Shown here: one piece after another, positions 1-64,000 of the stretch
Numbering within the stretch: position 1 is the stretch's first letter
How the letters are laid out: each line of letters opens with the position of its first letter
Assembly: GCA_964270895.1 (NCBI GenBank)
Contig: OZ185436.1
DNA from: Podarcis filfolensis
Lineage: Eukaryota
DNA length: 64,000 bases
Direction: 5' to 3' (one strand)
Translations under genes and position numbers: made by a program
The notes under the pieces: generated by a model
What the model was told of the DNA's origin: nothing
The model's input: only the letters and a program-made list of their open reading frames with translations
Databases searched by the model: none

Positions 1-47
1 TGACAAAAGGGAACTCTTGTCTCCTGTGGATTCTCTGTCTCTGTATC

Positions 48-51
48 TGTG

Positions 52-83
<32 letters not shown>

Positions 84-98
84 TGCACGCACGCGCGC
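48..98. repeat. Compound (TG)n-(TGCG)n-(CACG)n microsatellite
   Basis: About 50 bp of alternating purine-pyrimidine sequence read directly. Confidence 0.95.
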
Positions 99-198
99 TT
101 CTATTCCATGGTTGGGTGACCGTGGTAGGGGCCAGGTGCTGCCTCAAAATTTGCAAAAAAAACCCCCATACTGCATGTAGCATACCTAGCCTCTAAAC

Positions 199-333
199 CA
201 GGCATAGGCAAACTCCGCCCTCCAGATGTTTGTGACTACAACTCCCACCACCCCTGACCACTGGTCCTGTTAGCTAGGTATGATGGGAGTTGTAGTCCCA
301 AAACATCTGGAGGGCCGAGTTTGCCTATGCCTG
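199..333. mobile_element. Palindromic MITE, 135 bp, CAGG...CCTG ends (hAT-like)
   Basis: TIRs CAGGCATAGGCAAACT / AGTTTGCCTATGCCTG, arms pair almost end to end. A near-identical copy is at 5701-5830. Confidence 0.85.
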
Positions 334-1156
334 CCATCAACTGACTCTCAAACATGTTGTATTATTCCAGCCCTCCTGCACAACAGTGTAAGTACTGGAA
401 TGACCTCCGTTTTAGAGTTTGAGAACTTTCACAGTCAAAATATAACTGTAAGTGCTGTAATGCGTTGTTACAACACTAAACATTCCCTTCAAAGAGCAGA
501 TTACCAAGTTACAAAGTAAGTAGTTATTATATTAAACGTTATCATATTGAATGTCCCAAGATCCATATTAGCCAACTGATATGCCACAACATAGTGGCCA
601 GCCTTTGAGTTCTCTGGCTAAATGGTAAAGTTTGCACAATGCTCTGTGACATTTTGGTTCGCCTAAGAAAACTATTGCCCTAACATAGATTTTTAATTTC
701 TTTCTTATGGGTCAACAAAGCTACCTTCACTTTTTGTGGGACTTTGAGAATACTGAAACTTTAGGAGTGTTTGATGAAACGTTTCCCACACTCCTGGTTG
801 TATGATTAGGACTCGGCTGAATGAACGGAAAGCAGTACAGCTATACACACAAAAAGTGTATAACTGTGGAGTCTTCCATAACAGACCCTTGTTTTGACTG
901 TGGGGACCCTGCCAATTTTTCAGCTTCTGCTTCAGATCAGAGGGATCAAGTGTGCAGCTAGCTGGTAGTGGGTCAGCATGCTTCTAAGAAATCTTCTAAA
1001 TTGATTTAAGTATCTTGCATGGCTTATTGTAGTATGAGTTTTTGCCAATAACAGTGTTACATCTCATAAAATAAGCTGCAGTCAAGCAAATCTTATGCAA
1101 AAGCTTTGAGTCGCAGTATCTCTCAAAGGCATTTGCTGTAGTTTCCACAGATATAA

Positions 1157-1594
1157 GGAAAGGGCTGTTGTTCAGTGACAGAGCATGTGTGGAAGATACC
1201 AGATTCAATCCCGGGTATCTTCATGTAAGGCTGGGAAAGACTGCTGGTTAGAAATATTGGGGAGTCATTCCCCAGTCAATAGTGTAGACACTATTAAGCT
1301 AGATGGGCCAATGGGTTTGACTCAGTACAGTGGTACCTCGGATTAAGTATTTAATTCGTTCTGGAAGTCCGTTCTTAACCTGAAACTGTTCTTAACCTGA
1401 AGCACCACTTTAGCTAATGGGGCCTCCCACTGCTGCCGCGCCGCTGGAGCACGATTTCTGTTTTCATCCTGAAGCAAAGTTCTTAACCCGAGGTACTATT
1501 TCTGGGTTGGCAGAGTCTGTAACCTGAAGCGTATGTAACCTGAAGCGTATGTAACCCAAGGTACCACTGTATAGGGAAACTTCATATGTTCCTA
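1157..1594 (+). mobile_element. Squam3-like tRNA-derived SINE, split by a MITE
   Basis: tRNA-like head, body ...AGCTAGATGGGCCAATGG...GACTCAGTA and TATGTTCCTA tail. Same family as copies near 8950, 13305 and 16500. Confidence 0.7.
1328..1569. mobile_element. Tc1/mariner (Tigger/pogo-like) MITE
   Basis: TIRs CAGTGGTACCT / GGTACCACTG with TA duplication at 1326-27 and 1570-71. Same family as 40020-40261. Confidence 0.9.
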
Positions 1595-1642
1595 ACTACC
1601 AACCCATTTTGAATGGTAATTGAGACTTCAGAAGAATGTTAT

Positions 1643-2546
1643 TGTTGTGACACGTTCTTGTTTTTTTTGAGGGGGGTAGTCTGTATGCCTGAATCCCTTC
1701 TAATTCTTGAATCCAACAAGGATCTAAATGCTGGAATAGCTGGACAAGTTTATGGGTAATGGCCCTTGGTAATGGGTCCTAAAGGGACATGGGTGGCGCA
1801 GTGGTCTAAACCACAGAGCCTAGGACTTGCCGATCAGAAGGTTGGAGGTTTGAATCCCTGCGACGGGGTGAGCTCCTATTGCTCGGTCCCTGCTCCTGCC
1901 AACCTAGCAGTTTGAAAGCACGTCAAAGTGCAAGTAGATAAATAGGTACTGCTCTGGCAGGAAGATAAACTGTGTTTCTATGCGCTGTCTGGTTCGCCAG
2001 AACTGGATTAGTCATGCTGGCCACATGACCCAGAAGCTGTTTGCGGACAAACGCCGGCTCCCTCGACCTATAGAGCGAGATGAACGCACAACCCCAGAGT
2101 CAGCCATGACTGGACCTAATGGTCAGGGGTACCTTTACCTTTTAATGGATCCTAAAGGCAGCAAAGGAAATGGCTCTGTGCCAGATAGAAGATGGGTGGG
2201 GCCCCCTCCCTTAACTGTCTGTTAGTTAGAAAGACAAAAGTCAGAGTTGTGTGTGTGAGCTAGAAGCTAGAATGAGGAAGCAGGCTGGGCAGCTGAGAGA
2301 CAGAGCCATGCCTGATTTCTGCTGGGATCCAAGGCTGTGGCTATGGGAAAAGCATGACCCTCTTGGGGTATTAATGCTATGAGCTCCTCCATCATAGGCT
2401 CAGGTTGTATATATGAGTAAATAAACCATATATCATAAAGACACTAAAGTCTCTGCTATCCCTCATTCCAAGGAAACTGAGCTCTGTGTAAGTGCCTGGA
2501 ACCCCTGGAATGTTGCACTGCTTGGAGACTGGGATGGTGGGCAACA
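1643..2546 (+). mobile_element. Probable solo LTR interrupted by a Sauria SINE
   Basis: TGTTG...CAACA termini, flanks TTAT/TTAG (3 of 4 match), internal AATAAA near 2420, about 545 bp once the SINE is removed. Confidence 0.5.
1785..2142 (+). mobile_element. Sauria SINE, full length
   Basis: tRNA-like head GGTGGCGCAGTGGTCTAAACC, Bov-B-like tail ending in ACCTTT repeats, 15-bp TSD TAATGG(G/A)TCCTAAAG at 1770-1784 and 2143-2157. Confidence 0.9.
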
Positions 2547-5500
2547 TTAGATTAGAGGCATTGCCTCTTTGCTTTATTTCCTGGGGAAACTAGTCACTCC
2601 TTGGAGATTGCACAACAGTCCACTCGACCATTAAGGGCTTGCCAAAATGTACTTTAATGGAGGCCAACCATTCCCAAACACCCACCCACACCGTAATCCA
2701 GTTAGTGGCATATCCTCACCAGGCATGGCCTAGTAACAATTTTTAATCTGGTGCATTCCATTGAGAGATTCTTTGCTGCTGCTTATTTTTCCAAGGTGAA
2801 TTGAGAAATCAAATCCCCCGCTGTGCAAACTGCAATCAAACTCTCCTGGCTTAACAATGCTAGGCAAGGCCTTTGAAAGAGACCCACTTCCCAGGCTATC
2901 TAAATGAGCTCTTTCATTAATGAGTAATGCTGGGAGCCCCTCCCCCCCTTCCAAGATCTAAGGCTGGCTGTGAACACTGACAGAGGTTCGGCTGACAACA
3001 AATGCCCAAATATTTTGTTTGACTTTCCGTGCAAGCAGAGCAACTACCAGGGGGAAGAAGAAGAAAAATAAGGAGGGTGTGTGTGAAGGAGAATACAGTA
3101 TAACTATGTGTGGGAGAAAAGTGTCTTCGAGCCAAAACACTACTTTTAGAAGATGAGATGGCCCTTAAGTACTTAGAGCTGGAACTGAGGTAGCACTTCA
3201 GCCAACAGGCTTGCTTGTCAAGCAATCATGTTGGAGTCCCAAAACTTTCTCAGGAGAAGAGACTCCAGATGATTCTAGGACTCGAATCAGAGTGAAAACA
3301 GCATCCTAGCTGCAGGTAAGAGTTCTGTATAGAACATCAGAGAATGGGAGATCCAAATTGATATGCAATGCACATGTTTTAAAAAAGTGATCACACATTG
3401 TTGTTTAGTTGTGACCCCGTGAACCAGAGCATGGCTTGGAAACTCTCACTTTCTTCTCAAAGCATCTCCTTTTTTATGTCCATGGAGTTTTCTTGGCAAA
3501 AAACTGGAGTGGTTTGCCAGTTCCTTCTCTAGGTGGGTCACATTTAGTCTAATCACACATACATAGCGTTAAAAAAAGACCCACAATTGTGGGAAGTCAT
3601 TTTTTTTTTAAGACATGTTCCTGCTAAGGAACTATTAGTCTCTCTTTGCTTCCCTGAAAGTCTCCTCGCAAAGCCAGTAGCAGAGCCTTGGCCCTCTATC
3701 CACCCTAGTAACCATCTTTTAAAAAGTTCAGATTCCCACACCCAGTTTCAACACATTCAGGTTTTAAATAAAAAGTTTAGTTTATTAACCAGTTTGCTGT
3801 TACATAACATTAAAAGCAACTGTTAAAGGATTACAGCTGTTAATGCCTGGCTTCTGTTACAAAGGTCTGTCCACCTGGGACAAAGTTTATACATGTTCCC
3901 ATATTGTTACAAAAGAGTCATAATTTACTGAACAAAGCCCTGTGGAGTACCTGTGCCAAGTCTGTTATAGCACGAACAACAGGGGGCTATGTGAGAGACT
4001 CCAAGATGCCGCAGAACTGATTAAATAATTACTTATTAAATAACAAGTTATAAGGCAGTAATCCTATATACATTTAACAAGGATTTTCTGTATAGGCATG
4101 TTTAAGATTGCACTGTAAATATATGATTGCACTGCTCATGTATAGAATTGGGTTGCAAATCATCATTTACACCCCTACCAGTCCAGGGTAGTTATTCTAT
4201 CTACTTTCATATTTTTAAATTTGTAAAAAAGATTACAGTACAATCTTGATTAAATTATGCCTGCCCATTTATAGGGTGGATTTTATTATTTCATTCATCA
4301 CAACATCCCAGAGGTGGCTATAAATATTTCATTGTATGACTAGCCAGCTAAGGGCGGAGAGAGGATGACACTCATGGTTATCTAGCAAGTCCATTGATGA
4401 GATAGGATTTCGGACCAGATTTCTGTTTGGTGGACTGCAATGACAGAGAAAGCCTACAACTCCAAACAATTCACTGGGGCAAAACACCTCTGGTTTTCTG
4501 TCACCTTGATCACATACTAGTCTTTAAGAAGGAGAAAGCAAGTTCCGCTTCTCCTTTCGAGACCTTCATGCAGGCAAACTGCAGATCTCACTGTAAGCAA
4601 AACATTTCTGATTGTCTGTTTTCATAGGAAAGAATAGTTAAAGAAGACACAGTTTTGCAACATCCATGAAACCAAAATTTCACAAGCAGAACAGAAAGTG
4701 GATGCAGGAGCAGGGCACAATTTAACCGGTTTTAACACTAACCTGTGCAAAAGGTTATCAGCTGATTTGGCTTCGCCCTCAGTGAGGGCAATTGCAGGGG
4801 AGAAGCAATCCAAAGAGCACAGACTCCCTTAGCAATTATCCCCAAATTCCACCTGGGAAGCAGCTCTTAGGCAAGGTGAAGAGAAGAGAAGAGAAGGCTG
4901 CTCTGACAGCCCCCTCAGGTTTCTAAATACCTAAGTGCCTCTGTGCTGACCTTTTACATCTCTCCTAAAGGTAGACGCTTCTTTGATTGCTTGGCATCAG
5001 AAGCTGGAGGGAGGGGTGAGATGGGAGGGGTGAGAGGCTGGGCTGGCTGAAGGGTGCTTGCAGTTGCATTCCCTCCTAATTGTCAGGGGAAAGGAATTAA
5101 ATTTAACATGCAGCATGGCAACTCAAAGGACCTGAGATAGAACAGTCCGGGAAAGTGATTGAAATAATGTAGAAGCAGAAGAAGTGCAGATGAAAGGTAA
5201 AATGTGAAAGGTTGGGAAACAAAAAGGGAAGGTTTGGAAGCCCTTGCAGCATAACCCTGTATGTTGTGCCTGCTCAGAAATAAGTCCAAATGAGTTAAAT
5301 GAAATTTACCCCATTCCCATATAAGCATGTATATATATAGGCATTTCAGCTTTGCAAGAGCATTGGGGTGTCACTCAAGCTTGTGAGAAGAAAAAGGGTT
5401 TATTTCAGTAGGGAATTTGTAGAGAGGTGGGCAGAAAATGTCCTACACAAAAATGAGAGGAGTGTCCTGGAGGAGGGAGCTCTAAAGCCTGACTGCTGCG

Positions 5501-5700
5501 CTAAGGCCTCCCCAAAAGGCCTTGCCCTATGTCATCCACCCACCCAACCCCCCACCTGATGGTGGCAGGACATGGTGCAGCGTCTCTGCTGAGGATCTCA
5601 CTGGTTGAACAAATTCAAGCGGGTGGTGCTTTAAATTCCCTGGTCCAATGACCAGCACTTACCACTGAGCACAGAAACAAACCAAACACAATGCTGTAAC

Positions 5701-5830
5701 CAGGAATGGCCAAACTTGGCCCTCCAGATGTTTTGGGACTACATTTCCCATCATCTCTGACCACTGGTCCTGTTAGCTAGGGATGATGGGAGTTGTAGTC
5801 CCAAAACATCTGGAGGGCCAAGTTTGGCCA
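5701..5830. mobile_element. Palindromic MITE, same family as 199-333
   Basis: CAGGAATGGCCAAACTTGGCCCTCCAGATG...CATCTGGAGGGCCAAGTTTGGCCA. Confidence 0.85.
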
Positions 5831-8800
5831 AAGGAACCTAAAGATAAGAGCTCATGTACAGAAAGTGGGGGCTCCTTGTCAGGACAGGAGTCAGGAGTCT
5901 GATTAGTCATCATTTGTTTTTCTAGCCTACCCACCCCAGGGGCTCAATGCAGGTTACAATTTTTAAACGCACACCATACCAAATATCCAAAACTAATGTG
6001 TGCCTTCAAGGCTTGGCTTGGGAACTGCAGCCTAATTATGAGTTTGGTACATGAATTTGTGATATTCAGGACCTGCTCCCTTCTGTGCAGCTTCTTACTT
6101 TGCTAGCTCTTGCACCTCTTCAAGAAATCCTGTGCTGAATCCAAATCCTTAAAAACACACACACTAAAAAACAAACAAAACAGCCCTTCTTCTCTGGAAA
6201 CCTGATGGAACCACTCTCCTCACTGGGCCTAGTTCTCTTCCAATGTTTGACAAGTCAACACCCACAGGGTTTGCCTTCTGGAACAATGATGAACCAAGCA
6301 AACAGCCTTGATGCAGAAGAAACTAGTTGAGAGGGGAGAGAGAGAGAAAGAGAAAGGGAAGGATAACTTTTCTTTCCCCCACCAGTCTCAAACTGAGGAA
6401 CTGCCAGGGTCTACACACATGAAAGGCTGAGTTCTTTCCTCAGCTCTAAAATGGAGGGTGTGCGTACCTTGTGATTAGAAAGGGATGATCGAGGAAACCA
6501 CAATTTCCGCCTTCTCCCTGACCAGCTGCTGGATACAGAGCTGCAACCAACCACGCTCCTTGGTGGTAATCAATCCACCATATTAAATCGTATTTCTACC
6601 CAGCTCGTACTGATGACAAACACACCACATACTTGTATAAGGAGCTGGCACCCACCCATGCTGCCCACAAATAGCCCCTTTGAGAAGCAAGATGCCATGG
6701 GTGAGAGCCTGGAAAGAGGGACAAAGCAAGAAAAGCATGGCTGCCTACATGAAGCCACACTTTGGACGTGGCTCCCTGTTGCCTAAGTTCTCTGTTGGCA
6801 AGAGGGCAGAAGGCCACTGCACACCAGGCTGAGGAGGAGGAGGAGGATCACAGCAAGCCTTTCCCTGAGATTCTAGGGACTAACTAAGGGTAGTTAACAT
6901 GGTGCCCTCCAGAAGTTGTTCATTTTCATAATCCCTGACCACTGGGATTTGGAGTCTACAACACCTGCAGAACACCACATTAGTTTCCACTGGCCTATAG
7001 GGAAGTGTAATTCATAGTATCTGAAATCCTTATTTATTCTCCTCTACCGTTAGTGATAAATCACTGTTATTCCCGTTTTGAAAACAAGGAACTGAAGCAT
7101 AGAGGGAGTGGTTGGCTTGGTCAGGAGGATGCAAAATTCCCCCACAGGTGAGTTAGAGCTTGCATTTGCAGCAATGTAAAGTGAATTCTCTTTTCCTTGC
7201 ATCTCACCAACATCAATCCATTACTTTCTTGACATGATTGTGACACTCCCAGCTGCACCTCCTATTTGATCAAGACCTACCACTTAAGTGCCTCAATTCA
7301 GCATCCATATCTATCTAGGCAACAGTAAGCAACAGCCCAGACCCTTCCTACTACCCTGCAGCCCCCTTGAACCCAATGCACACCCCAGAGTCCATTCCAA
7401 ACCTTGCAGAAACTCCTAGAGATGCATCTGCATGCAGCGACTCCTGCTTTCCGTCTGCTGTGAGAACCTATGCTGCTTAAACTGGGTGTACTATAAATTG
7501 GGCAGATACCTGCTAGAGCCCAACCCTAGCTGCTAAGTGGATGCAAACTCCAGATAAGTACTCTTTTAAGTGATCAAGCCAGCATGACAACCTTTCATTT
7601 TTGAGGCTGGGCACTAGGATTTGACCTTAAAAAAATGCATGCAAGATTTTAAAGATGCTTATAACAAGTCCATTGCATGTATTTCTAACCCACAGTAAGA
7701 AAGAACTGTGCTAGGAGAGAACCAATAAAAGGAGAACTATCTGGCAAGAATTACAAAGAAAATTAGGAGAGAAGAACAAGGGTAAAATCCACTTATGTTG
7801 TTTAGGACATGTTCATGTTACTGGCTTAAAATGAGCTAGGTTCCCCTCTTTTCTGAATTGAGATAAAAGCTGGTTTACAGGGAGATAGATCAAAATGCAC
7901 TGTTTCCTAAGTAACATCATGATAGATAAAGGATAGATACGGATTGTGACTAATGTTGTGTGTACAATGCTTCACAAACCAATGGTAGGAGCACACTGGA
8001 TGCAGAGTAAACATGAGTGTGTACACAGCCCAAGTCTTGGTGGGTTACACAAGGGGTGGGCAGACTTCAAGCTTGCAGAATCTACTGGTTTCTCCAGGAA
8101 CCCTGAAGCCCACCAAACTGGGTGCTTCCAGACTGTCACTTTTTAATGGGAATGATTCATATCCGTATTGGAACTTTAGATTTATGTGGTTAGTGGGTTA
8201 AAGGACTCTGTTGCCTTAGCACAATATATCAACTTTTAAAAGGAATATAACTTATTAAAGTTTGTAATATTGACAAGAAAATGCATTGGAAAGTGTGGGG
8301 TGAACAAATGACTAACAGGAAGATGTATAAACACTCCATAAGCAAATCAGAATGAATGCAAGACAAATGCTCATTATCGTATAACTGTGCTTCCTGACAA
8401 ACAAATCAGAAGGAACACTCGGTAAAGCTAGGATGCGGTTTCACCTGTGTCAGCTTGCACAAGCAAATTGGGATAAATATTCAATAAACAGGTAATATGG
8501 AGGGGCACTCAGAGGCAAGTGCAAACTTAATAATTTGTGATCAGTACTGGAATCAAGCTCAAAGTGCCTTCAAACAAAAATCCACTCCTGATGTTCCCCC
8601 ATTCTTACAGGAAACCTAATTTGAAGCACAACAGCTTTTTAATGGTTGCTATTGTTAGACAATTGAGAGTCAGAGAGACTTGCCGAAATCTGCCTCCTGC
8701 CCAGCCCTGGCTTAGTTCTGCTAGGCACTCAACTGTACAGGCTTTTCCTGGCAAGTCAGAAGTCATATCAAGAACAATACAGAGTGAGTGAGTGGAAGTA

Positions 8801-8954
8801 GAAAGTAGTGGGTTTTTACACAGCACCTGCAGTTACAACCACTAGGACAAGATAAGATTTTGCTTGACATCATCCATTACTAAGCTTCTATACCTTGATC
8901 TGTGTAAACTTTGGGGTTAGAGTTCAGCCAGTGTACTACATAAATGATGGCAAC

Positions 8955-9115
8955 ATAGGAAACTGCTTTATCCTGAGTCAGACCATTGGTCCACCCAGCT
9001 CAGTATCATCCACACTTACTGGTGGTAGCTGTCCAGGGTTTCAAACGAGGTTCTCTCCCAGTCCTATGTGAAGGTCCCAGGCATCTTCTGCATTCAAGGC
9101 AGGTGCTCTACCACT
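8955..9115 (-). mobile_element. Squam3-like SINE fragment
   Basis: Reverse complement matches the 1157 and 13305 copies. Confidence 0.6.
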
Positions 9116-10481
9116 GATTTTTTTCTCAGCCAAAGTTTGCCATCTAAGTCAGCAGTTTTGGCTTTGGGCTGCCTGTTCTAGCTTGTTAGCCCACTCTCCT
9201 CCTGGAGCAAAACATGGCTTGGAGTCAATCTCAGGTTAAGTGCCAAGGTTTTCCATTTCACAATAAGATGCTCTCTTCTGTCATCGCCAGATCTGTTTGA
9301 ATCCTCACATGACTTGTCCTTGATGGGCCTGAAACTAGGCAACATCACAACCTATCAACAGTGTGTGTTTGTGTGAACACATGTACAATTATGTGTGTGG
9401 AAATGCCTATAGGTGTGTGTGCTTATGTGTTGTGAATCTGCATTATCCAGATGGCAGCCCAATACATATTTCTGTGCTGGAAGGACCATTGTTGAAGCCC
9501 AGTTCTGATACTCTCAATGACATGTCCATATTAGCAGAGTGTACATCTGGATAAAGAATGCATTGCCTATTCAATTATAGCATGGTTTCAGGGTCCAAGA
9601 CAAATAGGTTTAGAATATGAATCTTTGACACAGATGCGGGATATTACAAACCATTTTTTTCTACAGAACACAAATGAAATAACTTATGGCACTTTCTTCT
9701 CCTGTTCAAATATTTTTCACTCCCTTTGGTAGATTAATGAACTAGTGATCGATTTTAGCCTGCCTTTGATATATTGTGATGTTTTTTCTACACTTTGTGA
9801 CTATCTATAATTGCTTCTTGCTTTGCATTTTATATTAGAACTATTGCTTTACCCCAAACTGCCCCAAGCTACCAGCCTGTGTCCCGTACTTTCAAACTTT
9901 TTACATGAGAGGCTAACCTGAGGCCATCCACCTGTTGCTGGCTGTTGACCACTGGCTTCGGCCAATGCGAGTTGGAGTCCAACAACATTTGGATAGCCAC
10001 AGGTTTGTCACTTCTGATTTAAAGTAAACTGTTGGGTGAAATTATTTGGAGCTTTGGACAAAGGTGTCACTGAATGCAGAACACAAAGCTTTACTGCTTG
10101 TTTCCATCAATTAATTGCAGGGATGCAGTGGAAATGATGAGCATATACCTGGGAACAGTTCCAGGATGAATGAGAGGAAACAAGTGGAAACTTAATCCTG
10201 GTATGGCCCAAGTAAAGTTGCTTGGGAAGATTGCTTCTTTGGATGGAGGTTTGTAACTGCTTTTAGAGAGGGCTGAAGAATCCGATGCATATTGGAGTAC
10301 TCCCTGACTCAGTATTTTCAATGGAACTGCAGGCGACAACAATCACTAGTGCCTTTTAGCAGTTTAGGCAAATTATATACATATACTGTACATACTTCAG
10401 CATGTGCAAAATCCCAGTTGCTGAAATACTTCTGGGGCCTAGCAGCAATTCTGCATCAGCTACAATGGCCACCCATTTGTA

Positions 10482-10722
10482 CAGTGGTACTTCGGTTTAC
10501 GAACAGTCCTGTTAATGAACTATTTCGTTTACGAACTCCACAAAATCGGTAGTAGTGTTCCAGTTTGCGAACTTTACCTCAGTCTAAGAACGAAATCCGA
10601 ATGGTGGAAGGGCACTGGCGGCGGGAGGCCTCATTAGGGAAAGCGTGCCTCGGTTTAAGAACGGATTTGGTTTAAGAACGGACTTCAGGAACGGATTAAG
10701 TTCACAAACCAAGGTACCACTA
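10482..10722. mobile_element. Tigger-like MITE
   Basis: TA-CAGTGGTAC...GGTACCACTA-TA termini; interior related to the 1328 family. Confidence 0.85.
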
Positions 10723-11099
10723 TATCTCTAAAGTTTAAAGTTATGAACAGTTTAAGACACGGTTACTTGAATGACCACTTACACCCCAATGAACCTGCAC
10801 CAGCTCAATAATTGCCTTCAATGTATCACTCTCTGGCTTGGCACTAACTTCAACCAGGTTTCTAGGTAGCAGAATAGGATAGCTGACTGGTGCCTATGCA
10901 TAAAATTTGCTTTTCTTTCTGTGTTTAACAAAATACCCCAACTATAAATTCTAAGAAAGCTGCCATGTGCATTTCATGTTCAAAATTCCAGTCATGGCTG
11001 CTGGGAGTTACACCACTTTTAAGTGTCCTCAGCAGAATTCCTTCAAGACTTGTGGTCTGTACTTACCATATATTTGTCACTGATTAAATTTTAAAGCAA

Positions 11100-11230
11100 C
11101 TGTGGGAAAAAGCCGTATGGCCTCCAGCTGTTGCTGGACTACAACTCCCACCATCCCTGACCTGGCCTGGCTGGGGCCGACAGGAGTTGAGGTTTCAGTA
11201 ACAGGAGGGCAACAGGCTTCTCACTCTGTT
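11100..11230. mobile_element. Diverged palindromic MITE related to 199-333
   Basis: Shares GGCCTCCAG...GGACTACAACTCCCACCATCCCTGACC...GGAGTTG. Degenerate relatives near 6890-7000 and 9905-10015. Confidence 0.6.
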
Positions 11231-11982
11231 TTAAAGGCTACCATGCCAAATGACCAGAAAACATGTTTCAGAGTACAGTAATAAAGGAGTCCCCAAATAA
11301 TGAACTCAGGCCAATTATTCTGATAAAATCTTACATCTCTGCATATTATTTTGAGACAAGGCTTCAAGACCTGCCTGTTTAAAATTTCTGCAGATGGAAG
11401 TTAAAGATCCTCACCTGCTGTTTTTACAAGGTGTGGGACACATCACTTGGTGTATCCAAAATCAAATTTTGTTTGAAGAAAGACAACATGAGCTACTGAT
11501 TATATTATACATTTATCATCACACATGTAATCCTAGACTTCTTCCAAAAATCTTAGGAGATGGAATTATTCCCATTTCATCGTCAGAACAAACACTTTGA
11601 GGGAGGTTTGGCAGAGATACAATGATTTGCCCAACACCACATGCCCAAGCAGGAATCCAAAACGGAGGTCTTCACAATTCAACCCTGGCTTTTTATGGAA
11701 AAGAAACAGCTCTAATTTTTTTGTGGGTTGTATTCTTCTGCATATTTTTGGGTGGGGGAAGGATGAAGGAAATTAACAATAAATAATGGGAAAGTCACTC
11801 ATTTTCCCACAGTGGTGGTGGTGGTGGGGGAAAGTTTGAATGATGCTATCAGTATAGTTACATAACATATATAACCATCTTATTTAACAATTAAAACCAC
11901 AGTTGACTCCAATTATGAAGATGCTCAAGAATGTTGAGCCTCAGGTTTAGGAGTCAACATGTTTGTTCACCTAAGCCATACA

Positions 11983-12034
11983 CACAGAGACAGACAGAGA
12001 CAGAGACAGACAGGCAGAGACACACACACACACA
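11983..12034. repeat. (GACAGA)n-(CA)n microsatellite
   Basis: Read directly. Confidence 0.9.
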
Positions 12035-13304
12035 CTGCAATGTGGTCATTGACAAATCTGTAGTGTTTTTGCTTGATGGAAGGCAGCATTTCTCTCTCAG
12101 AGTACAGCTGCGGCCATGCTGGGATGTTTTCGGTCGCTTGGCTAAGCAGCTGGTGCTAATGAGCTCCCCAACCTCTTGCTGGGGCAGACGCCTAGTTCTA
12201 GACAGGACCAAAGGAGCAGCTTACATAATGCTGCTGCTGCCACCACCACCACCCCGGGCATCCGTCTGAGCTGAACAACACACATATAAAGCCGTTGCAC
12301 ACACCTACAAGACGCTATGTTTCATAATGTGGTTCACATACTAATGGCAGCCAGTTCCGGGAGAGGGTGGGGAAGGAACAGGGCTAAGCTGGCACACAGT
12401 ACTGAAGGGGGAAAGAAATGAATCTGCAGCCGCTGCCAAACATTGTGGTTACCCAAGAAGGGAGGGAGGGAGGGAGGCTTACCCCCTGGGCTTTGAGGTT
12501 TAAAAACAACCCTTGAAAAAAATTGTCCTTGTTCACCTGCCGATGCATATTATCATTATCTAGCATTTGCCAGATTAAAAATAGGAACAGCTGCTTTTAC
12601 TTATGCAAGAGAGCAAGAAGATAAAAGCAATTCCAAAGGAATTCACTTCCTTAGTCTCCCATTCCAGAAATACTTTTTTCTACATTTTGGGACCCACACA
12701 AATTTGTACATTCTTCAATGTGTCATACAGGAATACTTCTAAGTCCACTTTTATAAAGTTTCAGATCCTGCTGTATAACTAGCAAATTTGTTAGCTTCAT
12801 AAAAAGGGATAAAAAAAAACAACCCAATCAGACAGGTGATTCTGGAGAATATGCAAGGTATGATTTTAACACATTTTGAGAAGATTAAATATAGAGGGCA
12901 AGGGCAGGGTGTGGGTGCTACGTATCTAGATTTCGAGCCCTTCTGTTGTTGCCAGAAGCCCAGCACTTTTTTCCAGTTTTGGGGTAGAATGTTTCATCCC
13001 TTGGCTCTACCCTTTTGGGGGAGGGGGGATATTTCTGGTCTCAGTATGGCTTGACTGCTTTAAAGTGAGCTTGAGAACCAGGAGGTTTTAAGAGCCAGCT
13101 CCCTATCCAGATGTGGAAACTAGAAGGCTACAGAAAAGGAGTATCAGCCTCAAGACTTCAAGCAGGACAGTTCCGTCCGTAAGCATTCTACAGAACAGAC
13201 AGACCAATAAATCTTACTCCACAAATGCTACAGTGGCTGGTGCTATTTTATCTACATTTTCACCCAGACTGAAATTTGAATACTCCAGCCTCCTGGAAGT
13301 TTTA

Positions 13305-13495
13305 TGGGGAAGGGCTGTAGCGCAGTGGAGGAGCATCTGCTTTGCACACAGAAGGTCTCAGATTCGGCACCTCCAGATAGGACTGGAAAAGATTCACAGC
13401 CTAAAAATCCTGGAGAGCTGCTGTCATTCAGTGTGGACAATACTAAGCTAGAGATTGACCAAAGGTATAAGGCAGCTTCCTGGATTCACTGACGC
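13305..13495 (+). mobile_element. Squam3-like SINE
   Basis: A-box-like GGGCTGTAGCGCAGTGG head and GTATAAGGCAGCTTCCT tail. Confidence 0.7.
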
Positions 13496-14147
13496 CTCCA
13501 AGCCTTTCTCCAGCACCTATTTCAACAGTGTAGGGAAGTAGAATACTTAGTAGTTTATGGAAAAAACACAAGGCTTTCTAAACATCTGGACTTCCCAGTT
13601 AGATCCAAAGCAGGAAAGCAAACAAAAGGTATCTCTCAGTGACACCCACTTTTTAACTTAATACCACACTCTAGAACAAGGACTTGCATCCCACTCCTGC
13701 TCAGCTCCTGTCCTTGGCTGGGGCTTCCAGTGAGATCCTGTTGGCAGAAGCAAAAGCTGGCTGGCTGGCTGTCATTTTAAAATATATTACTGGTGTCCTT
13801 GCTATAAATGATGATCCCATTTCAGTCCTCTGGCAAGAATGGGGCAGGAGGAAAAAGGGCAGGTCTGTATCCCGCATCAAGTTGTTAATGGTTATTGGGA
13901 CATTAGTAAACGAAAGTCAGTTAGCCAGGATGTTATGAAAACACAAGTCAACTGAATTACCTAATGCTTGAAATGTTTACATTACTAAAACATTTGAGAA
14001 ACATTTCTACTTTGGATAGGATGTATGATTTATGGAAGACTGGCTAGAGTATCCTGCCCCAGAGACATACTAGCTTGCATGCCAAAATGGCATGCCTTTA
14101 ATATCCAATATCAAGCTACTCCTCCTTTTGTAGTTTTCTGCCTCGTT

Positions 14148-14292
14148 GTTGGACAGTGTTCTCGAAGCTACTAACATGAGTTTGACCAAACTGCGGGAGG
14201 CAGTGGAAGACAGGAGTGCCTGGCATGCTCTGGTCCATGGGGTCACGAAGTGTCGGACACGACTAAACGGCTAAACAGCAAACAACAACAAA
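14148..14292 (+). mobile_element. Bov-B/RTE LINE 3' end fragment
   Basis: CTGGTCCATGGGGTCACGAAG..TCGGACACGACTAAAC followed by a (CAA)n tail, the characteristic RTE/Bov-B terminus. Confidence 0.8.
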
Positions 14293-16215
14293 TCATGACA
14301 GCATTGGGTGACATTGTAGGTTCCCCACCTCCCTATTCTGTCTTAAATTCAGGAAAAATATAGCCCTGAAATATCAAACATAAGAAGACTCTAACAGTCC
14401 AGCTCCTCTGCCAAACTCTGGCCAGCTACCTTTCAAGGTATGGAAACCTGAGAGTTTATGTACATCGTCTGCCTGCTCACTTTAACATCCTACTGTTTTA
14501 AGAATGTGCAGTTGTGGAAGGGTCCATATACCTTCTTGGAGACGCAACTTCACATTAGTTCTTAGTATATACATGGAGGAAAACATGTAAACTGTGTCTT
14601 GGTAGAACAGTAAACTAGACACACTTGTGCTAATATGCAATTGACATTATAGCCAACATATTCCACCAAGGAAGCTGCCTTGAACCAGGTCAGACTATTT
14701 GCTCACCTAGCCAAATATTGCCCACTCTGACTCTCCAGGGTCTTTAGGCAAGAAGTTTTTCCCATTATCAGCTGCCTGATCCTTCTAAATGGGCATGCCA
14801 GGTTTAACTAGGGACCTTATGCAAGCAAGCTAATCATGCAGTCTACCTCTGAGCTATGGTACAACCCTACTTTTCAAAGTTTTATTTCCCAGAATATTAA
14901 AGTTGTTTCCACTCACCAGACAAAGTTCTGTACTCGGTAAATTACATGCTTCTAGGATCCCGCCTTCATACAAACTGTTAATTTCTCCAGACTGCATGTG
15001 ATGCAGCCCTCAAGTACTGTGCAGAATTGCGAATTCATTCATGCCTTGGTTTACAGTAGGACTGAAAGACCTGCAAGGATTTCGGCGGTGTTTTTGACAT
15101 GCTCTTCCAGCTGTTCTGTCTGCACAAGCATTGCAGTTTGCCAGATGGAACAGTCTCCTCTCTGCCCCCCATGGGCTGTTCTGTGGGTTATGCCAACCCT
15201 CCTCCCAATAGCCAATTGTGGGGGACACGTGGGGGGAGCAAAGGAAGCCCTGTGGCACAATCTGAAGTGCAGGGCTGTTCTGACTGGGCTGGTTAGGCAG
15301 ATCCTGCCATCCAGAGAGACTTTGGGTTTATTCAGTAACCATAACTCTCATTCTACAAGCTATTTTTTTTCATGTATTAGCTATGCAACAAGCATTTGTT
15401 CCACAACTCCTACAATTACAAAGCAGAGACACTGTCAATGAAAAGTGCTTCTATGCTCATCCCTCCCACAGGCAAAGAAATAAAGGCAGAGAGAACCAGA
15501 TGCTGCTGCTGAGGTTCTGTGGGAAAACTGGGACTCTCTCTAGACCTTCCAATTTCACTGTCATACCCTGATTAATAAAAAAGGGAGCCAGAAAATGAAT
15601 AATAGGCCTAATTAAAATAGGTATCCTTTTTTATAATACTGGTTTACACACTTTCAATGTTGGATTTTTGTATACTGCTTAGAGATTTTTTAAATATTTA
15701 ATTGGTTTAGAAATGCTTTTACATAAATTAAAACAAAGTATCTTTAAACACCTGCACCAGTTTCCTAATTCCCTGGCATTTTGAAAACCACACATAATAC
15801 AAAGTCAGTGCAGCACAGTCGATGTACCCACATATGCCATTTCCCACGAAAGACTTACAGTACCAAAGAATTCAGCTGCCTCTACATGTTGTGATTTTTT
15901 AAGATTCCTAGAATGTTGAGATGCAGAGTTGAAAAGCTTTTACTTATCTGGTAATCAATTTACTCTGAGTTCAGCCATGCTAAGGAAGGCCTAATATTCA
16001 AGGGTGCAATGGGAGCCTGCCACCCCAAGCACCAAAGTAGTTATGGTGGATCATGCCCATGCTTTGCTAGCTCACCCACCTCATTGCCCATGGTCATATA
16101 ATACTCCCATTAAATGGTCCATTGCATTTTTAAGTCAAGTTTATTTTCCAGTTTCCTCTAAAATGAGAACAGGCAGTCAGGCTTGCTCCCATCCATTTGA
16201 TCATACAATGGGATA

Positions 16216-16456
16216 CAGTTTTACCTTGGTTTTCGAACAGCTTAGTTCTCCAACATTTCGGCTCCCAAACGCAGCAAACCTGGAAGTGAGTGTTCTGGTT
16301 TGCGAACTATTTTTGGAAGCCGAACATCCAACGGGGCTTCTGATTGGCTGCAGGAAGCTCCTGCAGCCAATCAGAAGCTGAGCTTTGGTTTCTGAATATT
16401 CTGGAAGTCGAACAGACTTCCGGAACGGATTCTGTTCAACTTCCAAGGTACGATTG
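16216..16456. mobile_element. Tigger-like MITE with a 20-bp internal palindrome
   Basis: TA flanks, degenerate CAGT..TACC TIRs; inverted copy at 21776-22016. Confidence 0.85.
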
Positions 16457-16504
16457 TACTTTTGAAAAAAGAAAACCCAACAACAGTTCAATGAGCAGCA
16501 GTTG

Positions 16505-16685
16505 GGAACACAGGAAGCTGCCTTATACTGAGTCAGACTATTGGCCCATCTAGCTCAGGACTGTCCACACTGACAGGCAGTGGCTCTCTAGGATTTCAGA
16601 GAGATCTTCCAACCCAACCTGGGGATTATGGGGAACGAACCTAGTACTTTCTCCATGCAAAAATGATGGTCTACTATTGAGTCAG
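16505..16685 (-). mobile_element. Squam3-like SINE
   Basis: GGAAGCTGCCTTATACTGAGTCAGAC...CCATCTAGCTCAG, the reverse-strand tail of the family. Confidence 0.7.
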
Positions 16686-17031
16686 TCCTTCCCCTAGGAG
16701 AATTTTGTCTCTGCCATAGACTGCTCTATATACACACATACACAGACTTTGGACCATATATGCTATGATAGTACTGACACTCCAGGGGACTAGAATGTAT
16801 ATATATGCTCAGAAAGCATAGAGGGGCATATTTTTCAACCGCCACATCTCTATTCCAATCCTGTTTGTGAGACAGTATCTTCATTCTGGACCCATTTCAC
16901 AACCTTAAGCATCTCAGATGCTTCCGAGATTCCCTTGCAGAACTTGAAATTGTCCCCTGCTGAAAATTCCCCAACATAAATTAAAGTGGCAGCCTGATAG
17001 ACGAAAAACAGCAAACTACTTTCCCTTACAG

Positions 17032-17037
17032 TTTATT
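17032..17037 (-). terminator. GET3: Probable GET3 polyadenylation signal AATAAA
   Basis: TTTATT on the plus strand about 430 nt past the stop codon. Confidence 0.55.
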
Positions 17038-17463
17038 TACATACTTCCCATTAGCACGGATGGCCTTAGTGCTGCAAGAATGTCAGTCTCTGTGTCATCA
17101 TAGCACCTGACTTAGGACTCCAGCCAGAATGGCTGGAGACATGATCCAAGGAGAAGTCAGAGTGGAAGAGAAACAAAAAGTGACCCAAGTTTAATTTAGC
17201 TAGCTGGTTAAGTGAGGAGAAGGGATGTAAGGTGTAGATCACTTTTGGGATGTTCCAAGATGTTAAGTAACAGGATTAGGGCAGAAACAAGTGGGAACAC
17301 CAAATTCTGCCTCTTCCAACCCCACCACAAGCCTCTCAACCACACAATTTCTGTAGAAGAGATGCTGCTGGAAGAGGAGGAGTTCCAGCAGATAAGGGGT
17401 GGGAAAGGGGAAGCATGGAATGGTATCAGAGGGGATATCAGTGGAAGTCAGTCCATAGGGGTT

Positions 17464-17595
17464 TCATTTTGCACTGGGTGGCTTGTAGGGCTCCAGTAGC
17501 AGACTTGAAAAGGTGTTGACTTTATCAGCCCCTCGCACTTCATGGGGCAAGAGTGGCAGCTTTACAATGTGAAAGTCTTCATAGAGGTCTTCCAT
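17464..17595 (-). CDS. GET3: GET3/ASNA1 exon 7 ([43 protein letters not shown])
   Basis: CAG acceptor, in frame, TGA at 17466-17464, matches the GET3 C-terminus. Confidence 0.97.
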
Positions 17596-18803
17596 CTGGA
17601 GGAGGAAAAGAAAGACAAATCAAAAGGAGCATCTAACAATTACAAACTTCTTATTGGGAATCAAGATGGAAGAATCTCAGCAGCAGTTCCCTACTTGGTT
17701 GGAAAGTGTGCTCTGTTGACTTTGGAGGACCCTCTTCACAACAGCACTATGAAAAGTAATCCTCTTGCAGTCTAATGGCAATCTTAAACTAATTTTGAAC
17801 AGCTTTACTGCTGGGCCCTTGGAAGACCTGGTATAGATTAACTATCCCTTGGTTTACTGAGTGAAGAAAGGAAGGACACATGGAAAAGGCACAAGTGGCA
17901 GAAAGAAAAACAGAGTACATAGTACTGAAGAGGCAATAGGACAACTGGAGTGGGAAATGGAGGTTTTGGCCCAAGAAAAATGTATAAAACATCCCCACAA
18001 CTTTTCAGGCTGAGTAATGAATGAAGAGATAGCAAGGGTGGAAGTCACAGAAAAAGGATACCATGATTAGAAAGAGGTGGGTGGATACAAAGGCTGCAAA
18101 GATCATTCAAAGGGAAAGAAAAGGAGAGTGTAGAAAAAGCAAAATGGAATACAGAAGAAGCAGAAGGAACAAAATGGCAGAGAAAAGTGAAGCCTGTCTG
18201 TGGAGGCATTGGGGAAGGTCTGCATATTTTCCCTGGACAAAAACTACTCAGTTTACTAGTAAACATTCCCTTTCATTTTCAAAGAATAATAATAGTGAGG
18301 TTGGACTGAACAGAGATAAAAGTTATAGAAGAGAAAAATTCCACATTTCCACCTGAAGGCCAGATTCCACAAAGAGCAGCACATATGGAGGAGACCCGCT
18401 TCCTGCCTTCTACAGCAAGCCAGTTGCAGGACCCATTTCTTAAACTGCCAGTGGCTACTGTTCGCTTGGATATTTGCACCTCTCTAGAAAAGCTAAACAC
18501 TTGCCGTGGCAATGGAAAGGGGAATGCTGGGAGACAGGAATTCTGAAGCTGAAGGTAAAAGTAGAATAGCAAACTTCAACCATTCAGAAGTTTAAAGTAA
18601 TATTGACCAAAAGGGCTGGGAGTTATAAAGTTAGGTATGCAACTCAGAGACCTTAACAGTCCAAGTAGACAATATTAGGACCAGACAAGATGGACCAGTG
18701 GGCTAAATCAATATAAAGCAGATCCCCAGGCTTAGATTGGTGCCTGACTGCTGCCACTTCCCCAAAATGGACACTGAAAAATCTGAACAGTCTCTAGCCA
18801 TAC

Positions 18804-19001
18804 CTGGTCAAGGTATTTGGACTGGATTTTGTGCCGGGCCTCACACATCTTGCAGGGCTTCTCTGGGTCTGGGAAGACCAACTGATTGACTATGATATTG
18901 TGGGTGTCGATCTTGCACTTGGCCAACTCCTGGATGAGCCGCTCTGTTTCATACAGGGACAGGAACTCGGCAATACAAACACAGATGAATGTTGTTTGTT
19001 C
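18804..19001 (-). CDS. GET3: GET3 exon 6 ([26 protein letters not shown]...[17 protein letters not shown])
   Basis: 198 nt, AG/GT boundaries, contains the CxxC zinc-dimer motif. Confidence 0.97.
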
Positions 19002-19526
19002 CTGGGGAGGGGATAAAGTGCCATTAGTTCACAAATGCAAATAAAATTGTAGGAGCTGGTCTCCCATCCCTGGGAGTCACCTGTGTGCTGCTGTCTCCCC
19101 CACAGTCCCTGTTTCCACCTTAAATTCTCAGCTTCTACATTCCTTCCACCACCATGGTTTTTTTAGAGGAATAAGGCCAGAGGGCAAAGCAACAAAAGCT
19201 GTTGCCCCTCAGGAAGCAATATGGCCACTTGTCCTCAGGTTATCTGCCACCTGAACACCTGCTCACATAGTCCACACCATGTGTCACGTCTATCTCTGGG
19301 TACAGGGGATCAGCCATTGCAATCCCATCTTTTCCAGTTAAGTTCAGAAGGCACACAGATCACGTCTACAGAATCTGGAACTATCCTTTCACCAGCATGG
19401 TCGAGAAGAATGGCTGCAGTGTCTAGTGTAGGGCACTTGGGCAGCTGGTAACTTCCTTGCTTATCTAGGATAGGCACAGAAAAAGGAGACACAGCACTTA
19501 TGCACCCTGTCTTGTGTCTTAGCTCA

Positions 19527-20170
19527 GATAATAATAATAATAACAACAACTTTTTATTTGTACCCCGCCCTCCCCGGCTAGAGCCGGGCTCAGAGCAGCT
19601 AACATCATATAAATAATACAATATGCATAAAAACAAGCAATCAATTGATTAAAATGCATCCCAAAATTAATTCAAATAAATTAAAATTAAATCTGGACAA
19701 ATGACAATCCTCAGGTTAAAATTGAAAGCAGTTAATACGCGCCAGGACCAACTGTTTCCACTGATATTATAAGGACCTGTGAGCGGGCTGGGAAACCTCC
19801 TTCGTGCTTGTTCTTATACAAAGAGAAAATGAGTCAGACTGAACCCTGACCAAAGGCCTGGTGGAACAGCTCCATCTTGCAGGCCCTGCGGAAGGATGTC
19901 AAATCTTGCAGGGCCCTGCTCTCTTGTGAGAGCGTCCCACTAGGCTGGGGCCACAGCCCAAAAGGCCCTGGCTCTGGTCGAGGCCAGTCTAATCTCCCTG
20001 GGGCCCAGAATCTTCAGGGTGTTGTTATTTACAGACCTCTGTGGGACATACCAGGAAAGATGGTCCCGTAGGTACGAGGGTCCTAGGCCATATAGGGCTT
20101 TAAGGGTTAAAACCAGCACCTTAAACCTGATCCTGTACTCCACCGAGAGCCAGTGCAGCTCCACCAGGAG
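19527..20170 (-). mobile_element. L2/CR1-clade LINE 3' fragment with (TTA)n tail
   Basis: Decayed ORF2 C-terminus LHWLSVEYRIRFKVLVLTLKALYGLGPSYLRDHL. Confidence 0.8.
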
Positions 20171-21775
20171 CCAGACAAAGGGGGAAAGCACCCAAAGAGG
20201 CTGCTAGTCCCCATATTCTTTCAGTTCCTCCACCTGCTAGGACAGAAAGGAACGAAGAGTGACTAGAATATGTTTATGAGGCTGCCTCTTCTTCCAGCCT
20301 TAAGAGTTTTAGCTTAAAGGCAGGAGCAACCCATAGCATACAGGGAGGAATTCAACGCAGCTCTATGGCAAATGTTTTGCCAGCTCAGGCATTTCAGCCT
20401 GCCAGACAGAACAATCCCCTCTCTCTCCACCCCATGTGCAATTCTGGGGCTGCAAAGGGGGGGGGGAGCCCTGTTGAATTAGGGCAAATATTTGTTAGGG
20501 CTTCCACTTGTGGGACTTATTAGCTGAATCCTGCCCCCAGTCTCCAGTAGAAGACTGGAAATTCACCTGGCCATTTATGGCAATCACTCACTTGAGGTGA
20601 CCAGCGAAGTGGCTAGTTGCACGGTTAAATTCTTTGTCTCTGCCCGATTGTTGCTAGACTTGGTCATGATACTTTGCCTAAGGAACACCCACACTCGCGT
20701 AATTAATAGCAAAATGGACAATTAAATGCAGAAACCCAGCCTTTAACTACTCTAAAATGCAAACAATACAAAGGACAAGGCTGACATGGCCACCTCAGTG
20801 CCCTACAAATAGCTCCCTAAAGTCATGTCCCATCCCGTTTCCTTCAAAACCCTTGCCCATCTTTACAAGATACATTCCAAGCAATTAGAAACAGGGTGGG
20901 TGGCAGGCAAAAGTCCTGACAATTATAGCCACACCTGGATTTGCAAATAATGTTTTCAAAAGTTAAGGAACGCTTCTATTACTAGAGATGCCTGCTGGCC
21001 TATTCTATCCTTCAGTCAAAACATGAAGATCCAATGCAGCATTCCTGCATCAAATAACTCATCTGTTGTCGACAACTCCCTACCTGCCCATATGGCCAAT
21101 GGTGAAAGTTTGTTCAGCTAACAGCTGAGAGACAAAGCTTTATTATTATTATTCCTCTAAGCTAGAAAAAATGTGAGCTGGTGGGACCCCGCTACCCACC
21201 GCTTCTCATTTTGTCCCGATTTTTACTTCACTTCCTTTATTAAATGTTATAAAGTTTAATTTAAAAAAAAATTACTCTGAGCAAGAGTCTAGTAAGAAAG
21301 TGTAATGTTCACAGGGGTATAACTAGAGCAGTTTACAACACAATGAGATTTGCAACATTTTGCAAGAGAAACACAATGTTCTTCTATGCCTTTGGGGCAA
21401 AAAGAGAGCCAGAAGGCGTGCAATCCCTTCATTCCTGCTCCTTTACCATATCAGCTGTTATAGCAGCCGTGGAGCACATTGGTCACACAAGAATGCACAA
21501 GAACCAGTGTAGTAATAGTATGCAATAGCTTCCACTAGCTGAGATTCACAAGTTGAACAATTGTTTAAGATTTATGTTTCTATCTCTTTAGGCTTCCCGC
21601 TGAAACTACAGCCAATACTCAGCAACCCAAAGCCAGAAAACAAAGCACATACCCTGCAAAAAAAAAAAAAAAACCCCACCAGGGTGACTGACTGGCTTAG
21701 ACATATTACTTGGTCTCCCAGGATCTGAATGAAGCAGACTGTGGGCTTAATAAAGAATAAACTAATATGCTAATA

Positions 21776-22016
21776 CAGTCGTACCTTGGAAGTCAAACGG
21801 AATCCGTTCCGGAAGTCCGCTTGACTTTCAAAATGTTCTGGAATCAAGGTACAGCTTCTAATTGGCTGCAGGAAGCTCCTGCAGCCAATCAGAAGCCGTG
21901 ACAGACGTTTGGGTTCCAAAGAACATTCGCAAACTGAAACAATCACTTCTGGGTTTGCAGAGTTCGGGAGCCAAAATGTTAATCTCGCAAGGCGTTCGAC
22001 CTCTGAGGTACGACTG
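21776..22016. mobile_element. Tigger-like MITE (inverted relative to 16216)
   Basis: TA-CAGTCGTACC...GGTACGACTG-TA. Confidence 0.9.
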
Positions 22017-22949
22017 TACCAAAGTTGAACTCCTCACCCCCAGCAATTCCAAAAATCACTCCAGCCAGTACCAGCTGTTTCCTGTCAGTGTAAATGCACA
22101 TTAGCAGAGGAGCTGCCATGAATGGAAAACACTTGCAAAATGTAGACTTGTCAGTGCTATGGAGACTTGTGTATGTGACATGCTCCCCCCCCCCCCCGAA
22201 GGTCTTCCTGATCCAGCCCCAATCCAAGTTGGGTCAGAAAATCCCCACTTCAGGTCTCATTCTTTTCGCCACGTAGCAACTTCACTCTAACTGGAAGATT
22301 CTATTTTCAAATAGATTGCTGCTACAATTGGAAAGATCAGGAAAAGTATCTGGATGCCCTGGCCTAGTTTGAACATTATATCAGAACAAACTATGGTTTA
22401 ATCAAAATATGCAGCATGCATATTTATTGCTCCACACCTTCCCTGTTCCTGCTGCAAAATAAGCCAGAACCTAGGTTATTGTGACAGCTGAACTTTGGAG
22501 GCAAGCAAACTACACGTCAAATGGACAATGACAGTAAATAAGGATTACCAAGCGATAACCCTGCTCTACAAATAAAACTTAAGTTTACTACATTTGCTTG
22601 CAGTCATGCACGGACTCCCCCTACTGTCAAAATTGTATTATAAGCTCCTTGCAGGAAGAGCCAAGATTTGTGAGCTTAAAGAGAGAGCATATGTGTTGTT
22701 GGCATAATGGAAACCTGGTTGAATGGACACAACCAGTGAGATGTGGTTATCTTAGAATTCAAATTCTATAAGGAGGACAGGAAAGGGTATACTGGAAGTG
22801 GTCATGCTCTGCACATTAAAGAGGGTATAGAGTCCAAAAAGCCGGAAAGGGGCAAACTCTCCCACAGAATAGTTGTGGGTGGCAACACAGAGGCCTCTAG
22901 ATAAATTTAGCACCAGAGACATACTACCATATATCATAATATCATTTAC

Positions 22950-23198
22950 ATCTTCAAATATGTAAAGGGCTGTCACATGGAAGATGGAGCAAGGGATTCA
23001 AGTTACAAGAAAGGAGATTCCGACTAAACATCAGGAAGAACTTTCCACTGGAAGGTGGTGGACTCTCCTTCACTGGAGGTTTTAAAACAGAGGCTGGACA
23101 GTCATCTGTCATGGATGCTTTAGCAGAAATTCCTGTATTGCAGGACGTTGGACTGGATGACTCGGGATCCCTTCCAGCTCTACAATTCTATGATTCTA
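22950..23198 (+). mobile_element. CR1 LINE 3' end
   Basis: ORF2 tail ...GGATTCAAGTTACAAGAAAGGAGATTCCGACTAAAC... and ATTCTATGATTCTA terminal repeats. Confidence 0.8.
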
Positions 23199-23907
23199 TA
23201 AATACAAAGGATGAGATTCTGTAGTAATGGGTGAACTCTGTTTGTTTGTTTGTTACCTTGTTGTCACGACTGGAACACAAATATGCCCAGCCTATGTGAG
23301 AGAAACTCAAGTCACCCTATCATGGAACATAGTTTGTTGCTGACTTGCTGATCATGGCTTATTAGAGAGCAACAAACCATGATTCCTGGTTCAGATGTAG
23401 GAAGGAAGCCAAGTCTTCAATCTGTTTATCATGCGCACAAAATGGAAGAAAGTCTGGCTTATCATTACATGCAAACATGGCCTCTGTCTAGATTTAAACA
23501 ACATTCATTTTGACCTGACCTTGTTGCCGTTTCATGGAATGAACTAAGCAGAAATTGATCTTTGGCTATTTCCAAACATTAACCAGCTACATTTCAGTGT
23601 TCTTTTTCATTACTTGATAGAATATTATGCTATGAGAGAAGTCATCTTTAGCCTGATCATTCTAATGAAGACTGCAACTATTGAATGGACTGAAAATGAA
23701 TATTACATTTGAGAAGACAATTTAAAAAGTTTTGCAAAATTATAAAAAACAAGTATATAAAAATAGCTAACTGAATTAATTAATGTTAAATCTAATGAAG
23801 CAGTCACAAATGTAAGCATGTTTCATCTTACTATACATTCCAAATTCACCTTTGCCAAGGGTGAAGCATCACCCCCCCAAAACCCCTCATCTTTGCAGAA
23901 TACTTGC

Positions 23908-24015
23908 CGGATCCTTGAACTGCTCACTGACTGAGCGGATGACAGGGAGGGTCTCCTCCAGCTTGGAGGCCAGCTGGTCAGCATTCATGTCCCCCAGGCC
24001 AAGCATGTTGCACAT
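23908..24015 (-). CDS. GET3: GET3 exon 5 ([36 protein letters not shown]), GC donor
   Basis: 108 nt in frame; donor CCG|GCAAGT. Confidence 0.95.
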
Positions 24016-24364
24016 CTAGTGAATAACAGAGAGGGAGTTGCAATGAGAGATTTCTATTAACAGACAACAAGTCACCCCTACATGTCCTGCAAGCAACAGA
24101 GGAGGGAATAAGCAAAACCTGCTTATCAGCTCAACTCAGAGTGACAAAGCCCAATACTCCAAGAGCAATAAGTGCAACTGTGTCCTGCAAGCAACCCAAC
24201 AAATCAAATAGATTATTTCATGTTGCTCCTGAGTGTTGCAAGAATAATACTGGGGTCCATGCAAAAGCTTGCAAAGTGCCACATGGTGGAAATTTTTAAA
24301 AAGATGTCTGGCATGGTCTTTTTTCCAGGAACGCCTCATTTTTCTGGCTCCTCTCCCATTTTAC

Positions 24365-24515
24365 CTGTGATATGAAGGGACTGATCTGGTTCTTTATCTG
24401 CATCAAGCGGCCTAGCCCCCGCTCCACGATGGTGGGGAAATTGAGCAACCGTAGTGTGTGCCCAGTGGGTGCTGTGTCAAACACTACCACGGAGAAATTC
24501 ATCCCTTTCACCAAC
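24365..24515 (-). CDS. GET3: GET3 exon 4 ([24 protein letters not shown]...ISPFISQ)
   Basis: 151 nt, switch II DTAPTGH motif, AG/GT boundaries. Confidence 0.97.
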
Positions 24516-24859
24516 CTGTGCAGGCCAGAGAAAGAACCATCAGCTGGAGCAGTTAGAAATAGTCACCTCTTCCTTTATACTGACCTTCCCCAGCATACAT
24601 ATACACTCTAAGGTTCACTTAATGCTAGTGCTTTCTTTGCTCTGTGAACGAAAACTTTGTATGTGGAATCCATATCGTGCAACAATGGATGTTATGGAAC
24701 TTTGGTGCACAAATTTGTCCAGTGCAAAAAATGATGCATAAATCACAAAAGGTTGAATCCAACATTAGCCATACTCACGATTAGAGTCATTTAAATTAAT
24801 GGTCATGGCTAACTTAGGTGAGCCTACTTATTTAAACAACAACTGAAGTCAGCCCCGTA

Positions 24860-25292
24860 CAGTGTTCAAAACTCCCATTGTTCTAGGCACATTTTGCGAC
24901 AGGGATTTCATTAGGGTGAGCAGTTTCTGAGCTCTGGGCGCAATACTGCGCCTAAGATTTCAGATTAAAACTAAAGAGTAGAAGGAAAGGAGGACCTTTT
25001 TCAGCCTTCCCACTTCCAGCTACTCTTCGAAGACTGGAGAAAAGACCCTCTTAAGAATATTAGGGGGGTGGGCAGGGGAAGGACTAGACCCTGTGAAAAA
25101 TGAATATGTTTTAGCTGTCGTTCATTCATTTTCAGATTTGTATTTCTGTTATTTAAAAAGTGTAGTATTATTATTATTTATTTTCTATACCGCCCTATAC
25201 CCGAAGGTATCACACATTCTGTTGTTGTGCCCATAACCTAGTTTTAAGGTGCCATTTAGCTCCCAGCTTTCGTATCTCTGTTTCTAACACTG
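24860..25292. mobile_element. hAT-type MITE
   Basis: TIRs CAGTGTTCAAAAC / GTTTCTAACACTG, 8-bp TSD GCCCCGTA/GCCCTGTA; homologous to 48482-48801. Confidence 0.85.
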
Positions 25293-25752
25293 GCCCTGTA
25301 TAGTAAAGTATTTAATGTTTTATTGCGCTTTTATATTTGTTGGAAGCCACCCAGAGTGGCTGGGGTAAGCCAAGTCAGATGGACAGCATATAAATAAATT
25401 AAATTATTATTACTATTATTACAGGGAGCCTACTTAGTTGGATACAAACCACAAATAATATAATAACTCTGGCCTTGTGCAAAGCATACTCAGTTACTAT
25501 GCTGGACTATCCTAATGGCTAAACCATTAGGCTTGGGATACCTCTGGCTAACCCAAACTTCATAATGGTGAACACAGTAAAATACCTTTGAAGTCTGGTC
25601 TTCTGCTTCTCAACCCAAAAACCGCTTTGAGGTTTGTTTGTTTTTTAACCCACAATCAAGCGGTGTATAAATTTTATGAAATAATAAATAAATAAGCCTC
25701 CCACAGGCTAGAAAAGGTTAGAAGGCTTGATGATCCAGGCCACAGTTCTTAC

Positions 25753-25901
25753 CGCATAACTTCTGCGTAGCTCATGGCCTCATCAATGCCAGGAAAGGCA
25801 CTCATAGCCTCTTGCATCATCTTCTTGCCCATACTCAGCATGTTATCCTCCTCAAAGAACTCATCTGGAAGTTCAGCCACACCTAGGCTGGGATCAATCT
25901 C
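25753..25901 (-). CDS. GET3: GET3 exon 3 ([49 protein letters not shown])
   Basis: 149 nt, AG/GT boundaries, PGIDE motif. Confidence 0.97.
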
Positions 25902-26264
25902 CTGAGAAATAAATAGAAGGATCAGCACCACTTTTCGTAAAACAAAAGCAGAGTCATTCAGCCATTCAAAAAGAAACATGATGTTTAAAACAGAGCTAAA
26001 ACCCCCGATTTGTAGAACAATTCTTTCAATGTCCACTCAAAGAGGCTTTCAAACTAATGCTCACTATGTCAACTCACAGTTAAAAGTAACACCACAAATA
26101 ACTGATTTCTTTGTAATTTGAGGCTATTTTTATGCTTGTCATTGTGGAATACATGGAGGAAAAAGAAAATAACCTCAAGATGTTTGAAAATGTAAATCCA
26201 GCAAAAGGCATACAATCAGCACTATTTGTTGTCAACATTGGACAATTTAGGGTACTTCCCTAAA

Positions 26265-26448
26265 TTTAGGGTACTTCCGGGTTTTGCCACTTGCGCATGC
26301 GCAGACACGCAAAACAATGTCATGCACATGCACAGAAGCGGCGAATTGCAACCCGCGCATGTGCAGACTCGCCGCTGCGGGTTGAGTTTTTTTCATGTTG
26401 CGAATGGGCCTCCAGAACGGATCCCGTTCGCAACCAGAAATACCACTA
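26265..26448. mobile_element. Truncated Tigger-like MITE
   Basis: Right end GTTCGCAACC...TACCACTA-TA; interior resembles 45172-45374. Confidence 0.55.
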
Positions 26449-27174
26449 TATAGTAATTGCATATAAAATCCTTTTTAAAAAAGGTCGGGGAGATTTCCCT
26501 GACATTTGTCTTCCCTGAAGATTATGATAAATGTTGGTTTGAAAAGAAACAAATAATTAGGGTGTTCTCATAGCCCAGTGTGAATTCCTGTGGACATTAC
26601 AACTTCCCACACAGACTTAGTGCTAACCTGCAACTTACAGATACAAAGTGTCATATGCAGAGGGTCTTGTTTTGGAAGCATTTATTTGTATGTGTCAATG
26701 TATTGTCACATGTTATGCTGATCACAGGTTATTTGATAGAAAATATTTTTTCAACTGTTTCTACTAAAGGCTGCTGTAAGTTTGATACTTGCCCATGAAA
26801 CACTAGCTGTTTATGTATATTGCTGCTGATGGAATTTATTTCATTCATAATTTTATAGAATGCAAGTCTAAGTTACAGATAAATTCTCAAGGTTACAAAC
26901 CATTACATTAGTCACATCACTTAAAATACAACGAAGAGAAACCAGTTAGACAAAATATACGATCATCTCCTCACAGTCCAAGACACAGACATTTTGGAGG
27001 AAAACTTCAGTTGGTTTACTTGCCTTATTGCTACATATCATAATCTATTCAGTGTGAAAGAGCAAGATCAGAAAAAAGAATGTTTTCACCCCCTGCCTGA
27101 TCTTTTCCTATATGTAGTAAGAACCTTTTTTTTTTTTGCTCAATACTACCCAGTCCCTTCAGAGGAACACTCAC

Positions 27175-27322
27175 CATGGCAAAAAGGTTATCATAGCCCT
27201 TTACTTTGGTGGGGACTTTTGAAAATTTCTGGTCGAAAGCATCTGATATGTTATGAGCAGGATCGGTGGAGATGATGAGGACACTCTCCCGCACTTTGGA
27301 CAGCTGCACAGCCAGGCTGCAG
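27175..27322 (-). CDS. GET3: GET3 exon 2 ([49 protein letters not shown])
   Basis: 148 nt, switch I STDPAH motif. Confidence 0.97.
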
Positions 27323-28547
27323 CTAGATTCAGGAAGTAAAGCAATGTGCAGTTATTAACATCACAAAAGGAAATACATACAAACATAGAACATAAGCTCT
27401 TCAGCTATCACAGTCTTAGTAGGTCTGTTTGGATTTGTCCACCCTAAGAGATTATGATCCAAAGACTTGCAACTTTGCTTCTCTATGGAGGTGCTTACTT
27501 GGCACAGACAAGTAGCTACTCAGAAGCAGCCAAATCATATGCACATTGGCTTAGCAAAACAGCTCACTCCTGAGTAAGTGTGCACAGAATGACAGCTTCA
27601 GCTATTTAACTTGTGATACCCCCTCTTTCAAGACAGGTTACCTCCCCCCCCCAAAAAAAACCAGGCCAAATAATGTATTACTGAGTTTATTATGAGTCAC
27701 CACAAAGTAAATCTAGAATATATTGAAAGCCCACACTTTAAAAGGTTTAACCCTAGACATCAAAATCCAACACACACACACAGACCAGCCAAAATTTAAT
27801 AGCCTCTAATACTTGTATTCTAAGTTCTGATCTACAATTTTAAAAATCTTTTTGAAGAAAAGGCATTGCACAATGGGAAACCTACCACTACAAGGTTATT
27901 CCACAACAGCAATGCTAATATAATCAAGAAGGTATTGTTGGCAGAGTTGCACAAGGAAATAGGCAAGCTACAAATTAAGTCAATCCAAGCCATTTGGGGG
28001 TTTACAAGATAAAGCTATGCCTAGAAGGCAGTGAGGGTTCAGTCCAAGTACCAGAACAATTACATTCTTCAGAATTTGTCTGAAAATGCATTCTGCTCTA
28101 AATGAAGTTTTCAGTCATCAAGGACAACCACACATAAAAGCAGCTTCAAATACTTAGTCTTGAGATTAAGAAGGCGTAAATGACCACTGTCAAAATATGA
28201 ATCTGAAAAAGGAAGGCACCCAACCCCTATGCTTCTGCTCAGTTTCATCCAGTCTCGCATCTGAAGCAGGGTGCCCCAAATCCCATGATATTTACATACA
28301 GTGGCATGAAGGTGCATACAATTCGCTTGCCTAATAAGACACTATTCTCCATAGCTTAATGAGATGCGGACGTTCAACAGGTAGAGCTTTTGCCAGCAGA
28401 GGTTCAGGGGCATGAAAGCTGCGCTTGCTGGGTTTCTGCCTGTCACACAGCTCCTGAAAAGGCACAGCAGCAGCTGCCAAGGAGAGAGAAAGGCGGAGGC
28501 AGCAATGTCTGCCATCCTTCCCAACGACATCTCCCTGACCAACCCAC

Positions 28548-28711
28548 CTGCAGGTGGTCTTGCCAACGCCACCCTTCCCTCCGACGAAAATCCATTTCAG
28601 GCTCCGCTGCTCGATGATGTTACTCAGTGTCGGTTCCAGCGGCTCCACGTCTGGTGCGTCCTCGAACTCATCCGCCTCAGTCGCCAACCCAGATGCCGCC
28701 GCCGTCGCCAT
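28548..28711 (-). CDS. GET3: GET3 exon 1 ([54 protein letters not shown])
   Basis: ATG at 28711 in AAGATGG context, deviant Walker [11 protein letters not shown] donor. All seven exons give 349 aa. Confidence 0.97.
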
Positions 28712-29650
28712 CTTGAAACCAAAATCACGTGACAAGACGCAGAGCTACACCATCTTGTAGGGAGATTCAGGTTGGTTGTCCCCGCTCAGCGCCTTCGCTC
28801 ATTAACAGGAAGCAAGGCGCGCAAGTACTCTTCCCGACCTCGCCCTGCTCTTCAGATCCTTCAATCACACAAGATGCTCAAACCGGTGCGTCACAAAAAG
28901 GTTGAGTAACACAGTAATCGCACCCCTTCCTAGTCGGCTGATATGGTCTTGCCCACACTTGTCTTATCTCAGCCTATAGGCCGGCAGCTTCCTTTCTTGA
29001 TTGGCTCCTGAACCGCTTTCTGAAGGAGCTCCCACCCACCCCAAACGCCCGCCTCCCGCTGTTTCTGATTGGTAAAATGCTCACTCCATCATCGATTTCC
29101 CCCCCCCCCCGAAGGCTGCGGCCCGTTGCCTTTTTTGATTGGCTCAGAAGGCCTGTCAGTATCCCGCAGGGCGGACGCGCCCTGTCGGTCTGCGATACTT
29201 CTCCTTTTTTTTTTTTTGACGTGCGTGGGCAGCCTAGCAACGTCGCCTCTCCCGTCGTGCTTTGCGGCGCCGGCGTCGTCACCGCTCCCCACCGTGCGCC
29301 AGGGCGCGTACGCTCAAGGCAGGGAGGGCGGCGCAAGATGGCGGCGGCGCAAGGCAGGGGCCCAGGCTCCGAGGCGGCCGGGCCGGGCGGAGTGAACGTG
29401 TTCGCCAACGACGGCTCCTTCCTAGAGCTCTTCAAGCGGCGCATGGAAGAGGCCGCCGCCGCGGGAGGGAGGAGCGGACCGGGAGCGGGGAAAGCGGGGG
29501 CCGAAAAGCAGAGAGAGACCGAGTCTCGGCCGGAGCCGCCCGGGGAACAGGAGCCGCCGGAAAAGAAGCGGAGCGGGAGCGCCCTCAGCTTCGTAAGGGA
29601 TCCGGGCCCTGACACCCCCTCCTCCCCTTTCCCTTGGCTTACTCCTCTTC
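28700..29650. promoter_or_regulatory. CpG-island bidirectional promoter shared by GET3 and TRIR
   Basis: ATGs are 627 bp apart head to head. ATTGG at 29000, 29068 and 29138; E-box TCACGTGA near 28726; YY1-type AAGATGGCG over both start codons. Confidence 0.85.
29338..29592 (+). CDS. TRIR: TRIR/C19orf43 exon 1 (MAAAQGRG...GGVNVFANDGSFLELFKRRMEE...SALSF)
   Basis: Conserved FANDGSFLELFK motif; donor TTC|GTAAGG. Confidence 0.93.
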
Positions 29651-31888
29651 GCTTTCTGCCTCCGCCCTCCCCAGACCCCAAAGGACCGAGGCGTTGGCTG
29701 TCGCCTTCTGCCTGCCAGTTTTCATCTCCTTTCCTGACATGGTCGCGTGTGTCCTTAATAGGTGCTTGGCAGGCAGAAGTTCAACGGGTGAAGCACTTCC
29801 TCACCCCTGTAAAATGTTCTCTCTTCCCCTCCCCCCAGTATTTCTGTTACGGTAGCGGAATAATGTTACTAGGAGCACTGTTAAATTCTCTTCCTCCTCC
29901 GAGCTCTCGACAAAGTTTTTCAAAGCTCACTTTAATTCACGTTATAAATTTAGTGCTGATCCCCCTCGCCCCGGTAATATATAGCATAGGAGTATGCAGC
30001 AAGCAATTTTTTTAAAATATCTGTTGACAGTGGTTGCATACTATAGTCGACATCTGTCATTGCTGTGCAAGTTAATGTTTTACTGGGTTTGTTCATATTG
30101 ATTTTAAGTAGGCAGTTCTAGAATAAGTGCTGTCCCCAATAAATGTTGGGAGGCTATTTTTACTTAACTAGTCCTGATCTCAGTCTATAAAGTAAACATC
30201 AAAATCCCTTTTATTCTCTGACCATAAACATATTTGCTCAGAAACTCATTAATTTCAGCGTGCCTTATTTCCAAGTGGGTGAACTTTAAGTTCCAAGCTT
30301 GCCTTTTGGGGTTCTTAATAATCCTGCCCCATGATGGAACTACCTGCTGCTGTGCATTTCTAAAAATCAAAGCCATTCAGTAGCCACAGCCAAAATACTC
30401 CAACAAAATTATGACAATTTTTTTTTAAAAAAACCTACTGAATCTTAACTTGGGACAGATAAAAGTGCAAGGTGCAAAATAAATAATTGGAGAAACATTC
30501 TCTTTTCTGCCTCCTTCTGAGAAACTTAAAGTGTCAATCCTGATGTGTGGAATATAGATTCAAATTGGAAGTAGGAGATCTAGAAGGCCATCCTGTGAAC
30601 TGCAAGTAAAATACCACCACATAATGCTTTGATTTAGCTGTGTTTTGGAGAACCACCTGATAGAGACTGATACAGGCCTTATATGAAAACAAAGGAACTG
30701 AGGTGTATTAAGATAAACTAGGCCTTTTTTCTTAAAGCAAACCAGGAGTTTTCCCTGCTTTAAACAGCTGTTGGCAAGTAAATGGATTTTTTGTCTAGCA
30801 TATGGAAGTTTTTCTGCACAGATAGTATCATTCTTACAACAGAATGAAATCCGTTCAACATCCGTATTGGTGTGATAATTCTGAAATAAGCTGCTATTTG
30901 GTTCCCAGCTGGATAGAGAAGAATGCAAATGTGACTGTATTCTCTATTGGTTTAGCATTAATAACATAGCCTGTTATAGAAAAGGGGAGGCTACTCAGAA
31001 TGGAATAACAACACGGTGCTCTGTGTTTACTAAAAAATAAGCTGTTGAGTTCAGTGGGAATTAATACCAGATTATTGTGTATGGAATTGCAGGCTAAGAG
31101 TAACAAAATTAGTATTTTTTCCCTTTCAGTCTTATGAAACCTGGAGTCTCTAGATAGAGGATTCTTGGAGATGGAGCATATGTTTGGGCATATGGCATTA
31201 GTGGTGCTGTGAATAGGAAGAGCATAGGGGGCATGTACTGCAGGAATTTCAGGATGTGAGCAGGGTTCTGATAGTGGACATTGAAACCCTGCTCTTGTTC
31301 CTTAGATTTTAGCGGAAGGACCCCATCTATTTTCAAGCTTGTTTTTTTTCAAAATGAAAGCTGAAATTTCATATCTTAAGCCTCGAGCTGCTCTTAGAAA
31401 TCCATTTTTTGTTTTATGGAGATTATACAGATTTATAGAATGACAGTAGCACACACAGCCCCTCCCTAGACAGGAATAAGACTGACTGTGCCAACTTGAT
31501 TGTCCTTGTAATTATTAGGAAATCAAACAGTTTCATGTATGTTTTGATGTTTTAGGGGAATGTGAGTGGAAGTTCAGTGTTGATCCTATTTTCTAATGGA
31601 CATTGAGCCTGGAAAGCATTCAAAATACTTCATTTTCTTATAAAATGTGTCTTTTAATGTTTGGGCTAATCTGTACAGATGTATTGGTGAACACTGCTAA
31701 GGTGCCCTTTTACCCTCCTAGCACAACGGTGTAGGTAACGCTCGGCAGCTCTGTACTGACTGACAGGTGTGATGGCGAGCTAAGATGATCTAATTGAAGG
31801 ACTCCCTATACCGTTATATAGTGGGCAACATTCCCCTTGCAGCTCCCAGGCTCGTATAACGGTTGCAGTCTTCTGTCCCTTCACCCAG

Positions 31889-31966
31889 GTGGGCAAGCGG
31901 AGAGGGGGCAGCAAGCTAGCCCTGAAGACAGGAGTGGTAGCCAAGAAACAAAAGACAGAGGATGAG
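31889..31966 (+). CDS. TRIR: TRIR exon 2 (VGKRRGGSKLALKTGVVAKKQKTEDE)
   Basis: 78 nt, AG/GT boundaries, matches TRIR. Confidence 0.95.
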
Positions 31967-32958
31967 GTAAGTTAGCATGAACCTCATTTATGTCAGCTTG
32001 ACAGCCCATGGGGCAGCAATGCTTTTGCTTCCATTTCAGCAGGAATGGAAGTTGAAGCTAATATTCTTCTCCCTCATGCTATCTAAGTTTGGCACTGATG
32101 TTGACCTTCCATCTTTAGGGAAATGGCCATCTTTGGAGTGCGAGAAAATTTGTAGGAGAACTGAAGAATGATTTTTGGCCTCTGCTAGAATCTCAGGGGC
32201 AGGTTGCTTTAATTTGTGTATGTGAGGGGAGGGAGAGAGAAAGAGACAACCCACAGAAAGAATATGAACTCTGCAATAACGGCAGTGGCAGCCCTTCAAT
32301 GAAAAACTGCTATATAGGTCTACAGGAGCAGCAGAAGAGTACTTTATTTCTTGTTCCTGCTTCAGTTGTGATAATAGCAATGAAGCTGGAAGCTTGTGTT
32401 CTTCCTTAGTAGGAAAGGTGCTTGTCAAGTGAACTGAAGAACTGATATTTCCTAGTTAAGTGTTACGCTTCCCTGTCTATTTCATTTTTGTAAAGAGGGT
32501 TGTTTCAAATGCTGCATTTACAGAGTTCCTCTTGCATAATAGGACTCCCATCCTCGCATGCACCTTCAAAATCTGCTGCAGAGGGTCCTTGTGAGGACTG
32601 GAAAGGAGAAGATAGGAACGTCTGTTACAGCAGCACTGACTATGACCCAGTTCTTTTAATTCCAATGAGATAATGGCAGATCAAGTAGCTGGGGTTATCC
32701 TCCTTTTGTCTTCACAATATTATGTGGTAGGTTAGACTAAAGAGATGTTGACTACCCCAGTGTCATACTGTGAGGTTTATAGCTGAGCAAGAATTTGAAC
32801 CTGGGGCTTCCTAGTACAACCCACAGATTCCTAGTTAGATGGTTAGGTTTATGCCATTGTTTTTTGAGTGTTAATGTTTTCTGTATATGGTGTGCTTCTG
32901 AATAAAATAATTTGAGATATGTAACATGTCATTTTTGCCTCTCCTGTTTTGTTTGTAG

Positions 32959-33066
32959 GTTTTGACAAGTAAAGGTGATGCGTGGGCCAAATATATGGCT
33001 GAAGTGAAAAAATACAAAGCCCACCAGTGCAGTGATGATGATAAAACCCGACCTTTGGTGAAATAA
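32959..33066 (+). CDS. TRIR: TRIR exon 3 (VLTSKGDAWAKYMAEVKKYKAHQCSDDDKTRPLVK*)
   Basis: Conserved C-terminus, TAA at 33064-66; 146 aa in total. Confidence 0.96.
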   Translation, partial: VLTSKGDAWAKYMAEVKKYKAHQCSDDDKTRPLVK

Positions 33067-35839
33067 CTCTCATCTCCAGCTTGGACTTTCTCTGATGTAC
33101 ATAATTATTTAAAACGTCAAAGGAGAGTAGCTCTGCCCCACAGACTGACTGCTGCCACGGCAGCAGGTGACTTGCCATGCTTTTATATCTGGGAATTTAG
33201 AGCCTCCTTCATTGGTTCATTTATTGTTATCTTCTTTCTTCTGAGAACTAAGAACTTTGACTTAGTTGCAGGATTTTTTAATTTGTAATCCCCAAAATAG
33301 TGGAATTGGTCTGATATGTCTTTCCCTGAATCACCAGGCAACATACCATGCCCACAAAATCTTTAGCATTAAACCTTTGCTTAACACTTCCAGTACTCCT
33401 CAAGTTTCCACAATGGGATAAGCTAAATGGATCCGTTTTGCCAAATGCGTTATCTGTTTCTGTTGAAGATGAACTTAACATGTGGTCACAATTTCCAAAT
33501 CCGCATTGCAGACAACAGTAATTCCAGAACACTTTGATGAAAAGGTGACCAGTGCTGAGTTCCTTGGTATGCTTAGTATATGACAATTCTGTGAGTGCAT
33601 TTCTGCTTCTGTTTTTTCCTCTCCATTTCACTGTACAATACAGTGTGTTATGTGGTTTTATTCTGAATTCCAGTTGCTGCTGATTAAGCTCATTCCTTGC
33701 CTTCTGCTATGCATGCTCCAATTTAGCACTGCAGATTATGTTGTGCCTATCTGCTAGCTAAGAAGGTAGAAACTTGGTCTGCACTTAAACCCAATATTAG
33801 GAGAAAAATTGGCTAAAATTACAACAAACGTGCTCTGGAACAAATGGAATTTCCAGATATTATGATTCTAGCCTTTGACTAGCCCCTCTGTTCCAGTCCT
33901 GGGCTTTGTGGCCAGAGTTCTTTGAGAAAGGCTGTTTGTCTAGCAGTTGTTTGCTGTGTGCATGGGAGCCTATGTTTCTCTTTTTTTATTTTCCATTTAG
34001 ACTCCTTATACTTTCAGTGAAGTAGTGTACTAAAGCTGAAACTCAGATAGTTTCTGCAGTGATGTGAGTTCTGTCACTGAGAGTAACTGGGGATGACAAC
34101 TTCATAGAAAGGCCTCGGGTACATTCTTAGCAGTTGAAATGTCAAGAAATGAGAATACAAACAAGACCTTTTCTAGGATAATTTATAGCCCCCAATTTTT
34201 GTGTTGAGGGTGCAGTTGGGCTTATGTTTGAATCTTACTCTATTTGTGCCATTTCCTTTTCATGGAACAGGCGCTTTGTGTCAGAGAACAGATATGAAAT
34301 ACCCAACTTCTGCTCAATGCAAAACATACTTGCAGAAGATTTTTAAGCTGAAGGAAAACCAGCTGAAGTTTTATATTCTCATCTAGGAGAGGCCTAAAGG
34401 GTGTGTGTTATGTTATTGAACAGCCTTTAGGCCAAATGTTTTATATATAAATGCCCTCTCTGCGGAAAAGGTCACTGCTTTCTACCAATCAGAATACTCT
34501 GACAGTTGTGTAGGACATGGGAAGTGGAGGAAATACTGGATTGAATCCTGTCTGCAACCCCCAAATCTGCTTTGGATGTTTGGGGGAAATCCCAAAGCAG
34601 ATTTTGGAAGGGAGGTAGAGGCAGGAAAGGGAGTGGAAGTTCCATGGTGTGAGCAGAAGTCATTCTGCTAATTCAGTGATTCTGTTGGGTACAACTCAAC
34701 ACTCTTGTTTAATTAGTTATGTACACTTGCTGGAATCTCAGCCGACTTGAGTCCTGTTCAGATCTTTATTCAGCAGAAGATCTAGGAGGGGTGTGTACAT
34801 CTATATGTGTGTAGGCTCTTCAGTGTGATTAGGAAACCTAATCATGTGGCAGAAACTTTCATACATATGACCGTATGCATGTCAAACACTATTTCAGACC
34901 TGAATAGGTAGAGATTGGGGAAAGGGCTGGAAGACATCACCACTTGCTGTATTCAGTTTGAGGTAGTGTCTGAAAGGGGCTCGGGGTGGTCATATATGAG
35001 ACTTTACTGTTTAAAGCCTGAAGCAACTTGGAAGGGTTAAATATTTCACTGGTATCTGGTTACACACCTGTTATAAAGTGGTGGCAGTTTGCTTCCTTGT
35101 TCTACACTAGAGCAGACTCCTTTATTGCTTTTGACCTCCACAACCTGGCTTAGAGCACTGATAATCATTCTTACTACTAGCTTTTTAAAATAAAATTCTG
35201 TTGTGGATATTGATTCGCTAGCTTTGTCTTGTTTCCTTTCTATTTCTTTTTTATGATAAAAGGTATTTTTACTTATACAGGTAGTGACCATTTTGCGTGT
35301 GGTCAGTTGAAAAGTGACGGCCAGCAGATGGGTTGTTTTGGACCCAGTGGAGGGTGGAATGGGGACAGGGTGGGCTTATGTGCACTTCTCTGAAGAGTGC
35401 AAATGTCAAGAATGCAACCCCTGTGCAAATGGGGAGTTGCCTGTATAACCTATGGCTGGGTAAGTACCTTTCAGAGGTAATCATGCTACTCTGTTGCAGC
35501 AAAAACAGTAAATATGTGGCACCTTGAAGACTTAAATATATTAGTGGTATGTGCATTTGTGGACTAAAGTACTTGATCATATGCAAGAAGTGTTATCTTT
35601 TTAATTTTATACACAGACATTGGTAGTGGGTTTAGGATATAAAATGCAAGAAACGTTAAAAATTATGTTAAAACTTAATATATGTAAAATCATTAGTGAT
35701 TCAACACTGTTTTGAGAATATTCACTAATGATTTTATGTATTTAAGTTTTAACATAGGAGGAAATTCTAAAAGGCACAAACTAGACTAACTACACTGTTA
35801 ATAGTTCTCCCTCTCCTATCACATGCATGTGGAATCCAA

Positions 35840-36025
35840 TGTGATGTAGTGGTTGAGAGTGCTGGACCTGGAGCTTGGAAGATGAACATTCAAATCCCCA
35901 TTTGACCATGAAGCTCATTGGATGACCATGGGCCAATCACTTTCTTTCAGCTTAATGGGCTACAAGGATAAAATGGGGGAAAGGCAAACAATGTACACTC
36001 TTTAAACTCTTCACAGTAAGTACAG
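35840..36025 (+). mobile_element. MIR/Squam2-like SINE
   Basis: tRNA-like GTGTAGTGGTTGAGAGTGCTGGAC head and L2-like tail. Similar copies near 44355-44555 (+) and 63730-63945 (-). Confidence 0.6.
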
Positions 36026-36880
36026 GATATAAACATGCTTTTTAGCTTAGGATAACTTTATGCATCTGGTGAAGGTGTAATTGCACTTTGCTAAGGAACA
36101 TTTCCAGAGGGCAAGAGTCATAGACTGTTCATTCTCTATTCTGGAAAATATGTGGTTAAAGAATGAGCTAATAGCAGGGGTATGAAAACATAGCTTCACA
36201 TTCATTGCAGTTACAACAGTTGCTTGATATATTCATCTTTATTTCTAGGTGTTGCTGCTTGTTCTTTTCAAAACACAATGATAGATAACCCATACAGTAT
36301 ATTTTTGTTCACTGTGAAATTTATTTGAAAGTATCATTTCTGCTAGTTGTTGTTCTGACCTGGTTATATTGCCCCAGCCAGAGCTTTGATCACTTACCTC
36401 TTTTCAGTTGCTTGAGGCCCTATACCTAATTGCCAGCAGAACAACTTTGTTTCCACTCCAGCCAGTCTTCAGATGTGCATTAGACATCCTTTTGATTGAT
36501 GCTAATGTGTGTATCAGGCCAAATGGAACTCAGGATGCTGTTGCTCACTCCACAGTGAACCATCTTTACATATGAAGCTGCCTTATACAGTCGGGCTAGT
36601 AGCATGTCTTGTTCAGTACTGTCTGACTGATGGTGGCTCCTCAGAGCTTTGGGCAGAGGTCTTCACCAGTACTTGATACTTTTCATTAGTGTAGTGGTGC
36701 TGCTCCAGGAGGATTTTGGGGCAGGAATCTTGGGGCCTATTCAGCAGGAGAGCACCCAAATGTAGTACAGCTGGCTTGCCACATTTTTAAATAGGTAAGT
36801 AATGTGTTTTACCATCTAAAGAGTGGAGCCCCCATAAGACTATTAAGTTCAGAATCTAAAATTACGTAACTGTACCACTG

Positions 36881-37238
36881 GATGCGGGTGGCACTGTGGT
36901 CTAAACCACAGAGCCTAGGGCCTGCCAATCAGAAGGTCGGCGGTTCGAATCCCCACGACGGGATGAGCTCCCGTTGCTCGGTCCCAGCTCCTGCCAACCT
37001 AGCAGTTCGAAAGCATGTCAAAGTGCAAGTAGATAAATAGGTACTGCTCCAATGAGAAGGTAAATGGCGTTTCCGTGCGCTGCTCTGGTTTGCCAGAAGC
37101 GGCTTAGTCATGCTGGCCACATGACCCGGAAGCTGTCTGCGGACAAATGCCAGCTCCCTCGGCCAGTAAAGCGAGATGAGCGCCGCAACCCCAAAGTCGT
37201 TCGCGACTGGAGTTTACGGTGAGGGGTCCCTTTACCTT
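36881..37238 (+). mobile_element. Sauria SINE, full length
   Basis: Highly similar to 1785-2142; flanks TACCACTG/TACCATTG look like a TSD. Confidence 0.9.
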
Positions 37239-39207
37239 TACCATTGAATTAGAAATGGCTCTCCACCTTTGGGGAGACAATATGAGTTTTTAAAAATGTC
37301 ATCCCTGCCATTATTATTTTTTCTACTTCTACATTCCTCTCTCCCCTGCTATTTGGTGCAAGCATGTGTTGAAAGTATTGCAAAGGTAAACATGAAACTT
37401 GTAGCAAACCAGCTACAAATCAGGCCCTGATGTGACTGCTGGAGAAGCAGCCTTCAGGAACATAGTTTGAATTTTATCTACTGCTCTACTCCATTTCCCA
37501 TCTCCTGTCATCCCTTTAAGACAACAACTACACTGCTCCTTATTAGTTGTTGCTGTTCCTTCAAGGCAAGAAAGCTCTCTAGGGAACTGGGCTGCAGCTG
37601 CTTCTCTGCTCACCACCCTTGGGATCCTGCTATTGAAAAGTGGTTTGTATGTAGCTTAGAAAGCAGCTGCTGCTATTCCTTTCCTGGGACAATAAGGAAA
37701 GAGGAAGGGCCCAAGTCTCAGCATGGACCTTGCAACTCTAAAATTATGCCTGATCAAAAATGGACTAACCACCAAGTCCATCTTTTGCAAAAGACAAAAG
37801 GTAGTACAGAAAAGAAACACTGATGATTGACCAGTAGAAGAATTCTCCTTGTCAAGTGCTGCTGACATTCATTTTAGCTGGAAAGAGTGATGGAAGAAAA
37901 GGGATATGAGCAGTCCGCTTTGCCCAAATACTTATTTCTACAAGGGATTATATGCAATCTATTTTATTTCCATTTGAATGCAACACACATCAGTTTTACT
38001 TTCAAGTGCTAGATCCTTGTTAAGGACAATGCATAATCAGAAAAGCACTTTCACGCCTCTCCACTTGCAAGGCAATAAACAGCATGACTAAGGGAAGCCT
38101 TTCCAAACAGTGGGCTTGCTGCATGGCATTAATCGCTAGCAGTTTCTTATGGGACAAGAGTCTTCATTTTGTGTAAGGCAAACAGAGTAAACATTGGGCA
38201 AACAAACAGTTTCTTTACCCTTTACAATAGTGCACTTGAATGCCTTAACCTACCATCTGTAGAGGAAGCTTTTGTACTTCATCACTAACTTACTAAAAAG
38301 CTGTTATTTAACAAATAACTCTTCTGTCTCCTTCACCTTAAAAGCATCTTAAAATCTTTACAAGCAGAAGAGAGGAAGTGAAAAGTATGTATCGTTCACT
38401 CCTAGTTGAAACATGAACCTTTAAACAGAAGCACTCTGACTCCAACTACAGAAATCAAGCTCAAGTCCCCGCCAAGGTCGCTGCTCCAAATTGCCCCCAC
38501 AAAGAACTGAGACAAACCCCTTAGACTTGTTTTGTGCATTGTAGCACAAGTGCTACTGGGTAAGATTTCAATAGTGGCCAAGCTTTAAAGACGCCTGTTT
38601 CCCACCTGGTTAAAAGAAGCATTTGTGGGATAATGGAGAAATGCTTTAAAAAAACTCAACACTTCTCAAAACTCCAGATTCTGCCACAAACCAACCAGAG
38701 TTGATGTGACAATGCTAAAACTCCTTTTCTGGATTTGACATTACAAGATCTTTGCAACCAGTGTCAGCTTTAAACAACTCTCTCTTTTGGGTCAAAGAGT
38801 TGCAGTCCCCTCCCATGTAACACCCCAGACCTGTACTTGATAACTCAGTGGGGATTTAAACAGGTACGTGGGTAAGAATAGTCCTAAGGAACAATCTTGA
38901 TCTTCTTAAAAAGAAAAGAAAAAAACAGCATTTGTGGGTGGAGTGAAAGGACAATTCTTGCTTTGCCATTTCGCCCCCAGTCTCCACCTACTCTGGTTAC
39001 AATTCTCAAATATGGCACAAGTCAGCCTTTAGCACAGCCAGCCAAGCTAGAATGGTTCTGTGTTGTCCTCAAGGCCTGGGATCAGATTCTCTGCCATAGG
39101 ATCTTTGGTGTATCCCAGAAGTGTGCAAATAAAAGAGTGTGCCACATCCCAGCCCCCCACACAGCCAGAGCCTGGAAGCATTAACAAGAGCAGGGCACCG
39201 AGCCACC

Positions 39208-39379
39208 TCAGTTAGTCTCGTAGGAGGACAGAAGAGCAGCGTCAACTGGCTCCATGCAAGAAGGGCAGGTGAATGATCGCATCAGCCAGTCGTCAATGCA
39301 GTGAACGTGGTAGATGTGCAGGCAGGGCAAGAACCGGATGGGGTCTCCGTATACAAAATCCAGCATGCAGATCACACAC
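39208..39379 (-). CDS. RNF11-like: RNF11-like exon 3: RING-H2 (CVICMLDFVYGDPIRFLPCLHIYHVHCIDDWLMRSFTCPSCMEPVDAALLSSYETN*)
   Basis: C3H2C3 ligands intact, 172 nt, near-identical to the RNF11 C-terminus. Confidence 0.93.
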
Positions 39380-40019
39380 CTGAAATCAGGCAGAAAAAAA
39401 AGGAAATGTTATTAAAGACACTAAGATGGCTTCTAAAACTTCTCTCTTGCATTCCCTGCCCAATTTGCCACCACGTGGTAAGTTCAGGTATCCCAGTAAA
39501 GAACTACTACCTGGCAAGTCATCTGGTCTCACTATTCCATTCTTAACAGTGTCCAATACTGGTTGTGGTGCTGGAAAGCATGCAAGCCTGTTACACACAG
39601 AGCGCTCTATCTTAAATAGTTTGCTTCTGACTTCCAAGGTTCAAGGATGACCCTCCACCTACATCTATTCCAAAACATGGACATTACCCCAGCTGAAAGT
39701 TGCTGCTGTATATTCACATTTTATTGGATGTTTTTAAATACACGCTGTCTTCATAGCAAAGAACTATTTAAGGTTAGATGGATGCAGAGGCTGAAGAGAA
39801 CAATATTTCACTTTAAATATGATGCATGTTAATTTCACCTTGTGTTATATAGCTGGGGGGAAATATTGCTGTGTTGGAAAAATGATGGTGGGGAACTAAC
39901 TTTTGCCTAAATTAAGTTTTGTATGAAGTCTGAGGAATTGAGGCAAATTGGGGTCTGAATCTACTCAAGAGATCTCAAAGAACTCAAATATGAAGTTTCT
40001 GACTTAATAAGAATATGTA

Positions 40020-40261
40020 CAGTGGTACCTCGGGTTAAGAACTTAATTTGTTCCAGAGGTCTGTTCTTAACCTGAAACTGCTCTTAACCTGAGGTACCAC
40101 TTTAGCTAATGGGGCCTCCTGCCACCGCCTCGCCGCTACCACGCAATTTCTGTTCTCATCCTGAAGCAAAGTTCTTAACCCGAGGTATTATTTCTGGGTT
40201 AGCGGAGCCTGTAACCTGAAGTGTCTGTAACCTGAAGTGACTGTAACCTGAGGTACCACTC
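40020..40261. mobile_element. Tigger-like MITE, same family as 1328-1569
   Basis: TA-CAGTGGTACCTC...GAGGTACCACTC-TA. Confidence 0.9.
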
Positions 40262-40289
40262 TATATTGTTCCAAAGATCAACCTCCACA

Positions 40290-40490
40290 TCTGAAGATGA
40301 AAGTAGCCAATGTGACACTAATTTTTAAAATGGGATCCAGGGGGAATCCTAGAAATTACAGGCTGGTTAGCTTAACACCTGTCCTGAAAAAAACTGCTAA
40401 AATGACCAAGCATATAGAAGTACAAACCTTACTAAAGCAGACAGAAAGTGGAGTCCCACAAGAATTAGTATTGGGACCTGTACTTTTTTT
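40290..40490 (+). mobile_element. CR1 reverse-transcriptase fragments
   Basis: KVANVTLIFKMGSRGNPRNYRLVSLT joined to SGVPQELVLGPVLF, with an internal deletion. Confidence 0.75.
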
Positions 40491-41016
40491 AAAAAAACAA
40501 CAAGCTAGAGCAGATAAGCCTTTCCTTCAGGAGTGGAAGCCCTTCCAAACCTCTAAAGCCCATTCTACTTTTTAGCCATTTTCCCGACTCCCCAGCTTTT
40601 GAGATGGCTTCCTGCCTTTTTCTTCAAGTCCCCTTTCCAGTAGTTTAAGATCCTGCAATGTTGCCTAATGAGTTATTCAATAATATAGTTGCTCCATTTG
40701 GAAAATAGATTCAAAGGGCTTTTTTTTAAAAAAAGGGGTCAGTTGATACAAGAGTGTACAACAACATGCTATGGAAATAAGGACAATTTCCCATATGCTT
40801 TACAGACTACCACAATGGCCGGGTATAATTTTGTTTTAGGACAGCAAGTCATCATTTTTTAAAACCAAGAATTGGACAGTACAATATACCCATATTCCAT
40901 TTTGGAAAGGGAATTGCTACACACTGTCAGTGGGATATAAAGGCTATATATGCATCTACTAGCAAATAGTCTCAGTAAACTGGATAAACACAAAGCATTA
41001 CACATGGAAAACATAC

Positions 41017-41186
41017 TCTTTGATTTTCTTTTCCGATGGCTCTGTGCCTGGATCAAATATTCCTTTGGGAAGATGTTGAATCAGCCCAATCCTCTGAGCT
41101 ATACGGATCTGCTCCTCTTCTGTTAGTTGTGTGGCAAGACGTGCCTGGCTGGGCGTTGGGTGATATACTGGAATTGGTGCATGTTC
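41017..41186 (-). CDS. RNF11-like: RNF11-like exon 2 (EHAPIPVYHPTPSQARLATQLTEEEQIRIAQRIGLIQHLPKGIFDPGTEPSEKKIKE)
   Basis: 170 nt, AG/GT boundaries, RNF11 central motif TEEEQIRIAQRIGLIQHLPKG. Confidence 0.93.
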
Positions 41187-43449
41187 CTAGAAATTCAGAA
41201 GACAGAGTGGCTGAGTGATTGCTACTCTTGTAACCAGCCAGTAATCAAATGGAGATAAACCCACACTCAACATACAGCAATTCAGCCGTCAACTATTCTT
41301 TCTTCACAGACCCCTATATTACTCCAGTAGAGCTAGTTATTCAACATATTTCCACAGATGTGGCAAAACTAAATAACCCTGCAGGCTCCTACATTGACAT
41401 ACTTAACTTTTTGGCATATGCAAGCTGTAACTGTCAGATAATATCTACTCTGTAGTACACCAGATGGGCTAAATCATGGTGCTGTCATGTTTCTGATTGG
41501 GATTTTAAGTTTTTACAGGGGAGTGAGCCAGCAGTTGCTAACTAAACAGCAAATGCATCATTTGCAGATGCGTAAGAAGCCCTTCTGTCTGCTATGGACT
41601 CTGGTGTTGGGATCCTTGCAGAACTAATTAACTCACCATAAAACAATCAGATCCATCTCTTGCTCCTCTATTTTGGGATGTATCTAGACAAACATTTATT
41701 GTGAGACAGTGGTCCAATAATATACTGTTAGCTTGGAATGCCCATGCCCCCAATTGCTTTCATGCAGCAGAATGCCCTTGCTCCCAAGCCACTGCGTTTA
41801 AAATGAAGACATTTTAGCAAATTGCAAGTTGCCCCCATAGAGATGCATTAAATTACTGGTCTCTAAAGCAGATGATAATTGTTAGGAACACTGCCCCAAT
41901 CAAGATTTGGGACACAAGAATTGCAGTGCTGGCTGAAATCAATAGTCTACCTAATTCAGCATTTTGTCTAAAAGTGGCCAGTCAAAAGCTAAAGAAGTTT
42001 AGAAGCAGAACATCCATTCTATGTTGTTAGTAAACATTATCCAATCATCTGTGGTACACTCTTCTTAAATATGGAAGTTCCTCAGTGTATTTATCATTTG
42101 TTTATTTCCTTTAGAAAGCAATCTATAATATAATAGTGTAGGGATTTTTGTGTGTGTGAAGCAGGTTTTTCATTTGTCTAATCCGCTGCCTATATGTTTC
42201 AGGAGGTAACCCAAAGAGTTTCTGAAATTAATGTGAATAAATTCCCCACACATTCTAACAGCCATCTTCCCAAGATCCACTCTGGTACTTTGAGATATGG
42301 AATCCTGATGTTTTGTTCTAGCCACCCTTTTAAACTAAGTTTGTGCTGCCTTTACCTTCCCCAGGTTTCAAACAGGATGAAACCACCAGAATTTCCCTCA
42401 GTTTTTCCTAATTCTTCTTCCATAGACTGTCTGTCCCCACATTGGAGAATGCTACTCTGCAGGTATGGCAGCTTGCAAAAATGCCAGAGAAACATGCAGC
42501 TGCTCCACAATAAACCTCAGACATGGGAAAGCAAATATCAAAGGCACACAGGACAGCTGTTGAAATGGACAAGACGTAACAATCATGCGTGTTCTGTGTC
42601 ATTTTTCTGCAGAAAGAGATGGTGGTGTTATGAAATCTGACTCTGCGTTCCTGGTTACCACAGCCTGGAACTCAACATCTTCTAAAGATTTGTCAGGATG
42701 GGTGAACGCACACCTAGCATAAGATAGCCTGGAGTCTAAACATTCATTTTCAACCAAGCCTATTTAGTAATTGATTGGTTATGTTCAGTACTGTACTGCT
42801 CATTGAGAGCCATTTCCCACATTAACCCAGGTTTGCCACCAAACATACAATTTGTGGGGCTGCAGTCAATCTTGGCCCACCAACAAACATACCTGTATGA
42901 TGCCTGTACTTCAAAGCAGGTCCTGTCACATTTACATTCTACATTGTAAGTTGTATACTTCATCATGCGGAGCAGTTCACAGCTCAACATGAATTTGGGT
43001 CTCCTCACTTCAGATCCACAGCTCATTCTTATAAATCACACCACACTATTTCTGCTCCCCAGTTCTTATCTTCTATAACTGACTCATGACTTTGAGTTTA
43101 TCTGAATGCCCACCACGACCCCAGCCCTAGTCACACAACTCATGTTTCCATAGCTTTTTGAGAGAACCTTGACCTATGACCCCAGACTCACACACCACAG
43201 TCCAAAGGTTAAAGGGCAATACTAATGGCAGTGCAAAAATATTATCTTTCTGTGCTTGACACTGTTCTGTCTCCTGCTCAACCTTGTACATCCATTCCCA
43301 AGCCAATAATGGGCTTAACTCACCCCAGTAACATCTACTCTCTAGGTGACTGTAGGGCGAGGGGGCATCAAGCCCCATTCTTGTGTCTCCTTAGCATACC
43401 TGGATGAGGTCGGGGGTCTCCACCCTAATCTGTTATCCCGGTTTCTTTC

Positions 43450-44080
43450 TATAGCTACTGTTCCAGCTCACCCCGCCCTACTTACCCCAAGAACCCGAAG
43501 CCAAAGCCAATAGCCGACCCCTGTGCACCCCTCAAAATGCCACCCGAATTTCCTCGCCCCATATGTCGGCTTCCTACTCCCTTGCGTAGCAGAACCCCGT
43601 AGGCTACCCAGGGCTGGCCCCGACGCCCAGCACCGCAGTCGCCGAGGCCTGGGGGAACCCGCCCCACAGCCCCCCTTTCGCCCTCCGCCCCGCAACCCCC
43701 GACCCGCTACCTGGTAGGGGGGCGGCGGGACAGGGATGGGCGGTGGAGACGGATCCCCAGGCCCAAGGCTCGCCCCATCGCCGGTAGAGTCGTTGAGCAG
43801 CGACAGGTCATCGGCCGCCTGCGAGGAAAGGCAGCCCCCCATGCTCGCCCGAGCCCGCCCGCTCGGGGCCGCTGCCGGGTCCGGCCCGGGCAACCTCCCT
43901 CCCCCAGCTCCGGAATGGGAGGGGGGCGCAGGGGAGGAGCGGCGTGTCGCAAGTCTTATCGGGAAATGTAGTTCTAGAGACTGGATCTCCGCGCTTGCGC
44001 AGTGTGAAGCAACCCGACCGCGGAAGGATAGGGCGTAGCAGCGGAAAATAGACGGAAAGGTAAACTGGCATTCCGATAGG
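43450..44080 (-). promoter_or_regulatory. CpG island / promoter of the RNF11-like gene
   Basis: Very GC/CpG-rich; ACTACATTTCCC (ZNF143/THAP11-type) on the minus strand at 43961-43972. Confidence 0.75.
43711..43842 (-). CDS. RNF11-like: RNF11-like exon 1 (MGGCLSSQAADDLSLLNDSTGDGASLGPGDPSPPPIPVPPPPYQ)
   Basis: G2/C4 acylation motif, DDLSLL dileucine signal, PPPY motif, donor CAG|GTAGCG. Confidence 0.92.
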
Positions 44081-44828
44081 CAGCGATAAACAAAAGAAGC
44101 ACCTTCAAACGGTATTACAGCGTAGCTTTAATTAAATCTGAACATTTCTATGCGCAGCAGAGTTTAAGTCCATAACTATTCATCTAATTACTAATTTTCA
44201 TGTTTCGGTTGCGATCTACATTATGTCGGAAGTAAATAGCATAAAAAGGTAGACCAACCAACCGAGTTGTTCTTGAGTGCTCGGGCTGAGGATCACATCT
44301 GAACCAGGAGAATCTTACTTCAATATTACGTGTAAAGTTTAAACTGTCTAAATCCTGCTTGGTGCATTGATTTGTTCCGGATTAGGAGACCAGGGTTCAA
44401 CGCCCCCTCCCCGCGAAGCCCACTGGGTGATCTTGGGCAACACACTGCCTTTCTGCCTACTCTATCATACAGGATTGCTGTGAGGATTAAATGCGGGGGG
44501 TAGAGAACCGTATCTATCACCTTGAGTGCTTGGGAGGAAAAGCGGGATATGAAAATGCTACTTATATGACAGTGAATTTTTACTATGAGCCCTTGAGTTT
44601 TCTGTAATGTTCATCATAAGTTGTATCCAACACTGCTGTTCATATAGACTTCCCATCCTCTCCAACTCTTCCATCCTGCCATGTGCTCTCGAAATCTGCT
44701 CTGGTGGGTTTTCCAGAGCAAACTATGGGAGTAGCATGACCTTTGGCCTTTGACCATCTGTGGCCTTTTAAAAGTAGGTGAGAAGTATTTAATGTATTTT
44801 TCCTCTGGGTTTTAATGTATCTATATAT

Positions 44829-45171
44829 AAAGGTAAAGGGACCCCTGAACGTTAGGTCCAGTTGTGGACTCTGGGGTTGTGGCGCTCATCTTTCTTTACT
44901 GGCCGAGGGAGCCGGCGTACAGCTTCCGGGTCATGTGGCCAGCATGACTAAGCCGCTTCTGGCGAATCAGAGCAGCACACGGAAACACCGTTTACCTTCC
45001 CGCCGGAGCGGTACCTATTTATCTAATTGCACTTTTTGGCATGCTTTCGAACTGCTAAATTGGCAGGAGCAGGGACCGATCAATGGGAGCTCACCCCGTT
45101 GCGGGGATTCAAACCACTGACCTTCTGATCAGCAAGCCCTAGGCTCTGTGGTTTAACCCAGAGCGCCACCC
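44829..45171 (-). mobile_element. Sauria SINE
   Basis: Reverse complement of the 1785/36881 family, with an AAAGGT-repeat tail at the left end. Confidence 0.9.
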
Positions 45172-45374
45172 ATACCTTGCGTTGCAAACGTGATCCATGC
45201 AGCAGGCACATTCGCAACCTGCAGTGCTCAGTGTGCGCAGATGCGCGACATGATTTGGTGTTTCTGTGCATGCACCAAAACCAGGAAGTAACCCGTTCTG
45301 ACACTTCCAGGTACGGCGCAGTCTGCAATCCAAAAACACGCAACCCACAGCGTTCGTAACCCTAGGTATGACTG
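45172..45374. mobile_element. Tigger-like MITE with a clipped left TIR
   Basis: Right end GGTATGACTG-TA; the left end keeps only ATACC next to the SINE head. Confidence 0.65.
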
Positions 45375-45899
45375 TAGTCACTTTGGGTTGCCCTGGGAAA
45401 GATAGGGAGACTAACAAATATAATAATAATAATCCCATAATACAGAATCATCAACGTGATACATCTCTCCGTAGCAGCCCATGCATGGACAGTTACCTTG
45501 TCATGTACTGTACAAGAAACATATATGCAATAAAAGAGCGCCATACATGTGACAATCGAACAGCCTAGCCCTAAGCATTGTCACATCTTATACAAACAAG
45601 ATTATGTTTAGTTATAAATAATAGTTTATAATGAAGCTGTCGGCAAATGTGACAGCCTAGTAGCCTATTTGGAAGCAAGGGTTTCCCCCTGAAGCATGGC
45701 TGCCCCCACAAATCAATAAAAATACATAGCTGAGGTTCTCCCCCCTCTAACAAAAATCCTGGCTACGCCGGTGCCCTGAAGCCCCCTACCACGGGGTTTG
45801 CCCATCTTTGAGCAGGCGGCCATGATCTGTTGCTTGCACGGGGCTGCTCCCCTGTGGTTTGTTTGATCGCTCCCAACTCTGTAATCTTTTTACGTTTCT

Positions 45900-47400
45900 C
45901 TGCCAACGTTATTTGAAGATAGCACTGCACATGCTCCGTAGAACGTAATGGGCACGCCTCCGCCCCCTCCTCCAGAAATATGCATCCACGAGACTCCAGA
46001 AGCGCCCCCTCATGTCTTATACCGACAAAAGGCGGCGCCACCCCGCCCGGCTCGGAGTCCGGGTCAGGCTAGACGCGTCAGCCCGGCCACGTGGGCGGGG
46101 ACAGCCTCCCTAGCCCAACGGCCGCTTGAACTCCTTTTTCCCTTCGGTGACACCGCCTGCTACACTGAGCACGGAAAGGCGCCCGGTGGCTCTTGGAAAA
46201 AGAACTGTTTGCTTGCGTTTTTAGGTAGACGCGAAGCTACTGTATTAGTTTTTTTCCCCAGCCAACGGAAGTTTGCACCGGAAGAAAAACTTTAAAAACA
46301 AGCGAAACGAAATCTCTTCGGGGTGACAACGTGCAGCTGGGCGACAGAATCAAGCCTCCCGCCGTCTGGCTTTGTAGCGCTTCATCAGCGGCCAAGTTAG
46401 GTTGCGCGACATGACGTCAGCCATCTGCCTCAAGGCGCCGCGCTTCCATCCGGACTAGTGGACGGAGGGAGGAGAGGGCGTGGCTACCGCCCTTTCTCCC
46501 GAGCCACGTGACGTACTTGCTTTGCCCTCGTCTATAGACGTGCGCGAGCGGGTCCTCTGCTCCTCCCCTTTTTCTCCTGTTGGTCTTAGTCACGTGAGCG
46601 GCAGAGACGGCGGCCGGCCCGGCTCATCGCCCGCGTGTCGCGTTCGTCTTGCCGCCCCCACCTTCTTCCCTCCTTCGGCGCCGAAGCCGCGGTCTGAACC
46701 TGGGCACGCGGGAACCGGGCAGGTACAGCGCCGGGGTTCCCTGGGCGCGCGTGGGAAGCTCGGTGGTTGGGGCGCGCCGTGAGCGGGCGTGTGAGGGGAT
46801 GGCGCGAGGCTCCCCCGGCTTCGGCCTAGGCAGGGATTTCGCGAAGGCGAAGCCTTCAAGGAGCCGGGCTTAGGCGGGTGGCTGGCTGGCTGGGGTTAGG
46901 TCGCCCAGCGGCTGAGGAGGCAGGGCGGGAGTGGGGCGGAATCTGAAACGGCCCGGTCGTGGGCGGCGAGGCGGGCGGGGGGGACCGAGTTGGCCGGGCC
47001 TGATCTGATTGGGGCGAGACGTTGCCGGCTAAGCTGCTGGGCTGCTCCGGCCCAACATGGCTTTGAGGGAGGGGCGTGAGGGCTTCCGCGGTGGTCAGCG
47101 GGGCCCTGGGCAGCTGCGCTTCTCACGCTTCCTCTGTGTGGGAGGTGGTGCTGCAGAGCCCAAGGCGGGAGCCGGGAGAGCCTCGCCGAAGAACTGTTCG
47201 CCCGGCGCACGCTTAAACAGAAAGAGCCCCGGCGAACCAGATCAAAGGTCCCTCCAGTCCAGCGCCTTGTTTCTAAAAGCGACTAGAAAGCTCAAACCAT
47301 CCATCAACCATCCATCTCCCATTATACGTTTCGTCCCCACCCAGAAGGCAGCTGGTACTTAAAAGCACACAGCCTCTTAAGCATGGGCGCGGGGTGGGGA
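45900..47400 (+). promoter_or_regulatory. TNPO2: TNPO2 CpG-island promoter and non-coding first exon(s)
   Basis: CRE TGACGTCA at 46412-19; CACGTG at 46088, 46505 and 46591; ETS-like GGAAG; candidate donor CAG|GTACAG at 46722. TSS not resolved. Confidence 0.75.
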
Positions 47401-48213
47401 GGCCTTCCGTTTGGTGATTAGAAACTGTTGGTTGATCTGTCACCTCTAATATTTACATCTCTGAGATGACGGAAGATAAGAATAAAATCTGGAATTGGAA
47501 TAGATGTGCTGGAGAGTCCCGCATTTTGGCTCGGCTCTTGTTGGCTCTCGCCTGATACCTTGTACAGTACTCCCATTTCCTTGCTGTAAGCACGTGTCTC
47601 CCCAACTATGTGGAGTCTTTGCACGGTCCTCTTTCATGCCCTCATTCTGAAGTATTAAGAGTATGTCCAGTCCCAATGTAATGGAAGCAAAATAGCCCTG
47701 CTTGTTGATCATAACTGTTCACTACTTCAAAAATCAAAATTGGAATAGAGGGGAGTGAAAAGCTTACAAAATGATTTGTATGTACGAGCGGGTAGTTTCT
47801 GGGTATCAACTGGATTTTTTTAAAGGGAGGTGAGTACTCTCACACTTGAGTGTAATAGTTGTGGAGCACTCAACCTCTAATACATTTTGAAGAGTCACAA
47901 ACGCACAGTTATAGGTATTGGATTGTGCAGTGTTGTGTCAGAGGCCTTATTAAGTGGATGCTTGTGGAAGCTGTGCAGTTACATTTCATGTGGAAATCAA
48001 AACAACAATAGGTGATCTATATGAGGAAAAACATTTTGCTTGATACAAAATAGCCTATTTAGACCTTAGAAAATATGTCTTAGAAGCAGAACATTGCCGG
48101 AAGTTGTCAGAATTGCATGCAACAAATGGGTAACAACTAGGCATTATATACTGTAGTATGATACATGGGTAATTACTAATATCAAACAAAGTCATCCCTC
48201 ACATCAACATCCT

Positions 48214-48270
48214 TTGCTATCTTTATTTATTTATTGCTATCTTTTATTTATTGCTATCTTTCATTTATTT
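48214..48270. repeat. Three-copy ~19-bp AT-rich tandem repeat (TTGCTATCTTT-ATTTA)
   Basis: Read directly. Confidence 0.85.
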
Positions 48271-48481
48271 CAGTGAAACCTGTCTACTATATATTGCCAT
48301 AGGGGAGAGCCTTGAGCAAGTTCCTCCCATGTTCTATGGATGCTCTCTGATGAGTCATACATAGATCTTGACTATGCTGCCAAAAATGGGTTTTCTAGCA
48401 CTTTCTAAGGACCTTGCTCTGTTGCATATCTTTTTTGGTAAAACTTATTTTTAGATGTTTTCATTTATATTGTCTTAAGCA

Positions 48482-48801
48482 CAGTGTTCAAAACTCCCAT
48501 TGTTCTAGGCGCCTTTTGCGACAGGGAATTTCATTAGTGTAAGCAGTTGCTAAACTCTGGGTGCAGTACTGTGCCTAAGGTTTCAGATTAAAACTTCAGA
48601 GTGGAAGGAAAGGAAGACCTTTTTCTGCTTCCCCACTTCCAGCTACTCTCTGAAGACTGGAGGATCAGACCATGTGAAATATTTTAGCTGCAGTTCATTT
48701 ATTTTCAGCTTTGTATTGTTATAAAAAGTGTGCCCAGACATTCCATTTTTGTGCCCATATCCTAGGTTTAAGCTGCCATAATATATCAGTTTCTAACACT
48801 G
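48482..48801. mobile_element. hAT-type MITE
   Basis: Same TIRs as 24860; TSD CTTAAGCA/CTTAAGCG. Confidence 0.85.
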
Positions 48802-49152
48802 CTTAAGCGGTCACATTTGTGCTTGTGGAGAAGTATAGCAACTTATGCATGTGAAATCCAGGTGCAATATTGTATAGTGGACAAGTTTTTCTGGTACATG
48901 GGAAATCACTCCATCTATGATGTTTGTGCAAATCACTGTCTCTCCATCTTGCCCACCTTACAGAGTTATGGATCTAAATGAATCCTGTCTTTTGTGGGCC
49001 TCAAATACCAATTTGCCATCTGGCTTGTACAAATATAAGCAAGCACTGGCTGATTACCTAGGTTACCTGAATTTTGATTGCAAGTGAAGGTGCTCTCAGA
49101 TGTGTACAACATGTAGTTTTGCTTCTTAGTTTGGTGATGTTTGCAGTCATAA

Positions 49153-49702
<550 letters not shown>

Positions 49703-49778
49703 AAACTGAAGCAGCTGAACCAGTTTCCTGATTTCAATAACTACTTGATATTTGTATTGACACGACTGAAATCTGAGG
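49703..49778 (+). CDS. TNPO2: TNPO2 coding exon 2 ([25 protein letters not shown])
   Basis: 76 nt, in frame. Confidence 0.96.
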
Positions 49779-51052
49779 GTATGTCAGTTACATCTGTCAC
49801 GATGAAAGTTTGAGAAAAACGTCGTGGTATCTTGCCTTTATTGTATAATATCAAGGATTTAACTGCTAATTTAGAATTATGGCAGAATAATGTATTTGCT
49901 TGATTGATACCTGTTTTGCTTCAGAAAGTACTATCTGGTGTAGAGGTTGGAAAGGGTTCCCTTTCCCTTTGGTGCTGAACTAGTAATTGTTTTTGTTCTC
50001 TGTTCTGCCTTGCTATGAAAAGTGAGTCAAATTCTAGCAAGGAATTCAACTGTCAGAATTTTGCCAGACACTGATAATCTTCATCTTTTTTTACAGTGGA
50101 GATTATACTGCTTTCTTTTGGTGGGAGGGGGTGCAGAAAGAATGTAAGGATTAATACATAAGTTTGGTTTTGGGTGTCTGTGTGTGTGTATATTTATAAT
50201 GAAAGGGTCTGCACAGGAGGGTAGGAATGCAAGCCCATTGTAAACACACAGATGACCAGTAAGGGACCTTGTAGAATAGATAAAGATAAAGGTGCTCTGT
50301 TTCTATGGTGACCAGAGGTGTCCAGTTTTTAACTGCTTTTTAGCCATGCCCAAAGAAATGAAATTATTTGGATCACTACATATCCTGTGCTCTGTAAGCT
50401 CCTGTCAATCAGCTGATAGATAGGATTGTGCACAAGGCTTTGTAGGTACTTTGGATGAGCTGATGGGCGGTGCCTGCAAGTCACCTTTTGGCCCAGCTGT
50501 GTCTTCCTTCCCAACACCTGATGTGGCTTGGCGAAGGTGACTTCTTGGGCCAAATGGTGAAGGCCTAAATAGGCCTATGGGCCGGAGTCTCCCCACTGCT
50601 GGATTTTAGGAGGAACAGGTCCTACAGAAGCATCCCATTGCAACTCACTTTGGCAAGGGGGATATAAGAGCGATACTGGGAGTGTGTCTGAATAGAAATA
50701 GCATACCTGCAGCATATCCAGGTGTCAACAATTGAGGATCATAAAAATTTGATTGCAACAAAGTAGAGCATTATTTGTATTCATATACAGTTCTAAAAAT
50801 GCTAAGGAACCACAGTATGTAGAATGAAAAAAAATGCATAACGCTTGTTAAGTTAATGAGTAAAATCCTATCGAATGATTGCATTACTGTTTCAGTTCAT
50901 GATTATCGAGGAATATCTAGTGATCCTCATTTCCCCCCTGCATCTCTGCTTAGGTCACCATTATTACTGTGGGGTTGTTGGTTTTTGTACCTGCCTGTGT
51001 ACAGTATATTGGGTCTTAGAGAATTAATTTCTTTTCTCCAAAATCTTTCTAA

Positions 51053-51271
<219 letters not shown>

Positions 51272-52077
51272 TGAAAGTGTATTCTTGAGTAGCGTTTGTA
51301 TTCTTACACTGGGCAAAGCATTTGCAGGGTGGGAAGAGAGTTACGTTAGTGTTTTCAGTGCTGTTTGTATTCTCAATGAGAGATAAGTCTCTAAATAGCA
51401 GATGCTGCTTTTACTTGCAGTTAATTCAAGTAAGTGAGTGGGAATTTTACTAACTTTTTGTGTAGGTGCATATATAAATAGTAGATGATGCTCATGAACA
51501 TGGTGAAGCGAGCTGAGTGCAGAGGTGGGAAGGTTGACATAGGACTATGATATTAAGGTCGTGTGTGGGTGAAGGGTGTCTGTCTCGTGGCAAATATGCT
51601 TGTGTAAGCTGCAAAATATTCTCTTTTCCCCTGTTTCTTGGCTTCCTCAAACCAAATAAGCAAAATATACATGCTTGTGGGAAGGATATGCACAATTAAT
51701 TTTTGAATTACTTAGAGATACCAACTGTTGCTGGCTTTCTAAGATTGATAGGTGTCAGTGAGTTCAGCACTCCTGGCAACTGCAATGCATGGGGCAAGGA
51801 GGGCAAGCCAAATGCTTTCACTCTACTGCAGGAGATCTCAGAGCAGTTCACGGATCAGCTCAAAGTATTCTAGAGGCAGCTTTCAGTTCAAAGGCCAAAT
51901 ACTATAGATGACTGATTGGTAGAAGCATCTCATAGAGCCTTGGTTTGGATCATAGTTTCGGTCAGAAGTATTAAACTCTGTTGCTTCTGAAAGTTCAAGG
52001 GAGAGTTGGTGGGTACAAGAAGTTAAACTGGGCTTGTGATGTGATATTGAACTGCAGCCTGTTCTTTCTCTTGGTAG

Positions 52078-52184
52078 GTATTCTTATTACCACCATTGCT
52101 TCCAAAGGGGAGCTGCAGATGTGGCCAGAACTTCTGCCCCAACTTTGCAACCTGCTCAACTCTGAGGACTACAATACATGTGAA
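52078..52184 (+). CDS. TNPO2: TNPO2 coding exon 4 ([35 protein letters not shown])
   Basis: 107 nt, AG/GT boundaries. Confidence 0.96.
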
Positions 52185-52344
52185 GTGAGTTTAATTGCAA
52201 TAGGTTAATAATTGATAATAGGCAACAAGATTGTGTAAGTAATTACTTTTTAGCATGACTGGCTGTAGCACAGCAATCTTGTGCCACAACTTACTAATGT
52301 AATTTGCATCCCAATCCTATGCATATCTACTCTGATGTAAGTCT

Positions 52345-53130
52345 TGTAGAGTCACAGGTAAGGGACTGCTACTCTGTTGGTTCTCCTGAATCTCTCAGCA
52401 GCTTTCAGTACTGTTGACCATTGTATCCTTCTGGATCATTTCTCAGGGTTAGGCTTAAGAGACAGTTTTACAGTGGTTCTCATCCTTTCTGGAGGTATAG
52501 TTCCAGAAGGTGGTCCTGGAGAACTTCTGCTGTACCCCATGGCTGTTGGTTTAAGGGTCCATTTTGTCCCACTTCAGCTTGACACCTACATGAAATTGTT
52601 GGGGGAGGTCCTCTGAGAGTTTGGGCTACAGTGTCATCGGTATGCAAATTATGTCCGGTTCTACCTCTTATTTCCATCTTCTGATCCTAGGGAGGCTGTT
52701 GAAATTCTTAACTGGTATTTGGAGGTGATTCTGGGGTGGCTGAGGGTGAACAAAGCTCAGGCTAAATCCAGATAAGACAGAGGTACCATAGGTAGGGCGG
52801 TTCTCCAGAAGGTGGTTTACAACTGGTTCTTGATGGAGTTGCATTGCTAAGTGCGCAGGTTGAGCACTGTTGTGGCCTTAGCCCTGGCTGGGAAAGCTCA
52901 GGTGGCAGTGGTGTCCAGGAATATGCTTTACCAGCTAGACTGGTATGCCAGCTTGCAGTTCTAGCTGGACAGACTGGGCCATGGCTGACTTATTCATGCT
53001 CTAGTCATATCTGGGTTTGACTGCTGCCGTGTTTGTGAAGATGTCATTAAAGCCTATTCAGAAACTTCAGCTGGTCCAGAATGTGACTGACTGAGTTCTG
53101 TTAAGAGCTGGGCGATTGGCACACAAAACA
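52345..53130 (+). mobile_element. Decayed L2-clade LINE reverse-transcriptase fragment
   Basis: VLLNLSAAFSTVDHCILLD (LDLSAAFDTVDH motif), frameshifted downstream. Further L2-like 3' pieces near 54040-54300. Confidence 0.8.
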
Positions 53131-53635
53131 CCATTACTGTACCAGCAGTACTGGTTACTGATGCATTTCCGAGCCCAGTTAAAGTGCTGGTTATATCCTT
53201 TATGTTGATTACAACCATTAAACAGAAGTACAAAATAAAAAGTAGTACAAAATTAATATAGTAGAACCAATTATGCGTTATTAAAACTGACAAGCTAAGA
53301 ACTAACCATCTTTACAAATCTAAGAAATATTACATTCAGATATATTGCCAGCTGTTCAGTAATTGATTTATTAGACCATTTAAAGAAGATTCTCAAAAGG
53401 GTCCATAAGATCGACTAGGAAACTGTCTCTTAAGGAGCTAAATTATGCTTTCGATAACTCCTTGATAACATCTATAGTAGAAGAACCCATGATAGACTGT
53501 TTCCAAAGGACTGAACCTATCCTTCAAGGGACCATTGGCAAATCTCGTGCCTAGGATCTTAAGAGGGTAAACAGTGCCAGCAAAACTGTTCTTCTGTATT
53601 TTGATAGTTAGAAAGTTTAGATAAGGAGTTGTGAT

Positions 53636-53979
53636 CAGTGTTCGAAATTCACCAGGCGCCAGGGACATTTTGTACCTGGCTGTTGGCCACTTGCATCCAA
53701 GTGAAGATGCCCAGGTGCCAGGATGGCACCTGATGTTTCCACCATCTGGAGGTGCATGTCTGGGGATCGGATCCTTGGATCTTGACTTTTCACACACTAG
53801 CAACACGTTCTGTAGAATTCTATTTGTTTATTCCATCTGCACAATCAGAATGAATTTCAGGAACCAAAAAGTGATATTTAAAAATATGGCTCTGAAGCTG
53901 TCTGACCCGCAAATGGCAACTAACCCTGGTTTAAGGAGCCATTTGACACCTAGCTTAAATATCTGAGTTTCTAACACTG
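53636..53979. mobile_element. hAT-type MITE with perfect 8-bp TSD
   Basis: CAGTGTTCGAAAT...GTTTCTAACACTG, flanked by GTTGTGAT on both sides. Confidence 0.88.
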
Positions 53980-55199
53980 GTTGTGATCTTTAAAACCTTA
54001 AATGGTTTGTATCCCATATATTTGAAAGTCTGCCTACACCTGTACCAACCTTCTCACTATTTGAGTTCAACAGTGGAGGCCCTTCTTGTTTGCCCCACAC
54101 CAATAATAATTACATTGGTTAGTATGAGAGAGCGACAGAGAGCACATTTTCCATTGTAGCCCCACAGCTTTGGAATCTTTTCCAGTTGGGTTCCACCAGA
54201 CTATTAACACTGTGCAGACCTTTTGGAAAGATCTGAAAACCTGTCCCTTTTCAGTGGCTTTTAGTTGAAAGAGTTTTATTGAGCTTTGCTACTATGTTGG
54301 CTGTTGGTTTTGTTGGTTACTGGTTTGTTTTAATATATAATTATATATTAGTATTTATGTTAGTGTTTCTATTGGAAGCCTCCTTCCAATAGGAGCTTTT
54401 ACTCTTTTGAGAAAGAGAGTTTACTCTTGAAAGAGGTACGTTAATATAGTAATACAGTGAAATTATATGTGTGTGTGTGTGTAGGAGCATATCCTTAAAA
54501 GGTTAAATGTGAATTTTAAGACTGTTTTTTATTAAATAAAACAGTTTATTACTAGGTGGCTATTCACCTAGCCTGACAGAGATGTAATTTTCATGTGACA
54601 TAAGTGTTCTTTCTGTATGCAGTGGCATCCAAATAGCACTGCTACTCCACTGTTAGTGTCATGGACCAGTTTTTCATTAACCCAGTAAGAACCCTGAATT
54701 AATCTGGGTGGATAAGGTAGGGTGTATGAAAAGGGAGCAATTTTGAGCTGTGTTCTAAGGGTGAGGTCAGAGATTATTAATCTAAAGCCATTTTCCTTTT
54801 CAACTTGAAGTTCCCCACCCTGTTCCAGGAATATTCTAGCCCCCAGCCAAACCTGCCACCATCATTTTTTCTTCAGATAGGCTTTTTCTCTTTAAAAACA
54901 ATCCTATTGCTACATCTCTTGTAGCATCCGTAGCTATTTAGGCAATTAGTTGGCATATATCAGACTGTTGCGTAGGAAGTCTGGCTGAGGGTAGGAGGAC
55001 AACACGTTCTTTCAAATTGGCAGTCTGTCACTTAGATGGTTTTCCTTTGGCGTAGACCTCAAAATGAATGTAGCTCATGCCAGAAGAGCAATTTGAGCAT
55101 TGAAAGTCTAGCTATCATTGTCGGATTTAAATGCTCAGATGCACTTTGCCTGTTTCCTAACCTCACATATTTGGTGGCGACTATTTCTATGTTCTCTAG

Positions 55200-55379
<180 letters not shown>

Positions 55380-56588
55380 TGAGAAGGATGTGCTCTTGTT
55401 GAATATTGCACATGTGGTGGAGTTGCCCTCCTTATCCAGGCAGCATCGGAAGTAAAGAATGGTTTGACAGACTTGGCCAAATTGCAAAACTGTCATGTAA
55501 AGGAATGTTTATTGTAAAGTGGCATTCTTTACTTTTGGAAGTGTGATTGTTACACTGATAGCTGTATACTGTATATAATGTAATTGTTATTGTAAATACA
55601 TTTTATGTTTGTATGCAGTCCTTATAGTAGTAATCTTCTTCTTCTTTGGCGATCACTTGTAGCTGAGTAAGATAGTAATAATAAAACCTAACTGACCAAA
55701 AACCTCACAAACAAATCATTGACTAAGCAGCATAATGGCTTAGTTCAGACATGTATCAAATAGGCCATGATTTATTAGACTTTGGGGCCCAGTGCTTGTG
55801 CCCACATCCTCCTTCCTCTATCGCACCTTCTTCCTTTCTTGCATCAGAATATTTGCAGGGTTAATTAAACCACAGTTTCCAGTTATAACTGAATCTCTGC
55901 CTGTAAACCAAAATATGAAGGCCTAATCTGATGTTGGTTTCATGTCCTGATTTGTAATTGATTAAACTGCACTTTTCATGTTCAGATGTAATTGGAAACT
56001 GGCTTAATAAACCCTGGCAGTATTGAATTCCAGAGTGATGGGGAGGAAGCATGTGGGCACAAGGCTCATTCTTGGCCAGATAGATAGATAAATCTGTCCT
56101 AACCAGTCCTGTGTCTCCAGTAATTCAGTTCCAATTAGAGATGGAAATGTAAAAGGCAATAAAATGTTGCCTATTCTGCCAACCCATTATTTGAGGTCTG
56201 TGGGAAAAGCCCTGTTGCTGGTCCCTCCAGTGAATCTGGCCAATGGAATGGCGATTTGTGAAAGGACCTTTTTCATAGCAGTGCACCAATTGTGTAACTA
56301 CTTCTGTGGACAAGTGCATCTGTCCCATGCATTGTTGGCATTTAAATGCAGACTAAAGTTATATATATTGCTGAGGCCCTTGGCACATGAATGCCTACTG
56401 CAATCTCGGTTGCTGGCTTCTGCATATGATTTTTAATGAGGTGTTGTATATGTTATTTTAAGTCAGAAATTAAAATTGACATAAATGTTGATTTTTGGCT
56501 TGTTTACATTGCAAAACTGTTCCTTGGTACCCAGAAAAAACTGCAATTAAGCTAACAGAATGCATTGATGTTCACTTATTGGAGGTAA

Positions 56589-56747
<159 letters not shown>

Positions 56748-57912
56748 TGATTATTGAAAGCTGAAGCATCACAGTCCATGACTGTTTATTTATTAGGCAC
56801 AGAGTTCTGGGACTTAATACCTGTAAGGGATGCTCTTGATGTTAGCTGGTCTACCAAGAAATTCTTGAATGTTTGCCACTGACCTCTGTGCATTTATAGA
56901 TCCTGCATAATGTTCTAGGGTATACACGAGTTCACCCATTGCCCTTGCCAGACCCCTTTGGCCTCATTGTTGCCCTATGCAAACAAAGTGCTTTACTGAA
57001 AGTGCTCCCCTGTAGCTGCATAGTGGCAGGGAAAGTTAACAGGAGCAGTTGAGCAGTTTTTCAGAGAAATGTATCCATAATTTGTTGATCTACCTCCTTG
57101 AGGGAACACCTGATATGGTCCTAGAAATTCCTGAATTCCCCAGATCACCGTTTGTGTTAGCCTAGCACAATGACTTTGAATCTTCTCAACTGTTAGTTCA
57201 TTATTTTTTTTAGGCCAGTTTTTCCTCTGCAGCCCTCGTAATATCTGCATTTTGCCTTCTTTTGTAAATGTAGGGAGTGCCAGATCTTAAAGCTTTTGTC
57301 CGCTTCTTAATAAGATCTTTTTTAAAAAGGGAAGATAAGGATTTTTAGCACTTGCATCCTAAGCTTTCTTGTGTCTCAGTGACTTCTTTCTACTGCAGTA
57401 ACATATCCATGGCCAGAGGCAGCCTTAGGAAATACAGGCTCCAGTACAGAGAGAAAGGTATTTGGTTCTTAACACCAACATACTCCTTTGCTTCAGGCCT
57501 AGTCAAACATAGTATGGCCCTAGCTATGCTTCCTGAGACCAATGTTTCTGTTGTATTGTGCTACCACTGCAGGCAGTGTCTGTAAAAACCTCAAAATGTT
57601 CATAGGCTAGAACATATAGTTGGTCCTCTCTACTTTGTATGCTTTTTGGTTGTGTTCCTCTTATATACACCAATTGTCTACTAACTGTGTGTCATTTTGT
57701 TACCACACCTCCACTTGCCAAAAATACTAAGCTTGCAGAGAACTTAAGAGTTCACAGGCAAAATAAGCACATTTGTGTATTTATTGGCACAAGAGCCCTG
57801 AGCATAATGCTTCTCTGCTGTCTGGCCAAGTTGCAGCAAGTCTAGAAGAACCATCTCTGTGTTGGAAGGCACAGGTTTGGGCCAGTTGAAGGGGATGGTG
57901 TTTGATTCTTAG

Positions 57913-58116
<204 letters not shown>

Positions 58117-58370
58117 TAAAATGCTGCCTTGCCTTTGTTTGTTTCAGCCACTAGACTCTAAATGATATATCTAGAAGTGCCACCAAGTCTGCCAGAAGGT
58201 GATGGGAGCTGATTTGGGATTTCATCTCTTGATAGCATTCCATGTTAGTGGATCAATACTGTGACTGAGTAGGCATAATTATGCCACTTGTTCGGTAGAG
58301 GGTTTCCTTCATGAATTGATGCCGCTGACCTGGCATGTCACAGCAAAATGCTGCTGTATTTTGCTGGTAA

Positions 58371-58577
<207 letters not shown>

Positions 58578-59817
58578 TGAGTAGCTTTGCCTCTGCAGTA
58601 CTAGCATTCTAAGTTGCATGTTATGAAGCCCAGTTTTACTTTGCTTCCTGGTTGACTTAAGTCATGGCTAGGGGCTGCCACCCCTGTTTGCTCCATTCAC
58701 CAACCCTTTTGTTGATCCTCCACCAATCCAATTCCTCCTTTCCTTTAAACCTGACCAATCTCCATCCCTTTAAACCTCACCCATCCCCTGAGCCCCACCC
58801 CCTTTTAAGGGAAGGGGAGATGCTTTAGAAAACTATTCTGAAGCACCTTCCCCACTTCGTTAAATAGCTCGCCTGGGCCACCTGCCACCCATGCTGCTTG
58901 CCTGCTTGATGTTCTTTCACCATGCTGGCTGCCATGCAAAATGCAGCATGACAGCAGCCTTACATTTTTATGTAAATTGTACCTTTGTACATGTATATTG
59001 TACATTTTTATGTACAATAGGGCAGTGAGACTCCCAGATATCTTAGACTTACTAGATTTGAAGGGGCTTGGGCATCTGCATGTCCATTCTCCCTGCACAT
59101 GGTATTATTGCATGTTTCTTCGGCTGTAGCTTTGTGCAAAAACAAATTAAGGCAAAAGCTGGCATGTTGCTAAGCTAGTTTTGCTCAGCTCAGCTTAGCT
59201 TTATCTTTATTTTCATATTTTAAGCATATATGCTTATAGTCTATCTAGTGAATCTAGTACAGGGCTCTTCCAAGTTAGAGGTGTGGAGCCCTTCAACATT
59301 CCTTCAATTCTGTTTTTTCTGCACTTCATCATTACTGCAAAGTTGGGGAGAATTGCCAGATACGTGCAGTATGACTGAACATTCGGAGCTGGGACAGAAA
59401 GGGATTTTTAAAATGGAAGAGTTCAAGGGAAAGGTGGCTGCTATGGAGTTGCTGTGCATACATGTTGCGTGCCCAGAGTACCTGTTTCTCTTTCCAACTT
59501 GGCAGCAGAGAATAGCATTTTGTGCTAGCCACAACCTTGTGGGCGTGGGATTGCATGGGTTATAAATTACTGCTGGACTTTTCTATCTGGCAGTAGTGGC
59601 ACTTACACTAAGCAGTGTGTAAACGCTTGCTGCAAGGAAATCTGCATTGTAGAGGGCATTATCTGAACAGAAGCTACTGAAATTCCACCTCCACATGCAC
59701 AATGACATTACTGCTCCTATTTGCCAATGATTAACTTCAGCACCTACTGTGGTCTATGTCATTCTTGCCCCAGGACCCAGTTGGTGAATCACTTTTTCTC
59801 CTCCTTCTCCTTAACAG

Positions 59818-59878
59818 ATTGATTCCAATTTTGGTGAATGGAATGAAGTATTCTGAAATTGACATCATATTGTTAAAG
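59818..59878 (+). CDS. TNPO2: TNPO2 coding exon 9 (LIPILVNGMKYSEIDIILLK)
   Basis: 61 nt, AG/GT boundaries. Confidence 0.96.
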
Positions 59879-60602
59879 GTATTTGTTTCCAAACTTAGGA
59901 TTTAATATAATATATATTTCCGCCTTCTTCTGGGTTTTACATTCCTCAGCCGCAACCTCTTTACTGAGCATAACAAATGAAAAGGATTTGTTGTATCCTT
60001 TTCATTTGTTGTAACATCTAGAATCTAGAACATCTAGATGTGTTGTAACATCTAGAATCTCATTCCTCTTTACCCCACTCTTGCTGCTGACCATCCTTAC
60101 AGGCACAGTGCATGGCACTATGGTTGGCAAATCTTCCACAACAAGGAAACTTTGCCCTTTCTTTCAGTTCTGAAGCCTCATTCCATAAGGCTGTAAATTA
60201 TTCCTTGTCCTATTCCTAAAATTGAGCATACCAAGAGACTGCCCATCCCCTTCATATGTAGTTGGCATTTTAAATGTACTACTTCTGTTCTACTGAAGCT
60301 GGGTCTGTGGTGCTGGGGGCTTTCACTGGAACTCCTGCAAGTTCCATCATGAGCCGCACCTATATGCTAACTGAATAGCTATGTCTTTATAAGAAAAGTT
60401 CTTCCTAAGATTACAGACTAGGGTTATGGGCTTGATCAGCTGAGTTAAAACACTTTTTCTGAGTTTCTTGGCTGCAAAAACCCCCTGGTGACTTTAACTA
60501 TGTTTTGCCCCATTTAGTATAAGTCAGGGCCAGTCTAACTTTTCAAGCAAAATTTATACATGCTTGCACCCTCCCAAGTCAGTGGCCAAGCACATGCATT
60601 CT

Positions 60603-60669
60603 TGGAAATGATGCATAACCTTCAGCCTGACAACTGTGATGGGTTGTTGTATTCGTCCTGTCTGATCCA
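60603..60669 (+). ncRNA. SNORD41-like C/D-box snoRNA paralogue with a variant guide
   Basis: C box ATGATGC 60608-14, D' CTGA 60627-30, C' GTGATGG 60636-42, guide TGTATTCGTCCTG, D box CTGA 60662-65, terminal stem TGGA/TCCA extendable to about 13 bp. Confidence 0.75.
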
Positions 60670-60862
60670 TGGATGCATGATGTGAAGAGTCCCAAGAAGA
60701 CTGGAGGGTTACCGTTCTTTGCCAGGGTTTATTTCGGCATTAAGTAACAACCTATCCCACCAAGAACAAGAAATACTGTACTGTTTTGCAAGAGCTCATT
60801 TCCCTGGCAGACGAGACTCAGTATTAAATGGGCTTCCATGTGCTCCCTCTACTCAATTTCAG

Positions 60863-61031
60863 GGTGATGTGGAAGAGGATGAAGCCATCCCTGACAGTGA
60901 GCAGGATATCAAGCCTCGTTTCCACAAATCACGCACGGTTACCCTGCAGCATGAGGAGGAACGGCTACAAGATGACGAAGATGGAGAGGATGAGGATGAT
61001 GACGATGACACGCTATCTGACTGGAATCTGA
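60863..61031 (+). CDS. TNPO2: TNPO2 coding exon 10, acidic H8 loop ([24 protein letters not shown]...[12 protein letters not shown])
   Basis: 169 nt, AG/GT boundaries. Confidence 0.96.
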
Positions 61032-61708
61032 GTGAGTAGGGGAAGAGTTGTGCAGTGCTATTGAGATGGGAAAGTGCCAACTATGAGGGTGCCAGGAGCC
61101 AGTAGAGTGGAGCACTGGGCATTTAACTGACTTGATACCATTCCTTTTCATTTGTGATGGTATGGGGCAAATGCCTCTGAGTACCAATTGCTGGGAATCG
61201 CAGGTGGGCAAAGTGTTTATGTCCTGCTTGTAGGCTGTCCTCAAGCATCTGGTTGGCCACTGTGAGAACAGGATGTTGGACAAGATGGGCCATTGGCCTG
61301 ATTCTTTAGACTCTTACGTGGGAAGAAGATACACGCCGAAGGAGCTTATTCAATGGCCCAATTTTATTTCTTGTTAAAAAGATAGTTCTTGTTTAATAGA
61401 GTTGCTGGAGTTGCACAGCTTGGGGTTTTCTTACCCCTAAAAGATACTTTCTGCCTTGCATGTTTATCCTAAAGCAAGTGCTTTTTTCCTGCTTGTCTCT
61501 TCCTTAAAAGACTCTTTGTTCCCACAGAGTTTACTCTGTGCAATGCATAGGGAGTCACTTTATGCTGGAGAGCGGGCTCAAATAGCAGCCAAGGCTCCAC
61601 ACACCAGATTTGTCAGTCATCTCTGCCTTATGACCATCTGTAGCATAAGGAGGAAGGAAATCCAGCTGGGAGCTCCTGAGTGGAACCAATTGTGCCCCAA
61701 AGCAGTGA

Positions 61709-62047
<339 letters not shown>

Positions 62048-62148
62048 TAAACTAGGGGTTTGCATTTGCAAGAAGGGAAAGGCATTGGCACCAACTTCAT
62101 GTGAACAAGAATTTGGCAGCCCTCTGATATGCCTAGAAAGTATGCTGA

Positions 62149-62397
<249 letters not shown>

Positions 62398-62789
62398 TAA
62401 CCCGTTCATGGCATCACTTCACTTGATGCACATTTGAACAAGTGTGTTTATCAAAACAGTGTAAGCTCAGAGGGCCTGAATATACTTCTCTTCTGATGGT
62501 TCCTTGTAATCTATAGCCATTTCTGCTTGAATGTAGAAGTGTTTCCCAGGATGCTTTTGCAGAGTCTTGGTCCATTATGGTTAAGCATTTGAGTTGGGCA
62601 AAACCAAACACAGAAGCTATGACTATCTAGATCAGGTATAATGTGCAAAAATTTAAGAGTACCTTAAAATTGATACACATCTTGAGGCCTTCTTCCTAAC
62701 TTAGAACCAGACTAGATTCTAGAGTATCTCTGAGCCACACATCTACTCTTCTTAGATTCATCGTCTCTCCTGCACCCTTCAGGTTTTCT

Positions 62790-62860
62790 CTGGATGTGAT
62801 GAAGAACTTGAAATTTGAGCTCTGCTGTGATAGTTCATATATTCGTACTGTCTGACCCAG
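62790..62860 (+). ncRNA. SNORD41: SNORD41 (U41) C/D-box snoRNA
   Basis: C box GTGATGA 62796-802, guide TATTCGTACTG, D box CTGA 62852-55, 9-bp stem TTTCTCTGG/CCAGAGAAA. The guide complements 28S CAGUACGAAUA (recalled), and human SNORD41 is also hosted by TNPO2. Confidence 0.88.
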
Positions 62861-62951
62861 AGAAATTCCCTTATACTTCAGATCAAAGAGTGGCATAGGG
62901 TTATAGTTGACTCTTGTGCAGTGAAACTGATCTCTTAAGTGCCCAGGATAG

Positions 62952-63275
<324 letters not shown>

Positions 63276-64000
63276 TAATCACCATGGCTGGTTGTGTCCT
63301 CTTACCTCTTCTCATTGGGGTGAAATACTGGCAGCATAAACTAATTATTGAATGCAGGGCAGTCCAAATACATGAATGTTTTTCCTTCATTAGTGTGATG
63401 AACAAAACCCACTGTAGTTTAACTACATGTACACCACATGTAATCCCCCTCCTTGATAAACCTTGATTGGTGGTACATTCAGAGACCTGAAGCAAAAAAG
63501 GTCTCCTATTCCAAGAGTTAGTATAAGAATCTAATTGACTGTCAAACCTGTTTCCTTGGTGCTAAGATATTGCAGGTGAAAGGTCTAGAGAAGGGAAGCC
63601 CAGAAATGTTTATTTCACTGTTATTGAGGCTGTGTGTGTACTACTTTATATTTAAAGTTCTTTTTTTTTTTTACAATCAATCAGTATATAAATTGGGTCA
63701 TTTTATAAATTAAAATTATTACTGACAGGAAGAGCATAATGAAAGGACAGTGTCCTGTAGTTGATAAAGTGAGGGACTGGGGTTCATATCCTCACTCAGC
63801 CGCCAAAGCTCACTGGATGAACCTGGCCACTCTTTGAGAGTTTTTGTGAAAATAAAATGGAGAGGGAAGAACCATATAGGCTGCCTTTTGCCCCTTGGAG
63901 GAAAGTCAGGAATACAGCTCAGCAGAAAAGCATTCTTTCTATGCAGACAATCCCACACTCAATCTTGGAAATCTCAAATTAAAGGATATCTGGTGGCGAG

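Follow-up and report, generated by a model that had tools for sequence, protein, structure and literature searches.

A Podarcis filfolensis orthologue of rnf11a, the faster-evolving member of an ancient vertebrate RNF11 pair

We analyzed a stretch of 64,000 nt of the genome of Podarcis filfolensis (hereafter the window) and found that it carries the lizard orthologue of rnf11a. We consider it most likely, with a probability of roughly 0.88, that this gene is the faster-evolving partner in a pair of RNF11 genes that predates jawed vertebrates and probably arose by genome duplication, and that it is functional and would act as an adaptor of HECT ligases, a biochemical role that we extrapolate from RNF11. 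The lizard gene is not new, as it is already present in RefSeq, in UniProt and in fish nomenclature, and the rnf11a gene is almost unstudied. Searching the literature for rnf11a, rnf11b and RNF11 as an ohnolog returned incidental mentions only. A review of RNF11 published in 2020 (PMC7697665) states in its abstract that the sequence of RNF11 has remained substantially unchanged across vertebrate evolution, and the words paralogue and zebrafish each occur zero times in the review.

Gene structure

The gene is located on the minus strand and is composed of three coding exons with a product of 157 aa. Exon 1 contributes 132 nt of coding sequence (43711-43842; 44 codons, with the start ATG at 43842) and encodes MGGC, DDLSLL and a proline run that extends to PPPY-Q. 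Exon 2 (41017-41186, 170 nt) encodes a conserved linker, from a PVYHPTPSQ stretch to KKIK, and its last codon is split. Finally, exon 3 (39208-39379, 172 nt including the stop codon at 39208-39210) encodes the RING-H2 domain and the C-terminal DAALL. The two introns span 2524 nt (intron 1, 41187-43710) and 1637 nt (intron 2, 39380-41016). Both donors are GT (positions 43710-43709 for exon 1), both acceptors are AG, and each acceptor is preceded by a polypyrimidine tract. The phases of the exons are compatible, with exon 1 in phase 0 and exon 2 leaving the split codon GA/G. Coordinates, splice borders and phases all agree with the model of three exons of 132, 170 and 172 nt and a 157-aa protein proposed in a preliminary description of this locus. 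No in-frame ATG was found within 77 codons upstream of the start. Three intronic ORFs (40297-40572 and 42194-42637 on the plus strand, 42763-43026 on the minus strand) yielded no Pfam match and thus provide no evidence for nested genes.

A CpG island covers exon 1 (43400-44400; GC of 0.56-0.72 and CpG observed/expected ratio of 0.71-1.04, vs. 0.30 for the whole window) and spans the presumed promoter. This composition bears out the earlier suggestion that the gene possesses its own island, which is distinct from the one of TNPO2 at 45800-47400. Downstream of the stop codon, the first candidate polyadenylation signal detected by pattern scan is an AATAAA at 37963-37968 (minus strand), and its use would define a 3' UTR of ~1.2 kb.

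The translated exons are identical, residue for residue, to the P. lilfordi protein P0180 (157 aa) and to residues 77-233 of the P. muralis protein P0001. The identical annotated Podarcis proteins are XP_028573207, XP_053232414 and CAI5766375. RefSeq names the protein "RING finger protein 11-like" in P. muralis, P. raffonei and P. lilfordi, and UniProt names it "RING finger protein 11". More generally, rnf11a is the name used in fish and shark annotations, and RNF11-like is the RefSeq name in reptiles, ratites, frogs and marsupials; RefSeq models of the gene exist in many squamates.

Protein motifs and comparison with canonical RNF11

All the motifs that had been announced for this protein can be read directly in the translated exons. 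The N-terminus is MGGC, in which M1, G2 and C4 are invariant in our alignment (alignment A1). It is followed by the acidic dileucine motif D11-D12-L-S14-L15-L16, and DAALL is also present at the C-terminus. PPPY43 and a subsequent Q close exon 1, and the tyrosine of the PPxY motif is kept in every non-marsupial sequence of the alignment. The RING-H2 (C3H2C3) domain presents the full spacing C-x2-C-x14-C-x-H-x2-H-x2-C-x10-C-x2-C and was confirmed by Pfam on the identical P. lilfordi protein (zf-RING_2, E = 3.9e-13, 49.9 bits vs. a cut-off of 27.3). The positions and functions of the motifs of RNF11 have been mapped in a review (PMC7697665), and G2, C4, D11, D12, S14, L15, L16, the PPxY tyrosine, the eight RING ligands and DAALL of the lizard protein all fit this map. 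The closest structural relatives of the RING exon are the solved RING-H2 domains of RLIM, RNF38 and Arkadia (E of 1e-13 to 5e-12), which align over the RING domain only; a sequence search of our copy of the Protein Data Bank found no RNF11 chain.

Canonical RNF11 (the RNF11 of human and mouse and the rnf11b of fish) presents the same layout of three coding exons. It also shares with the lizard protein Gly2, Cys4, D11-D12, S14, L15-L16, the PPxY motif, the RING-H2 domain, DAALL and, ahead of the last pair of cysteines, the RSFT site. Overall identity is ~80%, and 52 of the 56 residues of the RING exon match those of mouse and snake in the alignment. However, canonical RNF11 belongs to another orthology group at another locus, and several differences separate the two proteins. 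Residues 5-10 read LSSQAA in the lizard protein rather than LKSPTS, and the lizard copy hence does not possess Lys6, which is listed as a ubiquitination site of RNF11 (PMC7697665). The RING domain is preceded by KIKE instead of KIRE, and the proline run before the PPxY motif is longer in squamates than in canonical RNF11. The diverged N-terminus and the extended proline run noted in the preliminary description are both real. Relative to other rnf11a and RNF11-like proteins, squamates present an insertion of 4-11 residues in the proline run and carry Gly3 instead of Asn3. In marsupials, the protein presents an N-terminal insert of 13 residues.

Phylogeny of the two RNF11 groups

We built a phylogenetic tree of 55 vertebrate proteins, which was rooted with a single hagfish sequence. 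The tree splits into two groups with a support of 98/96 and each group was recovered whole in 98% of the bootstrap trees. The first group (A-type) contains the Podarcis protein together with sequences from eight sharks and rays, eight teleosts, three frogs, a turtle, an alligator, three ratites, six squamates and seven marsupials, in an order that roughly follows the species tree. The second group (B-type) corresponds to canonical RNF11 and contains sequences from mouse, marsupial, snake, bird, turtle, amphibian, teleost, shark and chimaera. Both rnf11a and rnf11b are present in Carcharodon and Cetorhinus, and teleosts and tetrapods likewise carry both genes. Since sharks, teleosts and tetrapods are represented in both clades, the duplication must be older than jawed vertebrates. 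The rnf11a of teleosts, sharks and coelacanth and the RNF11-like proteins of frogs, turtles, crocodilians, ratites and marsupials fall in the same clade and share its N-terminal signature, CL(S/F)SQ...DDLSLLN(D/E)S. These results support the view that the lizard gene is a separate paralogue. The gene is not peculiar to lizards: its orthologues are found in sharks, fishes, frogs, reptiles, ratites and marsupials.

The phylogeny also bears on two alternative origins of the lizard gene. Its identity of ~80% to RNF11 and its "-like" name at NCBI could suggest a recent duplication, or a retroposition event, within reptiles. In contrast to this expectation, the gene contains two GT/AG introns at positions that are conserved in the family and common to all orthologues, which confirms that it is not a retrocopy, and orthologues with the same N-terminal signature extend from sharks to marsupials. 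The tree and the intron positions refute this scenario, to which we assign a negligible probability. Alternatively, the gene could be the sole RNF11 of the lizard, translocated beside TNPO2. It bears the plain name of RNF11 in UniProt and we did not find canonical RNF11 in Podarcis: the genus was absent from the listed members of the big clusters of canonical RNF11, and, when we looked up exact occurrences of a partial RNF11 sequence of 113 aa common to 134 amniote taxa, the ten loci obtained included none from a known Podarcis assembly. However, the protein falls outside of the canonical clade in our tree, four other squamates (Candoia, Pogona, Lerista and Protobothrops) possess both copies, which would imply a canonical copy in Podarcis as well, and the slot is filled by members of the same A-type clade in emu, koala and Xenopus. 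The canonical copy of the boa Candoia adjoins a TTC39A-like gene. We therefore regard a translocated sole RNF11 as highly improbable and retain the orthology of the lizard gene with rnf11a.

Genomic neighborhood and origin of the pair

In the window, the gene is flanked by TNPO2 on one side and by a small gene and GET3 on the other side. The coding exons of TNPO2 (49237-64000, plus strand; ORFs with a HEAT_EZ match, E = 4.3e-16) are arranged head to head with rnf11a. The exons of GET3, which encodes an ArsA-type ATPase, are located at 24296-28711 on the minus strand (ORFs with ArsA_ATPase matches, E down to 2.6e-17). The small gene on the plus strand, whose first coding exon is an ORF at 29338-29598, is the tail-to-tail neighbor of rnf11a. 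It matched no Pfam family and we take it to be TRIR from its position, given the adjacency of TNPO2, TRIR and GET3 in human. The neighbors given in the preliminary description are therefore in place, GET3 and the transportin (HEAT) gene by Pfam and TRIR by position.

Exon 2 of rnf11a was found in the loci of koala, emu, Xenopus, lumpfish, shark, Varanus and Eublepharis. Using the exon peptides of the window as tblastn queries, we recovered the order FBXW9-like, TNPO2, rnf11a, small gene, GET3 and HOOK in emu and the order TNPO2, rnf11a and small gene in koala. In Xenopus, we recovered rnf11a, the small gene and GET3; the TNPO2 side was not seen at this locus. In emu and koala, the IBN_N/HEAT gene that lies upstream of rnf11a shares 94-100% identity with the TNPO2 exon peptides. 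The putative TRIR peptide separates rnf11a from GET3 in emu and Xenopus and also adjoins rnf11a in koala. Emu and koala have kept the TNPO2-TRIR slot, and Xenopus has kept its TRIR-GET3 side. The RNF11-like genes of all tetrapods examined share this TNPO2/TRIR/GET3 neighborhood with the lizard gene, whereas the neighbors differ in teleosts and sharks: rnf11a is found near NFI and heme oxygenase genes in lumpfish and near KRI1 in the Heterodontus locus that we examined (P0073). The canonical copy of Candoia is located between a DUF4718 gene and a TPR gene of the TTC39 type (TTC39A-like), on a different chromosome record from the rnf11a copy.

The presence of the two copies in different conserved neighborhoods fits an origin by whole-genome duplication. 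The pair would have originated before the divergence of jawed vertebrates, with the genome duplications of early vertebrates as its most likely source, and rnf11a has been retained between TNPO2 and TRIR-GET3 in tetrapods. The neighbors that we observed are few: a HOOK gene in emu, an NFI gene in lumpfish and KRI1 in shark near rnf11a, TTC39A-like and DUF4718 genes near canonical RNF11. HOOK2/HOOK1 and NFIX/NFIA are presumed partners in the paralogous blocks of human 19p13 and 1p32-p31. With so few neighbors and with presumed human partners, an equally old pair could instead descend from a local or segmental duplication of small extent that preceded jawed vertebrates. Against this, the copies are located on different chromosomes, among genes that presumably belong to the 19p13 and 1p32-p31 blocks, and the age of the duplication fits the early vertebrate duplications. 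We consider a small-scale duplication unlikely and favor whole-genome duplication. Of the earlier proposal of a whole-genome-duplication ohnologue, the occurrence of both copies in cartilaginous and bony vertebrates and their separate neighborhoods are supported by our data, and the paralogy of the blocks is putative.

The earlier proposal that the gene was lost in mammals proved too broad. At least nine marsupials possess the A-type gene and the koala copy sits in the TNPO2-TRIR slot, although the PY tyrosine is variable and decaying in the marsupial copies. Homologue searches returned no match to an A-type copy in placentals, monotremes or neognath birds. In human, the slot between TNPO2 and TRIR presumably holds no RNF11 gene.

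Selection and divergence

We estimated dN/dS for rnf11a between Podarcis and two other squamates, as had been suggested for this gene, and obtained 0.029 relative to Varanus and 0.053 relative to Eublepharis, at a dS of 0.49. Values of 0.03-0.05 indicate that rnf11a is under strong constraint, i.e., strong purifying selection, within squamates. Despite this constraint, the two members of the pair differ in their rates: the A-type protein shares 78% identity between lizard and shark, vs. 99% for the B-type protein between snake and shark, and the A-type sequence evolves approximately 10 times faster. Together with the absence of Lys6, this faster divergence suggests that the function of rnf11a may differ from that of RNF11.

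A Logan contig of 1471 nt from a species other than Podarcis carries an uninterrupted A-type coding sequence, which indicates transcription and splicing of an orthologue in one or more other species; the lizard gene is probably expressed as well. Alternatively, the gene could be an intact-looking but silent relic in the lizard. This is very unlikely given that dN/dS remains at 0.03-0.05 over a squamate divergence of ~0.5 synonymous changes per site, that the CpG island and all motif residues are retained, and that gene models exist in many squamates.

Discussion

Our results suggest that Podarcis possesses a functional rnf11a whose biochemistry would resemble that of RNF11. By analogy with RNF11, the lizard protein would be N-myristoylated at Gly2 and palmitoylated at Cys4, and its acidic dileucine signals would direct its sorting to the Golgi-endosome system. 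The conservation of the PPxY motif suggests binding to the WW domains of HECT ligases of the NEDD4 family (ITCH, SMURF, NEDD4 and WWP), and the RING-H2 domain would engage E2 enzymes and could confer ligase activity. Taken together, these parts predict a membrane-anchored adaptor or modulator of HECT-ligase ubiquitination. The discovery itself is a modest one: RefSeq, UniProt and fish nomenclature already include the gene, and we saw no unusual feature in the lizard copy.

Interest in RNF11 has centered on its regulation of NF-kB, TGF-beta and EGFR signaling through complexes with ITCH, SMURF and A20. Our analysis indicates that most vertebrates outside placentals possess a second, faster-evolving copy of this gene, which represents one more ancient duplicate that is absent from placentals. 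Because rnf11a could compensate for the loss of RNF11, its presence matters for the interpretation of knock-outs in zebrafish or Xenopus. More tentatively, it is possible, although we lean against it, that rnf11a is a functionally diverged endosomal adaptor rather than a redundant copy, as hinted by the missing Lys6, the changed N-terminal sorting region and the 10-fold faster evolution, and that stem mammals ceased to require its binding to WW domains, after which the PY motif would have eroded in marsupials and the gene would have been lost completely in placentals. If this is true, non-mammalian vertebrates would regulate ligases of the NEDD4 family by means of two distinct adaptors, and the literature on mammalian RNF11 would cover only half of the ancestral system.

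Structure of the rnf11a gene

The RNF11-like gene, rnf11a, had been described as three exons of 132, 170 and 172 nt encoding 157 amino acids. Reading both strands of the region in the window, we recovered this model at exactly the same coordinates: in-frame translation places the coding part of exon 1 at 43842-43711 (132 nt), exon 2 at 41186-41017 (170 nt) and exon 3 at 39379-39208 (172 nt including the stop codon), all on the minus strand. Both introns begin with GT and end with AG, with a polypyrimidine tract before each acceptor. Exon 2, at 170 nt, ends in a split GA/G codon, so that the product has 157 residues. The 157-aa Podarcis lilfordi protein (P0180) served as whole-protein reference, the exons themselves being compared one by one, and all three exon translations match it at 100%. 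The same protein corresponds to residues 77-233 of the P. muralis protein (P0001). At the DNA level, the window and the P. lilfordi locus are 97-98.5% identical and their coding sequences differ at two positions, both synonymous, so the window derives from a near relative within the genus.

A CpG island (43400-44400; GC 0.56-0.72, CpG o/e 0.71-1.04, whole window 0.30) covers the start of the gene. As first proposed, it belongs to rnf11a, and it is distinct from a second island at 45800-47400 ahead of TNPO2. The two genes are thus arranged head to head, yet each has its own island; between these lies a weaker CpG-enriched stretch (44800-45400; GC 0.53, o/e 0.72). Intron 2 contains, at window positions 40000-40300, short repeated units (taacctgaag/taacctgagg) adjoining ggtacctcgggttaagaac, which look like an interspersed repeat. 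A nearby ORF (40297-40572) gave no match in Pfam.

Genomic neighborhood

Neighbors were identified from the Pfam labels of called genes and by tblastn with the exon peptides of the window. GET3 exons occupy the minus strand between 24.3 and 28.7 kb (ArsA_ATPase matches, E down to 2.6e-17). They are followed by a small gene on the plus strand that has no Pfam family and starts at 29338, tail to tail with rnf11a, and by a plus-strand transportin gene with HEAT repeats that starts at 49237, head to head with it. Based on their position and on the human proteins and gene order, we take these two genes to be TRIR and TNPO2, respectively. The human order is FBXW9-TNPO2-TRIR-GET3-BEST2-HOOK2. The slot between TRIR and TNPO2 is placed as the preliminary description had it, and the same neighbors recur around this gene in other tetrapods. 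The emu locus reads F-box/WD40 gene, TNPO2, rnf11a, a small gene matching the TRIR exon of the window, GET3 and a HOOK gene; the koala and P. lilfordi loci both read TNPO2, rnf11a and the small gene, and the Xenopus locus rnf11a, the small gene and GET3. In the lumpfish, a teleost, rnf11a follows an NFI gene with heme oxygenase also beside it, and in the shark Heterodontus it follows KRI1; TNPO2 was absent within 10 kb of rnf11a in both. The tight TNPO2-rnf11a-TRIR order may be a tetrapod feature.

Two types of RNF11 in vertebrates

The matches of a full-length search fall, by their N-terminus, into two sharply distinct types. Type A begins with MG(N/G)CL(S/F)SQ..DDLSLLN(D/E)S and is present in squamates, tuatara, turtles, alligator, emu, ostrich, kiwi, frogs, coelacanth and teleosts, where it is named rnf11a; sharks and rays present a variant, MGNCFKSQ..DD(I/V)SLLN, that is also named rnf11a. 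Type B, which begins with MGNCLKSPTSDDISLLHESQSDRAS, is canonical RNF11: it occurs in mammals, birds, reptiles and amphibians, and goes by the name rnf11b in teleosts, sharks and chimaera. The lizard gene belongs to type A and was already annotated (word search, exon 1 within its ORF) as "RING finger protein 11-like" in P. muralis (XP_028573207), P. raffonei (XP_053232414) and P. lilfordi (CAI5766375), as well as in many further squamates. In the boa Candoia aspera, the A and B copies lie on different chromosome records, with a DUF4718 gene on one side of B and a TTC39-type TPR gene on the other. Both copies occur in four squamates outside Podarcis, Candoia among them, which implies that a canonical RNF11 is probably also present in the P. 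filfolensis assembly.

A tree of 55 full-length proteins was inferred with IQ-TREE under LG+C20, with hagfish serving as the outgroup. The split between A and B received a support of 98/96 and each group was whole in 98% of the bootstrap trees. The window protein falls in the starred squamate clade of six members and does not nest inside the orthologous RNF11 clade. Branching inside A follows the species tree, with sharks first, then teleosts, frogs and amniotes, and B has changed so little that it forms an unresolved grade beside the hagfish root. Indeed, snake B shares 99% of its residues with shark B and 97-99% with its teleost, frog, bird and mouse counterparts, whereas for lizard A the identity is 78% with shark A and 80-87% with the emu, teleost, koala and frog proteins of type A. 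Type A is the faster, derived copy. The pair is strongly asymmetric over the same spans (97-99% for the canonical copy vs 78-87% for A).

Since each clade includes cartilaginous as well as bony vertebrates, the duplication predates their split. Human RNF11 lies at 1p32.3, flanked by TTC39A and C1orf185, with HOOK1 and NFIA nearby on 1p32-p31, and HOOK2 and NFIX are located at 19p13.13; this map fits the proposed paralogon. An origin of the A/B pair by whole-genome duplication, as initially put forward, is well supported but not proven.

Codon comparisons, made per exon and then summed, indicate that rnf11a is under strong purifying selection. In comparison with Varanus dN/dS was 0.029, and with Eublepharis 0.053 (dS 0.49); for koala, Xenopus, lumpfish, emu and shark, where dS is saturated, it was 0.04-0.09. 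A 1471-nt Logan contig carries an uninterrupted A-type coding sequence, which shows transcription and splicing of an orthologue in at least one other species.

Distribution in mammals and birds

The preliminary description read the gene correctly with one overstatement, its loss in mammals. Type A is found in at least nine marsupials: koala, wombat, sugar glider, brushtail possum, tammar wallaby, Dromiciops, Gracilinanus, Tasmanian devil and antechinus. The koala gene occupies the TNPO2-TRIR slot, and for sugar glider and Tasmanian devil canonical RNF11 is on record as well (P0144). With the koala query, reptile A-type proteins scored best outside marsupials (264-278 bits), and B-type proteins came next, at about 250 bits and below. 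Among the matches listed for the koala and Podarcis queries, no placental A type was found and all placental matches were B-type, which supports the absence of type A from placentals at the level of annotated proteins. Type A was likewise not seen in monotremes among these matches, nor in neognath birds; the bird A-type proteins listed were from palaeognaths only (emu, ostrich and kiwi). The neognath absence could reflect either true loss or incomplete assembly of GC-rich microchromosomes.

Marsupial A-type proteins carry a 13-residue insert. At the position of the PY-motif tyrosine, seven marsupials present C, Y, P, C, Y, H and S, and both dasyurid models (Tasmanian devil and antechinus) are without the segment containing the dileucine and PY motifs. 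Exons 2 and 3 are almost invariant among marsupials. This pattern looks like a loss of WW binding among close relatives of the placentals, themselves without type A.

Start codon and predicted function

The 77 in-frame codons 5' of the rnf11a ATG (43843-44073, minus strand) form an open stretch that contains no ATG. For P. muralis and P. raffonei, RefSeq gives 233-aa models that start at an upstream ATG, but this upstream stretch is in another reading frame in the window, a difference that appears to come from one base in a run of C. The N-terminal extension is therefore not conserved even within Podarcis and is probably an annotation artefact. It would also bury the myristoylation glycine. 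The Met-Gly start of the 157-aa models, which myristoylation requires, is the credible start.

The lizard protein presents Met1-Gly2 and Cys4, the acidic dileucine D11-D12-L-S14-L15-L16, the PY motif PPPY43, a full RING-H2 domain (C-x2-C-x14-C-x-H-x2-H-x2-C-x10-C-x2-C; Pfam zf-RING_2, 49.9 bits) and a C-terminal DAALL, so that the acylation, dileucine, PY and RING-H2 features first noticed in the translations are all present. Its diverged N-terminus and longer proline run were also borne out. Type A has LSSQ in place of the LKSP of canonical RNF11, and thus is without Lys6, which is listed as a ubiquitination site in RNF11 (PMC7697665). Squamate A proteins have a longer proline run ahead of the PY motif, and the stretch ahead of the RING is KIKE in A and KIRE in canonical RNF11. 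No RNF11 structure turned up in the Protein Data Bank, where the closest solved RING-H2 domains belong to RLIM, RNF38 and Arkadia.

Searches of the literature on rnf11a, rnf11b and RNF11 with "ohnolog" returned incidental mentions only, and the paralogue is unmentioned in a review of RNF11 (PMC7697665). The lizard gene is thus a known but neglected gene, annotated in the genus and across vertebrates and with a gene symbol in fish. In canonical RNF11, Gly2 is myristoylated and Cys4 palmitoylated, both being needed for membrane location; D11/D12 and L15-L16 form overlapping DxxxLL (AP-2) and DxxLL (GGA VHS domains) signals; the PPxY tyrosine, Y40, binds HECT ligases, SMURF2 among them; 144-DAALL-148 acts as a signal for endosomal sorting; and Ser14 and Thr135 are phosphorylation sites (PMC7697665). 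Every functional residue named in these roles, from Gly2 to DAALL, is kept in lizard RNF11a, which suggests the same mechanism. By analogy, lizard RNF11a would be a RING-H2 protein that carries two acyl groups, cycles through endosomes, and recruits and modulates ligases of the NEDD4 family.

What the first reader, a model, noticed from the sequence alone, without database searches (positions are those of the whole stretch)
60594..60678. Second SNORD41-like snoRNA mutated exactly at the methylation-specifying base
Seen: all four boxes and a ~13-bp terminal stem with one mismatch are kept. The guide reads ATTCGTCCTG versus ATTCGTACTG in the copy at 62841. The changed base (C60657 versus A62847) is the fifth nucleotide upstream of box D. 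Known: that position selects the 2'-O-methylated nucleotide, and a mismatch there blocks methylation. The variant also extends pairing on the far side (TGTATTCG against recalled 28S CGAAUACA). Inference: a non-catalytic decoy or chaperone for the same rRNA site, a guide retargeted to a CAGGACGAAUAC-containing RNA, an early pseudogene, or an assembly error.
Basis: partly seen in the sequence, partly recalled or inferred. Interest (0 to 1): 0.7.

Follow-up and report, generated by a model that had tools for sequence, protein, structure and literature searches.

The report
Lizard SNORD41 copy with disabled guide
A second copy of a ribosomal-RNA methylation guide (SNORD41) in a wall-lizard TNPO2 intron carries a real, fixed but young change at the one base that selects the nucleotide to be methylated, so it most likely no longer methylates, while an intact sister copy two kilobases downstream can still do the job.

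Summary
At 60602-60670 (+) there is a box C/D snoRNA of the SNORD41 type. It scores 38.0 bits, just under Rfam's cut-off of 41. It has all four boxes and a 13-bp external stem, and it has C60657 where the canonical copy (62790-62860, 48.3 bits) has A62847. That base is the fifth nucleotide upstream of box D.

- **Not an error or a private allele.** Contigs of four differently labelled organisms and three further relatives' contigs (92-96% identical) all carry C.
- **Derived and young.** Ten orthologous copies from other sauropsid contigs, in the same TNPO2 intron, all carry A.
- **An old, formerly constrained copy.** Between deep squamate lineages it is the only alignable island of the intron, and its external stem covaries.
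- **Absent in mammals at this place.** In two non-human mammals the orthologous intron is about 100 nt and empty.
- **The "extended pairing" base is ancestral**, not a compensation.

Best reading (about 0.6): a redundant paralogue that recently lost methylation-guiding ability and is probably still transcribed. The downstream copy covers the 28S site. A selected non-methylating binder and a retargeted guide are not excluded. This is ordinary snoRNA turnover and a neat natural experiment. The scan has not noted this on other DNA.

The parts
60593..60679 (+). Upstream SNORD41-type box C/D snoRNA with its external stem (5' arm 60593-60606, 3' arm 60666-60679)
   Evidence: Fold. Stem covariation across 10 orthologues.
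60602..60670 (+). Rfam SNORD41 match, 38.0 bits (gathering score 41)
60608..60614 (+). Box C, AUGAUGC. The final C in place of A is shared by all four squamate lineages sampled.
60627..60630 (+). Box D' CUGA. The D' antisense stretch 60615-60626 is not conserved between lineages.
60636..60642 (+). Box C' GUGAUGG
60647..60661 (+). D guide (positions 15 to 1 upstream of box D), antisense to the 28S site of SNORD41
60657..60657 (+). Fifth nucleotide upstream of box D (N+5). C here and in close relatives, A in ten other sauropsid orthologues and in every downstream copy seen.
60662..60665 (+). Box D CUGA
59879..60862 (+). Host intron of TNPO2, between the exon ending ...DIILLK and the exon starting GDVEEDE. 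The snoRNA ends 192 nt before the 3' splice site.
60863..61031 (+). TNPO2 exon Ea
   Evidence: Spliced RNA contig with GT..AG joints. Translation.
62790..62860 (+). Downstream canonical SNORD41 copy (A62847 at N+5, box D 62852-62855), in the intron between exons Ec (62169-62394) and Ed (63054-)

Best explanation
The element is the wall-lizard orthologue of an old, sauropsid-wide second SNORD41 gene. That gene lies in the TNPO2 intron just upstream of the GDVEEDE exon. The canonical-looking copy lies three introns downstream.

Both copies are antisense to the same 28S rRNA site, the one methylated as Um4276 in human.

In the lineage of the window species one substitution, A to C, became fixed at the fifth nucleotide upstream of box D. 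That nucleotide must form a Watson-Crick pair with the target for fibrillarin to methylate it. The upstream copy should therefore no longer direct the methylation (inferred). The downstream copy still has A and can serve the site (inferred), which would have let the loss go to fixation.

The boxes, the external stem and the rest of the guide are still intact, and RNA from the region is present. It is probably still made and packaged. This is a very early stage of functional loss, not a long-dead pseudogene.
For: **Identity.**
- SNORD41 match over the whole model.
- Same intron, same strand and the same architecture as the orthologues: L003 (48.1 bits), L004, L012, L001, L002, L005, L007, L008, L009, L013 (48.1 bits) and L019.

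**Old and constrained.**
- Between the window, the L005 group, L013 and L019, the intron aligns only at the snoRNA: 85-99 nt at 82-86% identity.
- External stem: 82.7% of cells paired against 40-49% when the partner is slid, and 9 of 15 pairs have changes on both sides.

**Derived and young.**
- N+5 is C only in the window and L016-L018. It is A in ten other upstream copies and in all three downstream copies.

**Fixed.**
- Four organism labels and three further contigs carry C.

**Effect.**
- A Watson-Crick pair at N+5 is reported as essential for methylation (PMC6009581). Box-D-proximal mismatches strongly impair it (PMC4063771 citing Cavaille and Bachellerie).

**Redundancy.**
- The downstream copy has an intact guide and passes the Rfam cut-off.
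- Upstream guides vary in other squamates too. L013 and L019 have G to A at position 7 and the L005 group has G to A at position 13.

**Still transcribed.**
- Run X15 holds spliced TNPO2 contigs, so it is RNA. It has a 156-nt contig at depth 10.9 over 60579-60725, while the adjacent intron bins read 0.35 to 5.8.
Against: - No direct evidence that the mature snoRNA accumulates or binds fibrillarin or NOP58. Contigs cannot show RNA ends or levels.
- No methylation data for the lizard 28S site.
- Since the mutation arose, no box, stem pair or core guide base has been damaged in any relative seen. Changes lie at 60622, 60626, a one-G deletion in the run 60641-60643, 60646 and 60669 (A to G, which keeps a G.U pair). 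That fits continuing constraint as well as too little elapsed time.
- The mutant guide is predicted to bind the site about as well as the working downstream copy (-14.6 kcal/mol for both). It could therefore still do something there.
That the target is U is inferred from the A kept by the downstream copy and by all other species.
Confidence: 0.6

Rival explanations
1. Selected non-methylating binder. The snoRNP still pairs with the 28S site (3 bp, a mismatch, then about 10 bp) without methylating it. It would act as a folding chaperone, or as a competitor that tunes how many ribosomes carry the methyl group.
For: - Boxes, stem and 13 of 14 guide positions are intact.
- Predicted duplex energy equals that of the downstream copy.
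- Conserved N+5 mismatches with a presumed chaperone role are described in archaeal sRNAs and are supported by yeast cross-linking (PMC6009581).
- RNA from the region is present.
Against: - The mismatch is not conserved. It is confined to close relatives (3-8% divergence), and ten other lineages keep A.
- Within that group the snoRNA changes about as fast as the intron: 4 events in 85 nt against about 4.7 expected (my rough count).
- Nothing shows a phenotype or a change in methylation level.
Confidence: 0.15
2. Retargeted guide. The C now pairs with a G in another RNA that contains roughly CAGGACGAAUAC, and directs its 2'-O-methylation.
For: One substitution at N+5 is the minimal change that would shift specificity. 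The snoRNA is otherwise intact.
Against: - No candidate target was found. The 64-kb window holds no complementary site beyond chance.
- The rest of the guide is unchanged from the rRNA-directed ancestor, so a 12-nt match elsewhere would be a coincidence.
- No lizard rRNA, snRNA or transcriptome could be searched here.
Confidence: 0.08
3. Already a dead pseudogene. The non-consensus box C (AUGAUGC), the long distance to the splice site (192 nt) and the guide mutation mean that no stable snoRNP is made.
For: - Rfam score below the cut-off.
- The last base of box C departs from consensus.
- The distance to the 3' splice site is 192 nt, against 69-74 nt in L003, L004 and L012.
Against: - The AUGAUGC/GUGAUGC box C is shared by four deeply split squamate lineages in which the snoRNA is the only conserved part of the intron. 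That box variant is therefore evidently functional.
- The working downstream copy sits just as far (193 nt) from its splice site.
- A long external stem is kept.
- An RNA contig covers exactly this island.
Confidence: 0.1
4. The mismatch is tolerated and the copy still methylates the U at reduced efficiency.
For: Some human guides with internal A-C or U-U mismatches still serve fully methylated sites (PMC5027482).
Against: Those tolerated mismatches are not at N+5. A Watson-Crick pair at N+5 is reported as essential in vivo and in vitro (PMC6009581).
Confidence: 0.05
5. Sequencing or assembly error, or a private allele.
For: None found.
Against: The C is present in contigs of four organism labels from several studies and in L016-L018.
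Confidence: 0.01

Closest known systems
SNORD41 (U41, Rfam RF00588), the TNPO2-hosted box C/D guide for 28S Um4276
   Same: Same host gene, box order, length and 3' guide sequence apart from one base. The orthologous copies in L003 and L013 pass the Rfam cut-off at 48.1 bits.
   Different: - The window copy scores 38.0 bits, below the cut-off of 41.
- Box C ends in C.
- N+5 is C, so the defining target pair cannot form.
- It lies in a different intron from the window's canonical copy.
Human SNORD41B (snoSeeker prediction, the same as ZL2 in PAR-CLIP of snoRNP proteins)
   Same: A second U41 isoform in another TNPO2 intron, predicted to guide 28S Um4276 through a 14-nt 3' guide and detected with snoRNP core proteins (PMC1636440; PMC4053766). 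It shows that TNPO2 carrying two SNORD41 genes is a known arrangement.
   Different: - Probably not the orthologue. In two non-human mammals the intron that holds the lizard copy is only 96 and 106 nt long and empty.
- SNORD41B keeps full complementarity.
- I did not fetch human DNA, so I could not place SNORD41 or SNORD41B in their introns.
Archaeal C/D sRNAs with a mismatch at the N+5 position (for example the Pyrobaculum sR33 D' guide, a C:U mismatch)
   Same: A credible guide-target duplex with a mismatch exactly at the methylation position, read as binding without modification (PMC6009581). That paper also lists cases where only one family member has the mismatch.
   Different: In sR33 the mismatch is conserved in all six species, which is the argument for function. 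Here it is young and lineage-restricted, and an intact paralogue exists.

Membership tests
SNORD41 (RF00588) | Covariance-model score at or above the gathering score (41 bits) | tested here: not met
   38.0 bits for 60602-60670. Orthologues L003 and L013 score 48.1, L004 and L012 score 42.5, and the window's downstream copy scores 48.3.
SNORD41 (RF00588) | Box C, D', C' and D in order, with a terminal stem | tested here: met
   Box C is AUGAUGC, a variant shared by all squamate orthologues. The stem covaries.
SNORD41 (RF00588) | 3' guide antisense to the 28S site, with the fifth nucleotide upstream of box D pairing with the methylated U | tested here: not met
   The guide is identical to canonical copies at positions 2-4 and 6-12, but position 5 is C, which gives a C.U mismatch. 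That the target is U is inferred from the other copies. The lizard 28S itself was not available.
SNORD41 (RF00588) | Located in an intron of TNPO2, on the sense strand | tested here: met
   Exons defined by a spliced RNA contig and by translation. Relatives of the exon peptide are named transportin-2 by a source.
SNORD41 (RF00588) | Descent from a copy that meets the family definition | tested here: met
   Alignment A4 of 13 upstream copies, all in the same intron.
SNORD41 (RF00588) | Stable RNA bound by fibrillarin, NOP56, NOP58 and 15.5K | tested here: inconclusive
   Only a 156-nt RNA contig over 60579-60725 at depth 10.9 in one run. There are no raw reads and no CLIP data.
Non-methylating (N+5 mismatch) C/D guides | Mismatch at N+5 conserved across species within a conserved guide-target duplex | tested here: not met
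   The mismatch is shared only by close relatives at 3-8% divergence. Ten other orthologues have the Watson-Crick A.
Non-methylating (N+5 mismatch) C/D guides | Physical interaction with the target without modification | not testable with these tools
   Needs CLASH or PARIS data and RiboMeth-seq.

The most novel reading that the evidence does not exclude
Wall lizards have turned one of two redundant SNORD41 genes into a non-methylating snoRNP. It would still dock on the 28S site with about the same predicted stability as the active copy, and would either lower the fraction of ribosomes methylated there or assist folding. That would be a naturally evolved antagonist or chaperone made by a single base change at N+5.
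Probability: 0.12. Interest if true: 0.6.

Novelty: new member of a known kind. Interest (0 to 1): 0.3.

Why it matters
The locus shows a known process at an unusually early and clean stage. Two guides serve one rRNA site. One of them has lost the single base that licenses catalysis, while its boxes, its stem and the rest of its guide remain intact.

That makes it a natural control for two questions. Does an N+5 mismatch abolish methylation in a vertebrate in vivo? Does a catalytically dead guide compete with its active paralogue? Both could be answered by comparing methylation stoichiometry at one site between wall lizards and squamates that keep the A.

It also documents a second SNORD41 gene in the sauropsid TNPO2 intron upstream of the GDVEEDE exon. 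I did not find that gene described, and mammals lack it at that place.

Tried and rejected
- **Human SNORD41B as the orthologue: rejected as unlikely.** Two non-human mammal contigs (L011, L020) have an empty intron of 96 and 106 nt at this place. Which human intron holds SNORD41 or SNORD41B stays open. I did not fetch the mammal-type hits P0009, P0010, P0012, P0041, P0051, P0054, P0060 and P0062, because some could be human. L011 and L020 were chosen because their coding sequence differs from the other mammal-type hits, and they were used only to measure the intron.
- **Anamniote origin: no support.** Two fish- or amphibian-type tnpo2 contigs (L014, L015) have no SNORD41 match at E up to 1. 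That is a sample of two, so it is no proof of absence.
- **Alternative target inside the window: none beyond chance**.
- **D' guide as the real functional element: rejected.** The D' antisense stretch is not conserved among orthologues.
- **Rate test for constraint since the mutation: no power.** About 4 events in 85 nt against about 4.7 expected (my count).
- **Literature.** The original Cavaille and Bachellerie 1998 paper is not held, so it is cited second-hand. The chicken snoRNA survey lists no U41 or TNPO2 entry. One search only hit a grant number.
- **Not done.**
  - The TNPO2 exons were searched singly by reference.
  - The large representative protein search was not used.
  - The lizard 28S could not be read with these tools. 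The three target bases beyond the guide complement used come from memory.

Full report
**What is there**

The window's + strand carries TNPO2 from about 49153.

A spliced contig in run X15, with GT..AG joints, fixes four exons:
- Ea, 60863-61031
- Eb, 61872-62022
- Ec, 62169-62394
- Ed, from 63054

Translation gives transportin peptides: [14 protein letters not shown]..., [14 protein letters not shown]..., [12 protein letters not shown]..., [11 protein letters not shown].... The preceding exon...[20 protein letters not shown], ends at 59878.

Rfam finds one SNORD41 at gathering level, at 62790-62860 with 48.3 bits, in the intron between Ec and Ed. A permissive scan finds a second full-length SNORD41 match at 60602-60670. 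It scores 38.0 bits, below the cut-off of 41, and lies in the intron before Ea.

The candidate has these parts:
- box C, AUGAUGC, at 60608-60614
- box D', CUGA, at 60627-60630
- box C', GUGAUGG, at 60636-60642
- box D, CUGA, at 60662-60665

The fifth base upstream of box D is C60657. In the other copy it is A62847. The fold gives a 13-bp external stem, 60593-60606 with 60666-60679, around one U.U mismatch. The two copies are only about 74% alike over the aligned stretch, so this is not a recent duplicate.

**The C is real and fixed**

Contigs of three DNA runs and one RNA run, from four organism labels, cover the place and list no difference at 60657.
- All five differences of the X2 contig are listed and lie elsewhere.
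- For X4 two differences, and for X14 six, are not listed. I judge that a difference at 60657 would have been shown, because it would be as well supported as its listed neighbours.

Three more contigs were read directly. L016-L018 are 92-96.5% identical to the window and have ATTCGTCCTG.

**Where it comes from**

I searched exon Ea alone, by reference, against the protein collection. I then fetched the contigs behind the exon-sized hits.

Every sauropsid-type contig has a SNORD41-type snoRNA in the same intron, just upstream of Ea:
- L003 (48.1 bits), L004, L012, L001 and L002. These have GC-rich introns and are not squamate-like.
- L005, L007, L008 and L009, which form one group.
- L013 (48.1 bits) and L019.

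L004 and L012 also hold the downstream copy between Ec and Ed. The two-copy arrangement is therefore old in sauropsids.

In alignment A4 the N+5 column is C only in the window, L016 and L018. It is A in the ten others. All three downstream copies also have A. The C is therefore derived and young.

The L005 group is the one that changed it.

**It was a constrained gene until recently**

Between the window lineage, the L005 group, L013 and L019, the intron is unalignable except for an island of 85-99 nt at 82-86% identity. That island is the snoRNA.

The external stem covaries:
- 82.7% of cells are paired, against 40-49% when the partner is slid.
- 9 of 15 pairs have changes on both sides.
- No shuffle out of 500 reaches the observed covariation score.

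The non-consensus box C ending in C is shared by all four squamate lineages, so it is not a recent defect.

The snoRNA lies 69-74 nt from the 3' splice site in L003, L004 and L012, for both copies where both are present. In the window it lies 192 nt away (upstream copy) and 193 nt away (downstream copy). By established knowledge of intronic box C/D processing, 70-80 nt is the optimum and long external stems compensate for worse positions. That fits the long stem here. This last point is inference.

**Mammals and anamniotes**

In two non-human mammal contigs the orthologous intron is 96 nt (L011) and 106 nt (L020) and holds no snoRNA.

Human TNPO2 is reported to host SNORD41 plus a predicted isoform, SNORD41B, with a 14-nt guide to 28S Um4276, conserved in mouse, rat, dog and cow (PMC1636440). 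SNORD41B was later recovered as ZL2 in PAR-CLIP of snoRNP proteins (PMC4053766). That second mammalian copy must lie in another intron.

I did not fetch human DNA, or mammal contigs that might be human, so the naming of the sauropsid copies relative to SNORD41 and SNORD41B stays open.

Two anamniote-type tnpo2 contigs (L014, L015) gave no SNORD41 match.

**What the change does**

[quoted passage not shown] Mismatches near box D strongly impair it (PMC4063771 on the work of Cavaille and Bachellerie). Internal mismatches that are tolerated in human guides lie elsewhere (PMC5027482).

A C.U mismatch at N+5 should therefore stop this copy from methylating the site. This is inferred, not measured. 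The downstream copy keeps an 11-bp perfect guide.

Predicted duplex energies:

| Guide | kcal/mol |
|---|---|
| Window upstream copy (C) | -14.6 |
| Same guide with A at N+5 | -19.3 |
| Window downstream copy | -14.6 |

The target was taken as the complement of the canonical guide plus three bases that I recalled from 28S. Those three bases are not tool-derived. On these figures the mutant could still dock on the site.

**Is it still made?**

Run X15 is RNA, because it holds the spliced TNPO2 contig. It has a separate 156-nt contig at depth 10.9 over 60579-60725. The intron bins beside it read 0.35 to 5.8. The canonical copy is covered only by a 334-nt contig at depth 3.2 that runs on into the next exon.

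This suggests that the island is protected in RNA. Contigs cannot show ends or levels, so it stays weak evidence.

**Constraint since the mutation**

Among the close relatives these changes fall inside the snoRNA:
- 60622 and 60626, in the D' antisense stretch
- the loss of one G from the run 60641-60643, which leaves UGAUGG intact
- 60646, guide position 16, beyond the duplex
- 60669, A to G, which keeps a G.U pair

No box or core guide base is hit. The number of changes is about what the intron rate predicts: roughly 4 against 4.7 in 85 nt, by my count. The data therefore cannot separate neutral drift from continued selection.

Other squamate lineages also tolerate guide changes. L013 and L019 share G to A at position 7. 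This hints at somewhat relaxed constraint on the upstream guide in general.

**Verdict**

It is a new, unannotated member of the SNORD41 family with a young, lineage-restricted, fixed substitution at the catalytically decisive guide position.

| Reading | My estimate |
|---|---|
| Recent loss of guide function in a redundant paralogue that is still expressed | 0.6 |
| Selected non-methylating binder | 0.15 |
| Already a dead pseudogene | 0.1 |
| Retargeted guide | 0.08 |
| Mismatch tolerated | 0.05 |
| Sequencing or assembly error | 0.01 |

Noticed in passing
window 61240-61305: A short high-copy repeat, SINE-like. Thousands of contigs from every run pile up here (summed depth up to about 10^6) and the DNA contigs break at it.
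   Followed up: no
L013:629-697 and L019:about 620-704: Two deeply diverged squamate contigs share G to A at guide position 7 (AUUCAUACUG). That gives an A.C mismatch two bases from the methylation site in an otherwise well conserved snoRNA (48.1 bits in L013).
   Followed up: partly
window 60670-60862 and 62860-63053; L003, L004, L012: Both lizard SNORD41 copies end 192-193 nt before their 3' splice sites. Both copies in the compact GC-rich sauropsid genes end 69-74 nt before theirs. In L005 the distance is about 319 nt.
   Followed up: partly
L011:838-933; L020:465-570: In two non-human mammals the TNPO2 intron that hosts the sauropsid upstream SNORD41 copy is only 96 and 106 nt long and has no snoRNA.
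   Followed up: yes
L004:1451-1517: The upstream copy in this contig has GGGAUGA where its relatives have GUGAUGA in box C. The U of UGAUGA is replaced, yet it still scores 42.5 bits.
   Followed up: no
L014, L015: Fish- or amphibian-type tnpo2 contigs (3.4 and 7.5 kb, L015 spanning the Ea to Ed region) have no SNORD41-like element at E up to 1.
   Followed up: partly
window 60394-60567 (-) and 60712-60828 (+): Weak sub-threshold Rfam matches: TUSC7 at 22 bits against a cut-off of 65, and SCARNA23 at 15.5 bits against 60. I take them as chance.
   Followed up: no
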